64,000 nucleotides of DNA, taken from Clostridiales bacterium (GTDB taxonomy: Bacteria; Bacillota; Peptococcia; DRI-13; UBA5745). Location of the stretch: assembly GCA_038562165.1 (NCBI GenBank), contig JBCFAO010000010.1:18643-82642 (forward strand). Direction: 5' to 3'. The position numbers and the translations under genes were made by a program. The notes below the pieces were generated by a model. That model saw only the letters and a program-made list of their open reading frames with translations, searched no databases and had not been told where the DNA came from. Positions 1 to 64,000 of the stretch are shown piece by piece (position 1 is the first letter of the stretch; each line of letters begins with the position of its first letter).

Positions 1-950
1 ATATTATCAATCTTCATTTTATGCAGGCTGCCCATAGGCGTGACAAAATCCAAGGCCTTGCCGGGCTCATTGGTGTGAACATGAACTTTGCAGACACTGG
101 GATTGCCCACTACCAGCACGCAATCTCCCAGAGTATTGAGATAATCTCTGATTTTATCTAAATCGATTTGTCCTTCTTTGTCTTTAATAACAAACTCCGT
201 ACAATAACCAAAAGTGATTTCACCGGGGTTCATGAGCTGGTCTTCCACCATCAGGTTCTCCACATCATCATCGGAAGCAGCCAGGGTAGGATTAGCCGCA
301 GTGCTCTCTCCTTCCAAAACCTCTCCTCTCAGGCAAGCTAAAAAGCCTTCCAGAATAAAGAGAAAGCCTTGGCCGCCGGCATCAACCACACCGGCTTGCT
401 TTAAAATCGGCAGCATAGTGGGCGTCAGCTCCAAGGCCTTTAGCGCTTCTGCCGCCGCTCCGGCTATAATAGCTTCAATATCCGTAATTCCCTGCTCCAG
501 CACTTGGGCTCCGCCGGCCACCGCCCCTTCCGACACCGTCAGGATAGTGCCTTTAACAGGCTTCATTACCGCTTTATAAGCAGCCTTAACGCCGGCATCC
601 AGGGCCTCAATAAACGTCGCGCCGTCTATTTCCGCTTCTTCCCGGCAAACTGAGGCAAAGCCCGACAAAATCTGAGAAGAAATGACGCCGGAGTTGCCCC
701 TGGCTCCCAACAAAGCGCCTTGAGCCATAGCCTCGGCCCTGGCCCCAAAATGGTTGCGCTCCTCACCCTTTACCTGATCCAGGTTGCGGGCTGCCGACTG
801 CAGTGTCAGGCTCATATTGGTACCGGTATCGCCGTCGGGCACCGGAAAAACATTAAGGGCATCCACAATGCTTTTACGATGCTCCAGGTAGCGGCTGGCC
901 GCCCTGATCATTTCCGCCCATTTCTCACCGCTGATGGTCTGATTGTTCAA
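1..950 (-). CDS. DAK2-domain protein, fatty-acid kinase FakA/YloV-like (3' end cut by window edge)
   Basis: Own translation of the minus strand from TTG at 948-950 (GAGGTG 5 nt upstream): LNNQTISGEKWAEMIRAAS..VFPVPDGDTGTNM..GARGNSGVISSQI..AGVVDAGGQGF. The frame is open to position 1. It is absent from the ORF track because no stop lies in the window. Confidence 0.8.
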   Translation of the reverse strand, partial: MNNQTISGEKWAEMIRAASRYLEHRKSIVDALNVFPVPDGDTGTNMSLTLQSAARNLDQVKGEERNHFGARAEAMAQGALLGARGNSGVISSQILSGFASVCREEAEIDGATFIEALDAGVKAAYKAVMKPVKGTILTVSEGAVAGGAQVLEQGITDIEAIIAGAAAEALKALELTPTMLPILKQAGVVDAGGQGFLFILEGFLACLRGEVLEGESTAANPTLAASDDDVENLMVEDQLMNPGEITFGYCTEFVIKDKEGQIDLDKIRDYLNTLGDCVLVVGNPSVCKVHVHTNEPGKALDFVTPMGSLHKMKIDN

Positions 951-960
951 TTGTGTCACC

Positions 961-2574
961 TCAATTATGGTTTTGATTAATGACTGCCAACTCGGTTTCT
1001 ATGTCCTTGATTCTTGCAAGCAGTATTTCCAGGGTTTTTCGGTTCTGGCCGGGTATCCTGGCCAGAATATTGACTTGTTCACGAATGACGTCGAAAGCTT
1101 CGTTAAGCTCTGCCCGCAGGGCCCGCTCTTCCGGCAGCAGTTTCACCAGTTTGACTACTTCCGGACGTATCTTTTCGAGATCGTACTCCACGCCCATTTC
1201 CGGTACCAGCACCGGTAAGCCGGCTTCGTTCTCGATTTTTTTCTTTAATGTTTCGATGGCATCTTTTTCGCCATGAACTAAAAAAACCTGTTTTGGCAAA
1301 ACCTTATTATAGCCCTTTATCCAATCCATTAAGCCGAGCTGATCGGCATGGGCGGAAAAGCTGGGTATTTCACGGATCTCCGCTTCTACGGCAATCTCCT
1401 CGCCATGGATCCTGACCTTCTTTTCTCCCTCCACAATCCTGCGGCCCAAAGTACCCTCTCCCTGGTAGCCTACAAACAGTACCGTGGATTCCCGGCGCCA
1501 TAGATTATGCTTTAAATGATGTTTTATTCTGCCGGCTTCACACATGCCGCTGGCGGATATAATAATGGCGCCTTTTTTAATCTGATTGACCTTCATGGAT
1601 TCCTCTACGCTTTGCACATAATGAATTTGCTCATCCTCAAACAAGCTGGCGGCATGAGCCCCCTCCATTTCGGCAATGGCTTCGTCGTCGAAACATTCCG
1701 GATGCTCGATAAAAATTCTTGTGGCCTCTACCGCCATGGGGCTGTCGATATAAATATTGGTTTTGGGAATCTTGCCATCGTCCATTAATATCTTCAGAGT
1801 ATAGACTATGTCCTGGGTCCGCTCCACTGCAAAAGAGGGGATCACCAGGTTGCCGCCTTTGGCTAAAGTGTCAATGACGGCCTGGGCCAGCAGGTTCACC
1901 TTGTCTTTGACGTCCAAATGAATCCTGTTGCCGTAAGTGGATTCCATTACTACATAATCAGCAGAGTCGATCAAAGTAGGGTCTTTGAGAATGCTTTGAT
2001 TGACGTTGCCCAGATCGCCGCTAAAGACGATCTTTGTCTCCTTGCCCTTTTCCCAGACAAAAACTTCAATAATCGCCGCACCTAAAAGGTGGCCGGCTTC
2101 CTGAAAAACAATCCTGACGTCTTCACTGACTTGAATGGCCTGGCGAAAGGGCTTGCCCTCTATATACTTCATACAATCCTTGGCGTCCTGGGCTGTATAG
2201 ATTGGCTCCAAAAGAGGCTGGCCTGTCCGGGCCAGTTTGCGGTTTTTGCGCTCAACCTCATTCTCCTGGATGTAACCGCTGTCGGGCAAAACTACGCCGC
2301 AAAGCTGCTTAGTAGGCACCGTGGCATAGGTTTTTCCCGTAAAGCCCAGCTTGTAGAGCTTAGGCAAAAGACCGCAATGGTCCACATGGGCATGGGTCAG
2401 CAGTACAAAATCGATATCTTTAACGGAAAAGCTAAAGTCTCCATAGTTGTATTCCTTGATTGCCTTACTTCCCTGAAACATACCGCAGTCTATCAAAAAA
2501 CGGCTTTTCTCCGTATCCACCATAAAACAGGAACCGGTAACCGTCTGGGCAGCCCCCAAAAATTGAACACGCAT
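961..2574 (-). CDS. MBL-fold beta-CASP RNA-metabolising hydrolase (CPSF/RNase J-like)
   Basis: 537 aa. N-terminus MRVQFLGAAQTVTGSC, HAHVDHCG (HxHxDH) motif, and beta-CASP-like length and C-terminal region. Confidence 0.8.
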   Translation of the reverse strand: MRVQFLGAAQTVTGSCFMVDTEKSRFLIDCGMFQGSKAIKEYNYGDFSFSVKDIDFVLLTHAHVDHCGLLPKLYKLGFTGKTYATVPTKQLCGVVLPDSGYIQENEVERKNRKLARTGQPLLEPIYTAQDAKDCMKYIEGKPFRQAIQVSEDVRIVFQEAGHLLGAAIIEVFVWEKGKETKIVFSGDLGNVNQSILKDPTLIDSADYVVMESTYGNRIHLDVKDKVNLLAQAVIDTLAKGGNLVIPSFAVERTQDIVYTLKILMDDGKIPKTNIYIDSPMAVEATRIFIEHPECFDDEAIAEMEGAHAASLFEDEQIHYVQSVEESMKVNQIKKGAIIISASGMCEAGRIKHHLKHNLWRRESTVLFVGYQGEGTLGRRIVEGEKKVRIHGEEIAVEAEIREIPSFSAHADQLGLMDWIKGYNKVLPKQVFLVHGEKDAIETLKKKIENEAGLPVLVPEMGVEYDLEKIRPEVVKLVKLLPEERALRAELNEAFDVIREQVNILARIPGQNRKTLEILLARIKDIETELAVINQNHN

Positions 2575-2644
2575 AAGGCCCCTCCTTCAACAAGATTGAA
2601 TCAATATGATCAGTATATTTCATTTTAGTAGGTAATTGCAACTA

Positions 2645-2697
2645 GAAAAAATCCGGCTGCCGGGCGGTTGATTTGTTCCCGCCTGGGACAGCCGGAT
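2645..2697 (-). terminator. Intrinsic terminator downstream of the rubredoxin ORF
   Basis: Minus-strand hairpin ATCCGGCTG..GGCGG / CCGCC..CAGCCGGAT followed by TTTTTT (A-run 2645-2650 on plus). Confidence 0.55.
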
Positions 2698-2719
2698 TTT
2701 ATACCCTATGATTCCTGGT

Positions 2720-2881
2720 TTACTCCTGGACTTCAAACATATCTTTGCCGACGCCGCAAAGCGGGCAAACCCAATCCTCAGGAATGTCTTCAAAAGCCGT
2801 GCCGGGAGCAATACCGCTGTCGGCATCACCCACCTCCGGATCATAAACATACCCGCATGCTGTGCAAACATATTTTTTCAT
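2720..2881 (-). CDS. Rubredoxin (possible independent translation unit inside the 2720..3910 ORF)
   Basis: 53 aa: [53 protein letters not shown], with CxxCG...CPxCG. GGAGGAGGTG lies 5 nt before the ATG at 2879-2881. Confidence 0.85.
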
Positions 2882-3910
2882 TTCTTCACCTCCTCCATTT
2901 ATTTCCTGGGAAATACTGTAATATTCTTTTTTGATTATATTTCTGATTTCCAGCCACAGCGCCCTGGCTGAAAAACGCCCGGCGGCAGGAGAAAGGGTGG
3001 GAAAGATACGCAGAAGATTTCTCATGCTGCGATGGTGGGAAGACTCCCGCTTTCTTTCTAAAAGCTGGCGGATATCCCGGTAAAAGCGGCGATAGGAAAG
3101 CTTGACCGCCCTTTCCTTTTGGTTGGCCGCCGCCGCTAATTCTCCCTTTAAAAGCCTCAAGGCAACCCGTAAATCCTCATTGGCCTGCTCGATCTTTTTC
3201 TGAAGAGTTTCTCCCTGGGCCGTTAAATTATGCAAAAGCTGGGCCTTGGCCTCATCGATGCCCCGGCGCCATTTTTCCCGGTGAAGCTGCTTATTTCTCT
3301 CGTATTCCTGAATTTTTTCTTCGTATTTCCTTTGTCTTTCTCCGATTTCCCTCTCCAGCTTTTCAGCATAAGCTTCCAACTCTTGTATCACCTTGCCGAA
3401 ATCGGCAGCCCGCCGCAAGGAGGCGGCCAGGTCCAAAAAGAAATAAAGCAGAAATAGACTTGTGATCATTAGCTGCCGCTGGGGAGCAAAAAGACTTACC
3501 AGCTTGGCCAGCCCGGGATGGACAAGCTTCATTACGACTACGCCCAGGACTCCCCAATAAAGGGAATTCAGCAGACAAACCCGGCCGGACAGATTGAATT
3601 TGTACTGGGAATAATCCCACCATTTAATTTTAAAAGCTCTCTCCAGCATCCATCCTGCTGCGTATTCCAGCAGCGAAAGCAAGAAAAAAGAGGCAATAAA
3701 AAGCAAGGCCGGATTGCCGCTGACTCCTTGCAGGATATAAACGATGATAATACCGCCGAAACCGTAAACCGGAAGAAAAGGACCGTGCAAAAAACCGCGG
3801 TTGACCCATTCCCCATCCAATACCCGCACATAACAACACTCTATTATCCATCCCAGAAAGGCGTAAGCCATGAAAAAAAACACACCCCTGATGACTGCTT
3901 CGCCGGGCAT
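2720..3910 (-). CDS. Multi-pass membrane protein (PF06541-like 'putative ABC-transporter type IV' N-domain) plus long coiled coil, reading in frame into a rubredoxin module
   Basis: 396-aa ORF. N-terminus [37 protein letters not shown] is typical of that family. The middle ~170 aa are K/E/R/Q/L-rich heptad-like sequence. No stop separates it from the rubredoxin. Confidence 0.65.
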
Positions 3911-3962
3911 AGAACCACTCCATTTCTGGAATAAGTATACTATTTAATGCCTGACGATGCAA

Positions 3963-4082
3963 GGAAGGAATGCCAATCATTACTATTCGGGCCTTCCTTC
4001 CCGGAAGGAATGCCAATCATTACTATTCAGGCCTTCCTTCCCGGAAGGAATGCCAATCGTTACTATTCAGGCCTTCCTTTCC
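3963..4082. repeat. Three tandem copies of a 40-bp unit with internal dyad symmetry
   Basis: GGAAGGAATGCCAATCATTACTATTC(G/A)GGCCTTCCTTCCC starts at 3963, 4003 and 4043. GGAAGGAATGCC / GGCCTTCCTTCC are inverted repeats with 1 mismatch. Confidence 0.9.
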
Positions 4083-4086
4083 GGCA

Positions 4087-4848
4087 TTACTGCCAGGCAG
4101 CCAAGGCTCCGGCGGCCAGGAAAAACACTTGTTCCCGCAATTCCTTCTGCTCCATCCAGCCCCGGTTATCCCAAAGGGGACCGGCCAGGCTGTCGCCGCT
4201 ATAAAGAAGCTGGGCAAAATCCACTCCCCTGAAAAGGGCTACCGCCGCTAAAGCCGCACATTCCATATCCACCGATGTACAGCCTTGAGCTAACCGGCGT
4301 TCCTTGCGTTTTTTGGTTTCCCGGTAAAAGCCGTCGGTGGTCCAGGTCTTGACCCGGCTAAAGGCATAGCCTTTAGCGGTAAGGCTTTGGCAAATGCATT
4401 CAACCCCCGCTGCCGATAAAACCACTTCCTCCCCGGGGGGCAGGTAATGGTAAGAGGCGCCCTCATCCCGCACCGCACTTTCCGGCACCATCAAAGCGCC
4501 TACGGGCCTGTCAGCCACCAAAACGCCGGCGCCGCCGCAGGCCATTATCCGTTTTGCCCCCCAGGCAATTAAACGCTCCTCCATCAATATGCTGTAAGAA
4601 GCGCCGCAGCCGGGATGTATGACCCCTAAAGTCCGGCCTTCCCATTCTAAGGTGTATAGCTTGTTAGGCCCGTTTTCCGTGGGGTGGATATGGCAGACCT
4701 TTAGCTTGCCTTCTCCTTCCAGCTTCTCCAAGACATCCTTAAAAAAACAAAGCAGTACATTTGGCGGCAGATCCGCCGGTCCTTTGGCCCGTCCCGGCTC
4801 AATAATTGCTTCTCTTGCATCGTCAAATTCCAGTATAGGAAAGGTCAC
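4087..4848 (-). CDS. Nucleoside phosphorylase family protein (PNP_UDP_1, uridine-phosphorylase-like)
   Basis: 253 aa with ..GCGASYSILMEE..ACGGAGVL..VDMECAAL.. motifs. The start overlaps the stop of the upstream gene by 4 nt. Confidence 0.65.
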   Translation of the reverse strand: MTFPILEFDDAREAIIEPGRAKGPADLPPNVLLCFFKDVLEKLEGEGKLKVCHIHPTENGPNKLYTLEWEGRTLGVIHPGCGASYSILMEERLIAWGAKRIMACGGAGVLVADRPVGALMVPESAVRDEGASYHYLPPGEEVVLSAAGVECICQSLTAKGYAFSRVKTWTTDGFYRETKKRKERRLAQGCTSVDMECAALAAVALFRGVDFAQLLYSGDSLAGPLWDNRGWMEQKELREQVFFLAAGALAAWQ

Positions 4849-5933
4849 TGCCCCTCCGCCTCCTTCTCCGTATAAGCTAATACAAAGTAACTGGTAACCT
4901 CCTGGCCGGCTATTCCCGTCAGCCGGCCGGTATTGGTATGGGCCATGACCGCCGGCCCGGTCAGCGCCCGGTCAAGACTATAACGGACCATAGCCGCCAC
5001 CAGAGTAGGACTGTCCAGATAATCGCTGCTTAAGCCGGCCAGAGTGCGCCAATCACCTTTTTCAAGGAGTTGAGCGGTTTTCTCATCGTACCTGGCTGCC
5101 TCATCAGCCTTTTGGTGATGGGAAAAATCCACGGAGATCAAGAGCAATCCATCCTCTTCCAGCCAAGGGTCCAATACCCCAAGGAGCTTTTCCAGATCCT
5201 TCATTGGGTATTGATAATGAAAAAGCAGCGGTACAACCGGTGTGTCCGGCAAAAATTTGGCCAGCCAGGGAATAACCATGCCTAAGCTGTGCTCTTGGGG
5301 AAAGCATTCCACAGCCTCTGCCGCCAAGCCCTCCCGGAGCAGGGCGGCAATAATCTCTTTTTGAGGCTCTACCCTGCCATAGGCCGTCTGCCAGCCGGCA
5401 GAGGTCACAGCGGCGGCGGGGCCGATATTTTGATGATTTGGCCCCATCAGAATGATAACGCCGGGTTTTTCCTGCCGGCCGGCCAACTCTTCCAAGGCAT
5501 GGATGGTTAATCCTGCCGCCGGCAAATGGTGGGGCAGGGTCAGGCAGCGGATACGGCCCCCTTCCGCCCCGTCCTTTAAATGGATGGCCCAGCGGTCTTC
5601 CTTCGCCATAGCCAGGGCCTCCTCCATCTGGCGGCGGTTAAGGTGCTGGCCGGTATCGATGATCTCGCCAGGAGACTGATTGCCGGCAGGGGCAGTAAGA
5701 GCGGCCCCTGGATCTGTATTGTCCGCGGTGCTGCTTCTGCCGCTGCTGCCGCCCTCGCTAAAGCCGCCAGCACCGTCGCCGCCGCTATTGACGCTGTCCC
5801 CGGCCCCTGTACTGCTATCGCCCGCTTGGGCCAGAGCGGCCAAGCGGATCAAGAGGAACAAAACGGCCAAAAGCAGAATCAGGACCGGCAGCGCCCGCCG
5901 GCCCTTCAATTTATTCCCTATCCTGTTCGTCAT
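4845..5933 (-). CDS. Memo-like (AmmeMemoRadiSam system protein B family) protein with N-terminal membrane anchor and G/S/D-rich linker
   Basis: 362 aa. TM segment ALPVLILLLAVLFLLIRLAALA, low-complexity linker, then MGPNHQN..WQTAYG..EHSLGM..VDFSHH.. typical of the Memo/dioxygenase-B fold. Confidence 0.6.
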   Translation of the reverse strand: MTNRIGNKLKGRRALPVLILLLAVLFLLIRLAALAQAGDSSTGAGDSVNSGGDGAGGFSEGGSSGRSSTADNTDPGAALTAPAGNQSPGEIIDTGQHLNRRQMEEALAMAKEDRWAIHLKDGAEGGRIRCLTLPHHLPAAGLTIHALEELAGRQEKPGVIILMGPNHQNIGPAAAVTSAGWQTAYGRVEPQKEIIAALLREGLAAEAVECFPQEHSLGMVIPWLAKFLPDTPVVPLLFHYQYPMKDLEKLLGVLDPWLEEDGLLLISVDFSHHQKADEAARYDEKTAQLLEKGDWRTLAGLSSDYLDSPTLVAAMVRYSLDRALTGPAVMAHTNTGRLTGIAGQEVTSYFVLAYTEKEAEGQ

Positions 5934-5974
5934 ATGTTTTATCCGTAATCCTAAACAAAATGCTAAACGAAATC

Positions 5975-8900
5975 CTAATGAATATAAACTCTGCCGGCGG
6001 CGGTGACCGCCATTTGATTGGACAGGCGGGAGTGGACCAGCATGGCCGGTTCGGCCAGATAGCTGCCGGGCATAGCCACCCGCACTGAGTATTGCAGCCT
6101 GCCTTCCAGAGCCTCCTGACCCTTATATAGTCCGAAGGTCAGCCGGTTGCCCTCTTCCTTCAAGAACCAGACATCGGGATAAGACCCCTCTGCTTTTTGC
6201 TGCAGATCCAGAGTGACGTAACGTAAACCTGTAGGCAAATAATCAACAATATTGTAGCTGCCGTCTGGAGCCGAGGCGTCAATGCGGTAATCAATGACTA
6301 CCTGAATCTTGCCGTTCATGGGCAGGCTCCATTTTTCCTGATTGCTGACCCGGTAGCTGCGGCTGATTTGCAGATATTCGGCGGCGTTAGGGGCAGGTTC
6401 AGGATAGCCCGGTTTTTGGTATTGGGATTCGGCAATGATGGAACCGCTGACCTGGCTGATGCTGATGGACTGCCGCTGCTCCGGCGTCAATAATAAGGTA
6501 TAGCTGGGGGTTTTCGTTAAATCCACCATGGTTTCTTCCCCGTCCAACGTATAAGTAAAGCTGGCGGTATCGCCGATCTTCTCGCAAGCTGCGCGTAAGT
6601 AAACCAACTGTTCCAACAGAAAATACTCTTTTTCACTGGGGTTTTCCAATAGGTAGCGGTAAAGCCCGGCGCTTTCCGGCAGATCAAGAACTGCCGCCAC
6701 CACCGCCATCTGGGCTGTGGCCTCCAGGATTGCCGTCCTGTCGTCGCTGACGGCAGCCCGGTAGAGACCGCCACCCAAATCCTCTGCCCAGACAGCCACT
6801 AAGTTTTGAGCATAAGTGAGGGCTTCATTGCCGCTGCCGGCAAAAATCAAGGCGCAAACCAAATTCAACTGTTGCTTGCCGGTAAGCTCCTGCCCTTGAT
6901 AACGGTTTTCCTGTAAAGCCTGACGGATCTGGGACAGCACCGGCTGGCCGCTGGCTGCCGCTCCCCACAAGGCCATGGTTGGATCGATGCCTTTGTCTGC
7001 CCCGTTCTCCAATAAGTCCATAAAATACATAGCCAAAGCATCCCGGGAAAAATACCGGCCGCCGGCGGCAGCCGCCCAAAGGCTGGTGTAGATATCCGAT
7101 TGGCCGTAGGGCAAAAAGGCAATGCCACCGTCCGGGTTCTGATAGCGCAGAATTTGCTCCTGTTCCTCTTTGACGGCTGCCGGCATGGTATTCCACCAAT
7201 CAATTTGAAAATGCTTTTTCAGCAGTGTTCTGGCTTCCAGAGCTGCCAGCCGCTGTTCTACCCTTACGGAGGCCTGACCTGCCAGCAAGTGCAGTCCCTG
7301 CAAAGCCTGGTTTCTTGCCTGGTCGCTGAAAACCACCGTCGTCATGCCCTCGTCATCCCCCAGAGGCAGGTAATTGTTTTCCAAAGCGATCTCTTCACGG
7401 GCAGTATAGCTTTGCCGGCTTTTAACCACATGGAAAAGCTGGGTAACGCTGTCGCTGTGATTATCATATTTGCTGTGGACCTGCAGTGTATAATCACCTG
7501 CAGCCATGGCCGGCAAAGACAGCTCCTGCCAGCTAAAAGCCGGGCCCGACAATGTCCGGCTGAATCCCGTCTCGGGGATGTTGACCGTCCACTCCACCGG
7601 CAAAGAACTCTCCTGGCTGATAAGGGTGCCTGCCGAACGCAAGCCGAGTATGGGTTCGTCCTGATCCAAAATAGGACCGTTAAAACGGATATCCGTAAAA
7701 AAGGGCAAGCTGACGCTGATAGCAGCCGAACCGCTGCCGGCCCAAATATCCGGCTTATAGGCCTGCCAAACCACCCGCCAGGTGGTGATATTATCGGGCA
7801 GGGTAAACTCTGTACGGATCAGACCGTTTTTGTCCGTATAAAGCGTACGGAAAATTACGGTGTCCCTGAATTCCTCCCGGTAGCCGTCTCCTTCGCCCCC
7901 CTCAGCCATATTGCCGCCGCCGCCGTCGGGATGGCTCAAAGTCGTCTTGTAATTGAAATCATACAGATTTCCTAAAAACACTTGCCAGCCCATGTTGACC
8001 CATTGCTCCTGAACGGAAAGCAGAGCTTCGTCAATGAGATTAAGGCTGATAACCCCCTCTACCGGCCGGTTGGCGGCATCGGTGAGCTTCAAATCCATGA
8101 CCACCGTCTCGCCGGGCCGGTACTGGGCCTTATCCGTTTTGATCTCCACGTTGAGCTCTCGCTCAGCCGGGTCCATGGTGGCTTGAGCCGCATAAGCCGC
8201 CGGCAGATACTTGCGGCCATCAAAATATACGGCCATTATATTGGCGCCGGGAATATCTTCCGCACTGAAACGGAAACTATAGGCGTTTTCTGCACTTACC
8301 TGGTAGTGCTTGATTTTTTCCCGGGCTTTGAAAAAGAGGTAGCGGCCTTCCCCTTGCAAGGGAGCCTGATCTTCATAGAGCTTAAACGTGGCCTCTTCTC
8401 CCAGAAGACAGTGTGCTTTGCCATCGTCCTTTTGGATCCAAAGCCAATGATAAATATAAGGGTTAATCTCTTGGGAAAGCATTTGAGCCGGCGGCAAATA
8501 GAACAGGCGTTTGACCTCCCGGCCTGAACGGTCCTTAAAGGAAATCGCCAATTGGTAGCCATCACCATAAGCCAATTGGCCGCGGAAGGTCTGCTCTCCG
8601 GAACCATCATAGGTCCAATGCAATGTATCTTCCGGAATTTCTTCCAGGCGGTAATCATACACGGGCTCCATTTGCTTGCTGTAGGGATTATATTTCTGTC
8701 CCGTCTCTATCTTATGCCAATACTGGCGTATCAAGGCAGCCTCCATGACCAGGTTGCCGCCGTAAGGCGCCAAAGCCTGATCCTGCAAATCCCCTTCCCA
8801 ATCGGTAATGCGGCTTAGATCCACATCAAAAGCTTTAAGATCGATGGTAAATTCACCGGTCTCCGATGCCGTCCTTTGTACCCGGCCCGCAATTTCCAGA

Positions 8901-11146
8901 TCGCTGGTGAATACGGTGACATAGCTGTCTCTGTAGATTTCTCCTATCTCCGGCAGCCGGGCCATGGCCGAAACGTAATCATTGCCCAACAAGCCGTAAA
9001 TATTGCCGCCGTCAGCTTTCGTCGTAAATTGAATGCGTCCGTTAAAATCTGAAGTGATGGTCCGGCCCGACTCAATAGCCGTACCGGAAAAGGAGATAGC
9101 TTGCTCCGCCAAAGGCGTACCGTCAAAAAAGCTGGTGGTGGCCGTCCACTGCACCGTATCGCCCTTCATCACCGCTTTCTTGTCGGCGGCAAGGGTCAAC
9201 TGATAGGCCGGCTTTTCGTAAATAGCCACCTGGAAAGTACTGCCGCAAATATAGGCATCCTCCAGATACATGCTGAGGCTATAATACCCCGGCGGCAATA
9301 TAGGCAAAGAGAAGCTGCCTTGCAAAATGTCGCCGTTGACACTGCAGGTCTGCTTGATGGTTTTATCCGCCAGATAAGTTTCCAGCCGCAGCGTTACTTC
9401 TTTTACCTCGTTAGCCTTCTCATCCCGGGGAGCGATAAGGCCGAAGAAATACAGGGTATCCCCCGGCCGGTAAAGGGGCCGGTCTACATAAAGATAATTC
9501 CAATAAGCTTTCTGGGTCTTCCTTTCCTCCTGCCATTTTTGGCGTTGCGGGTAACCGAAGCCCCAATCTTTATCCGCCAGCAGAACCTGTTTTTCCTGGC
9601 TGCGGATATCATAAATCCGGACTCCGTCTCCAGGAGGCAGGCTTTCTATATAAGCCAGTCCCTGGCCGTCGGCAGTGATTTTTTTTGTGTTATTGCCGGT
9701 CCATACCTGGGCGCCGGCGGCTGCCTGCCCCGTAGCCAAATCGTTGATCCAAAGCAGAGCCTCCTCCTCATTGGCAGACAAATAAGCACTGAGATCCGTT
9801 ACCTGAAACAGTAGCTGGCAGGTCTGTCCCTCCAGGGAAAACTCCGCCAAATAAAAACCGGCTGGCAGACTTTCCGGAAAATACAGATACCAGGAATAAT
9901 CAATCTGCTGTCCCGTCAGATTGAAGCTGGAAAGAAGATTTAAGCCCTCGGTGGCAACCATGTTTTCCCGGTCAAAAGACAGCCAGTCCCGGGTTTGCAT
10001 TTTTTCGATAAGAGCGGCCTGGTATTGGTCGCTGCCGCCATAAGCATAGACGTCTACCTTAACCTGGGGAGCCGGGTCCTTTTCGGCGGCAGCCCAGTCG
10101 TTGTAATAAAATTGGACGTAAGGCCCCTCCCCTGTACGGAAGGAGAGGTTTTGCCCCTGGAGGCCAAAATAGGAATTTTCCTCAGGATGATTTTCCGGCC
10201 CCTCCGTCTGAAAAACCACCTTCAGGCCTTCCGGAGTTTTGCCGCCGCCCCCTGCCGGCTGCAGTCCCTGGGGAATGTTCACCTCATAAACGGTCTTATA
10301 AGCTAAAGGAGCCGAGGGCAAGTAAAGGGCCTTATTTTGCTCAACTTGCCAGGTTCCCGGTATTTCCGGCGTAAAGGTCACTTCTTTTTCTATTGCAGCT
10401 TTATCCGGCGGCGCCGTAAAATATAGCTCCAGAGTGGTGCTGACCGGCACCATCGATGTATTGGAGCGGGGCAGAGTCCCTGTCAACCGGAAGGAGGCCT
10501 GGGTCTGAAAAGCCCAGGTATAAGAACCTCTGGCCCCCAGGTCCGCCAGGCTGTTTTCCGGGTCAAAAGCAATCCGGTAAACGCTGTTTTCTTCCAAAGG
10601 CTCCACAGGGATTAATTCGTACTCTTTGCCGCCTTTTTTGCCCGCCAGCTCATAATCGAAAGCAGGCTCCACAATAAGAGCTTTTTCTACCAGTTCCTTA
10701 GGCAGGGCCTCCGTGGATGTGATGAGAAAGCTGCCTGCGGGATTGACCAGGCTGCCGTCTGCCAGCGTAGGCGTAATCGAAATCACGCCTTTGAAGCTTT
10801 GGGGCAGCTCTTTGGGCAGAGAAACCTCCCGGGCCAGAGGTAAAAAAGAACTCATCCCCAACAATAAGACAGCGCAAGCCGCCACAGCCCCCAGCCAAAG
10901 CCGCTGTTTTTTCTTTACGGCAGGCAGCTTAAACTCCGGCCTCTGTTCCTTAGCTTCCTTTCCGCCTCTAAACAGGGGCTGGGCGGCAGGCTCCTCTTCT
11001 TTGACAGCCAGGGCCTTCTTGATCTCTTCTGCAGAGAGCCCCGCCGCCAGCAGAGCTTCTTCCACTACCTGATCGTAAAGGGCGGGAGCTGCGATTTTTT
11101 CCAGCCGTTCTTTTTCGGCTGCCATGAAATTATCGATTCTATTCAT
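5975..11146 (-). CDS. Membrane-anchored alpha-2-macroglobulin-family protein; putative anti-sigma factor by position
   Basis: 1723 aa. The ATG at 11144-11146 lies inside the last codons of the sigma gene (8-nt overlap), with GGGAGG 8 nt upstream. About 85 aa are cytoplasmic, followed by TM LWLGAVAACAVLLLGMSSFL, then Ig-like and macroglobulin repeats. A2M signatures: YRPGETVVMDLKL, LIDEALLSV, FRDTVIFRTLYTD, PDNITTWRVVWQAY. No CxEQ motif. Confidence 0.75.
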   Translation of the reverse strand: MNRIDNFMAAEKERLEKIAAPALYDQVVEEALLAAGLSAEEIKKALAVKEEEPAAQPLFRGGKEAKEQRPEFKLPAVKKKQRLWLGAVAACAVLLLGMSSFLPLAREVSLPKELPQSFKGVISITPTLADGSLVNPAGSFLITSTEALPKELVEKALIVEPAFDYELAGKKGGKEYELIPVEPLEENSVYRIAFDPENSLADLGARGSYTWAFQTQASFRLTGTLPRSNTSMVPVSTTLELYFTAPPDKAAIEKEVTFTPEIPGTWQVEQNKALYLPSAPLAYKTVYEVNIPQGLQPAGGGGKTPEGLKVVFQTEGPENHPEENSYFGLQGQNLSFRTGEGPYVQFYYNDWAAAEKDPAPQVKVDVYAYGGSDQYQAALIEKMQTRDWLSFDRENMVATEGLNLLSSFNLTGQQIDYSWYLYFPESLPAGFYLAEFSLEGQTCQLLFQVTDLSAYLSANEEEALLWINDLATGQAAAGAQVWTGNNTKKITADGQGLAYIESLPPGDGVRIYDIRSQEKQVLLADKDWGFGYPQRQKWQEERKTQKAYWNYLYVDRPLYRPGDTLYFFGLIAPRDEKANEVKEVTLRLETYLADKTIKQTCSVNGDILQGSFSLPILPPGYYSLSMYLEDAYICGSTFQVAIYEKPAYQLTLAADKKAVMKGDTVQWTATTSFFDGTPLAEQAISFSGTAIESGRTITSDFNGRIQFTTKADGGNIYGLLGNDYVSAMARLPEIGEIYRDSYVTVFTSDLEIAGRVQRTASETGEFTIDLKAFDVDLSRITDWEGDLQDQALAPYGGNLVMEAALIRQYWHKIETGQKYNPYSKQMEPVYDYRLEEIPEDTLHWTYDGSGEQTFRGQLAYGDGYQLAISFKDRSGREVKRLFYLPPAQMLSQEINPYIYHWLWIQKDDGKAHCLLGEEATFKLYEDQAPLQGEGRYLFFKAREKIKHYQVSAENAYSFRFSAEDIPGANIMAVYFDGRKYLPAAYAAQATMDPAERELNVEIKTDKAQYRPGETVVMDLKLTDAANRPVEGVISLNLIDEALLSVQEQWVNMGWQVFLGNLYDFNYKTTLSHPDGGGGNMAEGGEGDGYREEFRDTVIFRTLYTDKNGLIRTEFTLPDNITTWRVVWQAYKPDIWAGSGSAAISVSLPFFTDIRFNGPILDQDEPILGLRSAGTLISQESSLPVEWTVNIPETGFSRTLSGPAFSWQELSLPAMAAGDYTLQVHSKYDNHSDSVTQLFHVVKSRQSYTAREEIALENNYLPLGDDEGMTTVVFSDQARNQALQGLHLLAGQASVRVEQRLAALEARTLLKKHFQIDWWNTMPAAVKEEQEQILRYQNPDGGIAFLPYGQSDIYTSLWAAAAGGRYFSRDALAMYFMDLLENGADKGIDPTMALWGAAASGQPVLSQIRQALQENRYQGQELTGKQQLNLVCALIFAGSGNEALTYAQNLVAVWAEDLGGGLYRAAVSDDRTAILEATAQMAVVAAVLDLPESAGLYRYLLENPSEKEYFLLEQLVYLRAACEKIGDTASFTYTLDGEETMVDLTKTPSYTLLLTPEQRQSISISQVSGSIIAESQYQKPGYPEPAPNAAEYLQISRSYRVSNQEKWSLPMNGKIQVVIDYRIDASAPDGSYNIVDYLPTGLRYVTLDLQQKAEGSYPDVWFLKEEGNRLTFGLYKGQEALEGRLQYSVRVAMPGSYLAEPAMLVHSRLSNQMAVTAAGRVYIH

Positions 11147-11633
11147 GCAAAGCGCCTCCCATTTGTTGCTTTAAAGTCTCCAAAGCCCGGCTCAACCGGG
11201 ACTTTACCGTCCCTTCCGGAATCTCCAGTATTCTGGCAATCTCCTTATATTCATAATCGAGATAAAAACGCAGGTGAATGACTTCCCGGTGGATCTCCGG
11301 TAATTGGCAGATATATTGGCGCAACATTAATTCTTCTTCGATGGCCAGCCCGCAGCCGCCTTCTGCCGCTAAGGCTTCCTCAATGGGCAGCGTCTTCGGG
11401 TTTTTTCGCCAAAACTCCCGGCAGACATTAACCAATATCCGCTTGCTCCAGGACAAAAACGCTTCCTTTGAGCGTAAAGTATGAATTTTTTCAACTACCT
11501 GCAGCGTTGTTTGGGCAATTGCATCCAAAGCGTCGGCTTCATTTCCTATAAGGGAATAGGCCAGGCGATAATACATCTGCTTTTTTTCCAGCAATTGACC
11601 AACCAAGGCTAATTCCTCATCATTTAAAGCCAT
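11139..11633 (-). CDS. ECF-type RNA polymerase sigma-70 family factor
   Basis: 164 aa. Region 2 (..ADALDAIAQTTLQV..) and region 4 HTH (YKEIARILEIPEGTVKSRLSRA). AGGAGGG lies 5 nt upstream of the ATG. Confidence 0.85.
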   Translation of the reverse strand: MALNDEELALVGQLLEKKQMYYRLAYSLIGNEADALDAIAQTTLQVVEKIHTLRSKEAFLSWSKRILVNVCREFWRKNPKTLPIEEALAAEGGCGLAIEEELMLRQYICQLPEIHREVIHLRFYLDYEYKEIARILEIPEGTVKSRLSRALETLKQQMGGALHE

Positions 11634-11724
11634 ATCTGCCCTCCTGCTATTCTATATTCAAGATGATCATCTTCTGCTTTTTGTTCCATGCTCTTCAATA
11701 CAGAATATCATATCTCCTGTTCTT

Positions 11725-11773
11725 TTTCTAACGCCTCGGTAGAAAATTTTTCGATTGCAGGAAAATTTTCTTG
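11725..11773 (-). promoter_or_regulatory. Conserved promoter-like module with two GAAAATTTTC-type palindromes (copy A), upstream of the ECF sigma operon
   Basis: Minus strand: AAGAAAATTTTCCTGCAATCGAAAAATTTTCTACCGAGGCGTTAGAAA. It aligns over ~50 nt with 35555-35601. Confidence 0.5.
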
Positions 11774-11795
11774 CTTTTTAGCGTTTCAACGAATG

Positions 11796-13349
11796 TCAAC
11801 AAGAAAAACCTTCGGGTCCCCGGCGGTATTCCAAAGCCTCGGCCAAAAAAGCGGCATTTATTCCTTCTTCCCCCGCCAAATCGGCAATAGTCCTGGCTAA
11901 CAGCAGCAGACGGTAATAGCCCCGGGCCGTAAGCTGATAATCTTCATAAGCCCCCAGAGCCCATACCCTCCCTGCTTTCGTTAGCTGCTGCTGCAGTTTT
12001 TCCAAGCTGTATTCCCCCCGGTCCACCCCTGTTTGACGCTTTTGCCGCGCTGCAGCTACTCTGGCCGCCACTGCAGCAGAAGGCTCCTGAAACCGGCTGC
12101 CGCTATGGAGACTTGCCGCTTCAAGCCTGGGCACATTGACGATAATATCCATCCGGTCCAGTAACGGTCCGGAAAAACGGTTCTGATAGCGCCTTATCTC
12201 ATCATCCCGGCAGCGGCATTTTTTCTGCCGGTCCCCAAAATAGCCGCAAGGACAAAGGTTGGCGCTGGCTACCAATTGAATTTTGGCCGGCAGGGTAATA
12301 CTGCCCCAGCTACGGCTGATGGTCAGCGTTCCCTCTTCCAAGGGCTGTCTGAGGCTTTCCAGGCAGCCCCTGTTCATTTCCGGCAGCTCGTCGATAAACA
12401 AGACACCCTGGTGAGCCAGACTGGTTTCCCCGGGGCGAAAAGGGTTTCCCCCTCCCAAAAGACCGGCTCTGGTAACGGAGGCATGGGGATTGCGAAAAGG
12501 GCGGCGGCTTATCCATGGCATATCCGGGGTTAAAAGGCCCGCGGCACTGTAGATACGGTTAACCTCCAGCATTTCTTCACCCCCCAAGGGCGGCAGAATG
12601 CCTTGCAAACATTTGGCCAAAAGACTCTTACCGCTGCCCGGCGGCCCCAAAAGCAGCAAATTGTGACTGCCGGCCGCCGCCAGCTCCAAACTGCGTCTGG
12701 CTTTATTTTGACCTATGACCATAGAGAGATCCCATTGCGAAATCGGCTCAATACTTAACGGCGGCGGCAAACCGGCGGTGGCAGGACCAGCCATGGTTTT
12801 TGGAGATTGAAAAGGCCTTTGGTCAACTTCTTGCAGCCTGCGCCGCCATCCGGCGGAATTTCTCAACTCGCTTAATGAGGATAAAGCTAAGGTGCGGTTG
12901 CTGCCCTGTCCGGCCTCCTCCTGGTTGACTGCCGGGACAACCAGTATTTTTTCCGGCCATAGCTCCATGGACAAAGCAGCCGGCAAAATGCCCCTGCTGC
13001 CCCGCAACGTACCGTCCAAAGATAATTCCCCGGCAAAAACCAGCTTACCCGTATCAAGGCCCGGCAACTGGCCGGAAGCCTTCAGCAGACTAACGGCCAC
13101 CGCTAAATCAAGGCCGCTGCCTTCTTTGCGCAAATGGGCCGGCGCCAGATTTACCAGCATCCGGCGGCTGGGCCATTGGTAGCCTGAGCTTACAATAGCT
13201 GAACGCACCCGCTCCCGGCTTTCCCTCAGCACCGTATCCGGCAGCCCCACTACCGTCAGATCCGGCAAGCCGTTGTAAACACCGGCTTCCACTTCTACTG
13301 GCAAAGCTTCTAAACCCAACAGCGTAAAAGCGTAAATCTTTGCAATCAT
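11796..13349 (-). CDS. comM: YifB/ComM family Mg-chelatase-like AAA ATPase
   Basis: 517 aa. N-terminus MIAKIYAFTLLGLEALPVEVE, Walker A GPPGSGKS, and a C-terminal Mg-chelatase-like region. Confidence 0.85.
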   Translation of the reverse strand: MIAKIYAFTLLGLEALPVEVEAGVYNGLPDLTVVGLPDTVLRESRERVRSAIVSSGYQWPSRRMLVNLAPAHLRKEGSGLDLAVAVSLLKASGQLPGLDTGKLVFAGELSLDGTLRGSRGILPAALSMELWPEKILVVPAVNQEEAGQGSNRTLALSSLSELRNSAGWRRRLQEVDQRPFQSPKTMAGPATAGLPPPLSIEPISQWDLSMVIGQNKARRSLELAAAGSHNLLLLGPPGSGKSLLAKCLQGILPPLGGEEMLEVNRIYSAAGLLTPDMPWISRRPFRNPHASVTRAGLLGGGNPFRPGETSLAHQGVLFIDELPEMNRGCLESLRQPLEEGTLTISRSWGSITLPAKIQLVASANLCPCGYFGDRQKKCRCRDDEIRRYQNRFSGPLLDRMDIIVNVPRLEAASLHSGSRFQEPSAAVAARVAAARQKRQTGVDRGEYSLEKLQQQLTKAGRVWALGAYEDYQLTARGYYRLLLLARTIADLAGEEGINAAFLAEALEYRRGPEGFSC

Positions 13350-13522
13350 CTGCCCCTCCCGCTAATTTATGACATATATACTTTCCTCCTTATAATATTT
13401 TACATATATTTCCATATACCTGCTTGATCAATAAAAAAGAATGTATACTAAATCAACGGTTTACCTTTTTCTTCTTTTCGATTAAAATAAGTGCGGGAGA
13501 CTTTCAATGATGAGGTGAGGTT

Positions 13523-14707
13523 ATGAGAACTACCGGAGTTATAGCCCGTGGCATCCGTACCCCTATTATTAAGCCGGGGGACGATTTAGTCACAATTGTT
13601 GTAGATTCATTACAAGCAGCCTGGGAATCGGAAGGCTTTATGCTGCGGGATCGGGATGTGGTGGGAATTACCGAGTCCATTGTCGCCCGTTCCCAAAATA
13701 ATTACGCTACTACAGATCAGATTGCAGCTCATATCAAGGCCTTGACCGGCGGCGGCCATGTGGGACTTTTGTTCCCCATCCTCAGCCGCAACCGTTTTTC
13801 TTTGCTGCTGAAGGGTATTGCTAAAGGCGTGGAAAAATTGACCTTGCAGCTCAGCTATCCCGCCGACGAGGTGGGCAACCATTTAGTCAGCATGGAAGAT
13901 CTGGACGAGAAGGGTATCAATCCTTATACGGATACCCTTACGGAAGAGGATTTCCGCCGTATCTTCGGCGAAAAATGCATTCATCCTTTTACCGGCATTG
14001 ATTACGTCAGCTTTTATAAAGAGCAGGCGGAAGAAGGCAAAATCTCCTTTATCTTCTCCAATGACCCCTGCAAGATTTTGGAGCATACGGATGTGGTTAT
14101 TGCCGCCGATATTCATACACGGAGCCGTTCCAAACGCCTGCTGCAGGCAGCCGGCGCCAAGACCGTCATCACCCTGGACCAGATTCTCAATCGGCCCGTT
14201 GACGGCAGCGGCTTCAATTCCCGCTACGGTCTTTTAGGTTCAAATAAGGCTACCGAGGAGACGGTCAAGCTGTTTCCGGAAAGGGGCCAGGAAGTAGTTG
14301 ACGCTGTTCAGCAAAGGCTGAAAGCCCTTACGGGCAAAGATGTAGAGGTCATGGTATACGGCGACGGCGCTTTCAAAGACCCTGTGGGCAAAATCTGGGA
14401 GTTGGCAGACCCGGTGGTTTCTCCGGCCTATACTCCCGGCCTGTGCGGCACCCCCAATGAAATCAAAATGAAATACCTGGCCGATACAGAATTTAAAGAC
14501 CTGGCCGGCGACGCCGCCAAAGAGGCCATGATTCATGCTATTAAATCCAAAGAAAATAATCTTGTCGGCAATATGGTAAGCGAAGGCACCACCCCCCGGC
14601 AGCTAACGGATCTTTTGGGCAGCCTCTGCGACCTGACCAGCGGCAGCGGCGACAAGGGTACGCCGGTTATTCTGATCCAGGGCTACTTCGACAATTACGC
14701 ATCATAA
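13523..14707 (+). CDS. CofE/FbiB-family gamma-glutamyl ligase-like protein
   Basis: 394 aa. N-terminus IKPGDDLVTIVVDSL..VVGITESIVARSQ is typical of the F420-0:gamma-glutamyl ligase fold. GAGGTGAGG precedes the ATG. Confidence 0.55.
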   Translation: MRTTGVIARGIRTPIIKPGDDLVTIVVDSLQAAWESEGFMLRDRDVVGITESIVARSQNNYATTDQIAAHIKALTGGGHVGLLFPILSRNRFSLLLKGIAKGVEKLTLQLSYPADEVGNHLVSMEDLDEKGINPYTDTLTEEDFRRIFGEKCIHPFTGIDYVSFYKEQAEEGKISFIFSNDPCKILEHTDVVIAADIHTRSRSKRLLQAAGAKTVITLDQILNRPVDGSGFNSRYGLLGSNKATEETVKLFPERGQEVVDAVQQRLKALTGKDVEVMVYGDGAFKDPVGKIWELADPVVSPAYTPGLCGTPNEIKMKYLADTEFKDLAGDAAKEAMIHAIKSKENNLVGNMVSEGTTPRQLTDLLGSLCDLTSGSGDKGTPVILIQGYFDNYAS

Positions 14708-14803
14708 TGGCGAAGCACGGCGGCGGCATGATGCCTGCCTGACCGGGGAGCATAGGCGTCCCTGCCATAACGGCTCTCATTAATAAATTAATAAAAACGA
14801 AAA

Positions 14804-14866
14804 AACCGTTTCATCGGCTGCTTGATAGCATATCAGCTCTCCGGTGAAGCGGTTTTTGGTTTTCGT
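14804..14866 (+). terminator. Intrinsic terminator after the CofE-like gene
   Basis: AACCGTTTCATCGG / CCGGTGAAGCGGTT form a 14-bp stem with 2 G-U pairs, followed by TTTTTGGTTTTCGTTT. Confidence 0.6.
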
Positions 14867-14941
14867 TTAATTCACAGCTCTATCCTGATCTGCCGTAGTA
14901 CGCCTTGGCTAATCCGGGTTCGGCGGCCATTCCTTGGAAAA

Positions 14942-15183
14942 TGTGCAAAATTGCAGGTTTGTCGCCATTGGCTGGGGCTAACTGTGCAAAATTGCAGGTT
15001 TGTCCGGTCAGTTCACTGCTTTTTGGCCATTTTTAGCCCAAAAACCGGCTGAAAATTGGATTATTACAGCTAAAGGCCTTTACAAACTTGCAATTTTGCA
15101 CAGAATCGTTTCCGACAGAGTATAAACCTGCAATTTTGCACAAAAATCGCTTCCGACAGAGTACAAACCTGCAATTTTGAGCA
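14942..15183. repeat. Composite repeat: 2 forward + 3 reverse copies of the 22-bp motif TGTGCAAAATTGCAGGTTTGTC around a unique core
   Basis: Forward copies at 14942-14963 and 14983-15004. Reverse copies at 15081-15102, 15121-15142 and 15161-15183. The period is 40-41 bp. Confidence 0.9.
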
Positions 15184-15331
15184 AAATGCCGCACCCCCCA
15201 CCCATAAGCAAACTGGTCATGTCTGCGCAAAATCGCCATAGAATCAGTAGCGTCGTGTGTCATGGGGCTGTACCTGGCAATACTGCCGCGTATGATGGTG
15301 CTGTTAAATTCATGCTCAATTTATGCTCAAT

Positions 15332-16567
15332 TTATGCCAAACAGCGGACAAGCTGATCCAATAACCCCTGCTGGTAAACGGCCTCCGCCTCTTGCAGGCC
15401 GATAGACTGGCCTTGCTTGATCAGCAGCTCCCCTTGATTGCCGGCCAAATCACTGCCGGCCACCTTGCCAAGTAGATAGCGGAACTTGAGGCTCTGCCGG
15501 GAATCGGCTATATCGGCCATATTGCCCATTCCGGCGGTTCCGGTGGTTCCAGTAGTTGTGGTGGTTCCAGCAGTTCCGGAGTTCCGGGCCTCTTCGGCAC
15601 TGCTTCCGGTTCTGGCCGCTCCAGTCTCGAGGGCTGCCTCCCCCTTCCCCTCGGCGCCCACTGACTCCTCAACTTCTTCAAGAACCTCTTGAACTTCTCC
15701 AAAAGAAAAAGAATCGGCTGAGGGCGGCAAAGACTGCTGCTCTTTTTGAGGCTGATTCAAGTTGCGCAAAAGCGTATTAACCTTCCTGCGGCAGCGGGCA
15801 ATCTGCAGGCGCAGCTCCTTTTCCCGCCTCTCGCATTCCCGTTCTCTTTCCGTCAGAGCAGCTCTGCTGTTTTGGTTCATGGTTTCCCGGGCTACATTCT
15901 CCAGAGATTGCTCAAAACGCTGTAAAAAACGCTCGGCCAAATCAATAAAAGGCTTCTGCATTTCCGGCCGCTCAAGGAAGCCCCCCAAAGCCTTGATCTC
16001 TTCCCCTTGAAGAGCGATGGCTTTTTCCAGTTGATTTAACTTTTCCGAAAGATCAGCAATAGCTTCCTGATGGCTTCTTTCCCGAAGCAGCAAATATTCT
16101 TCCAAATCCTTTGGAGCCACGCCCAATAAGCTGGTGTTAAAATTCTTCGGTTTTTCCATTTCTTTCTCCCATCGGCCAATCTGCTTAAACAAAGCATTTA
16201 ATCTCTTGCCTGCTTCCGCCGCAATTTGTTCCCTTTTTTCCAACTGCCGCAAATATTTCTCAGAGGGCCCCATCTCCGATTCTAAAAAAGCAGTACCATC
16301 CCGGACCGCCTCTGAGCTTTGGTTCAGCAGCATTCTGTAATAAATAAGAATCAGCCGGGATTCTACAGCCTTTAAGCGGTTCTTTCGCTCTGCCGCTTCC
16401 CGGCGCAAATCGGCTAATGTAATATCCTGGCGAATGTTGGTCTCCATGGCCAAGCGGACCTTCTCTCTAAGCGAGGCCACTTCCGCACCCCGGGCTTGAG
16501 AAAGAGTCTGCAAGTATTCGTTTACTTCGCTCTCCTGATAACCAAAGAGGGACAATTTCCAGGCCAT
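15332..16567 (-). CDS. Coiled-coil protein with a DivIVA-like N-terminal motif (hypothetical)
   Basis: I prefer the ATG at 16565-16567 (AGGAGG 5 nt upstream; MAWKLSLFGYQESEVNEYL) over the track start at 16693. The protein has long E/K/R/L/Q-rich heptads and a T/G-rich tract. Confidence 0.5.
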   Translation of the reverse strand: MAWKLSLFGYQESEVNEYLQTLSQARGAEVASLREKVRLAMETNIRQDITLADLRREAAERKNRLKAVESRLILIYYRMLLNQSSEAVRDGTAFLESEMGPSEKYLRQLEKREQIAAEAGKRLNALFKQIGRWEKEMEKPKNFNTSLLGVAPKDLEEYLLLRERSHQEAIADLSEKLNQLEKAIALQGEEIKALGGFLERPEMQKPFIDLAERFLQRFEQSLENVARETMNQNSRAALTERERECERREKELRLQIARCRRKVNTLLRNLNQPQKEQQSLPPSADSFSFGEVQEVLEEVEESVGAEGKGEAALETGAARTGSSAEEARNSGTAGTTTTTGTTGTAGMGNMADIADSRQSLKFRYLLGKVAGSDLAGNQGELLIKQGQSIGLQEAEAVYQQGLLDQLVRCLA

Positions 16568-16786
16568 GGCGCCTCCTGCAGGTTGCTTTTCATTATTGCT
16601 TACCTGCTTTTTCCTTTTTCGATTTTGCTCACCGCTTTTGCTTGCCGTTTTTGCTTTTTCTACTATTCTAACGATTCTGGCCCGGCTAGTCAACGAGAAG
16701 GCAAAGGCAGAATAAACCAGGCTTCGGTTGACTTATGCCGGACAAAGAAATAAGATGATAGTAAGATTTTCAAAGGATGGTTGATC

Positions 16787-18070
16787 ATGAAGCAAAAAAC
16801 CGCTCTGGTCCTCAGCGGCGGCGCTGCCAGAGGCGCTTTTCAGCTAGGCGTCTGGCAAGCTCTGCTGGAGATGGATATTCCTATCGACATTATCACCGGC
16901 ACTTCCATCGGCGCCGTCAACGGCGCTATGATCGTTATGGGTTCTTATGAAACCCTTTTTTATCTCTGGGAAAACCTGGGCCTTAAGCAAATATTGGGCA
17001 TCAATACGGCTGACGACGATCCCTATACGAAAATCATAATGTCCACTTACGCCGGCCTGGCCAAAAACTTCCTCTCCGCCGGCGGCTCCGATATTCACAG
17101 TTTGTTGGATGTGGCCAAACCCTTTTTAGATGAAGAAAAAATCCGCCAATCCCCTATTGATTTTGGTTTGGTAACCGTTTGCCTTACCGACCGCAAGCCC
17201 CTGGCGGTATTCACCGAAGATATTCCCCAGGGCGATCTCCTGAACTATATACTTGCCAGTTGCTCCGTGGCCCCTGCCTTTAAGCCTCTTAAGATCGGCG
17301 ATAAGCATTATGTAGACGGCTGCTACCACGACAACCTGCCCATATCCTTAGCTTTGGAAAAAGGGGCTGAAAAGATCATTGCCGTGGATCTGAACGCCTA
17401 CGGCAAGGTCAACAAAAAGCTGCTGCAAACTACGCCAAACCTGACCCTGATCCGCAGCCACTGGGATTTGGGCAACAGCTTTTTCTTCAATCCCCAGCAG
17501 GTCAGGCGCAATGCCCGGCTGGGTTATCTTCATACCTTGCGAGATTTAGGCCGGCAAGATGGCCAAATCTATTCTTTTCCCGCAGGTACGGCCGTAGACC
17601 TGGCTGTCTCCTTCCTGGTGCAGGAAGGCAAACTGCCCTTTCTTACCGACATTAAGCCCCAATCCTTTTTTCTCAATAACCGTCAGGCTTCCAAAGCCTT
17701 ATTTTACTATCTGAGACGCCGCCTGCTTAATAAAACGGCTAAGGAACATATGATTTTGGCCTGGGCGGAAAACGCCGGCGAAATCTTTGGCCTTGATCCT
17801 TTGAAGGAGTACACGCTGGAAGAGTTCAACAAAGAGATTTTAGAGAAGGCCAAGGAAACCGTGGCTTTGACCTTGCCCGATTCCCTGGCCGACCTGCTCC
17901 ATCAAGGCTTTCCCAAACATTTCGGCCGGCCTGCATTGGCCAAACGACTGGCGGAGCAGATCGAAAATGATCCGGAGATTCTGGAAAACTCCCGCTGGAT
18001 CGCCCTGGCCCCGGTTTTTCCCGGGGAACTGCTGGCTGCCCTGTACCTTCAATGGCTAAAGTTTGCTTAA
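16787..18070 (+). CDS. Patatin-like phospholipase family protein
   Basis: LVLSGGAARGAFQLGV (oxyanion GGxxxG) and GTSIGA (GxSxG). ATG at 16787 is preceded by AAGGATGG. The 3' end overlaps gltX by 15 nt (convergent). Confidence 0.8.
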   Translation: MKQKTALVLSGGAARGAFQLGVWQALLEMDIPIDIITGTSIGAVNGAMIVMGSYETLFYLWENLGLKQILGINTADDDPYTKIIMSTYAGLAKNFLSAGGSDIHSLLDVAKPFLDEEKIRQSPIDFGLVTVCLTDRKPLAVFTEDIPQGDLLNYILASCSVAPAFKPLKIGDKHYVDGCYHDNLPISLALEKGAEKIIAVDLNAYGKVNKKLLQTTPNLTLIRSHWDLGNSFFFNPQQVRRNARLGYLHTLRDLGRQDGQIYSFPAGTAVDLAVSFLVQEGKLPFLTDIKPQSFFLNNRQASKALFYYLRRRLLNKTAKEHMILAWAENAGEIFGLDPLKEYTLEEFNKEILEKAKETVALTLPDSLADLLHQGFPKHFGRPALAKRLAEQIENDPEILENSRWIALAPVFPGELLAALYLQWLKFA

Positions 18071-19750
18071 TTCCTCTATGGCTTGAGTCAGTCTGGCCTT
18101 CGTCCTTTCCTGGCCCAGTATCTGCTGGATCTCCCAAAGATCCGGGGAGTTGCGGCGGCCGCTTAACGCCACCCGCAAGAGGCTGCTGACGTCGCCCACA
18201 TGGCCTTTGTAGGCCTCCGGGTTTTTCTTGTAATCCTTAGGCTTGGCAGCAAAGCCATGTTTGACGCCCAACTCCCTCACCTTGTCAAACCAGAGGGCAT
18301 TATCGTCTGCAAAATCGTAAGTTGACGCATATTCCTTCAATAACGTAACGGCCAGGCTGACGGGTATTTGCTGGGGATAATCATCCTCCCTGCTGAACCA
18401 CTCATCAAAAAAGAAGCGGATAAACTCTAGTATCTGCCGGCCATAAATCAGATCCTTCCGGGGATTTTCGCCGCCCCGGCCAATATTTAAAATTCTTTTG
18501 ACGTAGTCCGGATCTTTGGCCAGCAGGCCCTGGGCTTCCACAGCCTCAGAAGCCGACCAGGCAATTAGAAAATCATATATTTCCTGAGCCGACAGGCCGG
18601 CCAGGATATCCTTGCTGACATTTTGCAGCTTGTCCAGATCAAACAAAGCGCCGGAGCTGCCCATTTTCTCCGTGGTAAAAGGAAATTCCGTCAGAGCCCG
18701 GCCAGGATTAGCCAACTGCCATTCCTCATAATTTGAATTCAGCACCGTCATCAAATAGCTGCGCACCGCCGCCGGCAGGTAGCCTAACTGGCGGTAGTAA
18801 TCAAGACCCAATTCCGGGTCTTTTCTTTTGGACAGCTTACGCTTTGTCTCCCCTTCCATCTTCATCAGCACCGTGGTATGGCAAAATACCGGCGGTTCAA
18901 AATCCAGGGTCTGAAAAAGCTCCCAGTGGTAGGGCAAGGTAGCCAGCCATTCCTCTCCCCGCAGGATGTGGGTAATTCGCATAAAATGGTCGTCAATAAC
19001 GTGGGCAAAATGGTAGGTAGGGATGCCGTCGGCTTTCAGCAGCACGAAGTCCTGGTCATTTTCCGGCATGGTCAGGGGACCGCGAATACCGTCTTCCACC
19101 GTGAAGGTTTTTTGAGGATCCCCCAAAGACCTTAAACGGATAACAAAAGGCTCTCCCGCCTCTAAACGGGCTTCAATCTCCGCCATGGTCAAATCCCGGT
19201 GTTTGGCCCAGGAACCGTAATAGCCCGGGTTTTCTTTGGCCGCTGTCTGCCGCTCCCGGATCTCTGCCAGTTCCTCTTCTGTGCAAAAGCAGGGGTAAGC
19301 CCGGCCCAGCCTTACCAGACGGCAGGCAAAGGTTTGATATAACTCCGCCCGCTGCCGCTGGCGGTAAGGTCCATAATTCCCTTTATCCCCGCCTTCTGTG
19401 GCCCCTTCGTCAAACTCTACGCCAAAGTAGGCCAGGGAAGAAATAATCAAATCCACAGCCCCGGGCACTTCTCTTTTGTTGTCCGTATCCTCCACCCGGA
19501 GAATAAAGACGCCGCCGCTTTGATGGGCCAGCCGCTCATCTGCCAAAGCACCATAAAGGTTGCCTAAATGGATAAAGCCCGTGGGACTGGGGCCTAAACG
19601 GGTCACATAAGCCCCTTGGGGCAGCCGCCTTGGGGGATAGATCTCTTCATATTCTTCCGGCCGTTTCGTAATATGAGGGAATAAACGCCGGGCCAAGGTA
19701 TCCCTTTCTGCGGGGGTAAGCCGGCTTTGCCGGTTGGACTCTATAGTCAT
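18056..19750 (-). CDS. gltX: Glutamate--tRNA ligase family protein (long form)
   Basis: 564 aa. RLGPSPTGFIHLGN (HIGH-type), FILRVEDTD, and KLSKRK (KMSKS-type). Confidence 0.7.
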   Translation of the reverse strand: MTIESNRQSRLTPAERDTLARRLFPHITKRPEEYEEIYPPRRLPQGAYVTRLGPSPTGFIHLGNLYGALADERLAHQSGGVFILRVEDTDNKREVPGAVDLIISSLAYFGVEFDEGATEGGDKGNYGPYRQRQRAELYQTFACRLVRLGRAYPCFCTEEELAEIRERQTAAKENPGYYGSWAKHRDLTMAEIEARLEAGEPFVIRLRSLGDPQKTFTVEDGIRGPLTMPENDQDFVLLKADGIPTYHFAHVIDDHFMRITHILRGEEWLATLPYHWELFQTLDFEPPVFCHTTVLMKMEGETKRKLSKRKDPELGLDYYRQLGYLPAAVRSYLMTVLNSNYEEWQLANPGRALTEFPFTTEKMGSSGALFDLDKLQNVSKDILAGLSAQEIYDFLIAWSASEAVEAQGLLAKDPDYVKRILNIGRGGENPRKDLIYGRQILEFIRFFFDEWFSREDDYPQQIPVSLAVTLLKEYASTYDFADDNALWFDKVRELGVKHGFAAKPKDYKKNPEAYKGHVGDVSSLLRVALSGRRNSPDLWEIQQILGQERTKARLTQAIEELSKL

Positions 19751-19789
19751 AGCCTTCTCCTTTTGTCTCGCTTATGAATTTTTATATCG

Positions 19790-20665
19790 CTATCTGGCAT
19801 CGCCGAAAAAGAAAACAGCGACTATGCTGGGACCCGTATGGGCGCCGATAACCGGCCCTATGGGAAAAAGCCTGACATCCTGCGGGCCTTCTTCTTTCAT
19901 AATGAGCTCCTTCAAATAAAGGGCATCCTCAAGGGCCGTACCATAGCCAATAAAAACGGGATCAGAAGGGCCGTCGGTGCGGTTAGCCTTTAAGGCCTCC
20001 GCTAAAACCTCCAGAGATTTCTTTCTGCCCCGAACCTTATTGACGCTGACCAGCTTGCCTTCCCCATTGATGTGAATGATCGGCTTAATATTCAGCATGG
20101 TGCCTACGGCGGCGGCGGCCGTACTGATCCGGCCCCCCCGCTGCAAATAGCTAAGCTCGTCCACCGCCACCCAGTGGGCCATACTTTTCTTATGCTCCTC
20201 CAGCCAGGCCGCCAACTGGTCCAGGGTCATACCTTGCTTCTTTTTTTGGACGGCGGTATACGTCAACAAACCTTCCCCCGCAGAAGCGCATAAAGAGTCT
20301 ACGCAGATCACCTTGCGGTCCGGATACTCTTCCCGGAGTTCCTGGGCTGTAACAATAGCTACGCCAACGCTGCCGCTGAGGCCGGAGCTGAGGCTGATGT
20401 ATATGACGTCCCGGCCTTGCTTCAGTTCCTCTTCAAAATATTGGCGATAAACCCTGGCGTTGATCTGAGAGGTTTTGGCTACCTCGCCGTCCACCAGGCG
20501 GTCATAAAACTCGGCAATCGAAATGTTGCCCCCTTTGGGAGCAAAGGTATAGCTTTCTCCCCCCATATCCACAGCCATGGGGATCACCCTTATCCCCAGC
20601 TCATCTACGGCTTCCGCCGTTAAGTCTGCGGTGGCATCGGTCATAATCTGATAATCTGCCGTCAT
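19790..20665 (-). CDS. DegV family fatty-acid-binding protein (FakB-like)
   Basis: 291 aa. The N-terminus YQIMTDATADLTAE..IRVIPM is typical of DegV. Confidence 0.8.
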   Translation of the reverse strand: MTADYQIMTDATADLTAEAVDELGIRVIPMAVDMGGESYTFAPKGGNISIAEFYDRLVDGEVAKTSQINARVYRQYFEEELKQGRDVIYISLSSGLSGSVGVAIVTAQELREEYPDRKVICVDSLCASAGEGLLTYTAVQKKKQGMTLDQLAAWLEEHKKSMAHWVAVDELSYLQRGGRISTAAAAVGTMLNIKPIIHINGEGKLVSVNKVRGRKKSLEVLAEALKANRTDGPSDPVFIGYGTALEDALYLKELIMKEEGPQDVRLFPIGPVIGAHTGPSIVAVFFFGDAR

Positions 20666-21558
20666 ACTTTCTCTCCTTTTTCGTCTTTCCCAGCCAGGGA
20701 TTCAGGGGATGGGGGAGATAAAAACCCGATCAAATCCTGATGCTTGGCTTTGGCGTCTTCATAGCCTTCCCGATACAACACCATCAGTTTATTGCGGTCT
20801 TTTTCCAGCCGCCCAATATTGACAGGCTTACCCGGCCGGATCACCAAAACACGGCCGGCCTTCTCCTCCCTGCCAATATAGTCCAGAGTTTCGTTGTACT
20901 GCTGATACCGCCTCTCCATCTGCCTCACCAACGCCGGATATTTGCGGTATCTCATGCGGATAAAAGGCATGAGTTGATTAGGCTTTTTACGGTAATCCAC
21001 CGCCTGGGTGAGCACCACTACGTTTTTGTCATGGCCGTCAGATTGGGACTTCCTTAGTGGAATGGAATCGGCAATTCCGCCGTCCAGATATTCCGTCCCC
21101 TTGATCATTACCATACGGGAAAGCAAGGGCAAGGAACTGGAAGCCCGTACGGCCAAAAGACCCTCAACCATCTCCTCTACAGGCACGTATTCCGGCTGTC
21201 CCGTACGGCAGTTGGTCACCACTACATAAAAATTCGTCTTCCTCTTTTTGAAGGCTTCGTAGTCATAGGGGTCCAGGTAGTTGGGGATCTGGTTATATGC
21301 CATGTCCGCCCCAAAAATATCGCCGGTGGTCAGCAAGCTATATATGCTGCAGTAACGCTTGTCTTCCAAATAATCCACGGTCACCCGGAGAGCCCTGCCC
21401 TGCTGTCCCGACAGATAGCTGCAGCCATGGCAGGCGCCGGCAGAAACTGCATAACAAGAATCAAAGGATATACCATGCTCCAGAAAAAAGTCCAGGACTC
21501 CGGCAGTATAAACTCCCCGCATACCGCCGCCTTCCAAAATCAATCCGCTCGAATTCAT
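20662..21558 (-). CDS. Patatin-like phospholipase (YjjU-like)
   Basis: LILEGGGMRGVYTAGV and AVSAGA motifs. The stop overlaps the degV start by 4 nt. Confidence 0.8.
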   Translation of the reverse strand: MNSSGLILEGGGMRGVYTAGVLDFFLEHGISFDSCYAVSAGACHGCSYLSGQQGRALRVTVDYLEDKRYCSIYSLLTTGDIFGADMAYNQIPNYLDPYDYEAFKKRKTNFYVVVTNCRTGQPEYVPVEEMVEGLLAVRASSSLPLLSRMVMIKGTEYLDGGIADSIPLRKSQSDGHDKNVVVLTQAVDYRKKPNQLMPFIRMRYRKYPALVRQMERRYQQYNETLDYIGREEKAGRVLVIRPGKPVNIGRLEKDRNKLMVLYREGYEDAKAKHQDLIGFLSPPSPESLAGKDEKGEKV

Positions 21559-21750
21559 GAGAACCGTTAAACTCCTTTACTCCGGTGTTCATATAAAGTA
21601 AATCATAATAGATAATTTTAACACAAACCCTTGGGCTTGTCAGGCCTTATTTGTCATAGCAAAGCATAAGTATACAACATCTTCTCACTATGCTACAATA
21701 TTTTCAATGCGGAATGCGATTATGGATAATCCTCGATTGGAGAAAACAGT

Positions 21751-22344
21751 ATGAATGAAAAAACCAGATGCTCTTGGGCAGGAGATACTCCTATTTACAT
21801 TGATTATCATGATCACGAATGGGGACGGCCTGTACATGATGATAACAAGCTGTTTGAAATGCTCATTTTGGAAGGAATGCAGGCAGGGCTTTCCTGGATA
21901 ACCGTACTAAAGAAAAGGGCCGCATACCGGAAGGCCTTTGATGGATTTGACCCTAAAAAGGTGTCTCTTTACGGCGAAACAAAAATTGAGGAACTTATGG
22001 CAAACCAGGGTATCATCAGAAACCGCCTCAAAATTAACGCCGCCGTAACCAATGCCAAGGCATTTCTGGAAGCTGCAAAAAAACACGGGAGTTTTGATCA
22101 ATTCATATGGAGCTATGTGGATTATACACCTGTTATAGGCCATTGGGAAAGCATTGAGGATGTGCCGGCAGCCACACCCCTCTCTGATCAAATTAGCAAA
22201 GATTTGAAAAAAATGGGGTTCAAGTTTGTTGGTTCAACGATTATTTATGCGTTTATGCAAGCTACAGGCATGGTGAATGACCATATTTCAGAGTGCTTTG
22301 TTTATAAGGAAATGGAGGAATCCCTTCGATTTACAAAACTCTAA
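21751..22344 (+). CDS. tag: DNA-3-methyladenine glycosylase I
   Basis: RCSWAGDTPIYIDYHDHEWGRPVHDD..LILEGMQAGLSWITVL. Confidence 0.9.
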   Translation: MNEKTRCSWAGDTPIYIDYHDHEWGRPVHDDNKLFEMLILEGMQAGLSWITVLKKRAAYRKAFDGFDPKKVSLYGETKIEELMANQGIIRNRLKINAAVTNAKAFLEAAKKHGSFDQFIWSYVDYTPVIGHWESIEDVPAATPLSDQISKDLKKMGFKFVGSTIIYAFMQATGMVNDHISECFVYKEMEESLRFTKL

Positions 22345-22402
22345 CCTTCTTATATGGAATAGTAACAAAGGACTCATATGCATTGGGAACGGAATACTGA
22401 GA

Positions 22403-22440
22403 AAGAGGCCAGCGCGAAAAAATGCGCTTGCCTCTTTGTA
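22403..22440. terminator. Hairpin between convergent tag and the serine-hydrolase gene (possible bidirectional terminator)
   Basis: AAGAGGCCAGCGC - GAAAAAAT - GCGCTTGCCTCTT followed by TG. Confidence 0.45.
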
Positions 22441-22449
22441 CAAGTTTAT

Positions 22450-23226
22450 TCAAGGGGCGGAATAGCTATCGTAAACCAGCTTTGCTATTTTGCCTATAAT
22501 CTCCCTGCCTTCCTTATTACTAAGGGTCCGGTGGGTAAGTACGCAAAGGATACAAGTGCATTGAGGCAGGTGCATAATGCCCACATCATGCTCCAGCAGG
22601 TCCAAGTCTCCGGTTTTATGGGCTACGGTTATCTCTTCCGGCAAATATAGCTGCAGCCTGCCGGTAACCTGCTGTTTTTTTAGAATCTCCAGCATACGGG
22701 CGCTGTACTCTCCATCCACATTGTCTCCCCGATAGATCAGTTCCAGCAGAGCCAGCATATCCTTGGCGCAGGTGTAATTTTCCCTGCCCTCTTTTCTGGC
22801 CTGGGCATCCATCATTTTGCGCTGCAGTTTTGTTTCGCCCAAGCCCAGGCTTTGGCAAAGCCTGTTGACGGACTCCATGCCAATTTTGTCGATCAAAATA
22901 TTGGTGGCCAGATTGTCGCTGACGATGATCATCAGCGTTATTATTTCTTCCAGCGTAAAGACATGGCCCGGCTTCAGCTCTTTTAAGATGCCGTCGCCGC
23001 CGGTCATCATGGCGGCTTCCACCATAATCTCATCTTCCAGAGTCATCCCGCCTTTTTTTACCCGGTTCATGACTTCCGACATAATCGCCAATTTAATTAA
23101 GCTGGCCGAGGGAAAAATCATCTCCTCATTGATCAGTATGGTTTCTCCCGTATCGAGGTTTTTAAAAGCCACCCCAATATTCCCTTGGTTTTCCTTGATA
23201 AACTCCCGAAGGGCTTTTTCCAGCAT
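22450..23226 (-). CDS. Class A beta-lactamase-fold serine hydrolase
   Basis: SASLIK (SxxK), VSDNLA (SDN) and HKTGD (KTG) are all present; 258 aa. Confidence 0.7.
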   Translation of the reverse strand: MLEKALREFIKENQGNIGVAFKNLDTGETILINEEMIFPSASLIKLAIMSEVMNRVKKGGMTLEDEIMVEAAMMTGGDGILKELKPGHVFTLEEIITLMIIVSDNLATNILIDKIGMESVNRLCQSLGLGETKLQRKMMDAQARKEGRENYTCAKDMLALLELIYRGDNVDGEYSARMLEILKKQQVTGRLQLYLPEEITVAHKTGDLDLLEHDVGIMHLPQCTCILCVLTHRTLSNKEGREIIGKIAKLVYDSYSAP

Positions 23227-23252
23227 GAGGTTCCTCCTTTCCCCGCCATGAT

Positions 23253-24548
23253 TTAGCCGAAGAATGACCGGACTACCAAGAAGATTACCGAAGCGGCAGT
23301 TATGGTCAAGCCGAATTTCACCATGTTCTTTAAATCTTTAGAGCGGGCCAGGCCCATTTGGCCCAGCATATCGGCTTCCGGATAAGCAAAGGAGGTGATT
23401 TGGGAACCGATAAGAATAAGGCAGCCCCACAATGTCGGACTTAGGCCCAGGCCATGGGCCAGGCTGCCAAACATATTATCCATTACTACCGCCTGAGCCA
23501 CGGCGGCGCCGCCAATGCCAAAGATACCCGTCATGCTGGCAATAAAGGTGAACAATACCTTGCTGTTGGATTGCAGCAAGGGCTGCAAATAGCCGACCAG
23601 GGCTTCAAAAGCTCCGGCTTCCGAAACGAAATAAATAAAAGGATCAAAGAGCACAAACATGACAAAGAGCCAGACCATGCGGCCGGCGCCTTCCATCATC
23701 GTTTCAAATAATTCACTGGGTTTCTGGCCGCCGGTAAGACCCGTCAGCACAGCTACCGTGAAAATCACAACGATGGCGAAAGAGGAACCGTACTTCAAAA
23801 ACATACCCCAGATGATCATAACTGCTAAAGCCAGAGCAAAAGTCAATGTGGCCCGCTTTGTCTCTTTGGCGGCCATATAGTTTTGCCGGGGCTTTTCCAC
23901 ATTATCGTAGCTGTAAACGCCCTTCGTTTTTTTCTGTATCCGCAGAGCCATAAAGAACGTAACCACCCAAAGCAAAATGGCCACGGGCAGGCCTACGCCG
24001 ATTAAATAAGTGCCGTAAGGCAAGCCCGTAATTTCCATATACGTTACCACCGGCGGCGCATAAGGCCCGATAAACAGCCCGGTGATGCCGGAACCGAATA
24101 ATACGGCGGCCAGGGTGGAAGGCGTTATGCCGATAGCCGCCACCAGGGGAATAACGATGGGCGCAATAATGGCGTTGGCGCCGGCCAAAGTGCCCAGCAT
24201 AGACACTAAGAGGATCGAGCAGGCCATACAGGATAAAATAGCTTTTTTCTCAGTATCAATACCGATTTTATTGGTCAGGGCCATAACGATATGCTCGGCT
24301 ACTCCCGTCTTGCGCAGTACTGCGCCTAAAGCGGAGCCCAGCATGATGATAAAACCGATCATGCCTAAAAAGGAGCCTAGGGAACCGGCAATTACGCCGC
24401 CCATTTCCAAAAGGGAGTGCTGCGTCATAATTGCACTTAAAATTACGCAGATAACCACGTTTAACACCGCATTAATATCTTTAAAAGCTAAAACAATATA
24501 TAAGACCAATGGGACAAGGGCAAAAATCGGCGGTAAATTAAAGATCAT
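23253..24548 (-). CDS. Ion-transporter-superfamily permease (GntP/NhaC-like)
   Basis: 431 aa, about 11-12 TM segments. LGSALGAVLRKTGVAEHIV resembles the GntP-type signature. Substrate is unknown. Confidence 0.5.
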   Translation of the reverse strand: MIFNLPPIFALVPLVLYIVLAFKDINAVLNVVICVILSAIMTQHSLLEMGGVIAGSLGSFLGMIGFIIMLGSALGAVLRKTGVAEHIVMALTNKIGIDTEKKAILSCMACSILLVSMLGTLAGANAIIAPIVIPLVAAIGITPSTLAAVLFGSGITGLFIGPYAPPVVTYMEITGLPYGTYLIGVGLPVAILLWVVTFFMALRIQKKTKGVYSYDNVEKPRQNYMAAKETKRATLTFALALAVMIIWGMFLKYGSSFAIVVIFTVAVLTGLTGGQKPSELFETMMEGAGRMVWLFVMFVLFDPFIYFVSEAGAFEALVGYLQPLLQSNSKVLFTFIASMTGIFGIGGAAVAQAVVMDNMFGSLAHGLGLSPTLWGCLILIGSQITSFAYPEADMLGQMGLARSKDLKNMVKFGLTITAASVIFLVVRSFFG

Positions 24549-24716
24549 AGAAAACCCTCCTTGGCCTGTTTATTACACGTCAGCATTGAGCGGCTATCTT
24601 GCCTTTAACCGCAAGCATAGGCATCCCCCCTCGAATGTTGCATTATTGTGCTTTAAAAAATTAATAAATTAGTAGAACGCGAGTATTTTAATAGAATTTT
24701 GTAAATAAATTTAATT

Positions 24717-24744
24717 TTGAAAATAAAGAGAATGATAGTATAAT
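24717..24744 (+). promoter_or_regulatory. Sigma-A-type promoter candidate for the dockerin/SLH gene pair
   Basis: TTGAAA (24717-24722), 16-nt spacer, TATAAT (24739-24744). It implies a ~210-nt leader. Confidence 0.45.
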
Positions 24745-24962
24745 AAAGTTACTAGAAAAAAATGGCAATAGCATATACCCTCTATTCTCGAATTGGCAGC
24801 AAAGCGGCAGATTTTTGGATTGGACAAGCATTGTGGTTTTGTGCTATTAGCCAAAAGGAGGTGCAGCATCCGTCAAAAAATATTGCTGAATGGTGGTTGA
24901 GTGCGGAAGCCTAAATTAAAGGTGTTGTTTGTTGGATGGAACCATAAATAGGAGGTAGAGCA

Positions 24963-27278
24963 ATGAAAAAAAGGTTAGCATCTGTCCTTTTGATCCTGGT
25001 TTTCCTTTTGACATGGGCCTTGCCCTGCTTCGCTGCAGAAACGGCAACCTTCAATAATGCTGTGTACCTGGGCGTAGTAGGCTACAACACTCCAGCTACG
25101 GCTAAAAACCGCAATATAGAGAACCTGAAAAACTTCTCTTATTATTTTTTCGTTGACGGACAAGTTGAGACCTATAAAATTTCCCCCGACAATGATTTCG
25201 CTATTAACAATATGCTGGCGGAAGGCTATGTATTCGACATCACCGTGGAATATGACGAAGAACATAACGGCAAGGTCATTGCCGCCGGCATTCCCCAGCC
25301 TGCGGCCACCGGGGCTATCTACTCTTTCAGCGACAGCTCCCTCAATGTGACCGGACAGGAAATTGCCCTTACCGATACTACGGCAATTTACAGCATCACC
25401 AGCCAGGCCGGCGGCACACTCGTGGAGCCGGGAGTTTTAGCTGCCGGCAAAACTGTAAAGGTCTACGGCAACCCGGCGGAAGCCGTGTTTCTGACTTTTG
25501 TAGCCGAACCTTACCAGGCGCCGGTGGAAGGCGTTGCCGGCAGGAAAACGCTGAAAAACGTGCTATCTACGGCTCTTAATCCCGTGGGCACCTGCCTCTA
25601 CGTCTATGGCGGCACCTGGGAATGGCAGGATGAAGGCGTATTGGCACCCGGCGGCTCTTCAAGCCCCCAGGCCACCAACATCGGCTTACATCAAACCTGG
25701 CTGGATTTCTTCCAGTCCCAGGATGAAAATTATGTTTACCGCAATAATGCCGACCCGACGAAGAGCTATTATCCCCATATGGGCTACAACGAATATTACT
25801 ATGCAGGCACCGATTGCTCCGGCTATATGGGTTGGCTGGTTTACAATATTGCCAATACCCAAAGCGGCAACCCGGGCTATGTCACCTCTGCCAAGCTGGA
25901 AGCCAAGATGTTTGCAGACGAGGGCTTCGGCACCTGGACCCCCTCCCTCAATAGTGAAAGCATTCAACCGGAAGACTTCAAACCCGGCGATATCTTCAGC
26001 ACGACCGGCCATACCTGGATATGTCTGGGCAGATGTGAAGACGGCAGCTTGGTCATTGTACACTCCACTCCCTCTGCCAGCAAAACCGGTAAAGATGGTG
26101 GCGGTGTACAAATCAGCGCCGTTGCTCCCAAGGGCGCCAGCACCATGGAATGTGAAGCCTATGAACTGGCTAAGGAATACATGGCCAAGTACTATCCGGC
26201 TTGGAGCCAGCGCTACACACCAGTCGTCAAAACCTGGTCTGCTTATGTGGAGAATTCCGGCGGCAATACCGAATCTACCATCGGCAAATTCTCCTGGGGT
26301 CTCGGTGAGGGCGGCTATTTGACAGACCCGGAGGGCTACGCCAACATGACGGCCAACCAAATATTGAAAGACCTCTTTGGCGAAGCCGGTGATGAAGAGT
26401 ATGTGACGGACCGTTCCGGGCTGGCAGGCAAAATAGCCGCCGCCGGGGCTTTAACGGAAGCCGATTATACGGCGGTAAGCTGGCAGGCTTTAAGGGCAGC
26501 CCTCAGCGCTGCGGAAGAAGCCATGGCCCAGACGGATTTGCTGCAAACAGATTACGATAAAGCTTTAGCTGATCTGACCAACGCATTAGACAATCTGGTA
26601 CTTGTGGAAAGCGACAAGATGCTGGTAGGCGTTTCCGCCGCCGCCACCAGCCCCAATAATAAGCCGGTGGAATACCTGTTCTCCTTGCGCCAGGCCGAGC
26701 GCCTGATGAACATATTGATTGAATTTGAAGTGGACCTGACCATTTTGAAAAACAATCCCAGCTATGAAGCCGCCAACGGTTTCTACGCCATATCCGGCAG
26801 GGAAAACCAGGATATTGTCTTTACGAAGATCAACGATAATACCTGGAAAGGCAGTATTCGCTTGCTTTCTCCCAATACCCAGGGTTCCAGCTTCCCGGGC
26901 ACCACGGAATTATTGAAGCTGGCCTTCGGCAGCCGCGCCTTGGGGGATGCCACTTTAAAAATCACCAACATCAAAGCGGCGGCCTTAGACGATAATGGCA
27001 AAGAGTTTTTCCTTGATTGGGGCTACAATCCTCAATCTACTACCACCAACATCGTTAAGCACGTGGTATATTCCATTTACGACCTGAATCAGGACGGCGC
27101 CATAGATGAGCTTGACCTGGCCCGGGCCCAAAAATACTACCAGTGCAAAGAAGGCGACAACCAATGGGATCCCTGGAACGGCGATGTTCAGGATTGCGGC
27201 CGGGTGGCTGACGTCAACGGCGATAAGGTTGTGGACATAGCTGACCTGATCCTGATCCTCAGGAACTTTACGAAATAG
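24963..27278 (+). CDS. Secreted multidomain protein: NlpC/P60-like cysteine peptidase + helical FIVAR-like segment + cohesin-like beta domain + C-terminal dockerin
   Basis: Signal peptide MKKRLASVLLILVFLLTWALPCFAAE. GTDCSGYMGWLVYN...GHTWICLG...VHSTPS form a Cys/His/His set. The C-terminus carries two Ca-binding repeats, DLNQDGAIDELD and DVNGDKVVDIAD. Confidence 0.7.
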   Translation: MKKRLASVLLILVFLLTWALPCFAAETATFNNAVYLGVVGYNTPATAKNRNIENLKNFSYYFFVDGQVETYKISPDNDFAINNMLAEGYVFDITVEYDEEHNGKVIAAGIPQPAATGAIYSFSDSSLNVTGQEIALTDTTAIYSITSQAGGTLVEPGVLAAGKTVKVYGNPAEAVFLTFVAEPYQAPVEGVAGRKTLKNVLSTALNPVGTCLYVYGGTWEWQDEGVLAPGGSSSPQATNIGLHQTWLDFFQSQDENYVYRNNADPTKSYYPHMGYNEYYYAGTDCSGYMGWLVYNIANTQSGNPGYVTSAKLEAKMFADEGFGTWTPSLNSESIQPEDFKPGDIFSTTGHTWICLGRCEDGSLVIVHSTPSASKTGKDGGGVQISAVAPKGASTMECEAYELAKEYMAKYYPAWSQRYTPVVKTWSAYVENSGGNTESTIGKFSWGLGEGGYLTDPEGYANMTANQILKDLFGEAGDEEYVTDRSGLAGKIAAAGALTEADYTAVSWQALRAALSAAEEAMAQTDLLQTDYDKALADLTNALDNLVLVESDKMLVGVSAAATSPNNKPVEYLFSLRQAERLMNILIEFEVDLTILKNNPSYEAANGFYAISGRENQDIVFTKINDNTWKGSIRLLSPNTQGSSFPGTTELLKLAFGSRALGDATLKITNIKAAALDDNGKEFFLDWGYNPQSTTTNIVKHVVYSIYDLNQDGAIDELDLARAQKYYQCKEGDNQWDPWNGDVQDCGRVADVNGDKVVDIADLILILRNFTK

Positions 27279-27291
27279 CAGGTTTCAGCCT

Positions 27292-27335
27292 AGGGGCTCA
27301 TCCCCAGGGCCTTTCAGGGCCCTGGGGAAGCCCCT
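27292..27335 (+). other. GC-rich stem-loop between the dockerin and SLH genes
   Basis: AGGGGCT-CAT-CCCCAGGGCC-TTTCAG-GGCCCTGGGG-A-AGCCCCT gives 10+7 bp of perfect pairing. There is no T-run. Confidence 0.7.
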
Positions 27336-27360
27336 TCTATATGGATAAAGGAGGAGGCTT

Positions 27361-28494
27361 ATGACAGCATATTTGAAATCAAGAAGCCTTCCGCTGCTCT
27401 GCTGCTTAGTCGGGCTCCTGCTGATCTGGCATCCTCCGGCCTTGCAGGCGGAAGCAGTTCAAAGCTCCCCCAGCGAAATCCTTCTGTCTCCCGGCGAAAA
27501 GGAATGCAGTATTACCGTGATCGTAACCCTTAAGGAAGCTTGCGCCGGCATTGAGTTTTCTTTAGATATCGGTACAAAAGAGCATCTGCAGTTCAGCCGT
27601 CTTGAGTTGAGCAACTCCTTAAAAAAGCAAGGGGCCATACCCACTCCCGGGGGCATACTGCCTACGGGCTTCTTTGCAGGCAGCAACCGTTTCAGTGAGA
27701 GGGTTGAGGTAGGCAAGCTTTACTTTACCTTCACAGGCAACGACCCCTTGCCGATTGCGCTGACACAGATGAAGGTTTTCCGCATAGCCGGCCAGGATCA
27801 AGTTGGCAGCACCAGCCAAACTACCGGGCTTTTTGAAACCGCCGTAAAGCGGCGCAGCGGCGGCGGCAATGGCGGCGGCGATAATATTATCGTTGAAATT
27901 ATAGAGGCGCCGGGAGTTCCCCTGGCCCAAAGGAAAAGCTCCAAATATTTTGACGACGTAAAGGGCAGTTTTTCCTGGGCAGTGGATGTGATAGACGGCC
28001 TCTATGAAAAAGGCGTGGTTAAAGGTATCGGCCAGCGTTTATACGGTCCCGCCGCCAATATTACCCGCTGTGATTTTATCGCTATGCTGGTGCGGGCCTT
28101 TGACCTGAAGGCTTCCTTTACGGACAACTTCAGCGATGTGCCGCCGGACAGCTATTATTATGAAGCTGTGGGCATTGCCAAAGCCCTGGGTATTGCCATA
28201 GGTGACAACAATAAATTCCAGCCCCGTCAACCCATCAGCCGCCAGGACACGATGGCGCTGCTGCAGCGGATCTTTGCCTATAAAAATAAAAGTTTGCCCC
28301 CAGGCACGGACAACGATCTGCTGGGCTTCACCGACCAAAGGGCCATCAGCCCTTACGCCCGCTCTGCCGTCGCCACTCTGGTCAAGGCCAAACTCATTGT
28401 AGGCAATGACGGAAAAATCAATCCACCGGGCTGCACCACCCGGGCGGAAATGGCGGCGGTGCTCTATCGGGCCCTGGAGTATCTGGAGCAATAA
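27361..28494 (+). CDS. Cell-surface anchor: cohesin-like domain + Gly-rich linker + three SLH domains
   Basis: Signal peptide present. LSPGEKECSITVIVTLKEACAGIEFSLDIG..LQFSRLE is cohesin-like. The three SLH repeats begin FDDVKGSFSWAVDVID, FSDVPPDSYYYEAVG and FTDQRAISPYARSAV. Confidence 0.7.
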   Translation: MTAYLKSRSLPLLCCLVGLLLIWHPPALQAEAVQSSPSEILLSPGEKECSITVIVTLKEACAGIEFSLDIGTKEHLQFSRLELSNSLKKQGAIPTPGGILPTGFFAGSNRFSERVEVGKLYFTFTGNDPLPIALTQMKVFRIAGQDQVGSTSQTTGLFETAVKRRSGGGNGGGDNIIVEIIEAPGVPLAQRKSSKYFDDVKGSFSWAVDVIDGLYEKGVVKGIGQRLYGPAANITRCDFIAMLVRAFDLKASFTDNFSDVPPDSYYYEAVGIAKALGIAIGDNNKFQPRQPISRQDTMALLQRIFAYKNKSLPPGTDNDLLGFTDQRAISPYARSAVATLVKAKLIVGNDGKINPPGCTTRAEMAAVLYRALEYLEQ

Positions 28495-28515
28495 ACTTCA
28501 CTCATTGTTTCACAC

Positions 28516-28572
28516 CGAAGGCTAAGCTTGATTTGGCTGCCGGCAAAGGGGCAGAAATCGGCTTAGCCTTCG
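28516..28572 (+). terminator. Long stem-loop after the SLH gene (possible terminator)
   Basis: CGAAGGCTAAGC / GCTTAGCCTTCG form a 12-bp stem enclosing an inner CTGCC..GGCAG hairpin. Only a weak T tract follows. Confidence 0.35.
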
Positions 28573-28578
28573 CTTGCA

Positions 28579-28623
28579 GCATTTTGCCCCAGGGCATTTT
28601 ACCCCACGGCATTTTGCCGCAAA
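28579..28623 (+). repeat. Three direct repeats GCATTTTRCC(C/G)C on an exact 15-bp period
   Basis: Units start at 28579, 28594 and 28609. The last ends ~10 bp upstream of the -35 hexamer of the next promoter. Confidence 0.85.
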
Positions 28624-28632
28624 CCTAAAGCA

Positions 28633-28661
28633 TTGACAGAACCGGGCCGCCTCTATAGAAT
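28633..28661 (+). promoter_or_regulatory. Sigma-A-type promoter candidate for the AIM24-family gene
   Basis: TTGACA (28633-28638), 17-nt spacer, TAGAAT (28656-28661). Confidence 0.5.
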
Positions 28662-28702
28662 GGAAGAATACAGAAAAATCATGCTGATGTTAGGAGAACA
28701 TT

Positions 28703-29386
28703 ATGAAATATTCAATCCAAGGCGAACCCTTTCCCGTAGTCATCTGTGAATTGGAAAACCGGGAAACCATGATCACAGAACGGGGCTCCATGTGCTGGAT
28801 GACGCCCAATATGAAAATGGAAACCACCTCCGGCGGCGGCTTAGGCAAAATGTTTGGCCGTATGGTTTCCGGTGAGGCTATGTTTCAAAACCGCTATACC
28901 GCTGAAGGCGGCCCCGGACTTATTGCCTTTGCCTCCAGCTTCCCTGGCACCATTCGCCAATACGACATCACCCCCTCAAAAGGTATCGTCGTTCAAAAAT
29001 CCGCCTTTTTAGCTGCGGAGACCGGTGTGGAGCTTTCCCTCTTTTTTCAGAAGCGTTTAGGAACCGCCTTTTTTGGCGGTGAGGGCTACATTATGCAGCG
29101 CTTATCCGGCAACGGCACCGCCTTTGTGGAAATCGACGGCCACGCCGTCGAATACCGTCTGGAACAAGGACAATCCATGATTATTGATACCGGTTACCTG
29201 GCGGTTATGGACGAAACCTGCAGCATAGATATTGTCACTGTTCCCGGTATGAAAAATAAGCTCTTCGGCGGCGAGGGTATTTTTAATACGGTGGTAACCG
29301 GGCCCGGCAATATTCTGCTCCAAACCCAGACCATCAGCGCCGTGGCCGGTGCTTTACGGCCTTTTCTTCCCAGCGGCGGCAATTAA
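28703..29386 (+). CDS. TIGR00266 / AIM24 family protein
   Basis: 227 aa: MKYSIQGEPFPVVICELENRETMITERGSMCWM..GEAMFQNRYTA.. Confidence 0.75.
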   Translation: MKYSIQGEPFPVVICELENRETMITERGSMCWMTPNMKMETTSGGGLGKMFGRMVSGEAMFQNRYTAEGGPGLIAFASSFPGTIRQYDITPSKGIVVQKSAFLAAETGVELSLFFQKRLGTAFFGGEGYIMQRLSGNGTAFVEIDGHAVEYRLEQGQSMIIDTGYLAVMDETCSIDIVTVPGMKNKLFGGEGIFNTVVTGPGNILLQTQTISAVAGALRPFLPSGGN

Positions 29387-29441
29387 ATTAAGCAATCAAC
29401 AAACACCATTAACAAACACCATTAAACTAAATAATTCATAA

Positions 29442-29470
29442 TTGACAAACCCTGAATCTCATTATATAAT
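29442..29470 (+). promoter_or_regulatory. Consensus sigma-A promoter for tRNA-Glu
   Basis: TTGACA (29442-29447), 17-nt spacer, TATAAT (29465-29470). Confidence 0.65.
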
Positions 29471-29502
29471 AACTACTGCTGAACGCACGAATCAGCCATA
29501 AC

Positions 29503-29577
29503 GGCCCGTTGGTCAAGCGGTTAAGACATCGCCCTCTCACGGCGAAAACAGGGGTTCGATTCCCCTACGGGTCACCA
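29503..29577 (+). tRNA. tRNA-Glu (anticodon CTC), CCA encoded
   Basis: GGCCCGT acceptor pairs with ACGGGTC. Anticodon stem TCGCC/GGCGA with loop CTCTCAC. T-arm AGGGG TTCGATT CCCCT. Closely resembles Bacillus-type tRNA-Glu. Confidence 0.9.
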
Positions 29578-29587
29578 TAACAAATCC

Positions 29588-29617
29588 AGCGCCAGATTAG
29601 ATTCTGGCGCTTTTTTT
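29588..29617 (+). terminator. Intrinsic terminator of tRNA-Glu
   Basis: AGCGCCAGA - TTAGAT - TCTGGCGCT followed by a T-run. Confidence 0.75.
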
Positions 29618-29693
29618 GTCCGGGTACGTAGAATAGGTTCATATCCAAATCCAACGTGGGAAGGGGAAGCCCGGCACTGTCCCCCCCCCCTTT

Positions 29694-29854
29694 TGTGCAA
29701 AATTGCAAGTTTGTACTCTGGCGGAAGCCCCTTTTGTGCAAAATTGCAGGTTTGTAAAACATATTTTGGCATTGAAATAAGGTTTTCATCCCCTTTTCAG
29801 CCAAATCTGTTACAAAGCAGTGATTTGAGGGTGACAAACCTGCAATTTTGCACA
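29694..29854. repeat. Second copy of the composite 22-bp-motif element (2 forward + 1 reverse copies)
   Basis: Forward copies at 29694-29716 and 29735-29757 (41-bp period); reverse copy at 29833-29854. The core shares TCACTGCTTT and GGCTGAAAA with locus 14942-15183 in the opposite orientation. Confidence 0.9.
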
Positions 29855-29924
29855 TTATCCAAGCAAACGGTCGAGCAATAAGCCTCGGCCCAGACCGACT
29901 CCGTCTTCATTTGCCGCCGCCGGC

Positions 29925-31232
29925 TCAACTTCCTGCCGGCCGAAAAGCCATTCCTGGATAGTGTAATTTCCCGGCTGACTGGCTTGACAGCCCAAAGTGC
30001 GCATCTGCTTCCTCAGGCCCTGGCATTTCGCTGTCTTTAAATAAAACCATCACACGGTCAATATCCCCTGTGATTTGACTGTCGATTTCACCATGACTGG
30101 CCATCCACCCCATAATCCTTATTGTTTCCTCATGGCTCCTGCCCCGGTGATAAGGTCGGGTTTCCCGCAAAGCCTGGTAAATATCGATGCAGGCAATCAG
30201 CCTGCTGGTAAAATCCATATCTAAATAGCACTGGGGCAACTGGGGATAACCCTTGCCATTTAATTTGCGGTGATGGGTAACGGCCCAACGGCAAATTTCC
30301 TCAAAACCTTCTATATCTTTAAGCATGGCATAGCTCCAAAAGGCATGCTTTTGAATTATGGCGAACTCCTGCTCCGTCAGCTTTCCGGGCTTTTCGAGTA
30401 CTGCCGCAGGAATAAGCAGTTTGCCGATATCATGAAAGGAAGCGGCCAAATAAATTTTAGCGCACTGCTCCCGGGGAAAGCCATAATAAAGGCCCATCCA
30501 ATAGGCCCGGTAAGCAATCTGCAGAGAGTGTCTGGCGGTGTATTGAGATTTATAGTCGGTAATGCTGGCAACCACCTTGGCAATGTTCATTAAGTCTACG
30601 GCAGGCATGTCTACTACCCACTTGGGCATCTTTTGTCCAAAGGTAATATCCACCTGCTCATCCCGCAAAGAAAACAACAAATCCTCATCAAGAACGGCCA
30701 GCAAAGCATCGGCGGCAAGGCAGGTATAGTAGCCTCCTCTTTTGCTGCTGATGAAGCCGCGCAAATCAGGAAGGAACGCCGGAGATAATCGCTGCAAATG
30801 ATAGCGGGCATCCACATCATCGGCAGCAGCAATAATCTGAGCTCCTAATGGGGTTTTTGCCGCATCCATTTTGAAAGGGCCTGATTTATCCATATATTCG
30901 TGATGATATTTAACAAATCCCCTGACGTCTGACGGAAAAGGAAAATACAGAACATTCTCTTCCCCTATTAAACAATGGGCTCCGTGATCCATAGCATGGG
31001 CGCCTTCCGGCCTTTCGGAAAGAATATATTCCGTAAGAGCATTATCGTGCATCAGAGCACAGCCTGCCACGCCAATAAGGTCATCGTCATTCCACCCCAA
31101 ATGTCTGCCCATCATAATCGCTAAAATAGAAATTCGTTTGCCATGATTGGTGGTGGCTCCTAAAAGCTCCCCCTCTACGGCGTCTAAACCCATAGAAAGG
31201 CTTGATAACAATTGGTCCATCCGAAAAATCAT
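29925..31232 (-). CDS. HD-GYP domain protein (tandem HD-type domains; putative c-di-GMP phosphodiesterase)
   Basis: The C-terminal domain has FHDIGK and HHRKLNGKGYP. The N-terminal domain is degenerate (MHDNAL..YHHEYMDKSGP). Confidence 0.7.
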   Translation of the reverse strand: MIFRMDQLLSSLSMGLDAVEGELLGATTNHGKRISILAIMMGRHLGWNDDDLIGVAGCALMHDNALTEYILSERPEGAHAMDHGAHCLIGEENVLYFPFPSDVRGFVKYHHEYMDKSGPFKMDAAKTPLGAQIIAAADDVDARYHLQRLSPAFLPDLRGFISSKRGGYYTCLAADALLAVLDEDLLFSLRDEQVDITFGQKMPKWVVDMPAVDLMNIAKVVASITDYKSQYTARHSLQIAYRAYWMGLYYGFPREQCAKIYLAASFHDIGKLLIPAAVLEKPGKLTEQEFAIIQKHAFWSYAMLKDIEGFEEICRWAVTHHRKLNGKGYPQLPQCYLDMDFTSRLIACIDIYQALRETRPYHRGRSHEETIRIMGWMASHGEIDSQITGDIDRVMVLFKDSEMPGPEEADAHFGLSSQSAGKLHYPGMAFRPAGS

Positions 31233-31451
31233 ACCGGCTACCCTTCATTCTTCTCTATATATTCTCTAATTGCCTGTTCTTACTGCCTATTTCTTTGAAG
31301 ATATTATCACAATACTTTTGCATATGCAAATATTTTTATATACGAAAACAATATAAGAGCACTCAATTTCTACGGCAAATCCCGGAATAAAATGGTATAC
31401 TGTTATTACACTTTACCCAGATACTCAAAGACATTTTAAGAAGGTACTCCC

Positions 31452-32351
31452 ATGTGGATAATCTATTCTCTGGCTTCCGCCCTTTTTGCCGGCGTCATGT
31501 CGATTTTAGCCAAGGTTGGCATCAAAAATACCGACTCTACATTGGCTACAGCTTTGCGTACCATCGTAGTAGTTGTCTTTGCCTGGCTGATGGTCTTTAT
31601 GGCCGGTTCCCAAGCTGCCATTGCAAACCTTGACTCTAAGAGCATAATCTTTCTCATCCTGTCGGGTTTGGCTACCGGCGGCTCCTGGCTTTGTTATTTC
31701 CGGGCATTGCAACTGGGAGACGTCAATAAGGTTGTCCCCATTGACAAATCCAGCACGGTGCTTACCATGCTGCTATCCGCCCTCCTCCTGGGCGAAAAGC
31801 TAACCTGGCTGAAAGCCCTTGCCATGCTGCTGATTGGTGCCGGCACCTATCTTATGCTTGAGCGGAAAGCAGAGATTCAGGGTAATGCAGCAGGATATAA
31901 CCAGGTCACAGACGCCCCCCAACCGAAGCATTATAAATGGCTGGTTTATGCCCTTCTATCGGCTGTATTTGCCAGCCTCACTGCCATTCTGGGGAAAATC
32001 GGAATTGTAGGCGTGGAATCCAATTTGGGCACGGCCATACGGACAGTAGTTGTACTGCTGATGGCCTGGCTGATTGTTTTCTGGCAAGGTAAACAAAGCG
32101 GCATAAAACACATAGACAAACGAAGCTGGATATTTATCGGTTTATCCGGTCTGGCCACAGGGCTTTCCTGGCTCTACTTTTACCGGGCATTACAGGAGGG
32201 ACCGGCCAGTGTGGTAGTGCCCATCGACAAGCTAAGCCTATTGGTGACTGTGTCCTTTGGCTATTTCGTATTGCAGGAAAAGCTGAGTAAACAAGGGCTC
32301 CTTGGCTTGGCAATAATCGTTACCGGCACCCTATGCCTGCTGATTAAATAA
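31452..32351 (+). CDS. EamA/DMT family transporter (two EamA repeats)
   Basis: 299 aa, 10 TM segments. The two halves are visibly similar (ILAKVGIKNTDSTLATALRTIVVV / ILGKIGIVGVESNLGTAIRTVVVL). Confidence 0.8.
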   Translation: MWIIYSLASALFAGVMSILAKVGIKNTDSTLATALRTIVVVVFAWLMVFMAGSQAAIANLDSKSIIFLILSGLATGGSWLCYFRALQLGDVNKVVPIDKSSTVLTMLLSALLLGEKLTWLKALAMLLIGAGTYLMLERKAEIQGNAAGYNQVTDAPQPKHYKWLVYALLSAVFASLTAILGKIGIVGVESNLGTAIRTVVVLLMAWLIVFWQGKQSGIKHIDKRSWIFIGLSGLATGLSWLYFYRALQEGPASVVVPIDKLSLLVTVSFGYFVLQEKLSKQGLLGLAIIVTGTLCLLIK

Positions 32352-32367
32352 TACAAATTAAACAATA

Positions 32368-32427
32368 CAAAAAAGCACCGCCTCTGGTTTGAAGTTTAAC
32401 TTCTTACAATTGGACGGTGCTTTCTAT
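32368..32427. terminator. Possible bidirectional terminator between convergent eamA-like and tyrS
   Basis: AAGCACCG / CGGTGCTT stem flanked by an A-run and a T-run, but the loop is long (34 nt) and contains a GAAGTT-T-AACTTC hairpin. Confidence 0.35.
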
Positions 32428-32455
32428 TTGCTGTTGTTATTTTGCTATTGCAGCC

Positions 32456-33628
32456 TTATTGGAAAATCGCCTTGGCAAAGTTGGATTTACCCCGCTTTAA
32501 CAGCTTCTCCCCTTCGCCTGCTATTTCCAGCAGCGGATCCTTGCAAACTACGCCGTCAAGGGCTATGCCTCCCTGGCTGATCAGGCGGCGGGCTTCGCTG
32601 CTGCTGGCGGCCAGGCCGGTAAGGGTCACCAACTTCCACAAAGGATAGGTTTCTTGCGCCAGCTTATACTCCGGCATGCTTTCGGGTGCTGCGCCGGCCG
32701 CCACTGTCATATAACGCTTTTTGGCTTCCGCCGCTTCATCCCCGCTATAATACATGGTCACGATAGTCTCAGCGTAAAGGAAATGGGCTTCCCGGATATC
32801 TTTTTCCAACAAAGCGGTGACCTGATCAAAATCCAGATCCGTAGTCAGCCGGAAATAATCGGCCAAAAGGTTATCCGGTACCTTCATGCATTTTTCAAAA
32901 ATAACTTCCGGCGGCTCGCTGATGCCAATATAGTTGTCCAGGGATTTTGACATTTTCTCCACGCCGTCAAGGCCCGGTAAAAGCGGGAAGGTAATTACCT
33001 CCTGAGCCGGCAAATCATAATCCCGCATCAACTCCCGGCCTACCAGAAGGTTGAAGGTCTGATCCGTCCCTCCTACCTCCACATCGCAGGCCAAAGCTAC
33101 AGAATCATAGCCCTGCATCAAAGGATACAGCAGCTCATGCATGCCGATGGGCCGGTTTTCCTGGAGCCTTTTGGTGAAATCGTCCCTTTCCAAAATCCTG
33201 GCCACAGTATATTTGCCGCAAAGCCGTAAGACGTCGGCAAAATTCATTTCCGACAGCCATTCGGAATTATAACAGATTTTTGTTTTTTCCCGGTCGAGAA
33301 TCTTTGTGACCTGTTCTAGATAAGACTGGCCGTTTTGCCGGGTTTCCTCAAAGGTCAGAGGCGGCCTGGTTTTTGTTTTGCCTGAAGGATCGCCTACCAT
33401 ACCGGTAAAGTCCCCGATAATAAAGATGATCTCATGACCCAGATCCTGCAAAAGCTTTAACTTCCTTAGTACCACGGAATGGCCCAAATGCAGGTCCGGC
33501 CGGCTTGGGTCTGCCCCCAGCTTAATCTTCATGGGTTTGCCGGAGAAAAGCTTCTCTTTAAAACCCTCCTCGGAATATATGCCGGTACTGTCCCTTTTCA
33601 GGATTTCCCATACTTGTTCTGCGTTCAT
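32456..33628 (-). CDS. tyrS: Tyrosine--tRNA ligase
   Basis: HLGH and KMSKS motifs, plus a C-terminal S4-like SSSEARRLISQGGIALDG. I prefer the ATG at 33626-33628 (GGAGGTAAGG immediately upstream) over the track TTG at 33640. Confidence 0.9.
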   Translation of the reverse strand: MNAEQVWEILKRDSTGIYSEEGFKEKLFSGKPMKIKLGADPSRPDLHLGHSVVLRKLKLLQDLGHEIIFIIGDFTGMVGDPSGKTKTRPPLTFEETRQNGQSYLEQVTKILDREKTKICYNSEWLSEMNFADVLRLCGKYTVARILERDDFTKRLQENRPIGMHELLYPLMQGYDSVALACDVEVGGTDQTFNLLVGRELMRDYDLPAQEVITFPLLPGLDGVEKMSKSLDNYIGISEPPEVIFEKCMKVPDNLLADYFRLTTDLDFDQVTALLEKDIREAHFLYAETIVTMYYSGDEAAEAKKRYMTVAAGAAPESMPEYKLAQETYPLWKLVTLTGLAASSSEARRLISQGGIALDGVVCKDPLLEIAGEGEKLLKRGKSNFAKAIFQ

Positions 33629-33715
33629 CCTTACCTCCAATTAACCGCTTGCGCAGAAAAGCAGCTGCTTATCCACTGCATAAATGCGTTTACGGATTCA
33701 ATCTCAATGAATGTC

Positions 33716-33745
33716 ATTTTAGCAGTGACGGCAGCCCGTTGTCAA
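33716..33745 (-). promoter_or_regulatory. Sigma-A-type promoter candidate for tyrS
   Basis: Minus strand: TTGACA (33740-33745), 18-nt spacer, TAAAAT (33716-33721). Confidence 0.5.
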
Positions 33746-33783
33746 GCAAAGCCCCATAAGATATAAGGAATAATGGGGTTTTA

Positions 33784-35508
33784 TTAATAAACAAGCTTCT
33801 TTCTGTCAGACGGATCCTTCCTGGCATCCACTTCCCATTGCTGCACCGGCGGCACAAAAGCATCCGGCGGCTCAATAACAAAGTTCAGCAGCACCGGTTC
33901 CTGCAAGGACAGAGCCCACTGAACGGCGCTTTCCACATCCTCATTTTTTGTCACATTCTTCGCTTTTATACCAAAGCCTTGAGACACCATGACGGTATCA
34001 ATAGGGCAAAAGTCCACACCGAAATACTGCTGGTCATAATACAGATGCTGAATGGTCTTGATCCAGCCATAGCTGTTGTTTTGGAAATTGACAAATACGA
34101 TAGGCAAATTCAAGCGCTTTGCTGTCTCCAGCTCTCCCATAGTCATGGCAAAACTGGCATCCCCAAAGAAACTGACTACCCGGGACTGAGGCCTGGCCAC
34201 CTGGGCGCCGATGGCTGCTCCCATGGCATAGCCTAAAGCGCCGTGAGCCCGGGGAATCACCGTATGCTTACCGGTCTGCTTCATTTTGATATAGGAAGCG
34301 ATATAAGGTGTGGGTGTGCCGGCATCACCGGTGAATATAGCCTGGCCATCCGTAAACTTCTCAACAGCTCCGAAAACTTTGGCGGCGACTACGTAATCCG
34401 AAGTCTTATCATAATCTGCCCCGATGCGGTCCATTTTTTCCTGCCTTTTGGCGGCCCAAATCTCTTGCCAGGCTGCCGCAGCCTCTTTGTCAATGCCGCA
34501 GTCCCTCTTGTTTAGCTTGACTAAAAGATGGCGGATATCGCACATAATGCCATGACTGATGGGCGCAATGTTGCCCAAAGTCTGCTCGTTGATGTCCACC
34601 TGCAGAATCTTGACACCGGGAGCAAAAATCGATTTGCCTACCGTGGTCACGTTATCCAGCTTGCAGCCTAAAACGAAGATGAAGTCAGCCTGGCTGATCA
34701 CTTCATTGGCCTCCAAAGAGCCGCCGTTGGCCCCGATGGTGCCTAAAGCATAATCCTTCGTCTCTGCCACGCTGCCTTTGCCGTCGATGGAGCTGACTAC
34801 AGGGATGTTGTATTTCTCCACAAGCTGGGTCAGTTCGTCATACGCCTTGGAAAAATGAACGCCGCCGCCGGCCAGCATCACCGGCCGCTTGCTTTGTTTC
34901 ATCAGCTCAATAGCCCGTTCCACATCCTCGTCGGTAGCATCATTTTGAAAATAGCCCAGGCGGCCATGGTCGGGATTACCGTATATCTCCTCGGGTTTCC
35001 CATCGTATTCTCCCCGCAAAAGATTTTCCGGGAAAGACAGCGCCACGGCGCCGGGAGAGCCGGAGGTGCTTACCCGGACGGCTTTACGCATCATCTGGGG
35101 AATTTTTGATAGCAGGCGCAGCTTTGTATTCCATTTGGTCACCGCCGCAAAAAGGGCTTCCTGATGGCAATCCGTTAACGCATAGGTCTCATCGCTGGAC
35201 ATGGTAATATCCGAGGCAATACAGAGCAACGGAATATTCGACAGATCAGCCTCGCTGACACCAGGCACCACATATAAAGCGCCGCCGCCGCTGGGTACTT
35301 CCACTACGCCAATTCGTCCTGTCATCCTGGCATAAGCATCGGCGGCATAAGCCGCATGGCGCTCGTCCCGGCAAAGAATATGGGTAATCTCCTTTTGCCT
35401 CAGCCGCAAAGCATCATGGAAAGCCATAGAAGTATCACCGGGCACACCAAATATATGCTTTACTCCATGTTGAATCAAAAGCTCTACAATTAAATCTGCG
35501 CCTCTCAT
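33784..35508 (-). CDS. Thiamine-diphosphate-dependent enzyme (acetolactate-synthase-like family; substrate unknown)
   Basis: GVPGDTSMAFHDAL N-domain. TPP motif GDASFAMTMGELETAKRLNLPIVFVNFQNNSYG. I prefer the ATG at 35506-35508 (GGAGGTG 4 nt upstream). Confidence 0.75.
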   Translation of the reverse strand: MRGADLIVELLIQHGVKHIFGVPGDTSMAFHDALRLRQKEITHILCRDERHAAYAADAYARMTGRIGVVEVPSGGGALYVVPGVSEADLSNIPLLCIASDITMSSDETYALTDCHQEALFAAVTKWNTKLRLLSKIPQMMRKAVRVSTSGSPGAVALSFPENLLRGEYDGKPEEIYGNPDHGRLGYFQNDATDEDVERAIELMKQSKRPVMLAGGGVHFSKAYDELTQLVEKYNIPVVSSIDGKGSVAETKDYALGTIGANGGSLEANEVISQADFIFVLGCKLDNVTTVGKSIFAPGVKILQVDINEQTLGNIAPISHGIMCDIRHLLVKLNKRDCGIDKEAAAAWQEIWAAKRQEKMDRIGADYDKTSDYVVAAKVFGAVEKFTDGQAIFTGDAGTPTPYIASYIKMKQTGKHTVIPRAHGALGYAMGAAIGAQVARPQSRVVSFFGDASFAMTMGELETAKRLNLPIVFVNFQNNSYGWIKTIQHLYYDQQYFGVDFCPIDTVMVSQGFGIKAKNVTKNEDVESAVQWALSLQEPVLLNFVIEPPDAFVPPVQQWEVDARKDPSDRKKLVY

Positions 35509-35554
35509 TTTGCACCTCCGCATCATTCTTTATGCTGGTTCACCACTATTTAAC

Positions 35555-35601
35555 ATTATAACACCTCAATAGAAAATTTTCGAGTGTAGAAAATTTTCTT
35601 C
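35555..35601 (-). promoter_or_regulatory. Conserved promoter module (copy B): two GAAAATTTTC palindromes overlapping -35, with extended -10 TGTTATAAT
   Basis: Minus strand: AAGAAAATTTTCTACACTCGAAAATTTTCTATTGAGGTGTTATAAT. TATAAT is at 35555-35560. Confidence 0.5.
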
Positions 35602-35701
35602 CCTATGTGTGTCAGGTATACTTTTTTAGAATTATGTCATAAATGGCAACTTAGTGTATAATTGTTGTATTGAGCATTTTTGTGAGGAAGGATGATCTCA
35701 G

Positions 35702-36379
35702 ATGAAACTGACCTATACAGGAAAAACCAAAGACGTTTATGCACTGGAAGACGGCAATTATCTGCTCCAATTTAAAGATGATGTAACCGGGGAAAATGGT
35801 GTATTTGATCCCGGCGCCAATACCGTAGGCTTGTCCATTGCCGGCGCCGGCCAGGCCGGTCTCCGTATGACTGCTTATTTTATGAATCTGATCAATGCCC
35901 AGGGTATTAAGACTCACTTTATTGCCGCCGATTTGGAAAAAGCTACGATGACAGTGCTTCCTGCCACTATATTTGGCAAAGGACTGGAGGTCATCTGCCG
36001 TTTTCGGGCGGTGGGCAGCTTTATTAAGCGTTATGGCGATTACATCGAATCCGGCGCTGTTCTTCCCGATTATGTGGAGATGACGCTGAAAGACGATGGC
36101 CGGGGTGACCCTCTGATCAATCAAGAGGCCTTGGCTGCTCTCAATATCCTCAGCCCTGCCGAATATGACGAAATTGCGGCTATGACCAAAAAAATTGCCC
36201 GCATCATCAAGGATGAGCTGGCCAGACTGGATATGGAGCTTTACGACATCAAGCTGGAATTCGGCCGGGTCAATGGCCAGGTTTGCTTGATTGATGAGAT
36301 TTCCGGCGGCAACATGCGGGTTTTCCAGGAAGGCAAGGCACTGGATCCCTTAACCCTCTCGGCAAAAGTTATCGGATAA
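35702..36379 (+). CDS. purC: Phosphoribosylaminoimidazole-succinocarboxamide synthase
   Basis: 225 aa: MKLTYTGKTKDVYALEDGNYLLQFKDDVTG.., ..LIDEISGGNMR. Confidence 0.85.
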   Translation: MKLTYTGKTKDVYALEDGNYLLQFKDDVTGENGVFDPGANTVGLSIAGAGQAGLRMTAYFMNLINAQGIKTHFIAADLEKATMTVLPATIFGKGLEVICRFRAVGSFIKRYGDYIESGAVLPDYVEMTLKDDGRGDPLINQEALAALNILSPAEYDEIAAMTKKIARIIKDELARLDMELYDIKLEFGRVNGQVCLIDEISGGNMRVFQEGKALDPLTLSAKVIG

Positions 36380-36384
36380 TAAAA

Positions 36385-36536
36385 AAGATCAGGGCCGTTG
36401 CATTAACCGCAACGAAAAAAAGCACAAAAAAAGATGGTAACCGGCGTATGAAGCCGTCTTTTTTTGTGCCGGATTAGGGCCAAAGGGCGCATCGCCCAAC
36501 GTTTACAATTAACGTTTTGCGACACGCCCTGATCTT
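36385..36536. repeat. 152-bp nested-hairpin element bounded by an 11-bp inverted repeat
   Basis: Outer AAGATCAGGGC (36385-36395) pairs with GCCCTGATCTT (36526-36536). Inner hairpins lie at 36397-36413, 36422-36469 (16-bp stem, 1 mismatch), 36485-36497 and 36498-36516. Confidence 0.8.
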
Positions 36537-36542
36537 ACTTTT

Positions 36543-37376
36543 TTAAAAACCCTGATTCAGCACATTGCCCGTTAGCTGAAAATAGAGAAGTACAATAATA
36601 CCCAAAACAATCCGGTAATAGCCGAAAGCCTTAAAGTCATGGCGGCGGATATAAGACAGCAGGAATTTAATGGCCACCAGAGATACCAAGAAAGCCACCA
36701 GGCTGCCGGTCAGCAGCACCATCCATTCCAAAAAGCCAAAACTTAAACCCGTTTTAACAAGTTTCAGCAGGCTGGCGCCGGCCATGGCAGGCAGGGCCAA
36801 AAAGAAGGAAAACTCCGAGGCCACCGTGCGGCTGCAACCTAAAAAGACAGCCCCCAGTATGGTGGCGCCGGACCGGGAGGTGCCGGGCACTAAGGCCAGC
36901 ACTTGAAACATACCGATAAGCAAGGCCGTCCGGTAGCCCAGCTCATCCATAGTGGTGATGGTGGGACGCCGCCGGCCCCGTTCCAGGATCAGAAACAAGA
37001 TGCCATAGATAATCAAAGCCAAAGCTACTACCCGGCTATTATACAAATAGGTATTAATTTGCTCTTCAAACAATATCCCGGTTATTCCTAAAGGAATGAC
37101 CCCCACCAGAATTCTGAACCAGAGGGACCAGGTTTCCCGTTTTTCCCGGGGGCTCTTTTGGCTGCCGAAAGGCCAAAGCCTCTGAAAATACAAAACTACC
37201 ACTGCCAAGATGGACCCCAACTGGATTACCACCAGGAAAGTGTCAAGAAAAGTTTTGCTGAAATTAAGGGTCAAAAATTCATCCAGCAGAATCATATGGC
37301 CGGTGCTGCTGATAGGCAGCCATTCCGTAATACCCTGGACAATACCAAATATGATGGATTTCAATATTTCAATCAA
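36543..37376 (-). CDS. uppP: Undecaprenyl-diphosphate phosphatase
   Basis: MIEILKSIIFGIVQGITEWLPISSTGHMILL..; 277 aa, polytopic. Confidence 0.9.
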   Translation of the reverse strand: MIEILKSIIFGIVQGITEWLPISSTGHMILLDEFLTLNFSKTFLDTFLVVIQLGSILAVVVLYFQRLWPFGSQKSPREKRETWSLWFRILVGVIPLGITGILFEEQINTYLYNSRVVALALIIYGILFLILERGRRRPTITTMDELGYRTALLIGMFQVLALVPGTSRSGATILGAVFLGCSRTVASEFSFFLALPAMAGASLLKLVKTGLSFGFLEWMVLLTGSLVAFLVSLVAIKFLLSYIRRHDFKAFGYYRIVLGIIVLLYFQLTGNVLNQGF

Positions 37377-37458
37377 GGGTTCATCCTCCTTGCCGCAATG
37401 TCATGATTTATGTGTCAAAGGGTGGTGGGTCCTAGTGTCTTCGCCAGGTAATGCAGAT

Positions 37459-37681
37459 TGTACAAAAATTTCGTTTGTGTTCAATTAACCGAGGCTAGCT
37501 GAGCAAAAATTGCGTTTGTATGTAAAATGCAAGACTAATACCTATACATAATCGAAAAAATTGCACCGATATGGGCTGAAATCGCCTAAAATTGCCCCTA
37601 ATCAACCCTGCAAATCACGTACAAACGAAAAAACTGTACAGTCGTCGGCGAGAATCAGCACACAAACGAAAAAATTGAACA
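37459..37681. repeat. Variant copy of the composite element (motif TGTACAAAAATTTCGTTTGT; 2 forward + 2-3 reverse copies)
   Basis: Forward copies at 37459-37480 and 37501-37523. Reverse copies at 37619-37640 and 37659-37681, with a degenerate one at 37549-37567. The core contains GGGCTGAAATCGCC. Confidence 0.8.
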
Positions 37682-37754
37682 GAACCACAGGGGTTGCCGG
37701 TTTCCTTTGTCGTAATTATACTCGACCGGGCTTGCTTCTATGCCAGTCCCCTAC

Positions 37755-37896
37755 ACCTGGACCAGCACCGGCGCACAAGTCTACATATCCTGGAAAGCGT
37801 CTGAACCAGCACCGGCGCACAAGTCTACATATCCTGTGCCGCCCATGCGTCTGGATCAGCACCGGTGCACTAGTCTACAATTCCTGTGCCTGTGCC
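37755..37896. repeat. About 2.8 tandem copies of a 44-50-bp unit (..CAGCACCGGCGCACAAGTCTACATATCCTG..)
   Basis: Units start at 37761, 37805 and 37855. The third copy carries the perfect palindrome GCACCGGTGC and overlaps the 3' end of the ybaK-like ORF. Confidence 0.85.
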
Positions 37897-38384
37897 GGTG
37901 CCTGTGCCGGCGCCTCCCAGCCATTGCATACGTCTACCCAGTCCAGAGCGCCGGCAGTCTGCCATAGCTGGTCCAAATCCAGCTCGATGGCGGAATTGCT
38001 GCTGCCGCAAGCGGGATAAACCGTCTGAAAACGCTTTAAGGAAACATCCAGATATACTCTTGTCCGGGGTAAAAGAGCAAAAGGGCATACGCCCCCTACG
38101 CCATGGCCCGTTAAATCCAGCACCCGGTCTGCCGAAAGCATATTGGGCTTTTTGCCGAAGGCCTGCTTATACTTGCTGCTGTTGATTCTGGCGTCGCCGG
38201 CAGCCACTACCATCAGACAATTGTCTTGATCGGCAAAGGTCAGGCTTTTGGCTATGCGGGCGGGAATTACATTTAAAGCTTGGGCGGCCAGCTCCACGGT
38301 GGCGCTGGATACGGCAAACTCTTGCACCTTATGGGTTAACCCCCACTGACTCAGGTGCTTTTTAACTTTTTCGATTGAACTCAT
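37875..38384 (-). CDS. YbaK/EbsC-family aminoacyl-tRNA deacylase
   Basis: 169 aa: ..VELAAQALNVIPARIAKSLTF..GHGVGGVCPF.. The C-terminal tail EAPAQAPAQAQEL is encoded by repeat DNA. Confidence 0.75.
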   Translation of the reverse strand: MSSIEKVKKHLSQWGLTHKVQEFAVSSATVELAAQALNVIPARIAKSLTFADQDNCLMVVAAGDARINSSKYKQAFGKKPNMLSADRVLDLTGHGVGGVCPFALLPRTRVYLDVSLKRFQTVYPACGSSNSAIELDLDQLWQTAGALDWVDVCNGWEAPAQAPAQAQEL

Positions 38385-39586
38385 TTCCAGGAGACTCCAT
38401 TCATTCCTTCTTCACAGGCCCCCAGCAAATCGGCTAATTTAGGCTTGGCCACCACTTGATGGGCTTCCATAGCCTGGCTGATTTTCCGGGGGATATCGAG
38501 AAAGCTGATTCTTCCCGCCAAGAAGGCTTCCACGGCCCGTTCATTGGCGCCGTTGAGCACCGCCGGCATAGTGCCGCCGATTTTGAGGGCTTCATAAGCC
38601 AGCTTCAGGCAGGGAAACAACTGATGATCCGGTTCTTCAAAGGTCAATTCTTTAGCCTGCATAAAATTTAAATAATTGCTGCAGCCTTTAAGCCGCCGGG
38701 GCCAGGTTAAAGCTACCTGTATAGGCTGGCGCATATCCGGCTGGCCCATTTGCGCCAATATAGGACCGTCGATAAATTCCACCATGGAATGAATGATGCT
38801 TTGGGGATGAACCACTACCTGGATTCTGGCCAGAGGCACTTGAAAAAGCCAATGGGCCTCAATAACTTCCAAGCCTTTATTCATCAAGGTTGCGCTGTCG
38901 ATGGTAACTTTTTTGCCCATGGTCCAGGTAGGATGCATCAGCGCTTCTTTAGGCCCTATGGCAGCTAATTGCTTTTCGGTAAAGCCCCGGAAAGGGCCGC
39001 CGGAAGCTGTCAAAATCAGCCTTCTTACTGTGCCGCAAGTCTGCCTGGCCGTTTCTGCCGCCGCCCCTCTTGATGTGCCCGCCGCCGTAACGCTGCGTCC
39101 CCCAAGACATTGAAAAATAGCGGAGTGCTCGCTGTCCACCGGTATGATGGAAGCGCCGTGGGCTTCGGCCATGGCACAAACCAATTGTCCCCCTACCACC
39201 AAGGATTCCTTGTTTGACAGGGCTATCCGCTTGCCGGCTTTCGCCGCCGCCAGTACCGGTTCTAATCCAGCCACACCGCTGATGGCAGCCACAACCGTGC
39301 CGGCAGAGCCCATGGTAGCCGCCAGCTTATAGCCTTCCATGCCGTACATGATTTCCGGCATCCAGCTCCCCTCTTCTTGCAGCAGCTTTTTTAATTCCAT
39401 GGCCTTTTGGGCTGTGGCTGTCACTGCCAGCCGCGGCTCAAACTCTGAAACCTGACGAGCCAGCAGCACCATATTATTATGGCCTGTCAGAGCTTCTACT
39501 GCCAGCCCCAAATGCCTGGCAACCTGCAAAGTTTGCGTGCCAATGCTGCCGGTAGACCCTAAGACAGCTACACCTTGCTTTGCCAT
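38381..39586 (-). CDS. dxr: 1-deoxy-D-xylulose-5-phosphate reductoisomerase
   Basis: VAVLGSTGSIGTQTL, DSEHSAIFQCL, LTASGGPFR, HPTWTMGKKVTIDSATLMNKGLE. Confidence 0.9.
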   Translation of the reverse strand: MAKQGVAVLGSTGSIGTQTLQVARHLGLAVEALTGHNNMVLLARQVSEFEPRLAVTATAQKAMELKKLLQEEGSWMPEIMYGMEGYKLAATMGSAGTVVAAISGVAGLEPVLAAAKAGKRIALSNKESLVVGGQLVCAMAEAHGASIIPVDSEHSAIFQCLGGRSVTAAGTSRGAAAETARQTCGTVRRLILTASGGPFRGFTEKQLAAIGPKEALMHPTWTMGKKVTIDSATLMNKGLEVIEAHWLFQVPLARIQVVVHPQSIIHSMVEFIDGPILAQMGQPDMRQPIQVALTWPRRLKGCSNYLNFMQAKELTFEEPDHQLFPCLKLAYEALKIGGTMPAVLNGANERAVEAFLAGRISFLDIPRKISQAMEAHQVVAKPKLADLLGACEEGMNGVSWK

Positions 39587-39625
39587 AATCTCCTCCTCTT
39601 CCGATTCCTTCCGTCTCTATCTGCT

Positions 39626-41011
39626 TTAAATCCCTTCCGTCAGGTCGTGAATCCATTTGCCGCTTTTCAGCCGCCACATAGCCATCAGGAATTTGATCAA
39701 TTCTTCAATAGTAATTAAGGCTACTACTTGTTCTACCGGCAACCGCCAATAAACGGACCCCAAAAAAGCCAGAGGAACGCCTACAAGCCACATGGTAGAT
39801 AAATCCATAGCCAGACAGGCCTTGGCGTCGCCGCCTCCCCGAAAAATACCCACAATCAAAACCAGATTGATTTGGCGGATGCAATAAGTCAGGCCAAATA
39901 TCTTTAAAATCAGCCCCGCAGAACGGATAGCCCCTTCCGATATACGAAAGAAGGATAATACCCAGGAACCGCTCAGCAAAATCAGGATACCCAGGAAAAG
40001 CCCCAGCAAACCCGTAAGAACTGTAAAGCGATTAGCGTAAAACCTGACTTTTTCTTTATCGCCGGAACCAATTTGATGACCGATCATCACCAAGGAAGCA
40101 CTGGCTATACTGAAGCAAAGCACCATGAAAAAGTTTTGAATCGTATTGGTAATATTGGTGGCCGCCAAGGCCGCCGTACCGATTCTGCCGTAGGCCGCCG
40201 TATAGAAAACCGCCCCCAGGCCCCATAGTCCTTCGTTCATTACCACAGGCAAAACCACGTTATATACGGTGCGCATATAAGACCAATCAAAATTTAAATA
40301 ATCCCGGAGACTTCCCCGCAAAGGCTGCCTCGGCTTTAAGCTGATCAACAGCATTAAAAAGCATTCCAAAAATCTGGCCAATACCGTAGCAATGGCGGCT
40401 CCTCTTACGCCCAAGGCCGGCAAGCCCAGCTTGCCAAAAATAAGCAGATAATTAAAAACCGTATTCGTTAAAATAGCCAGAAAGCTGATGAACATGGGTA
40501 CGGCTGCATTATTTATACTTCTTTGGGCATGGGAGAAAACAAAGGTAATGGCCGTAGGGATATAACTGATACAAACAATCCAAAGATACTCTCTGCCTAA
40601 ATACAACACTGTCTCAGCATCACTGAACAAGCCCATGATCGGGATTGGAAAAAAGACCGCCAGAGCCGTGAAGAGGGCGCCGGACAAAATCAGGCTGATC
40701 AAGCCCACTCCTATCGTGCGGAAGATATCCCGCCGGTTGCCGCTGCCCCAATACTGGGAAATAAAGATGCTAACACCGGAAGAGACGCCGTAAATCACCA
40801 TATTGAATAAGAAAAAAAATTGATTGGCAACACCTACTGCCGCTACTTCATTTTCTCCTACCGCACCGATCATCACTGTGTCGATCATATTCAGAGAGGA
40901 TATTAAAAAATTTTGAATCATTATGGGCAATGCCAGCGTAACTAAACTTCGGTAAAAGGCTTTGTCACCAAATAGCCCTCTTTCGCCCAACAGAGCTGCT
41001 GTCTTATTCAT
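39626..41011 (-). CDS. MATE family efflux transporter
   Basis: 461 aa, 12 TM segments; ..LALPIMIQNFLISSLNMIDTVMIG.. Confidence 0.8.
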   Translation of the reverse strand: MNKTAALLGERGLFGDKAFYRSLVTLALPIMIQNFLISSLNMIDTVMIGAVGENEVAAVGVANQFFFLFNMVIYGVSSGVSIFISQYWGSGNRRDIFRTIGVGLISLILSGALFTALAVFFPIPIMGLFSDAETVLYLGREYLWIVCISYIPTAITFVFSHAQRSINNAAVPMFISFLAILTNTVFNYLLIFGKLGLPALGVRGAAIATVLARFLECFLMLLISLKPRQPLRGSLRDYLNFDWSYMRTVYNVVLPVVMNEGLWGLGAVFYTAAYGRIGTAALAATNITNTIQNFFMVLCFSIASASLVMIGHQIGSGDKEKVRFYANRFTVLTGLLGLFLGILILLSGSWVLSFFRISEGAIRSAGLILKIFGLTYCIRQINLVLIVGIFRGGGDAKACLAMDLSTMWLVGVPLAFLGSVYWRLPVEQVVALITIEELIKFLMAMWRLKSGKWIHDLTEGI

Positions 41012-41058
41012 AATTCCTTTCAGAAGAAAAACAGGCTTTTGATCAGAAGCCTGCTTTT

Positions 41059-41727
41059 TTAACCTTCAAAAGCTGAAATCAACCGCTGAAAAGCTTTGAT
41101 ATTGTCTCTGGTCTTTCCCGGCTGAAATAAGGCGGACCCAATGACCAGGTTTTCTACACCGGCAGCCAGAAATTCGCCGATGTTTTGCTGATTGACGCCG
41201 CCGTCGGCCTGTATCTGAAAATCCAGGCCTTCTTCTTGCTTTTTGGCCTTTAACCATCTGACCTTTTTTAACACAGGCAAAATAGCTTTTTGGCCGCCAA
41301 AGCCGGGGTTTACCGTCATGACCAGAACCCGATCCAAAAAGGGCAGCACCGGCTCCAGTAACTCTACAGGCGTAGCAGGATTGATGGCAACACCGGCCTT
41401 CACTCCCAGCTCTCTGATCATCTCCAAAGTGCGGTGCAAATGAAGACAAGCCTCACTGTGGACGGTGATACTGTCCACCTTAGCGGCCACGAAAGCGGGA
41501 ATCAGCCGCTCCGGCTCAACCACCATCAGATGAGCATCAAATTCGATATCGGTATATTTTCTCAGCATGGCCACCGGCCCGGGGCCAAAGGTCAGGTTGG
41601 GCACAAAACGGCCGTCCATAATGTCCAAATGCAGACAGACAATGCCTTCATCTGCCACTTCCCTAATCTCCTGCCCCCAAAACCCGGCATCGGCTGCCAA
41701 AAGAGATGGCGCAATAATTGTTTCCAT
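41059..41727 (-). CDS. rpe: Ribulose-phosphate 3-epimerase
   Basis: IIAPSLLAAD..LHLDIMDGRFVPNLTFGP..MTVNPGFGGQ.. Confidence 0.9.
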   Translation of the reverse strand: METIIAPSLLAADAGFWGQEIREVADEGIVCLHLDIMDGRFVPNLTFGPGPVAMLRKYTDIEFDAHLMVVEPERLIPAFVAAKVDSITVHSEACLHLHRTLEMIRELGVKAGVAINPATPVELLEPVLPFLDRVLVMTVNPGFGGQKAILPVLKKVRWLKAKKQEEGLDFQIQADGGVNQQNIGEFLAAGVENLVIGSALFQPGKTRDNIKAFQRLISAFEG

Positions 41728-41788
41728 TCTTATATCCTTTAAGGAGTATTGATGCCGTTTCCTAAGAAGCGGCGAACCAGCCCCACAA

Positions 41789-42142
41789 TCAGGGTGTGTT
41801 AATGCCGTTTCTTTTGATGTAATCGCCGTTTCTCTTCCGCTTGATCACCATATGGTTGGCCAGATGCTCCATCACGACTTCCATGGCCATCAGGCTCTTT
41901 AAACCGGCATGGTACATCACGTGGCCTTTATCCTTGAAATAGCTGCCCTGCTCATCCAAAGTCTTTATTACTTCATCGGCGCGACTATCCACGAAGGCTT
42001 TAATAAATGCTTCGGCTTTTTCCGTGTTTTCGCATTCTCCATCAAGATAACCGGCATCCTTCAATTCTTCAATACGCTTGTCCGACAGACCGTCAAATAC
42101 TGTCAGATCTAAAAAAAGCTGTTCGTTTTCCACTATCACCAT
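41789..42142 (-). CDS. Hypothetical protein
   Basis: I prefer the ATG at 42140-42142 (GGAGAGG 6 nt upstream; MVIVENEQLF..). No recognisable motif. Confidence 0.4.
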   Translation of the reverse strand: MVIVENEQLFLDLTVFDGLSDKRIEELKDAGYLDGECENTEKAEAFIKAFVDSRADEVIKTLDEQGSYFKDKGHVMYHAGLKSLMAMEVVMEHLANHMVIKRKRNGDYIKRNGINTP

Positions 42143-42199
42143 GGGCAACCTCTCCTCTCGTCCTCTCCTCAACCGGAGTCTTTAGCATTATGCTATTGT

Positions 42200-42757
42200 T
42201 TATATTGTACCATTTATTCCCGAGTTACTCAATGCCTGAATCACCGACTTTGCGGAAAACCCTGTAAATAACCCTACGGGAACAGCGGAAAGAAAAAGCC
42301 AGGGCAAATAGTAAAAAACCCCGGTATTGCTTAATAAAAGGGCCACCATCAGCAATTGGCCGCCATGATGAGCAGCCGCTCCCGCCAGGCTGACCCCTAC
42401 AATAGAAACAGATTTTCTTCCGGTAAATATTGCCATAACAAAAAAGCTTATTAAACCGCCGCCCCAGCTGATCCAAAAAGCCGGAGTCAGAAAAGTACCC
42501 AGCACCAATCCGGCTAAGAGCAACCGCAACACCACCACCAGGAAAACCTGCCTTCTTGGGAAAAAGCCGAAAGCCGTCAGGGTGATAATATTAGCCAGAC
42601 CAAGCTTAACCCCCGGCAAAGGGATAAAAGGCGGAATCGCCGCTTCCACTGCCGAGAGGGCCAGGCTCATGGCTACCAAAAGGGAGAGAAACAGAATATC
42701 CCTTACCGATAGGCTTTGCTTGCCAGCAAGGGCTTGCTTTTTATTTGAGGACGCCAT
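42200..42757 (-). CDS. Gx transporter family protein (heptaprenyl-diphosphate-synthase-component-I-like membrane protein)
   Basis: 185 aa, 5 TM segments; ..IPLPGVKLGLANIITL.. It occupies the typical position after a NusG-II domain gene. Confidence 0.6.
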   Translation of the reverse strand: MASSNKKQALAGKQSLSVRDILFLSLLVAMSLALSAVEAAIPPFIPLPGVKLGLANIITLTAFGFFPRRQVFLVVVLRLLLAGLVLGTFLTPAFWISWGGGLISFFVMAIFTGRKSVSIVGVSLAGAAAHHGGQLLMVALLLSNTGVFYYLPWLFLSAVPVGLFTGFSAKSVIQALSNSGINGTI

Positions 42758-43154
42758 CTAATTCCCCCTCGCCCTGGCCTGCCGGATTGTCTAAAGCAAT
42801 TAAACGGATAATGATTTCATTGGGCACGCAAACAATGGATTGTCCGGCTTTACTGATAAATCCCGTTTTAACACAGGCTTGATCGGGACAGGTTGCCCTG
42901 TCCACATGGACGCCCTGGTCAGGCCAATAGGACAAATAGACGCCGCCGGCGGCTCCCTCAACATGCCAGCGGCCCTGCTCACCTTGGGGCAGGCTGCTTA
43001 CCGGCATTCTGAGACGCTCTTCTCCCGGCCGGCTGATCTCCAGAACCAACTCCTGGGAGCGGTCGCCGCCGGAGAAATATTGAAAAGCCAGCAGCGCCAG
43101 AGCCGCCGCCAATATGACGGCCAGTATCTGTTTGTCTGTTTTTCCTAAACCCAT
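42741..43154 (-). CDS. NusG domain II-containing membrane-anchored protein
   Basis: 137 aa with an N-terminal TM; ..CPDQACVKTGFISKAGQSIVCVPNEIIIRL.. Confidence 0.6.
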   Translation of the reverse strand: MGLGKTDKQILAVILAAALALLAFQYFSGGDRSQELVLEISRPGEERLRMPVSSLPQGEQGRWHVEGAAGGVYLSYWPDQGVHVDRATCPDQACVKTGFISKAGQSIVCVPNEIIIRLIALDNPAGQGEGELDGVLK

Positions 43155-43161
43155 AACCTAA

Positions 43162-44343
43162 TCAATCCCTTAATTTATAGCCAGACTTATCTTGCCACTT
43201 GATATGGTCCTCTATCCCCGAAGTAGCAAACAGTTCTCCGGAGGTGGTTACCCATATTGCCTCCAGGTCAGGTATGCTTTCCGCCAGCTCCAAAGCGTCC
43301 TGGACCGGCAGGAGAAACAGCAGTGTAGAATAATAGTCGGCCTTAAGACCGTCGGAGGAGATAGCGGTAACACTATGGCTGTACCATACAGGCCAGCCCT
43401 CAACAGGGGATAAAATATGGTGATAGCGGCGGCCCTCTATATCTTCGTAACGCTGATAGTCGCCGGAGGTAGCCGCCACCTGTCCCGGCGTCAGTTCAAT
43501 GGAGGCCAAAAGCTCCTTCGTTTTCAAAGGATCGGTGAGGCCGATTTGCCAAAGGGAACCGTCAGGCTTTTGGCCGATAGTCTTAATATTGCCCCCGGCA
43601 TCAATGATGCCATAAACCGCCGGCCCGGCCTGGGCTAAGATGCGGCCGGCCTCTTCTACTGCATAGCCTTTGGCTACAGCCCCATAATCCAGCCCCACAC
43701 CGGCTAAAGTCAGCCTCATTTTGCCCCCGGCCCAGTCCCTTTCGATATACTCCATACCGCTTAAAGCCAAGGCCGCTTCTATCTCTTCCTGCCGGGGCAG
43801 CACTTTTGTTTCTCTGACCGTCATCCAAAGATCAATCAGCTTGCCTAATGAAGTATCCACCAGCCGGGTGGCTGCCGGCAGGACTGCCGCTGCTTCTTGC
43901 TCCAGCCGCTCCACTTCCTCCTGAATGGTCAAGGTATCCCGGCTCACTTCCAGCCACCTGCCGTCCCCGGCCTGGGCCGCCAACCTCTGGAGATCAGAGC
44001 CCTGTGCGGGGTCGTGGCGGTTGGTTTTGACGGCAATTTCCTCCATGCGGTTGAAGGCTGCCAAAACCAACTGCTCCAGCTCTTCCTGAGAAGGCGGAGC
44101 TACCGGTTGGTCCTCCTGGTCCGCTGCCCCCAGCCTGCCGGCCTGGTGGCCGGGTATCACCTGCAGCCGTATGGTAACCACCGTATCCATAAGAAAACGG
44201 GTGCTGCTAAAAGAGGGAACCTTCGCCCTCTCAGCGCCGCCGCAGGAGATTAGACCCCCACAAAGTGCAACGCATAAGAAGACAAAGGCCGCCTTTTTCA
44301 TGTATGTTTTTGTATCGCTGCTAGAACCTTTAATGGCAGTCAT
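43162..44343 (-). CDS. apbE: FAD:protein FMN transferase (ApbE family lipoprotein)
   Basis: Lipobox GLISC; ..MDTVVTI.., ..GAVAKGYA.., ..AATSGDYQRY.. Confidence 0.8.
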   Translation of the reverse strand: MTAIKGSSSDTKTYMKKAAFVFLCVALCGGLISCGGAERAKVPSFSSTRFLMDTVVTIRLQVIPGHQAGRLGAADQEDQPVAPPSQEELEQLVLAAFNRMEEIAVKTNRHDPAQGSDLQRLAAQAGDGRWLEVSRDTLTIQEEVERLEQEAAAVLPAATRLVDTSLGKLIDLWMTVRETKVLPRQEEIEAALALSGMEYIERDWAGGKMRLTLAGVGLDYGAVAKGYAVEEAGRILAQAGPAVYGIIDAGGNIKTIGQKPDGSLWQIGLTDPLKTKELLASIELTPGQVAATSGDYQRYEDIEGRRYHHILSPVEGWPVWYSHSVTAISSDGLKADYYSTLLFLLPVQDALELAESIPDLEAIWVTTSGELFATSGIEDHIKWQDKSGYKLRD

Positions 44344-44356
44344 GAACCCGCCGCCC

Positions 44357-45259
44357 TTAGCTGACTTTGCTGCCGCAGCCTTCCTGGAGGGGGCAATTGG
44401 AGCAGCCGCCTTCCAAGGGCTGGTTTTTTTCGCAGACGACTAATTGAGGATCGATGGGCGGATCCAGATGGATGCTCTTTCTGGGGCATTTCTCCACACA
44501 GATGCCGCAATTGACACATTTGGAGTAATCGATCATAGACACGCTGCCGACCTTGTTGTCAATGAGCTGTATGGCTCCTTCCGGACAGGATCTGACACAA
44601 ATGCCGCAGCTGATGCAGGAAACGTTGCAGGCCTCCCGGGCAATCTTGCCTTTATCCCGGTTATTGCAGCGAACGTGGACTTGCTTATCAATAGGCACAA
44701 TACTGAGTACCTTCTGGGGACATTGGTTGGCGCAAAGGCCGCAGCCTGTACAGAGAGAAGTATCTACCACAGGCAAACGGTTTTCGCCGATGGTCATGGC
44801 CCCAAAGGGACAGACCCTCACACAGGAGCCCAAGCCGATACAGCCGTAATAGCAATAGCTGGGGCCGCCGAATTGGGTCACCGCCAAATGGCAGTCAATA
44901 ACTCCCTTGTATTCGTACTTTGCTTTGGCGTTATCAAAGGTGCCGTTGCAATGGAGCTGGGCCACCTCCCGGATCTTCCCTGCCACCGGCTCCTGGCCCA
45001 TGATCTTGGCAATTTCCGCCGCTACCTTGTCTTTGCCGGGAATACAGGCATTAAGAGGAGCCCCGGCATTGACGATGGCGTCGGCTAAACCGGCACAGCC
45101 GGGAAAGCCGCAGGCGCCGCAGTTGGCCCCCGGCAGCACCTCAATGATGGCCTCAACTCTGGAGTCTGTCTCTACCGCCAGTTTTTTGGAGGCAAAGGCC
45201 AGTACAGCACCGAAAGCCCCTCCCAAAACGGCTAAAATGACAACTGCATTTACTATCAT
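44357..45259 (-). CDS. rnfB: Rnf complex subunit B
   Basis: N-terminal TM, CGACGFPGCAGLA, and several CxxCxxCxxxCP ferredoxin motifs. Confidence 0.85.
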   Translation of the reverse strand: MIVNAVVILAVLGGAFGAVLAFASKKLAVETDSRVEAIIEVLPGANCGACGFPGCAGLADAIVNAGAPLNACIPGKDKVAAEIAKIMGQEPVAGKIREVAQLHCNGTFDNAKAKYEYKGVIDCHLAVTQFGGPSYCYYGCIGLGSCVRVCPFGAMTIGENRLPVVDTSLCTGCGLCANQCPQKVLSIVPIDKQVHVRCNNRDKGKIAREACNVSCISCGICVRSCPEGAIQLIDNKVGSVSMIDYSKCVNCGICVEKCPRKSIHLDPPIDPQLVVCEKNQPLEGGCSNCPLQEGCGSKVS

Positions 45260-45305
45260 GAATAGGTTCCTTCCTTTCTGGGAACTAACGCTTGCACATC
45301 ACCCA

Positions 45306-45881
45306 TTAAATCATGCCGGTAAAGCCCACAAAAGCCAGAGCCATGGAGCTGGCCACAAAAAATACGATGGGCAAGCCCTTCATGGACTCCGGCAGCTCCG
45401 CCTCTTCCAGCCGTACCCGGATTCCCGCCATCAGCACCATGGCCAGCAAGAAACCGGCGGAATTGGCAAAGGCATTGACGATTGTATGGAAAAGCCCGTA
45501 ACCGTCTTGAATATTAACCAAGGCTATACCCAGGATGGCACAGTTTGTAGTAATCAAGGGTAAATAGACGCCCATGGACTTATATAAGCTGGGGATATTC
45601 TTTTTGAGAAACATCTCCAAAAGCTGTACTAATGCGGCAATAGTCAAAATAAAAGCAATGGTCCTTAAATATTCCAGGTCAAAACGCACCAGTAAAAACT
45701 CATTAACCAGCCAGGTAATGGAGGAGGACAGGATCATGACGAACATGACGGAAAAGCCCATACCCACCGCGCTTTTAATGTCTTTTGACACGCCCAGGAA
45801 AGGGCAAATGCCTAAAAACTGAGCTAATACGATATTGGAAATAAAGATGGAGCCAAAAATTATGGCAAAGGTCTGTCCCAT
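45306..45881 (-). CDS. rnfA: Rnf complex subunit A
   Basis: 191 aa: ..NIVLAQFLGICPFLGVS.. Confidence 0.85.
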   Translation of the reverse strand: MGQTFAIIFGSIFISNIVLAQFLGICPFLGVSKDIKSAVGMGFSVMFVMILSSSITWLVNEFLLVRFDLEYLRTIAFILTIAALVQLLEMFLKKNIPSLYKSMGVYLPLITTNCAILGIALVNIQDGYGLFHTIVNAFANSAGFLLAMVLMAGIRVRLEEAELPESMKGLPIVFFVASSMALAFVGFTGMI

Positions 45882-45882
45882 A

Positions 45883-46500
45883 TTAGATCACCTCACCTTT
45901 CTTAACCTTGGCTTTTCTGTTTTTCAGGAAGGCAAAGGCGGCAAAGAGAAAGCCCATGGTAATAAAAGCGCCGGCCGGCAGAATCATCACCAGCACAGGC
46001 TGAAAATTGCTGCCAAAAAGCTCTACGCCCATAAAGGAACCGGAACCCAGAATCTCTCTGATCGTAGAAATCAGCAGGATAGCAATGGAATAGCCGATGC
46101 CCATGCCAAGGCCGTCCATAATGGAAGGCAGTGGCTTGTTTTTGCCGGCGAAGGCTTCCGCCCGGCCCAGGATAATGCAATTGACCACAATCAGAGGAAT
46201 AAAAATGCCCAGAGCCGAATAAAGAGCCGGCGAAAAGGCGTTCATGATCATTTCCACCAAGGTTACAAAAGAAGCAATAACTACAATATATACAGGAATT
46301 CGGATATCGGCAGGTACGTATTTGCGCAAAAGGGAAATACACAAGTTGGAGCAAATCAGTACGGCAGAAAAAGCCACACCCATGCCCAGGGCATTATCTA
46401 CCGAGGTAGTTACCGCCAGGGAGGGACAAGTGCCTAATACTTGTACAAATAAAGGGTTTTCTGCAATGATACCCTTTCGTAATTCACCAAATAAACTCAC
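45883..46500 (-). CDS. rnfE: Rnf complex subunit E
   Basis: 205 aa: ..ENPLFVQVLGTCPSLAVTT.. Confidence 0.85.
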   Translation of the reverse strand: MSLFGELRKGIIAENPLFVQVLGTCPSLAVTTSVDNALGMGVAFSAVLICSNLCISLLRKYVPADIRIPVYIVVIASFVTLVEMIMNAFSPALYSALGIFIPLIVVNCIILGRAEAFAGKNKPLPSIMDGLGMGIGYSIAILLISTIREILGSGSFMGVELFGSNFQPVLVMILPAGAFITMGFLFAAFAFLKNRKAKVKKGEVI

Positions 46501-46515
46501 GGAAATTCCTCCTCT

Positions 46516-47082
46516 CTAGTTGCTGCCGTAAATGGCGGTAAAATCTGCTCTGGCTGCATTTACGCCGTCGGCAACGGCCTTCGTGGTGATAGTGGCTGCC
46601 GTTATGGCTTGAATTTCATCGGCTGCTTCAGTCTCCACTTTCACGACTTTCAGATCGCTGGCCGCGGTTTTATCCTGGAAGCGTTCTGTAAACCAGGACT
46701 GCACGCAATTAGCGCCTAAGCCGGGAGTTTCCGCCTGATTCAAAATTTTGATGCCCGTAATCTTTTGGCCGGCAATATCAAAGCCCACTAGAATTTTCAT
46801 TGCACCGCCGTAGCCTTTAGGTGTAACAATATACAGAACCCCTGCCGTATCCTGGCCTTTTTTGGCAAGGATTACGCTTTCGATGGTTTCACTGTCGCTT
46901 TGGTCTGACAAAGCTTCATATTCATCGGCGCCGGGATAGATTTCGCCATAGCCCTGCCGAAGTCTCTCTTCCTCTTGTATGGCAATGACGGGAGCGGTGA
47001 TGCCGTTGACGTAACCGATGGCCAGGCCTGCAACACCGGTAACCACAAGCAAAAACACTGTCAGCTTAATAATCTTATTCAT
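46516..47082 (-). CDS. rnfG: Rnf complex subunit G (FMN-binding)
   Basis: 188 aa with an N-terminal TM, and ..AITAATITTKAV.. (FMN attachment-type motif). Confidence 0.85.
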   Translation of the reverse strand: MNKIIKLTVFLLVVTGVAGLAIGYVNGITAPVIAIQEEERLRQGYGEIYPGADEYEALSDQSDSETIESVILAKKGQDTAGVLYIVTPKGYGGAMKILVGFDIAGQKITGIKILNQAETPGLGANCVQSWFTERFQDKTAASDLKVVKVETEAADEIQAITAATITTKAVADGVNAARADFTAIYGSN

Positions 47083-48092
47083 GCGGGTTTACCTTCCTTT
47101 CCGCTGCCGCCGTAGATTCTGCCCTTGGTGTAACGATCGATCATCGGCGTCAGGATATTCATCAGCAGGATGGAATAGCAAACGCCTTCGGCTAAACCGC
47201 CAAAGAAGCGAATCAGACAGGTCAAAATACCCAGACCTAAACCAAAAACCAGACGGCCTTTCTTCGTTACCGGGCTGGTAACCCAGTCGGTAGCCATAAA
47301 GAAAGCGCCCAGCATCAAACCGCCGGAAGATAGCTGATAGATAGGATACATCATGCCGTAGCCTTTAACTGTACCAAATACGGTAGTCAGCACTAAAACC
47401 GTGCCCAGATAGGCCGTAGGAATCCGCCAGTCTACATGCTTGCGGAAAATCAGGAAGAGTCCTCCCAGCAAAATAGCGATAACGCTGGTCTCGCCGATAC
47501 AGCCTCCCACCTGGCCGATAATAACCTGGCCTAAGGCGGGCAGTTGATCCATGCCGCCGGTTTTCATTAAAGCCATAGGGGTAGCCGAGGTGGTAGCATC
47601 CACCAATGCAGGAGTGGCCATGGTGGAGGCATTGGCCAGCATGCCTCTGGCCGGAGACCAGGTGGTCATCTGAACCGGGAAGGACGCTACCAGGATAGCC
47701 CGGCCAATGTGGGCAGGATTAAAAATATTCTGTCCCAAGCCGCCAAAAACCTGTTTGCCGATAACGATAGCAAAGGCGCCGCCTAAAAAAGCAATCCACA
47801 AAGGCAAGGCCGGCGGCAGGCACAAGGCCAGCAATAAGCCGGTGATCACAGCGCTGCCGTCTTTCAAGGTGACAGGTTTGGACATCATGCGGCGGCAGAG
47901 ATACTCGGAAGCCAAAGCGCCTGCTATACATAAAATCATGACAAGAAGAGCCTGCAGGCCAAAAAACCAGATACCCGCCGCAGCCGCCGGCAAACAAGCC
48001 AGGGCCACTTCCTTCATGGCCTGCTCCGTGGTATAGCGGCTATGAAAATGGGGGGACGAAGATAAAATAAGTGGTTTAGTGATATTCTCCAT
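47079..48092 (-). CDS. rnfD: Rnf complex subunit D
   Basis: 337 aa, polytopic; ..FFMATDWVTSPVT.. Confidence 0.85.
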   Translation of the reverse strand: MENITKPLILSSSPHFHSRYTTEQAMKEVALACLPAAAAGIWFFGLQALLVMILCIAGALASEYLCRRMMSKPVTLKDGSAVITGLLLALCLPPALPLWIAFLGGAFAIVIGKQVFGGLGQNIFNPAHIGRAILVASFPVQMTTWSPARGMLANASTMATPALVDATTSATPMALMKTGGMDQLPALGQVIIGQVGGCIGETSVIAILLGGLFLIFRKHVDWRIPTAYLGTVLVLTTVFGTVKGYGMMYPIYQLSSGGLMLGAFFMATDWVTSPVTKKGRLVFGLGLGILTCLIRFFGGLAEGVCYSILLMNILTPMIDRYTKGRIYGGSGKEGKPA

Positions 48093-48175
48093 TTCTGTTG
48101 ACCATTCCTTTCTACAGCAAAGGTATTAAAAGGTATTCATAATGCCCGGGTTATCGCCCGAAGAACTTTCCCGGG

Positions 48176-49546
48176 CTATACCAGGAAGGGATTGACCGCA
48201 CCATTGCCGTCTTTGCTCATGACATACTGCTTAGCCAGGCGGATATATTGCACCAGCGGAATCATGCTGGGGCAGACGTAGCTGCAGCAGCCGCATTCCA
48301 TACAGCTGGTGATATCGTATTCCTTGGCCCTGTCCCAATCGCTTTTTTTGGCCGCTTTCATCAAGGTAGTAGGCTCTAAGCGCATAGGGCAGGCGTCAAC
48401 GCAGCGGGCACAGCGGACGCAGGGTCCTTCCGTCTCCCGTTTGAGGACGTGGGATTCTTCATTAAACACCAAAATACCCGAGGTACCCTTCATCACAGGA
48501 ATGGCCGTGGAATATACGGCAAAACCCATCATGGGACCACCGGAAATAATTTTTACGGTCTCGCCAATCACGCCGCCGCTCTGAGCAATAATATCCTCGT
48601 ACAAAGTACCGATTCTGACCCGGTAATTCATGGGTCTGTTTATGGCATTGCCGTTTAAGGTGACAATACGGTCGATCAGAGGCTTCTCCCATTCCACGGC
48701 GTCGGCGATGGCCGCCGCTGTAGCCACGTTGTTTACCAAAACCCCCACATCAATAGGTAGTCCTCCGGGAGGCACTTCCTTGCCGGTAATGGCATTAATT
48801 AATTGCTTCTCCGAACCTTGGGGGTATTTTTCCATGCAAACCACGGTTTCAATCTGGGGCTCGTTTTCCGTCAGCTTAATCATCAGCTCAAAGGCGTCCA
48901 TCTTATTTTCCTCAATGGCAATAACGCCCCGCTGGCAATCGGTCATCCGCAGCAAGTACTTTAATCCGGAAATGATTTTCTCCGGCTGCTCCAGCATTAA
49001 ACGGTGATCCGCCGTCAAAAAAGGCTCACACTCAATACCATTTAAAATAATGACCTCTACCTTTTTGCCGTCCTGAGGAACAACATACTTTACATGGGAA
49101 GGAAAGGTGGCGCCCCCCATGCCCACGACTCCCGCCTCCAAAACTTTTGCCTGTAAGGCAGCCTTGTCCATGGCATTCACTGTGTCCCGGGGCAATTGGC
49201 GCAGCGGCGTCAGCCACTCATCCCGAAAATCGTTTTCAATCACTATGGTGTCTACCATGCGTCCATTAGGAATAGGCATCCGGTGAATAGCCACTACCTT
49301 GCCGCTGACGCTGGCGTGGGCCGGTACGCTGACGAAGCCCTGGGACTCAGCTACCTTCTGCCCCATCTTTACTTCTTCCCCTATTTCCACCAAAGGGCGG
49401 GAGGGGGCTCCTATATGCATGGACATAGGGATATAAGCCCGGGCCGGAGCTTCTGCCGCTACCGTTTCCAGGCTGTTGGTAAATCCCTTATAATCAATGA
49501 TATGGGTACCGCCGGGGAAAGTCTTTCTCTCGTACTTCACAAACAT
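48176..49546 (-). CDS. rnfC: Rnf complex subunit C
   Basis: 456 aa: ..GMGGATFP.., plus two CxxCxxCxxxCP clusters (CVRCARCVDACP, CMECGCCSYVCP). Confidence 0.9.
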   Translation of the reverse strand: MFVKYERKTFPGGTHIIDYKGFTNSLETVAAEAPARAYIPMSMHIGAPSRPLVEIGEEVKMGQKVAESQGFVSVPAHASVSGKVVAIHRMPIPNGRMVDTIVIENDFRDEWLTPLRQLPRDTVNAMDKAALQAKVLEAGVVGMGGATFPSHVKYVVPQDGKKVEVIILNGIECEPFLTADHRLMLEQPEKIISGLKYLLRMTDCQRGVIAIEENKMDAFELMIKLTENEPQIETVVCMEKYPQGSEKQLINAITGKEVPPGGLPIDVGVLVNNVATAAAIADAVEWEKPLIDRIVTLNGNAINRPMNYRVRIGTLYEDIIAQSGGVIGETVKIISGGPMMGFAVYSTAIPVMKGTSGILVFNEESHVLKRETEGPCVRCARCVDACPMRLEPTTLMKAAKKSDWDRAKEYDITSCMECGCCSYVCPSMIPLVQYIRLAKQYVMSKDGNGAVNPFLV

Positions 49547-49574
49547 CCTCCTTGCTGGCTAAGATATAAAAAAC

Positions 49575-50045
49575 TTAAGATTCTAAATAAACCACCTCAA
49601 ACAACCATTTTCCCTCTTTTCTTTTTAAAAAACCTAAGGTAATGGGATAGTGAAAGCGCCTGGGGCCTATGCTGCCGGGATCTACATATAATACGCCGTC
49701 TTTTTCCCGGCAGGACCACTGATGGGTATGGCCGCTAACCACTATCTTGACATCGCAGGAGGCAGGCACAATATCCAAGTCGCTTATCTTATGCACCATA
49801 TATATATGATCTCCCGCCGCCGTCACAAGCTGCCTTAAAGGCCAGCCGCAGTCTCTGGGGTCATTATTGCCCCGCACTGCATAAAATGGTGCAATTTGCG
49901 ACAGTTGATCAGGAATCCTTTGGGAACAAATATCTCCTGCATGAAGGATCAAGTCCACACCTTGCAAGCGGTCAACCGCCGATTGCCGCAAAAGCCCATG
50001 GGTATCGGAAATTACACCGATAGTAACTTCTGAATGTTCGATCAT
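49575..50045 (-). CDS. YfcE/MJ0936-family metallophosphoesterase
   Basis: 156 aa: GVISDTHG..HAGD..GNND..SGHTH.. Confidence 0.8.
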   Translation of the reverse strand: MIEHSEVTIGVISDTHGLLRQSAVDRLQGVDLILHAGDICSQRIPDQLSQIAPFYAVRGNNDPRDCGWPLRQLVTAAGDHIYMVHKISDLDIVPASCDVKIVVSGHTHQWSCREKDGVLYVDPGSIGPRRFHYPITLGFLKRKEGKWLFEVVYLES

Positions 50046-50236
50046 TCATCACCTTTCATGCATAATTCTTTTATTAGCTTAAGTTAAAAAAACCACAGAC
50101 CATTTATTATTATAACTCATATTTTCAGAAAAGAAATAGGTATTTTATTGGGATGGTAAAAAAAATTATGCAATTTCGTGAAAAAAAACACAATCTAAAT
50201 GTGAAAAAATACACATAAGCTGTATGAAAAAACAAC

Positions 50237-50263
50237 AAAAAAACCCACCTTTTACAAGGTGGG
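50237..50263 (-). terminator. Intrinsic terminator of tRNA-Val
   Basis: CCCACCTT - 4-nt loop - AAGGTGGG. On the minus strand a 7-T run follows. Confidence 0.65.
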
Positions 50264-50274
50264 TTTTAGCGATA

Positions 50275-50348
50275 TGGGCGGTAATGGAATCGAACCATCG
50301 ACCCCTACGATGTCAACGTAGTACTCTAACCAGCTGAGCTAACCGCCC
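50275..50348 (-). tRNA. tRNA-Val (anticodon GAC), CCA not encoded
   Basis: Reverse complement: GGGCGGTTAGCTCAGCTGGTTAGAGTACTACGTTGACATCGTAGGGGTCGATGGTTCGATTCCATTACCGCCCA. Anticodon stem CTACG/CGTAG with loop TTGACAT. Confidence 0.85.
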
Positions 50349-50363
50349 GAATCAACGAGATTG

Positions 50364-50393
50364 ATTATACCAAAACCCGGGGCTATATGTCAA
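50364..50393 (-). promoter_or_regulatory. Consensus sigma-A promoter for tRNA-Val
   Basis: Minus strand: TTGACA (50388-50393), 18-nt spacer, TATAAT (50364-50369). Confidence 0.6.
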
Positions 50394-50395
50394 TA

Positions 50396-50426
50396 GTTAT
50401 AGTTTTTATTCCTTTGTGGCAAACTA
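50396..50426 (+). promoter_or_regulatory. Forespore (sigma-F/G-like) promoter candidate for gpr
   Basis: GTTATA, 18-nt spacer, CAAACTA. Compare the sigma-G-type pattern GnATA-17/18-CATnnTA. Confidence 0.35.
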
Positions 50427-50457
50427 CAGCCATCTCATGCGGAAGGAAGGTAAGCAA

Positions 50458-51444
50458 ATGAAAGCTCATCCACCTGTTTCATTATCCGATATCAAGCCTG
50501 ATCTGGCCATAGAAGCCCATGAAATGTTTCAGGGTCAACACGAAGGCGAGATACCCGGCGTATCTTTAGTTAAAGAAAATTTTTCCTTAGGCTGCCGCTC
50601 AACCATTAAAGTATTGGACGACCAGGGAGCCCAGGCGATGGGAAAACCTATAGGCACCTATATCACTATTGAGGCTCCTACCATTCTCGACTCGGACCGC
50701 AGTGACCATGAGCCGGTGGTGGAAGCCTTAGTCAAAGCTTTAAAAGAAATTTTGCCGGATAAGGAGCAATATACTATTTTAGTTGCCGGCCTGGGCAATG
50801 CCCGCAGCACCCCGGACGCCTTAGGCCCTATGGTTACCAGCCGCCTGGTAGCCACCCGCTATCTCTTTACATTAAACGATCCCGCTATGACCGAAGGTTT
50901 ACGCAGTGTATCAATTATTACACCTGGCGTTACCGGCGTCACCGGGGTGGAAACTGCTGAAATTCTGGAAGGCCTGATTAGCCAAATGCAGCCGGACTGC
51001 TTAATTTGTATCGATGCCTTGGCCGCCGGAGAATTATCCCGCCTGCATAATACCATACAATTATCGGATACGGGTATTCATCCCGGCAGCGGTATCGGCA
51101 ATATGCGCAAACGGATTAATAAAGAAACCGTGGGCATACCTGTTTTAGCCATCGGCGTGCCAACGGTAGTTCAAGCAGGCATCATTGCCAATAAAGCCTT
51201 AACCATTCTTACGGACCGGCTGGAACATACCGGTGACAAATCCTCCATGCCTTTGCTGATTACCCAAAAGCAACGGGAAGAAGTGATCAATGAAATTTTG
51301 CAGCCCTTCGGCGGCTCCTTGATGGTCACCCCTAAAGAAATCGATGAGCAGGTTGACCATACGGCGCAAATTATAGCCAAAGCCATAACTCTAGCCGTTC
51401 ATCCCGGCCTGGAACCTGAAGATCTGGAATACTTTTTGCACTAG
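50458..51444 (+). CDS. gpr: Germination protease (GPR endopeptidase)
   Basis: ..VAGLGNARSTPDALGP.., ..CIDALAA.., ..GVPTVV.. I prefer the ATG at 50458 (GGAAGGAAGG upstream) over the track start at 50416. Confidence 0.85.
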   Translation: MKAHPPVSLSDIKPDLAIEAHEMFQGQHEGEIPGVSLVKENFSLGCRSTIKVLDDQGAQAMGKPIGTYITIEAPTILDSDRSDHEPVVEALVKALKEILPDKEQYTILVAGLGNARSTPDALGPMVTSRLVATRYLFTLNDPAMTEGLRSVSIITPGVTGVTGVETAEILEGLISQMQPDCLICIDALAAGELSRLHNTIQLSDTGIHPGSGIGNMRKRINKETVGIPVLAIGVPTVVQAGIIANKALTILTDRLEHTGDKSSMPLLITQKQREEVINEILQPFGGSLMVTPKEIDEQVDHTAQIIAKAITLAVHPGLEPEDLEYFLH

Positions 51445-51485
51445 GAACCTCTTGGTTATTTATTCGAAGCACAAGTTGAACTATA

Positions 51486-51540
51486 AAGAAAGGCGCCCCT
51501 TTGAATCCGGCATATTGCGATTCACAGGGGCGCCCCATTT
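51486..51540. terminator. Bidirectional terminator between convergent gpr and the SASP gene
   Basis: GGCGCCCCT (51492-51500) pairs with AGGGGCGCC (51526-51534). TTTCTTT follows on the minus strand and CCATTT on the plus strand. Confidence 0.6.
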
Positions 51541-51557
51541 ATACAATTAATATCTGT

Positions 51558-51767
51558 TTATTTGCTGCCGCCTGCTAATTGCTGCTCAGCATAAGAAATC
51601 AGCTTTTTCGTCATATAACCGCCTACATAGCCGTTTTGACGGGAGGACAAATCACCTTTATCCATGGAGCTGTAGTTAGTGATACCCAGCTCGGAAGCTG
51701 TTTCGTTTTTCATCTGGTCAAGAGCCTGGCGAGCACCCTGCACAACGATTTTATTACTTCTAGCCAC
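51558..51767 (-). CDS. Alpha/beta-type small acid-soluble spore protein
   Basis: ..ARQALDQMKNETASELGI..SSRQNGYVGGYMTKKL.. I prefer the GTG at 51765-51767 (GGAGGTG 6 nt upstream), because the track start at 51776 lies inside the SD. Confidence 0.85.
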   Translation of the reverse strand: MARSNKIVVQGARQALDQMKNETASELGITNYSSMDKGDLSSRQNGYVGGYMTKKLISYAEQQLAGGSK

Positions 51768-51797
51768 AATGTTCACCTCCTTTTAGTTCGGTGACAT

Positions 51798-51828
51798 TAT
51801 TATGCTTCGTTTTTCCGCTCTTTATTAG
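51798..51828 (-). promoter_or_regulatory. Sigma-G-like promoter candidate for the SASP gene
   Basis: Minus strand: CTAATA, 18-nt spacer, CATAATA. The -10 matches CATnnTA; the -35 is only partial. Confidence 0.35.
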
Positions 51829-51848
51829 CTCAACTTTTGCTATTATTG

Positions 51849-53882
51849 TCAACCATTGACCATTTCCGCCATTTTTTTCTTAATTAAACAATTTAATTCT
51901 AAATGCTCCGACCGGCCCAATTCCGGATCTTGGCCCGCTAAATCCAAGGCTGCCGCTCTGGCCGTTTCCAGTAGCTGACGGTCCTCCGGCAGTTTGGCCA
52001 GACGGAACTCCGGCAAACCGTGCTGCCTCGTGCCAAAAAACTCGCCGGGCCCCCGCAAAAGCATATCCTCTTCCGCCAGACGAAAACCGTCGTTAGTTTC
52101 CGTCATCAGCTTCAGCCTTTGCAGGGCCAAAGGCTCGCTGGTATTGGTGACTAAAATGCAATAAGCCTGCAGCTTGCCCCGGCCTACTCTGCCTCGCAAC
52201 TGATGAAGCTGAGCCAAACCGAAACGTTCGCTATTTTCAATGACCATTACCGTAGCTTGGGGTACATTGACGCCTACTTCAATGACAGTGGTGGAAACCA
52301 ACGCCTTTAACACTCCTGCAGCAAAAGCCGCCATGATCTCTTCCTTTTCGGCGGCGCTTTGCCGGCCGTGGAGCAGCCCCACAGGAAAAGGGCTCAGCTT
52401 TTTTTTCAACTGCCGGTAGATTTCTTGAGCATTTTGCAAATCCATGGCTTCGGATTCCTCAATCAAAGGACAAACCACAAAGGCCTGATGGCCCTGCTCC
52501 AGCTCCTGCCGCAGCAACTGATTCAGCTTCTCCCTGGCCTTTTCCAAAATACAAATGGTTTTTACGGGTTTTCGGCCAGGCGGCATCTCATCCAGCAGAG
52601 AAATATCCAGATCGCCATAAAGAGTCAGGGCCAAAGTACGGGGAATAGGAGTAGCCGACATCACCAGCATATCCGGATGATCTCCCTTCTCCTGAAGCAA
52701 AGCCCGTTGCCGCACGCCAAACCGGTGCTGCTCATCAATGACAATCAACCCCAGGCGCTGAAATACGGTTTTTTCCTGGATCAGGGCATGGGTGCCTACG
52801 GCAATCCGGATCTGTCCTGCCGCCAGCTCCTCCTGTAGCTGCCGTTTTTCCTTTTGGCTCATAGCGCCTTTAAAAAAACCCACTTTCAGGCCTAAGAGCT
52901 GAAACCAGGAATTGAAATTGTCGTAATGCTGCTGGGCCAATATCTCCGTAGGCGCCATCATGGCTCCCTGGAAGCCGTTTTCTGCAGCCAAAAGCAAAGC
53001 CCAAGCCGCTACTGCCGTCTTGCCGGAGCCCACATCACCCTGAACCAAACGGGCCATGGCATAAGGCTTGGCCATATCTTCCTTTATCTCTTCAATTACC
53101 CTTTTTTGAGCGGCCGTCAAACTAAAAGGCAGCCCTGCCAGCCAGGGCTCCGTGAGGTTGCCTTTCGGCAAATGGACGAGGCCCTGATTATGCAAGTCTT
53201 TTTTACGCAATAAAACCAGAGACAACTGTAAGAAAAAAAACTCATCAAAAATCAGACGCTTTCTGGCTTCCTCCAGTGAGGCCCAGTCTTTGGGCCGGTG
53301 GATCTCTTCAAGAGCCTGATTTATACTCATCAATTTATATTTTTGCAAAAAGGCGGCGGAATGATACTCCTGTACCTGCCGGCTACCGTCTAATACCTGA
53401 GCAATGGCTTGGCGAAAGAGCTTTTGCTGCAAGCCCTGGGCCGCGGGATAGACGGCCAGGATTTTGCCCTGCTCCTCTGCCGGCTCCTCCTCTGTGAGCA
53501 GTTCCATATCTTGAACCAGAATCTCCAGCCGGCCAAACTGCCGCCGGATTTTGCCGGTCAGCAAAAGCCTGGTTCCAACAACCAGCTTAGCCTTCATATA
53601 CGGCTGATTAAACCAGGTAGCCACTGCCATAGCCGTCTCATCTTTGACTGCAGCCTTCAAGAGATGAAGACCGGCTCTGGGCCTTTGTTCCTCCACCTTA
53701 ACCACCCAGGTGATAACAGTGCCGGTTTGGCCGTCTGTCAATTCTCCCAGCTTCAGCAAAAAGGTACGGTCCTCATAACGGCGGGGATAGTGCAGCAGCA
53801 AATCTTCGGCGCTGCTGATCCCCATTTGCTCTAATAATTTTTGTTTTTTGGGGCCAATGCCCTTAATAAATTGAAGCTCCAT
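51849..53882 (-). CDS. recG: ATP-dependent DNA helicase RecG
   Basis: 677 aa: GDVGSGKT, DEQHRFGV, and a wedge-domain N-terminus. Confidence 0.9.
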   Translation of the reverse strand: MELQFIKGIGPKKQKLLEQMGISSAEDLLLHYPRRYEDRTFLLKLGELTDGQTGTVITWVVKVEEQRPRAGLHLLKAAVKDETAMAVATWFNQPYMKAKLVVGTRLLLTGKIRRQFGRLEILVQDMELLTEEEPAEEQGKILAVYPAAQGLQQKLFRQAIAQVLDGSRQVQEYHSAAFLQKYKLMSINQALEEIHRPKDWASLEEARKRLIFDEFFFLQLSLVLLRKKDLHNQGLVHLPKGNLTEPWLAGLPFSLTAAQKRVIEEIKEDMAKPYAMARLVQGDVGSGKTAVAAWALLLAAENGFQGAMMAPTEILAQQHYDNFNSWFQLLGLKVGFFKGAMSQKEKRQLQEELAAGQIRIAVGTHALIQEKTVFQRLGLIVIDEQHRFGVRQRALLQEKGDHPDMLVMSATPIPRTLALTLYGDLDISLLDEMPPGRKPVKTICILEKAREKLNQLLRQELEQGHQAFVVCPLIEESEAMDLQNAQEIYRQLKKKLSPFPVGLLHGRQSAAEKEEIMAAFAAGVLKALVSTTVIEVGVNVPQATVMVIENSERFGLAQLHQLRGRVGRGKLQAYCILVTNTSEPLALQRLKLMTETNDGFRLAEEDMLLRGPGEFFGTRQHGLPEFRLAKLPEDRQLLETARAAALDLAGQDPELGRSEHLELNCLIKKKMAEMVNG

Positions 53883-53938
53883 GTATTAATTATACATGAA
53901 GCCTCTGGCAGTATCAATAATAGAAAGCCATATCAGCC

Positions 53939-54766
53939 CTACAGTTGTTTTCTTACTCTGCCCAGGGCTCCTTTTTCCAGCCTGCTGACCTGGGCCTGGG
54001 AAATACCGATTTCCGAAGCTACTTCCATCTGGGTTTTGCCCTCAAAAAAGCGCATATGCAGGATCATCTTTTCTCGGGGGTTTAAGCATTCCATGGCGTC
54101 TTGCAGACAGATGGCTTCAATCCATTCCTTATCGGCATTTTTTTCATCCTGGATTTGATCCATGACGAAAATGGGATCGCCGCCATCGTGGTATACCGGT
54201 TCAAACATAGATACCGGCTCCTGAATAGCCTCCAAGGCAAAGACCACCTCTTCCCTGCCCACGCCCATAGCCTCGGCTATTTCTGCTACCGTAGGTTCCC
54301 GGCCTTTTTCCGAGGCCATTCTTTCTTTTGTCTGCAGTGCTTTATAAGCCACATCCCGCAAAGAACGGCTGACCCGGATGACGTTATTGTCTCTTAAATA
54401 ACGCCGTATTTCGCCAATAATCATCGGCACGGCGTAAGTGGAAAACTTTACATTCTGACCGAGATCAAAATTGTCGATAGCCTTGATTAATCCGATACAT
54501 CCTACTTGAAATAAATCATCCACGTTTTCACCTCTGTTGGTGAAACGTTGAATCACGCTGAGAACCAGACGCAGATTGCCGCTGATCAGTTCCTCCCTAG
54601 CTGAGCGGTCTCCTGCCTGACAGCGGGCAAACAATTCTCTCATAACATGATTTTTTAATACCGGCAGTTTGGCAGTATTGACGCCACAAAGCTCTACCTT
54701 GTTAATCAACTTCCTCCGCCCCTTTACCATGGATTTGGCCTTAGTTAAATTATTGACCGGGGCCAT
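53939..54766 (-). CDS. sigG: Sporulation sigma factor SigG
   Basis: Near-identical blocks to B. subtilis SigG: NKVELCGV.T.KLPVLKN, GNLRLVLSVIQRF.NRGE.VDDLFQVGCIGL, VKFSTYAVPMIIGEIRRYLRDNN.IRVSRSLRD, GKTQMEVA.EIGISQAQVSRLEK. The start is uncertain (54766 or 54730). Confidence 0.85.
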   Translation of the reverse strand: MAPVNNLTKAKSMVKGRRKLINKVELCGVNTAKLPVLKNHVMRELFARCQAGDRSAREELISGNLRLVLSVIQRFTNRGENVDDLFQVGCIGLIKAIDNFDLGQNVKFSTYAVPMIIGEIRRYLRDNNVIRVSRSLRDVAYKALQTKERMASEKGREPTVAEIAEAMGVGREEVVFALEAIQEPVSMFEPVYHDGGDPIFVMDQIQDEKNADKEWIEAICLQDAMECLNPREKMILHMRFFEGKTQMEVASEIGISQAQVSRLEKGALGRVRKQL

Positions 54767-54870
54767 GTCATTTATTCACCAATTGCGGAGAAATAAAACA
54801 GGCTTCTTCTTGTCAAAAGAAGAAACCTGTCGTTATAATTCTATGAAATAAAAGAACGTTTTTAATACTG

Positions 54871-55605
54871 CTATTTCTTAGGGAACAAATCCTCATCTAC
54901 TTCTTTATCGCCATCGGTGGTAGAGATAAAGCCTCTCATTTTGGCGCCGCCTTCAATGACGATAGTGCCTACGCTGACATTTCCCAAAACAACGGAGTCT
55001 CTCTTAAAGATACCGTTGCCCCTGGCTTCGATATTACCCTTGACCTTGCCGTTGACCACTACATTTTGTGTGGTAAGATCACCTAAGATGCAGGAATCCT
55101 TCGTCATCTCCGTACTGTTTTGGGCCTCCACATTGCCGGCAATGATACTGTCCACCAAGCTGATGTCCTTGGCGCTGATGCTGCCGGCCACTTCCCCATG
55201 AATCACCAGACGATTGGCATTGAGTACATCGCCGTTAACTACGCCATAAATCACCAAATCATCATTGGAAGAAATATTGCCGTCGATCACCGTTCCCGCA
55301 GCAATCACCGTACCGCCGGAACTTGAGGCAGGCGCTTTGCTGACCGCTACATCCAAAGCTTGGGAAAAACGGCTGACAGGCTGAACTTTCGTATTATTCT
55401 CAACCTTGACTACGGTATCCTCCCCAAAAAAACTAAAGTCGTCATCTTCTTTGTCAGCAAGATTTTTGTCTAAAGCTCTGGGTTGGAATTGAACTGAAGA
55501 CTGGAATTGGGCTGAGGGCTGGTCAAAACTTTTATTCTCCCCTCCTTGCTCCTCCTGGCCTGTTAACTCCGTTACCGCTTGTTTGAAATTATCCATGATT
55601 CCCAC
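54871..55605 (-). CDS. Bactofilin-family polymer-forming cytoskeletal protein
   Basis: Beta-helical repeat region: GTVIDGNISSNDDLVIYGVVNGDV..HGEVAGSISA..NGKVKGNIEA.. Confidence 0.75.
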   Translation of the reverse strand: MGIMDNFKQAVTELTGQEEQGGENKSFDQPSAQFQSSVQFQPRALDKNLADKEDDDFSFFGEDTVVKVENNTKVQPVSRFSQALDVAVSKAPASSSGGTVIAAGTVIDGNISSNDDLVIYGVVNGDVLNANRLVIHGEVAGSISAKDISLVDSIIAGNVEAQNSTEMTKDSCILGDLTTQNVVVNGKVKGNIEARGNGIFKRDSVVLGNVSVGTIVIEGGAKMRGFISTTDGDKEVDEDLFPKK

Positions 55606-55657
55606 GTTAACCTACCTCCGCTTCTATTTTTCCCTGGTATGTTTTATATATATATTG

Positions 55658-56692
55658 CTAGCCCCTGCTGTAACTACCTGTGTTGAACACCGTCGGCTTA
55701 ACCTGATTGGTCATTTTGTCGAAGCTGTAGCCTTCGCTTAACAGCTTTTCAATGATCTGCGGCAAGGCCTCAACAGTCCTGGCTTTACTGCCGCCGCCAT
55801 CATGGAGCAGCACCACACTGTAAGAATGGCTGTGGGCCTGATTGATTACGGCATTATATATGCTGCCGGCAGTGGCGTCGGCAGCCACGTCGCTGGAGCC
55901 TACATTCCAATCGTAATAGCGGTAACCACGGCTTAGCATTTCACTGATGATGGTATTGCCCCAGCCTTCATTAAAAGAATTTACACTGCCCCCCGGAAAA
56001 CGGAAAATATCCGCTTTGATACCGGTGACTTCTTCTATTTTGTTTGAAACTTTGGCAAAGTCATCCAAAAACCCTTCGACTGAGTTGTAAATCTCCTTAT
56101 ATACATGGCTGTAAGAATGAATACCGATAGTATGGCCTTCTTCCACAATCTGGCGCAGTAATTCTTCCCGGCCCTCAATGGCGTAACCCACCACAAAAAA
56201 AGTAGCCTTAATATTATATTTGTCTAAAATTTTCAGCACTGCCCGGGTATTGACACCGGGCCCGTCATCAAAGGTCAAATAAATGACTTTTGTGCTGTCA
56301 ATATATTCTTGAGGTCCGCTTACCCGCAACTCCGGGTGAAGCTGGCTGTAAGGCGAATCAAAATCATACAAAACCCGGGCCTTGTCCAATTCCTGAAGCA
56401 GCAGCCGGTTTTCAGATTTGTAGTCCTCCAGCTCTTGCAGCAAAGCTTCCTGCTGCCGGGCCAGCTCCCCAAGCTGCCCTGCTATGTCCGGATCCGCAGG
56501 CTCAGCCCGGCTATATACACCGGTCATGGCCATCCAGGGAAGGATCAGCATCACCAAAACCACTCCGATAATTAAATGCTTAAAAAAGCGGACGCTGCCC
56601 AAATAGCTGATCTGAGAGCTTCTTCTCAGCTTGATTTGGCCTTTGACTTGCGGTACCTGCCTGTGCAATCCGGTATTGACATGGTCAATCAT
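55658..56692 (-). CDS. Polysaccharide deacetylase (NodB homology) with N-terminal TM and coiled coil
   Basis: ..IYLTFDDGPG..ATFFVVG..IGIHSYSH.. Confidence 0.8.
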   Translation of the reverse strand: MIDHVNTGLHRQVPQVKGQIKLRRSSQISYLGSVRFFKHLIIGVVLVMLILPWMAMTGVYSRAEPADPDIAGQLGELARQQEALLQELEDYKSENRLLLQELDKARVLYDFDSPYSQLHPELRVSGPQEYIDSTKVIYLTFDDGPGVNTRAVLKILDKYNIKATFFVVGYAIEGREELLRQIVEEGHTIGIHSYSHVYKEIYNSVEGFLDDFAKVSNKIEEVTGIKADIFRFPGGSVNSFNEGWGNTIISEMLSRGYRYYDWNVGSSDVAADATAGSIYNAVINQAHSHSYSVVLLHDGGGSKARTVEALPQIIEKLLSEGYSFDKMTNQVKPTVFNTGSYSRG

Positions 56693-56846
56693 GGTTGCTC
56701 CTGACTGATTAACTTATTCTTTGTTATAAAATAAATTTAATATAAAAAACGAAAAGTCTATTAATAATCATTATTTCTTCGACAAGATTTGATCATTATC
56801 CTTCTTCCTTTTAGGAAAGAGCTTAAATATTTTCTAAAAATCTTCA

Positions 56847-57581
56847 TTACATGAAACCGGCGACATAAGCTTGAATGAAATAGCCGCTTATATTGAAGCC
56901 GCAGTGAACAGCCCAGGGGGATAATATGGTTTTTTCTTTAAGGTAGCTGCTGCCTAAAACCAAGGCCAGCATAAAGTACAAGGGGATACTTAAAAGCTGG
57001 CGGTGATAAAGGGTAAATACCGCAGCCTGCAGCAGCCAGGCCCAATGAAGGGGCACTGCCGCCGCCAGTTCCCGGAAAATCAGGCCTCTAAAAACGATCT
57101 CTTCATAAATAGGAACCAGAATCCCCAAAGATAAGATAACGCAAAAGAGCTCTCTGGCATTTACCCCGGCGGCAAATAAAGCGGGACTGCTGCTTCCTGC
57201 CGATTGCCGCCAGGCCGCCAATTGGGGAATAGCATTAAGGCTTAACATTATTAAATAGAATAGAATATTCAGCAAAACGCCGATAGAAAAATAGATGAGC
57301 AACCGGGAGCTCTTAATGGGCTTCAGTAAAATCATGTCCCACCAGCGTATACGCCGCAGCCAGATCAGCAAATAAAACACCAGCAGTCCGATAAGGACTG
57401 CCAGTGCATAAAAAATCGGCTGTTGACTGTGCAGGACGATGGAGGCCGCCTTCTGCGAACTGCAAGCCCGGCGCTGCATCGTTTCATATACAAGAAAGGA
57501 GTAAGCTCCGTACTGCGCAAGCATAAAGAGGGCCAGATATACTATTGTCCATAAGCCGGACCGGCGAAGGCTGGGCTTCAA
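56847..57581 (-). CDS. CPBP-family intramembrane glutamic endopeptidase
   Basis: ..PIYEEIVFRGLIFREL.., ..FTLYH.., and a polytopic profile. Confidence 0.75.
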   Translation of the reverse strand: MKPSLRRSGLWTIVYLALFMLAQYGAYSFLVYETMQRRACSSQKAASIVLHSQQPIFYALAVLIGLLVFYLLIWLRRIRWWDMILLKPIKSSRLLIYFSIGVLLNILFYLIMLSLNAIPQLAAWRQSAGSSSPALFAAGVNARELFCVILSLGILVPIYEEIVFRGLIFRELAAAVPLHWAWLLQAAVFTLYHRQLLSIPLYFMLALVLGSSYLKEKTILSPWAVHCGFNISGYFIQAYVAGFM

Positions 57582-58249
57582 TTGGGCCTCCTGGCTCTGC
57601 CGTAGCGCAACTGGCGGCTGCGGGGTTCTCCCAAAATCTGGCTCCAGATTATTCCTTGCCGTAAATCCAGGGGAACATTTCTATTAAGAGCCGAGCCCGC
57701 ATTACCAATCGTCCCTTTTGCCGGAGCCTTTGCCGTAGTTTTTGTCGCTGCCAATTCTGCCTGACCAGCGGTCTTGGGTAGTCCGGCGCCTTGCCTGGCC
57801 CCGGGTCTCCGAGGCTCTTTCCGGGTGGGTTGGCCCGCAACAGGTCTGCTCATCTTTGGTGAAGAGGGGGCCGGAGGAATACCGCTTCCGGAAGCGGCAA
57901 ATTGCCCCGGTGCAGGTAAAGGCTGGCCTCGTCTTGACCCGGCAGCAGGGCGACCTTGGGACTGAGGCATCCGCTCTGTCCCCCTGGGATTCTGAGCCGG
58001 TATAGACTGAGTGGGCCTGCTTTGAGCCGCCCTTTCCCGGACACCGCCCTGAGGCTTGGGGCTTTCCGCCGCCGGCGCCTGTCTTTGAGCAGGCCTAGCG
58101 GCCTGGCGCGGACCACCGCGCCGGCCTTGCTGAGGCCCGCCGGCCACCGGCGGAGCGCCTCTTCTTTTGCCGCCATTGCCGGACTTCCTTACGGCATTAA
58201 TACCGGCCATTACCATATAAATTACAATCAGTATTGCATATGCTTCCAC
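57578..58249 (-). CDS. Hypothetical membrane-anchored protein with R/P/G/Q/A-rich disordered region
   Basis: 223 aa. N-terminal TM MEAYAILIVIYMVMAGINAV, then low complexity. The stop overlaps the CPBP start by 4 nt. Confidence 0.45.
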   Translation of the reverse strand: MEAYAILIVIYMVMAGINAVRKSGNGGKRRGAPPVAGGPQQGRRGGPRQAARPAQRQAPAAESPKPQGGVRERAAQSRPTQSIPAQNPRGTERMPQSQGRPAAGSRRGQPLPAPGQFAASGSGIPPAPSSPKMSRPVAGQPTRKEPRRPGARQGAGLPKTAGQAELAATKTTAKAPAKGTIGNAGSALNRNVPLDLRQGIIWSQILGEPRSRQLRYGRARRPN

Positions 58250-58297
58250 TATTACTCCATACCTTTCTGGAAATACCGCTATACGCTTATTATCCGT

Positions 58298-59278
58298 CTA
58301 TTCGGTCTGGATTTTATCATCCTTGCCGGCAAGGGTAGAGCGCATATCCGTATCCGCCTGGATATTTTGCAGGTTGTAATAGTCCATCACGCCCAGTTTA
58401 CCATCCCGCAGGGCCTGAGCCATTGCTTTCGGTACCTCTGCCTGAGCTTCCACCACCTTGGCTTGCATTTCCTGGACGTAAGCTACCATTTCCTGCTCTT
58501 TAGCCACGGCCAAAGCCCGCCGTTCTTCTGCTTTTGCCTGAGCAATCTTCTTATCGGCGTCGGCCTGATCCATCTGCAGCTCGGCGCCGATGTTTCTGCC
58601 TACGTCTACATCCGCAATGTCGATAGAGAGAATCTCGAAGGCCGTACCGGCATCCAAGCCTTTATTTAATACGGTACGGGAGATCAAATCCGGATTCTCC
58701 AGCACTTCCTTGTGGGACTCGGCACTGCCCACAGTGGTAACGATACCCTCGCCAACCCGGGCGATAATGGTTTCTTCGCCGGCGCCGCCAACTAAACGCT
58801 CAATATTGGCCCGCACAGTGACCCGGGCCCGCACCCGGACTTCAATGCCGTTTTTGGCCATAGCGGCAATGGTAGGCGTCTCAATGACCTTAGGATTAAC
58901 GCTCATCTGCACGGCTTCCAGCACATTACGGCCGGCCAGGTCGATAGCGGCAGCAAGCTCATAACCTAAAGCAATATTAGCTCGTTCAGCGGCAATCAGG
59001 GCGTTAACCACCCGGTCCACATTACCGCCGGCCAAATAATGAGCCTCCAACTGATTGGTGCTGATTTCGATGCCGGCTTTAGCGGATTTGATTTTGCAAT
59101 TAACAATCAAAGCCGGGGGTATCCGGCGAAACCGCATACCTACCAATTGGAAGATACCGATTCTGACGCCGGCGGCCAGGGCCGAGATCCAGAGCCCCAG
59201 AGGGATGAAGCTGAACAGTATAGCAAGAAAAATAAGAATCAGCGCCAGGATTAATACGGGAATAATTATAGATGGCAT
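58298..59278 (-). CDS. floA: Flotillin-like protein FloA (UPF0365/YqfA)
   Basis: ..[32 protein letters not shown].. Confidence 0.85.
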
Positions 59279-59307
59279 AAACTTTCCTCCTTAAAACTTA
59301 TTATTAT

Positions 59308-60672
59308 TTACATCATCGGATGACGGGCCACAAATATCTTCGGCCCATCGATCCTGGAGACGATCACCCATTGATCTTTTTCTACGAATTCGCCTTCGGA
59401 TACCACATCAAGGCGTTTGCCGTCATCCAGTATTACAATACCTGCCGGCCGTAAAGGAGTGGAAGTTTTACCTTTGCGTCCGATATAAACGCTGAAGTCT
59501 TCCTTCTGGGAAATATAGCCCTGCTCCTTATTAAACGAAAGCTGCAGGGACAGCTTATCCCAATACTTGCTTCTGCTGAGAAATTTAACGGCCAGCCCAA
59601 TCAAAATAATCGAGCCGATAAAAGCGATGACGAAGGACTGCAAACCCACCTGGAAGCTGGGGGCCACCAAAATAACGGAGACCATCAAGGCCAGGGTGCC
59701 GGAAATGCCGAAGACGCCAAAGCCCGGTACAAAAGCCTCAACAGCCAGCAGGATAATACCCACAAGGAAAAGCAGGACGGCGCCCCAGCCGGTAAAACCG
59801 GCAATCATATGGCCGGCAAAATAAAGGATCAGGCAACCGCCGCCGATAATGCCGGCAACGCCGAAACCGGCAGTCAGTATCTCAATGATGACGCCGGCGA
59901 TGCCGATCATCAGGATAAAAGGGGCGATGCCGGGATTGGTAACGAAACGGCTTACCCGCTCCGCCGCCGAAACCTCGATCTCCATTTCCCTGGCATGGCC
60001 AAGATCATAAAGCTCTTTTAATTCGGCCCGGTTAGCCACCAAATAATCGGCATAGCCCAGTTCTTTGGCCTCATTGGCCGTCAGGGTCAAAAGCTGTCCG
60101 GCCTCCTTGAGGCCCTCGATGACCATATTGCGGTCAACCATAGCTTTGGCGATTTCTTTGTCCCGTCCATGGGCCTCAGCCAAAGAAGACATCTCCGCCC
60201 GCCAGGCAGAAAGATACTTCTCATCGGCTGTCTCATTGCCAACCCGGGGCTCCACATCGCCGATGGTAGTACCGGGCTGCATAGCGATCTTATCACAGCT
60301 CATAGCGATATAAGTACCGGCGGAAATGGCTCCGCCTTTCACTAAGGCTACAGTTTCCACCGGTGATCCTTCTATGGTCTTTCTAATGGACTGAGCGGCG
60401 GTAACCAAGCCTCCCGGCGTATCGATTTCCAGAATGATCAATCTGGCGGCGCTGTCTTGGCCAGCCTGGCTGAAGGCTCGCTGCATGTAGCTGGATAGGC
60501 CCGCCTCCACCGCTTTTTCAACGGATATGATGTAAACCTTATCTTCGGCAGCGGAGCCGGCTGTCCTGCCGGCAGCCAGGACGGCGCCGGCGGACTGTAC
60601 AAAGGGCAGCAGCAGAATGCTGAACAAGAGCAAGAAAACTATGGCCGCTTTACTTTTTTTCATGATATCCAC
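59308..60672 (-). CDS. NfeD-family membrane-bound ClpP-class serine protease (YqeZ-like)
   Basis: 454 aa. Signal sequence, a ClpP-like domain (..IDTPGGLV..), 4-5 TM segments and a C-terminal NfeD OB-domain. Located upstream of floA. Confidence 0.8.
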   Translation of the reverse strand: MDIMKKSKAAIVFLLLFSILLLPFVQSAGAVLAAGRTAGSAAEDKVYIISVEKAVEAGLSSYMQRAFSQAGQDSAARLIILEIDTPGGLVTAAQSIRKTIEGSPVETVALVKGGAISAGTYIAMSCDKIAMQPGTTIGDVEPRVGNETADEKYLSAWRAEMSSLAEAHGRDKEIAKAMVDRNMVIEGLKEAGQLLTLTANEAKELGYADYLVANRAELKELYDLGHAREMEIEVSAAERVSRFVTNPGIAPFILMIGIAGVIIEILTAGFGVAGIIGGGCLILYFAGHMIAGFTGWGAVLLFLVGIILLAVEAFVPGFGVFGISGTLALMVSVILVAPSFQVGLQSFVIAFIGSIILIGLAVKFLSRSKYWDKLSLQLSFNKEQGYISQKEDFSVYIGRKGKTSTPLRPAGIVILDDGKRLDVVSEGEFVEKDQWVIVSRIDGPKIFVARHPMM

Positions 60673-60743
60673 CCCATTTCTCCGCCGCTTAAATTCGGCT
60701 GGCTATACCTCACAAGCGGCGGCTGAAGCCTGCGTCCGTCAGC

Positions 60744-61967
60744 TTACTGACTGCGGCTGGCTTCTAATTTTACCATAAATTCCGCCTGACTGCCATCGCG
60801 ATAAACGATTATTTTTACTAAATCGCCAACTTTACGGCTGGCAATGATGGACTGGACTTGAGTAGAGTCGGTGATTTTTTGGCCGTCTACTTCCAAAAGC
60901 ACGTCGCCTCTTTTAATACCGGCTTTGGCGGCGGGAGCATCTTCCACCACACTATAAACGATGACGCCGCTTTCCATACCCTCGATGTTGAAATACTGGA
61001 TCATATCCTGGGACATAGGCTGCATCGTAATACCGATCCAGGGCCTTACCCGGTCCACACCCGTTTCCAAATCCTGCAGCACATCCAATACCGTGCTGCT
61101 GGGAATAGCAAAACCGATGCCTTGGGCAGTGGCGTTTACCGCCGTATTGATGCCGATAACTTCGCCGTTGAGGTTCAGCATAGGACCGCCGGAATTGCCG
61201 GGGTTGATGGCGGCGTCGGTCTGCAGCAGGTTTTGATACATGGTGCCCTCAATATTTAAGGGACGGCCGGTGGCGCTGATTACGCCTACAGTCACCGTAT
61301 GGTCCAGACCATAAGGATTGCCGATAGCCACCACCCAATCTCCTACGTATACTTGATCAGAATCACCGATGGTCAAATAAGGGAAGTTCTCCCCCTCAAT
61401 CTTGATCACCGCCAGGTCAAGCTCCGGAGCCCGGCCGATAATTTTGGCTTCATACGGGTTCTCGTTGGAAGTCAGATAAACGTTGATTTTATCAGCCCCT
61501 TCCACCACGTGGTTGTTCGTCAAAATATAGCCGTCCTGCCGGAAGAGGAAACCGGAGCCCAAACCTGTCTGTTTTTGGGGTTCCTGGGGATAGCCGAAGA
61601 AGTCCCGGAAGAAAGGATCGTTGAAAAAGGGACTTTGGGGAGAAGTTCTCGTCACTTCCGTTGTAATCCTGACTACGCTGTCGCCGCATTGGGCCACAAT
61701 ATCCCGAACCGTATCCGAAGTCATGATGTTGCGGCCATAATTTTGCCGGCCGTCGCCGGATACGGCGGGTGTTTCGGGCACCCGGTTATCTTGCTCAGGC
61801 AATAGCCCGCCTTCGCTGACATTAAGAGGCGTCCCCGCCACAAAGTGTAATGTCAGAGCGCCGATTAAAGCGCCTATAAGCAATAAAGCAATAAAAATTA
61901 AAGATCTGGCACAGCCGCTGCGGCCTTGGTCTGCCTTTTCCCAATCCGATCTTTCCATATCGATCAC
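60744..61967 (-). CDS. HtrA/DegP-family S1C serine protease with PDZ domain
   Basis: ..TNNHVV.., DLAVIK, GNSGGP, and a C-terminal PDZ (..GIKRGDVLLEVDG..). Confidence 0.85.
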   Translation of the reverse strand: MIDMERSDWEKADQGRSGCARSLIFIALLLIGALIGALTLHFVAGTPLNVSEGGLLPEQDNRVPETPAVSGDGRQNYGRNIMTSDTVRDIVAQCGDSVVRITTEVTRTSPQSPFFNDPFFRDFFGYPQEPQKQTGLGSGFLFRQDGYILTNNHVVEGADKINVYLTSNENPYEAKIIGRAPELDLAVIKIEGENFPYLTIGDSDQVYVGDWVVAIGNPYGLDHTVTVGVISATGRPLNIEGTMYQNLLQTDAAINPGNSGGPMLNLNGEVIGINTAVNATAQGIGFAIPSSTVLDVLQDLETGVDRVRPWIGITMQPMSQDMIQYFNIEGMESGVIVYSVVEDAPAAKAGIKRGDVLLEVDGQKITDSTQVQSIIASRKVGDLVKIIVYRDGSQAEFMVKLEASRSQ

Positions 61968-62102
61968 GCCTCCTAATATTTAAATATATTCTTTGTAAAA
62001 ATTTTCATTATATCCCTTGACCTTATAATATCGCAGTTTTATGCGACAATAAAGGAGTTTGCCGCTTTTTTCACTGAAAATTCACAGCCGCTTTTCTTTT
62101 TA

Positions 62103-62218
62103 AACGCAGAAAAAGGAAAGTTGAGACTTTCCTCCTTTTAGGCGCAGAAAGAGGAAAGTCGAGGCCTTCCTCTTCTTAGACGCAAAAAGAGGAAGGTCTT
62201 GTGAACCCTTCCTCTTTC
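62103..62218. repeat. Three tandem ~38-bp units, each a terminator-like hairpin on the minus strand
   Basis: CGCAG/CGCAA anchors lie at 62105, 62143 and 62181. The minus-strand hairpins GGAAAG/CTTTCC, AGAGGAAGG/CTTTCCTCT and AGAGGAAGG/CCTTCCTCT are each followed by a T-rich run. Confidence 0.85.
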
Positions 62219-62272
62219 TGCAGCTATGGTGAATTTGTTGATGGCAAGTAAGGTTTTAATTGCAGATAAGCA

Positions 62273-63451
62273 TTATTTGGCGAAAAGCTCAAACCGGTTG
62301 GGATCCAAAGCGGATACATCGGTATAAGCTTTGCCTTCGCAAATCAGGCCGGCAACGATTTTGCCGGTGACAGCGCTGAGAGCAATGCCGTCGCCTTCAT
62401 GGCCGGCGGCCATGAAGAGACCGTCCAGACCTTTGACGTAGCCCACTAAAGGCAAGCCGTCAGGCGTATAGGGACGAACGCCGCCCATAATCCGGATAAT
62501 GTTGAGATTTTTCAGGCCGGGCATCAGCCTGGCGGCATTTTTGAGAATTTCTCTGATGCCTTCCCGGGTATTGCTCACATCATAGTCCACAAACTCCCGG
62601 GTGGCGCCGATGAGAATGCCGCCTCTTGCCGTCTGGCTGATAGCCAGGCCCACACCCAGCTGAATGCCTCTGCTCTTGGCGTTCAGCAAGGTTTCCGGAT
62701 GATACTTGGCCACAATGTATTGAGCCGATAAGATATCGCCTACGATATAGGGAGCACAGGGCTGAGAAACGATAATCTGGCCCCGGCGGGGCTTAATAGG
62801 CAGAGTCATACCCAGCTTCTGGCCCAAAAGGGGGCTCCAGGCGCCGGCAGCTATCACAACGGTTTCCGCGTCCACATCGCCTTTTGCCGTTTTGATGCCC
62901 ACTACCTTACCGCCGGCCATTTTGAAATCGGTGACCTCAGCGTCAATCAGCAGCTCGGCGCCGGCTTTCTTGGCGGCTTGGGCAAAACCCATGTTCAGTT
63001 TGAAAGGGTTAACGTGGCCGTCTTGGGCGCTGTAGGTGCAGCCCAAAAGGTGTTCCCCCAGGCCCCGCTGCCTTTTGGAAGCTTCTTCCCTGCTGATGAT
63101 GTCCACTTCCAGACCGATCTTCTTCTGCTTGGCTACGAAGTCGGTCATTACATCCATTTCCATCTCATTTTCAATGGTAATCATGCCGCCATGCCGGAAA
63201 TACTCAATATCGTAATCCAGCTCCTGAGCCAGGGTTTGGAAAAGCTCAGCGCTATCCAAGGCTAACTTCAAATGGATACCGGGATTCTTTGATTGGAGGA
63301 TAACCATCTGGTCGCAAGAACCGGTGGCTCCGGCAGCAAAGTCCCCTTTTTCGCACAAGACTACTTTTTTGCCGGCCTTGGCCAAACGATAAGCTATGGA
63401 GCAGCCATTAACGCCGCCGCCGACGATGGCTACATCTGCTGTTCTAGTCAT
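62273..63451 (-). CDS. FAD-dependent oxidoreductase (DAO family; glycine/D-amino-acid/opine-oxidase-like)
   Basis: VAIVGGGVNGCSIAY (GxGxxG); 392 aa. Confidence 0.75.
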   Translation of the reverse strand: MTRTADVAIVGGGVNGCSIAYRLAKAGKKVVLCEKGDFAAGATGSCDQMVILQSKNPGIHLKLALDSAELFQTLAQELDYDIEYFRHGGMITIENEMEMDVMTDFVAKQKKIGLEVDIISREEASKRQRGLGEHLLGCTYSAQDGHVNPFKLNMGFAQAAKKAGAELLIDAEVTDFKMAGGKVVGIKTAKGDVDAETVVIAAGAWSPLLGQKLGMTLPIKPRRGQIIVSQPCAPYIVGDILSAQYIVAKYHPETLLNAKSRGIQLGVGLAISQTARGGILIGATREFVDYDVSNTREGIREILKNAARLMPGLKNLNIIRIMGGVRPYTPDGLPLVGYVKGLDGLFMAAGHEGDGIALSAVTGKIVAGLICEGKAYTDVSALDPNRFELFAK

Positions 63452-63738
63452 CAGTCGTCCTCCTCATTGATAAATTCAGAGATTTTGGCCGTGCGAACAG
63501 GCGTTCTGGTAGTGGAAGGAAGAACTTCGGCAGCAGGCCGCACACCGGCCTGAGACAGCATCTGCTGGATAACCTTGCGGCAGCCCCGGCCTTGGCACAA
63601 GCCCATACCGGCTTCGGTCCGGACCTTAATTCCCCTTACCGTAGTAGCGCCGTCGGCAATAGCCGCCGCAATCTCTTCTTTGGTTATCTCTTCACAGCGG
63701 CAAACGAATACATGATCTTCTGCACCGCAAGTACTCAT
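63451..63738 (-). CDS. BFD-like (2Fe-2S)-binding protein
   Basis: VCRCEEITKEEI...GMGLCQGRGC. The ATG at 63736-63738 overlaps the upstream stop (ATGA), and its own stop overlaps the downstream start by 1 nt. Confidence 0.75.
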   Translation of the reverse strand: MSTCGAEDHVFVCRCEEITKEEIAAAIADGATTVRGIKVRTEAGMGLCQGRGCRKVIQQMLSQAGVRPAAEVLPSTTRTPVRTAKISEFINEEDD

Positions 63739-64000
63739 TTGCTCCCCCCCTTTCGGCAAATCGTTCTGACATCCATAAAATACTGCTTTGGCACCTCTAC
63801 GGAAACCAGAGTAGTACCGTCCATCTGCTTCGTCTTCTTTACTTTTAATACCTTGCCTTCCGTAAGGTACTGGCCGTTCCGGCCTCCGCAGGGCACCGTA
63901 TCGCCCTCTTGGGGCAAAGGCAGATATTCAAAGGGGAATTCCACCATGCTGGTGCTGTCGGTGTAATTCTTCTCCACCCGGAAAATGGCCAGACCGGGGC
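63735..64000 (-). CDS. C-terminal part of an unidentified protein (probably a third subunit of the oxidoreductase cluster); 5' end outside the window
   Basis: The frame stays open from the stop at 63735-63737 to the window edge (..PGLAIFRVEKNYTDSTSMVEFPFEYLPLPQEGDTVPCGG..). The GTG at 63977 in the track need not be the start. Confidence 0.4.
   Translation of the reverse strand, partial: PGLAIFRVEKNYTDSTSMVEFPFEYLPLPQEGDTVPCGGRNGQYLTEGKVLKVKKTKQMDGTTLVSVEVPKQYFMDVRTICRKGGSK

What the first reader, a model, noticed from the sequence alone, without database searches (positions are those of the whole stretch)
5975..11633. ECF sigma factor coupled to a 1,723-aa single-pass membrane protein whose ectodomain is a thioester-less alpha-2-macroglobulin: candidate protease-sensing anti-sigma factor
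What the sequence shows:
- The 164-aa ECF sigma ORF ends inside the start of the giant ORF (8-nt overlap, with its own GGGAGG SD). This is the standard sigma/anti-sigma arrangement.
- The giant protein has ~85 cytoplasmic residues with no zinc HxxxCxxC motif, then one TM helix, then Ig-like and macroglobulin repeats carrying A2M signatures (YRPGETVV, LIDEALLSV, FRDTVIF, PDNITTWRVVWQAY at ~7760-7800).
- No CxEQ motif exists anywhere in the protein. The closest match, RVEQ (7253-7264), lies ~175 aa after the NITTWR block, where the thioester would be expected.

Established knowledge: bacterial A2Ms are protease traps, usually lipoproteins or periplasmic proteins and often paired with PBP1C. ECF anti-sigma factors are activated by regulated proteolysis.

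Inference: bait-region cleavage by a foreign protease could serve as the site-1 signal releasing the sigma factor. That would be an envelope alarm for exogenous proteases. I do not know of a described A2M-type anti-sigma factor.
Basis: partly seen in the sequence, partly recalled or inferred. Interest (0 to 1): 0.75.

Follow-up and report, generated by a model that had tools for sequence, protein, structure and literature searches.

The report
Sigma factor held by macroglobulin-type membrane protein
A small stress-type sigma factor gene overlaps a 1,723-residue membrane protein whose outer part is a thioester-less bacterial alpha-2-macroglobulin and whose short inner tail resembles known anti-sigma tails, so the cell probably ties gene switching to the state of a surface protease trap; I found no published description of this pairing.

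Summary
A 164-aa ECF sigma gene (11139-11633, minus strand) overlaps by 8 nt a 1,723-aa ORF (5975-11146). That ORF has an 83-residue Cys/His-free cytoplasmic tail, one TM helix, and a complete bacterial alpha-2-macroglobulin ectodomain. An invariant Arg replaces the thioester Cys (RVEQ aligns to CxEQ).

The anti-sigma reading is well supported:
- In 70 scorable species-level loci, an ECF sigma lies directly upstream in 18, and all 18 have a cytoplasmic tail.
- Sigma and tail are present or absent together, even between sister sequences.
- At least three different ECF lineages are paired with this ectodomain.
- Tail residues 1-36 are profile-homologous to the N-termini of DUF4179 proteins. Those proteins partner the sigma's closest non-A2M relatives (the RsiV/ECF30-type world).
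- An ECF-type promoter, GGAAC-N17-CATCT, is conserved upstream and occurs once in the window.

Protease sensing remains untested inference, and bait cleavage cannot itself be a site-1 cut.

The conserved core is the A2M-like gene plus a membrane-anchored Memo-like gene. Sigma and tail are an add-on to it.

Verdict: a new variant of a known kind, with no published description found. Interest 0.65.

The parts
11661..11687 (-). ECF-type promoter candidate GGAAC-N17-CATCT, 27 nt upstream of the sigma start codon
   Evidence: It is conserved at the same place in relatives L081, L082 and L083, and L084 carries CATCA. It is the only match in the 64-kb window, where 0.12 are expected by chance.
11757..11774 (.). 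Palindromic hairpin GCAGGAAAATTTTCTTGC between the upstream comM-like gene and the sigma promoter; likely terminator of the upstream gene
   Evidence: Terminator-like site in the scan and the sequence itself. It indicates that the sigma operon has its own promoter.
11139..11633 (-). ECF sigma factor, 164 aa (sigma2 + sigma4 only), SigV/TIGR02954-like
   Evidence: Pfam and NCBIfam. The closest solved structure is SigW. Relatives at 47-92% identity are always followed by the A2M-like gene.
11139..11146 (-). 8-nt overlap ATGAATAG (start of the giant ORF, stop of sigma); GGGAGG lies 8 nt upstream of the ATG
   Evidence: Sequence. The same 8-nt overlap is seen in L082, L083 and L084.
5975..11146 (-). 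1,723-aa single-pass membrane protein: anti-sigma-like tail + TM + thioester-less alpha-2-macroglobulin ectodomain
11006..11146 (-). Cytoplasmic three-helix segment, residues 1-47 (helices 2-17, 24-34, 39-47); candidate sigma-binding domain
   Evidence: The AF2 secondary structure has low confidence, pLDDT 53-64. Residues 1-36 align end to end with the N-termini of 70 DUF4179 proteins: hhalign probability 95.5%, P 1.5e-8, score 36 against a maximum of 15.6 in 100 column shuffles.
10898..11005 (-). Disordered, charged cytoplasmic linker, residues 48-83, ending in KKKQR (positive-inside)
   Evidence: pLDDT below 50. It is the least conserved part of the protein, with 0.17 pairwise identity.
10835..10897 (-). 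Transmembrane helix, residues about 84-104, containing AVAAC
   Evidence: Hydropathy and AF2 helix 84-101.
10787..10834 (-). Disordered juxtamembrane segment, residues 105-120; the most plausible place for a site-1 cut
   Evidence: pLDDT below 50. The site-1 role is inference.
10205..10492 (-). Bacterial Ig-like domain (Big_5), residues 219-314
   Evidence: Pfam, 6.6e-12.
9251..9496 (-). MG2 macroglobulin domain, residues 551-632
   Evidence: Pfam, 1.2e-12. Aligned to ECAM (YfhM) in the PDB profile search.
8015..8404 (-). A2M bait-region domain (A2M_BRD), residues 915-1044
   Evidence: Pfam, 1.2e-8.
7865..8014 (-). Bait-like flexible loop, residues about 1045-1094 (SHPDGGGGNMAEGGEGDGYREEF)
   Evidence: pLDDT is below 50 at model residues 163-169 and 184-215. 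It sits at the canonical position between BRD and MG7. It is moderately conserved in the family and expanded in P0020-P0024.
7688..7861 (-). A2M family domain (MG7-like) carrying LPDNITTWR, residues 1096-1153
   Evidence: Pfam, 1.3e-4, above gathering score. The motif is nearly invariant in the family.
6581..7321 (-). Thioester-domain-like twelve-helix region, residues about 1276-1522
   Evidence: AF2 model helices 397-643. hhalign to thioester-bearing A2Ms gives probability 99.95% over 619 columns.
7253..7264 (-). RVEQ, the degenerate thioester site; R1295 replaces the Cys
   Evidence: It aligns column for column with C-x-E-Q of thioester-bearing A2Ms. R1295 is invariant in 23 family members.
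5978..6373 (-). C-terminal beta-sandwich (MG10/receptor-binding-like), residues about 1592-1722
   Evidence: AF2 strands. Aligned to the ECAM C-terminus in the PDB profile search, 32 bits.
4845..5933 (-). Membrane-anchored Memo-like protein (362 aa), the conserved partner of the A2M-like gene
   Evidence: Pfam Memo 1.5e-17 and NCBIfam AmmeMemoSam_B at 83.5 bits. A homologue lies immediately downstream of the A2M-like gene in 55 of 80 loci. 53 of 55 have an N-terminal hydrophobic segment, and His135/136/167/215/272 and Asp269 are conserved.
4087..4848 (-). Nucleoside phosphorylase/AMP-nucleosidase-like gene; its start overlaps the Memo-like stop by 4 nt, so it is probably the last gene of the operon here
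   Evidence: Pfam PNP_UDP_1 2.2e-30. It is conserved only in the nearest relatives, L081 and L013.

Best explanation
This is an ECF sigma / anti-sigma pair whose anti-sigma factor is a fusion. A short cytoplasmic sigma-binding tail of the kind found on DUF4179 (RsiV-type, ECF30-like) anti-sigma factors is joined through one TM helix to a surface-exposed, thioester-less bacterial alpha-2-macroglobulin.

That macroglobulin family normally occurs without any sigma. It is a membrane-anchored or secreted protein, always with an extracytoplasmic Memo-like partner, in monoderm lineages (Firmicutes, Chloroflexi, CPR).

Proposed mechanism:
1. At rest the tail sequesters the sigma at the membrane.
2. 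When the ectodomain is engaged, cleaved or destroyed, most plausibly by an exogenous protease acting on the bait-like loop, the disordered juxtamembrane segment becomes accessible to a site-1 cut. The cut could be made by signal peptidase, as for RsiV, or by the attacking protease itself.
3. A RasP/RseP-type site-2 protease then cuts the Ala-rich TM helix, and the tail is degraded.
4. The freed sigma transcribes its own operon from GGAAC-N17-CATCT. This replaces the consumed single-use trap together with its Memo-like partner.

Shown here: the architecture, the A2M fold, the degenerate thioester site, the conserved adjacency, the co-occurrence of tail and sigma, the tail homology, and the conserved promoter motif.

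Inferred: sigma binding, the nature of the signal, every proteolytic step, and autoregulation.
For: - The sigma is directly upstream and overlapping in the window and in all six close relatives fetched.
- In 70 scorable species-level loci, 18 have both a tail of at least 45 aa and an adjacent sigma, 5 have a tail only, 0 have a sigma only, and 47 have neither. Fisher p = 1.5e-12, from at least 4 clades.
- Sigma-less sisters of sigma-linked genes keep the protein from the TM onward, with no remnant of sigma or tail.
- Three different ECF lineages are paired with this ectodomain: TIGR02954/SigV-like, BldN/SigM-like and PRK11924-like. This argues for repeated recruitment.
- The sigma's nearest relatives outside this pairing (41-46% identity) are followed by DUF4179 proteins.
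- Tail residues 1-36 match the N-termini of 70 such proteins: hhalign 95.5%, P 1.5e-8, shuffle maximum 15.6 against an observed 36.
- RsiV is a DUF4179 ECF30 anti-sigma that binds its hostile enzyme directly and is then cut by signal peptidase (PMC6066255).
- The A2M identity rests.
- RVEQ aligns to CxEQ.
- Thioester-less MagD still traps a protease after bait cleavage (PMC5764988).
- The promoter motif is conserved and occurs once in the window.
Against: - No binding or complex prediction could be run.
- The tail has no Pfam match, no relative among solved structures, and low model confidence.
- The DUF4179 proteins used for the comparison are themselves uncharacterised, and RsiV itself was not compared.
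- Tails of types B and C show marginal or no similarity to them.
- The bait-like loop is short and moderately conserved rather than hypervariable. An invariant Arg at the thioester position hints at a function other than simple trapping.
- Bait cleavage alone would leave about 950 ectodomain residues on the anchor.
- The signal-peptidase-like AxA motif seen in relatives is degenerate in this protein (read by eye).
- Five loci have long tails without a sigma. Some of these are probably over-extended ORF calls.
- The promoter motif has only 10 specified bases, and in 12 of 100 shuffles the window held at least one match.
Confidence: 0.55

Rival explanations
1. It is a true sigma/anti-sigma pair, but the ectodomain does not sense proteases. 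The A2M-like body, with Arg in place of the thioester Cys and with its Memo-like metalloprotein partner, binds or processes something else, such as a cell-wall or S-layer component, a glycan or another hostile protein. Alternatively it simply reports envelope or folding stress. Sigma release follows that ligand or stress.
For: - R1295 is invariant where a lost catalytic residue would be expected to drift.
- The bait-like loop is conserved rather than variable.
- The universal partner is a Memo-like protein with conserved His/Asp metal ligands, which has no place in any known protease-trap model.
- No protease or PBP genes are in the operon.
Against: - The whole A2M body plan, including the BRD, a disordered loop at the bait position, the TED-like domain and the C-terminal MG domain, is retained.
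- Protease trapping is the only experimentally shown activity of bacterial A2Ms, including the thioester-less type II (PMC5764988).
Confidence: 0.28
2. The coupling is to export rather than to a signal. The TM segment acts as a long signal peptide. Signal peptidase releases the macroglobulin constitutively once it is translocated, the remnant is cleared, and the sigma is freed. Transcription is therefore tied to successful secretion of the protein, as in a FlgM-like checkpoint or feed-forward loop, and not to an external cue.
For: Sigma-less relatives and type-B sigma-linked relatives carry an AxA-like motif (AQA|AEV, VQA|SEV, ALA|GEI) a few residues after the hydrophobic segment and just before the first Ig-like domain (read by eye). 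[quoted passage not shown]
Against: - In the window protein and its type-A relatives the equivalent position reads SFKG, GFRG or DFTG, which does not fit a signal-peptidase site.
- Constitutive cleavage would make the anti-sigma ineffective.
- No signal-peptide predictor was available.
Confidence: 0.07
3. The tail is not an anti-sigma domain. The sigma is merely co-transcribed as the dedicated activator of the A2M-like/Memo-like operon and is controlled in some other way, while the tail serves localisation or another cytoplasmic contact.
For: No known anti-sigma Pfam domain and no zinc motif were found. The model confidence for the tail is low. Five loci have tails without a sigma.
Against: - No sigma-linked locus lacks a tail (0 of 18).
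- Sigma and tail are gained or lost together.
- The tail is homologous to the N-termini of the partner proteins of the sigma's closest relatives.
- The overlapping reading frames are typical of sigma/anti-sigma pairs.
Confidence: 0.1

Closest known systems
SigV-RsiV of Bacillus subtilis and related ECF30 / DUF4179 anti-sigma pairs (PMC6066255)
   Same: - Firmicute ECF sigma whose best NCBIfam matches are TIGR02954 and SigV.
- Overlapping downstream gene for a single-pass N-in protein with a short, zinc-free cytoplasmic tail.
- The tail is profile-homologous to the N-termini of DUF4179 partner proteins.
- Conceptually, RsiV's ectodomain binds the hostile enzyme (lysozyme) directly, and that binding licenses site-1 cleavage.
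   Different: - There is no DUF4179 domain, meaning the TM plus amphipathic helices that carry the signal-peptidase site.
- The ectodomain is a 1,600-residue alpha-2-macroglobulin instead of the small RsiV or DUF5643 domains.
- A 35-residue disordered linker separates the tail from the TM.
- The sigma scores below the SigV and TIGR02954 cut-offs.
Type I bacterial alpha-2-macroglobulins (E. coli ECAM/YfhM, Salmonella Sa-A2M)
   Same: These are the best structural matches for both halves of the protein (Foldseek E 3e-36 and 6e-25). The order of MG domains, BRD, MG7, TED-like domain and C-terminal MG domain is collinear. LPDNxTxWR and RxxFxDT motifs are shared.
   Different: - No thioester (RVEQ instead of CxEQ).
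- No lipobox; the anchor is an N-terminal TM helix.
- No pbpC neighbour.
- Monoderm hosts.
- An N-terminal Big_5 Ig-like domain and a cytoplasmic tail.
Type II bacterial alpha-2-macroglobulins (MagD / YfaS; PMC5764988)
   Same: It lacks the thioester but keeps a bait-position loop. It is associated with the cytoplasmic membrane and depends on operon partners. MagD shows that thioester-less trapping is possible.
   Different: - No magABCEF-type partner genes; the partner is a Memo-like protein.
- It is anchored by its own TM helix.
- It is found in Firmicutes, Chloroflexi and CPR rather than Gram-negatives.
- It is coupled to a sigma factor.
RseA/DegS/RseP and RsiW/PrsW/RasP regulated intramembrane proteolysis
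   Same: A single-pass anti-sigma with an Ala-rich TM helix. AVAAC here resembles the VAA|C site-2 product of RseA; this is recalled from memory and was not tested. The expected sequence is a site-1 cut, a site-2 cut and then cytoplasmic degradation.
   Different: The class I zinc or four-helix anti-sigma domain is absent. No dedicated site-1 protease gene is nearby. The AA[AC]/A[VA]AA TM motif is not significantly enriched in sigma-linked members (8 of 19 against 13 of 55).

Membership tests
ECF (group 4) sigma-70 factors | Only regions sigma2 and sigma4, about 160-200 aa | tested here: met
   164 aa with Sigma70_r2 and Sigma70_r4_2 and no r3. The TIGR02937 superfamily model scores 63.5 bits against a cut-off of 42.9.
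ECF (group 4) sigma-70 factors | Own operon preceded by an ECF-type promoter (AAC-containing -35, CGT/ATC-type -10) | tested here: met
   GGAAC-N17-CATCT lies at 11661-11687 and is conserved in L081-L083, with CATCA in L084. It occurs once in 64 kb. Promoter function was not tested.
ECF30 group (SigV type) | Match to the group's own model or assignment by ECF Hub | tested here: inconclusive
   The best NCBIfam hits are TIGR02954 (103 bits, cut-off 188.5) and SigV (98.9 bits, cut-off 190), both below cut-off. ECF Hub models were not available. The nearest non-A2M relatives pair with DUF4179 proteins.
DUF4179-type (RsiV-like) anti-sigma factors | Gene directly downstream of, and overlapping, the sigma gene; single-pass, N-in | tested here: met
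   8-nt overlap, one TM helix, and KKKQR on the N side.
DUF4179-type (RsiV-like) anti-sigma factors | N-terminal cytoplasmic segment homologous to that of family members | tested here: met
   hhalign gives probability 95.5%, P 1.5e-8 over residues 1-36, against 70 DUF4179 proteins. The shuffle control reached a maximum score of 15.6 against 36 observed.
DUF4179-type (RsiV-like) anti-sigma factors | DUF4179 domain itself (TM plus amphipathic helices with the signal-peptidase site) | tested here: not met
   There is no PF13786 match in the window protein at E up to 10. In true members the domain covers residues 38-126, after the shared segment.
DUF4179-type (RsiV-like) anti-sigma factors | Binds and inhibits its sigma | not testable with these tools
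This needs a two-hybrid assay or AlphaFold-Multimer.
Class I (zinc-binding) anti-sigma domain | HxxxCxxC motif / zf-HC2 or RskA domain | tested here: not met
   There is no Cys or His in residues 1-83 and no Pfam match.
Alpha-2-macroglobulin / thioester-protein superfamily | MG-domain array, bait-region domain, MG7 (A2M) domain, TED-like helical domain and C-terminal MG domain, in that order | tested here: met
   Pfam; PDB profile search, E 3e-25 to YfhM; AF2 models with pLDDT 83 and 78, both with bacterial A2Ms as top Foldseek hits.
Type I bacterial A2M | CxEQ thioester | tested here: not met
   No CxEQ is present, and RVEQ aligns to it.
Type I bacterial A2M | Lipoprotein signal and pbpC (PBP1c) neighbour | tested here: not met
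   The N-terminus is an 83-aa tail followed by a TM helix. The neighbours are Memo-like and PNP-like genes.
Type II bacterial A2M (MagD/YfaS) | No thioester but a bait region | tested here: met
   No CxEQ is present, and there is a disordered loop at 1045-1094 between BRD and MG7.
Type II bacterial A2M (MagD/YfaS) | Six-gene mag/yfa operon partners | tested here: not met
   The operon is sigma, A2M-like, Memo-like and PNP-like. The conserved partner across 55 of 80 loci is Memo-like.
Protease-trapping macroglobulin (function) | Bait cleaved by proteases, followed by conformational change and retention of the protease | not testable with these tools
   Only the loop's position and disorder are seen. 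It is not hypervariable, with pairwise identity 0.31.

The most novel reading that the evidence does not exclude
A self-replenishing protease alarm. The surface macroglobulin is at once trap, sensor and anti-sigma factor, so that consumption of the trap by a foreign protease releases the sigma and rebuilds the trap. This wiring evolved independently at least three times, with three different ECF sigma lineages, in Firmicutes and in CPR bacteria. It was built on a previously unrecognised third type of bacterial alpha-2-macroglobulin that always works with an extracytoplasmic Memo-like metalloprotein.
Probability: 0.33. Interest if true: 0.82.

Novelty: new variant of a known kind. Interest (0 to 1): 0.65.

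Why it matters
ECF anti-sigma factors are modular sensors, but few have a known ligand. RsiV, which binds lysozyme, is the textbook case of an anti-sigma that directly recognises a hostile enzyme. A macroglobulin-type anti-sigma would be a second case, this time for proteases, and it gives a concrete hypothesis that is easy to test.

The work also does three other things:
- It defines a widespread family of thioester-less A2Ms in monoderm bacteria. In one scan, 557 candidate stretches in species-representative genomes encoded a relative of the query protein (only the best 80 were examined); these come from Firmicutes, Chloroflexi and CPR.
- It finds an invariant Arg at the thioester position of that family.
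- It finds an obligate Memo-like partner, a combination for which I found no description.

Bacterial A2Ms have so far been discussed almost only for Gram-negative periplasms. How thioester-less forms work, and why they need partner proteins, is an open question that this family could help to address.

Tried and rejected
- **Pfam on the tails.** Scans of four tail types at E up to 10 gave nothing meaningful. The only hint was DUF4179 at E = 1.5 for type B.
- **Tail profile against solved structures.** A PDB profile search gave only chance hits.
- **Tail profile against 1.84 billion representative proteins.** This found only other A2M-like proteins at significant E-values. A 48-position profile is too short to reach DUF4179 proteins at that library size. 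The targeted profile-profile comparison succeeded instead.
- **Ala-rich TM motif.** I tested whether an RseA-like Ala-rich motif marks sigma-linked members. It is not significantly enriched, at 8 of 19 against 13 of 55.
- **Sigma-70 promoter and terminator scan.** The promoter count was no better than shuffled sequence, and the terminator-like count (17 against 10.9 ± 3.3 in shuffles) was not interpretable beyond one hairpin.
- **Literature.** Searches for anti-sigma with macroglobulin, for ECF with macroglobulin, and for A2M with Memo gave no relevant paper. The main text of the ECF reclassification paper does not mention A2M, MG2 or Big_5, and its supplements are not held.
- **Rejected: a type I or type II A2M operon.** There is no pbpC and there are no mag genes.
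- **Rejected: a class I zinc anti-sigma domain.** The tail has no Cys or His.
- **Rejected: mobile element or phage context.** The window is ordinary spore-former chromosome.

Full report
**1. Observation**

The minus strand carries a 164-aa ORF (11139..11633) and a 1,723-aa ORF (5975..11146). The junction reads GGGAGG-cgctttgc-ATGAATAG. The large ORF therefore starts 8 nt after a Shine-Dalgarno sequence, and its first 8 nt are also the last 8 nt of the sigma gene.

- The small protein has Sigma70_r2 and Sigma70_r4_2 and nothing else. It passes the NCBIfam ECF superfamily model. Its best specific matches are TIGR02954 and SigV, both below their cut-offs. SigW is the closest solved structure.
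- In the large protein, residues 1-83 have no Cys or His.
- It has a single hydrophobic helix at about 84-104, with KKKQR on its N side. The tail is therefore cytoplasmic and the rest is outside.
- Pfam finds Big_5, MG2, A2M_BRD and A2M above gathering score.
- No CxEQ exists.

**2. The ectodomain is a real bacterial alpha-2-macroglobulin**

- A profile of 23 family members hits E. coli YfhM/ECAM and Salmonella A2M in the PDB (E 3e-25 and 5e-22). The matched stretches are collinear from the MG region to the C-terminal domain.
- AlphaFold2 models of residues 880-1723 (pLDDT 83.3) and 1-900 (pLDDT 78.0) both have Salmonella A2M 4u48 and ECAM as their best Foldseek matches in the PDB (E 3e-36 and 6e-25). 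Eukaryotic A2M, CD109, TEP1 and complement C3/C4/C5 follow.
- The C-terminal half contains a twelve-helix TED-like region (about residues 1276-1522) and a final beta-sandwich.
- A profile-profile alignment with thioester-bearing bacterial A2Ms gives probability 99.95% over 619 columns. It places R-V-E-Q (1295-1298) exactly on C-x-E-Q.
- R1295 is invariant in the family. The site is thus a fixed Arg, not a decayed position.
- Residues about 1045-1094, between the BRD and A2M Pfam domains, are disordered in the model. They occupy the bait position.
- That loop (SHPDGGGGNMAEGGEGDGYREEF) is short, Gly/acidic-rich and moderately conserved, with family consensus GGGxAxGGEGxGxRxDFRDT. It is expanded only in one subclade.

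**3. What is conserved around it**

A scan of species-representative genomes found 557 stretches that encode a relative of the query protein. The best 80 were fetched. They come from Peptococcaceae and other Clostridia, Oscillospiraceae, Dehalococcoidia/Chloroflexi and many CPR lineages.

- *The Memo-like partner.* A homologue of the window's next gene (4845..5933; Pfam Memo, NCBIfam AmmeMemoRadiSam protein B) lies immediately downstream in 55 of 80 loci. It often overlaps the A2M stop by 4 nt. Of these, 53 of 55 start with a hydrophobic segment, and five His and one Asp are conserved. The partner is therefore an extracytoplasmic, probably metal-binding protein. The ancestral and general unit is the A2M-like gene plus the Memo-like gene.
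- *The sigma.* An ECF sigma ORF lies directly upstream on the same strand, with a gap of -44 to +23 nt, in 18 loci. Every one of these has its first TM helix at residue 45 or later. Sigma-less loci nearly all have it before residue 30. The counts are 18 / 5 / 0 / 47, Fisher p = 1.5e-12. This p-value overstates independence, but the sigma-linked loci fall in at least four clades of the ectodomain tree.
- *Gain and loss as a unit.* Within one clade, sigma-linked and sigma-less genes are sisters. The sigma-less ones retain similarity only from the TM onward, with no remnant of sigma or tail.
- *Close relatives.* All six close relatives of the window protein or sigma that I fetched show sigma, A2M-like and Memo-like genes in variable flanks.

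**4. Is the tail an anti-sigma domain?**

Evidence against a known domain:
- The tail has no Pfam match.
- It has no relative among solved structures.
- A profile search of 1.84 billion representative proteins returned only other A2M-like proteins.

Evidence from the sigma's relatives:
- The sigma's nearest relatives outside this pairing (41-46% identity, including cultured Paenibacillus) are each followed by an overlapping gene. That gene encodes a roughly 430-aa DUF4179(+DUF5643) protein.
- DUF4179 is the TM-plus-amphipathic-helix module of RsiV and BAS1627, which are ECF30 anti-sigma factors. In RsiV it holds the signal-peptidase site-1 (PMC6066255).
- In those proteins Pfam's DUF4179 covers residues 38-126. 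It does not cover the cytoplasmic residues 1-37.
- The window tail residues 1-36 align end to end with residues 1-36 of 70 such proteins. For example, MNRIDNFMAAEKERLEKIAAPALYDQVVEEALLAAG aligns with MDRIEEALEREKQKFDSLQAPDEMEWRLRRALDSGK.
- For that alignment hhalign gives probability 95.5%, P 1.5e-8 and score 36.0. The maximum in 100 column-shuffled controls was 15.6.

The window protein thus shares the cytoplasmic module of this anti-sigma family and has exchanged everything beyond it for an A2M body. AF2 predicts three short helices (2-17, 24-34, 39-47) at low confidence, and then a disordered linker to the TM.

The other sigma-linked clades have different tails. Type B is marginally similar to the DUF4179 N-termini and type C is not similar at all. 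Their sigmas also differ: BldN/SigM-like for type B and a CPR example, and PRK11924/PRK09415-like for type C. The same ectodomain has therefore been coupled to at least three ECF lineages. This is hard to explain unless the coupling is functional.

**5. Regulation**

- Upstream of the sigma gene lies GGAAC-N17-CATCT (11661-11687). The same motif with the same spacing occurs in L081, L082 and L083, and L084 has CATCA.
- It is the only match in the 64-kb window, against 0.12 expected by chance.
- A palindromic hairpin at 11757-11774 separates it from the upstream comM-like gene.
- This fits an autoregulated ECF operon of sigma, A2M-like, Memo-like and PNP-like genes. Function of the promoter was not tested.

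**6. Mechanism**

Shown: the architecture, the fold, the adjacency, the co-occurrence, the tail homology and the promoter motif.

Inferred: the tail holds the sigma. A change in the ectodomain exposes the disordered juxtamembrane segment (residues 105-120) to a site-1 cut. A RasP-type protease and cytoplasmic proteases finish the job, and the sigma then re-expresses the operon.

The most economical signal is proteolytic attack, for two reasons. Protease trapping is the only demonstrated activity of bacterial A2Ms, and it holds for thioester-less MagD (PMC5764988). A trap that is consumed by use also benefits from consumption-coupled resynthesis.

The bait-position loop is about 950 residues from the membrane. 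Bait cleavage could only be an upstream trigger, acting through the known A2M conformational change, or the attacking protease could cut the juxtamembrane linker directly.

Several features keep a non-protease ligand in play:
- the invariant Arg at the thioester position;
- the conserved rather than variable loop;
- the unexplained Memo-like partner.

A further rival is constitutive, export-coupled cleavage. It is suggested by AxA-like motifs after the hydrophobic segment in relatives. In the window protein that position reads SFKG, which does not fit signal peptidase (read by eye).

**7. Comparison with known systems**

- It works most like SigV-RsiV: a Firmicute ECF sigma with a zinc-free short tail and an ectodomain that binds the hostile enzyme. 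It is not a DUF4179 protein.
- Structurally it is a bacterial A2M. It fails the defining features of type I (thioester, lipobox, pbpC) and of type II (mag operon).
- It is best described as a third, monoderm type of bacterial A2M, and in a subset of genomes that protein also serves as an anti-sigma factor.
- I found no paper describing either the A2M anti-sigma or the A2M/Memo pairing. The library is limited, and the supplements of the ECF classification paper are not held.

**8. Verdict**

- The finding is real and the A2M identification is correct.
- The anti-sigma interpretation is well supported by comparative evidence (about 0.8).
- The protease-sensing mechanism is plausible but untested (about 0.35-0.45).
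- Novelty: a new variant of a known kind.
- Interest: 0.65.

Noticed in passing
window 4845-5933 (-); L001-L080 downstream of the A2M-like gene: A membrane-anchored Memo-like (AmmeMemoRadiSam-B-type) gene follows the A2M-like gene in 55 of 80 loci, with or without a sigma, often with a 4-nt overlap. It has conserved His135/136/167/215/272 and Asp269. An extracytoplasmic Memo-like partner of a macroglobulin appears undescribed.
   Followed up: partly
window 4087-4848 (-): A nucleoside phosphorylase/AMP-nucleosidase-like gene (PNP_UDP_1) overlaps the Memo-like stop by 4 nt. It is present downstream only in the nearest relatives (L081, L013), so it is probably a lineage-specific passenger in the operon.
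   Followed up: partly
window 2720-3910 (-): An unusual fusion protein of 396 aa: ABC_trans_CmpB membrane domain, a long coiled-coil and a C-terminal rubredoxin. CmpB-type genes recur near the cassette in L081, L082, L083 and L013; the rubredoxin part is recorded only in L081.
   Followed up: no
window 11700-11790: The palindrome GCAGGAAAATTTTCTTGC is followed by a second GAAAAATTTTC copy, between the comM-like gene and the sigma promoter. It is probably a bidirectional terminator, but an operator is not excluded.
   Followed up: no
P0018, P0019, P0021, P0025; L065: Some relatives keep the N-terminal 55-59% of the A2M-like protein. Their C-terminal part carries Hint/intein-type domains (PF07591, PF05203, PF14890), reminiscent of polymorphic-toxin architectures.
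   Followed up: no
L067, L070-L074 downstream genes: In several CPR-like loci the Memo-like gene is 560-674 aa long. It is fused to an additional, unidentified region.
   Followed up: no
window residues 105-125 of the giant ORF; L006, L042, L003, P0010-P0015: Relatives carry AxA-like signal-peptidase motifs (AQA|AEV, VQA|SEV, ALA|GEI) just before the first Ig-like domain. Sigma-less members may therefore be secreted. The motif is degenerate (SFKG, GFRG, DFTG) in the window's own clade.
   Followed up: partly
model m6cb324eae26b (residues 880-1723): The AF2 model of the C-terminal half superposes better on protease-activated ECAM (4ziq TMq 0.59, 4rtd 0.53) than on native forms (0.32-0.33). This may be a modelling artefact of predicting half a protein, or a hint that the thioester-less family rests in a different conformation.
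   Followed up: no
L067, L074, L075, L080: MAGs labelled Gammaproteobacteria or Pseudomonadales carry A2M-like genes that fall among CPR (Collierbacteria and other CPR) sequences in the tree. This suggests mis-binning or mislabelling of those contigs.
   Followed up: no
L013 3614-3642: The GGAAC-N17-CATCT match in L013 falls inside the mechanically called start of the sigma ORF. The true start is probably further downstream, and the promoter is conserved there too.
   Followed up: no
window 22450-23226 (-), 24963-28494 (+), 36543-37376 (-): Envelope-related genes elsewhere in the window: a class A beta-lactamase-family protein, a 771-aa dockerin-containing protein next to an SLH-domain protein, and BacA/UppP. 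None carries the operon's promoter motif.
   Followed up: no
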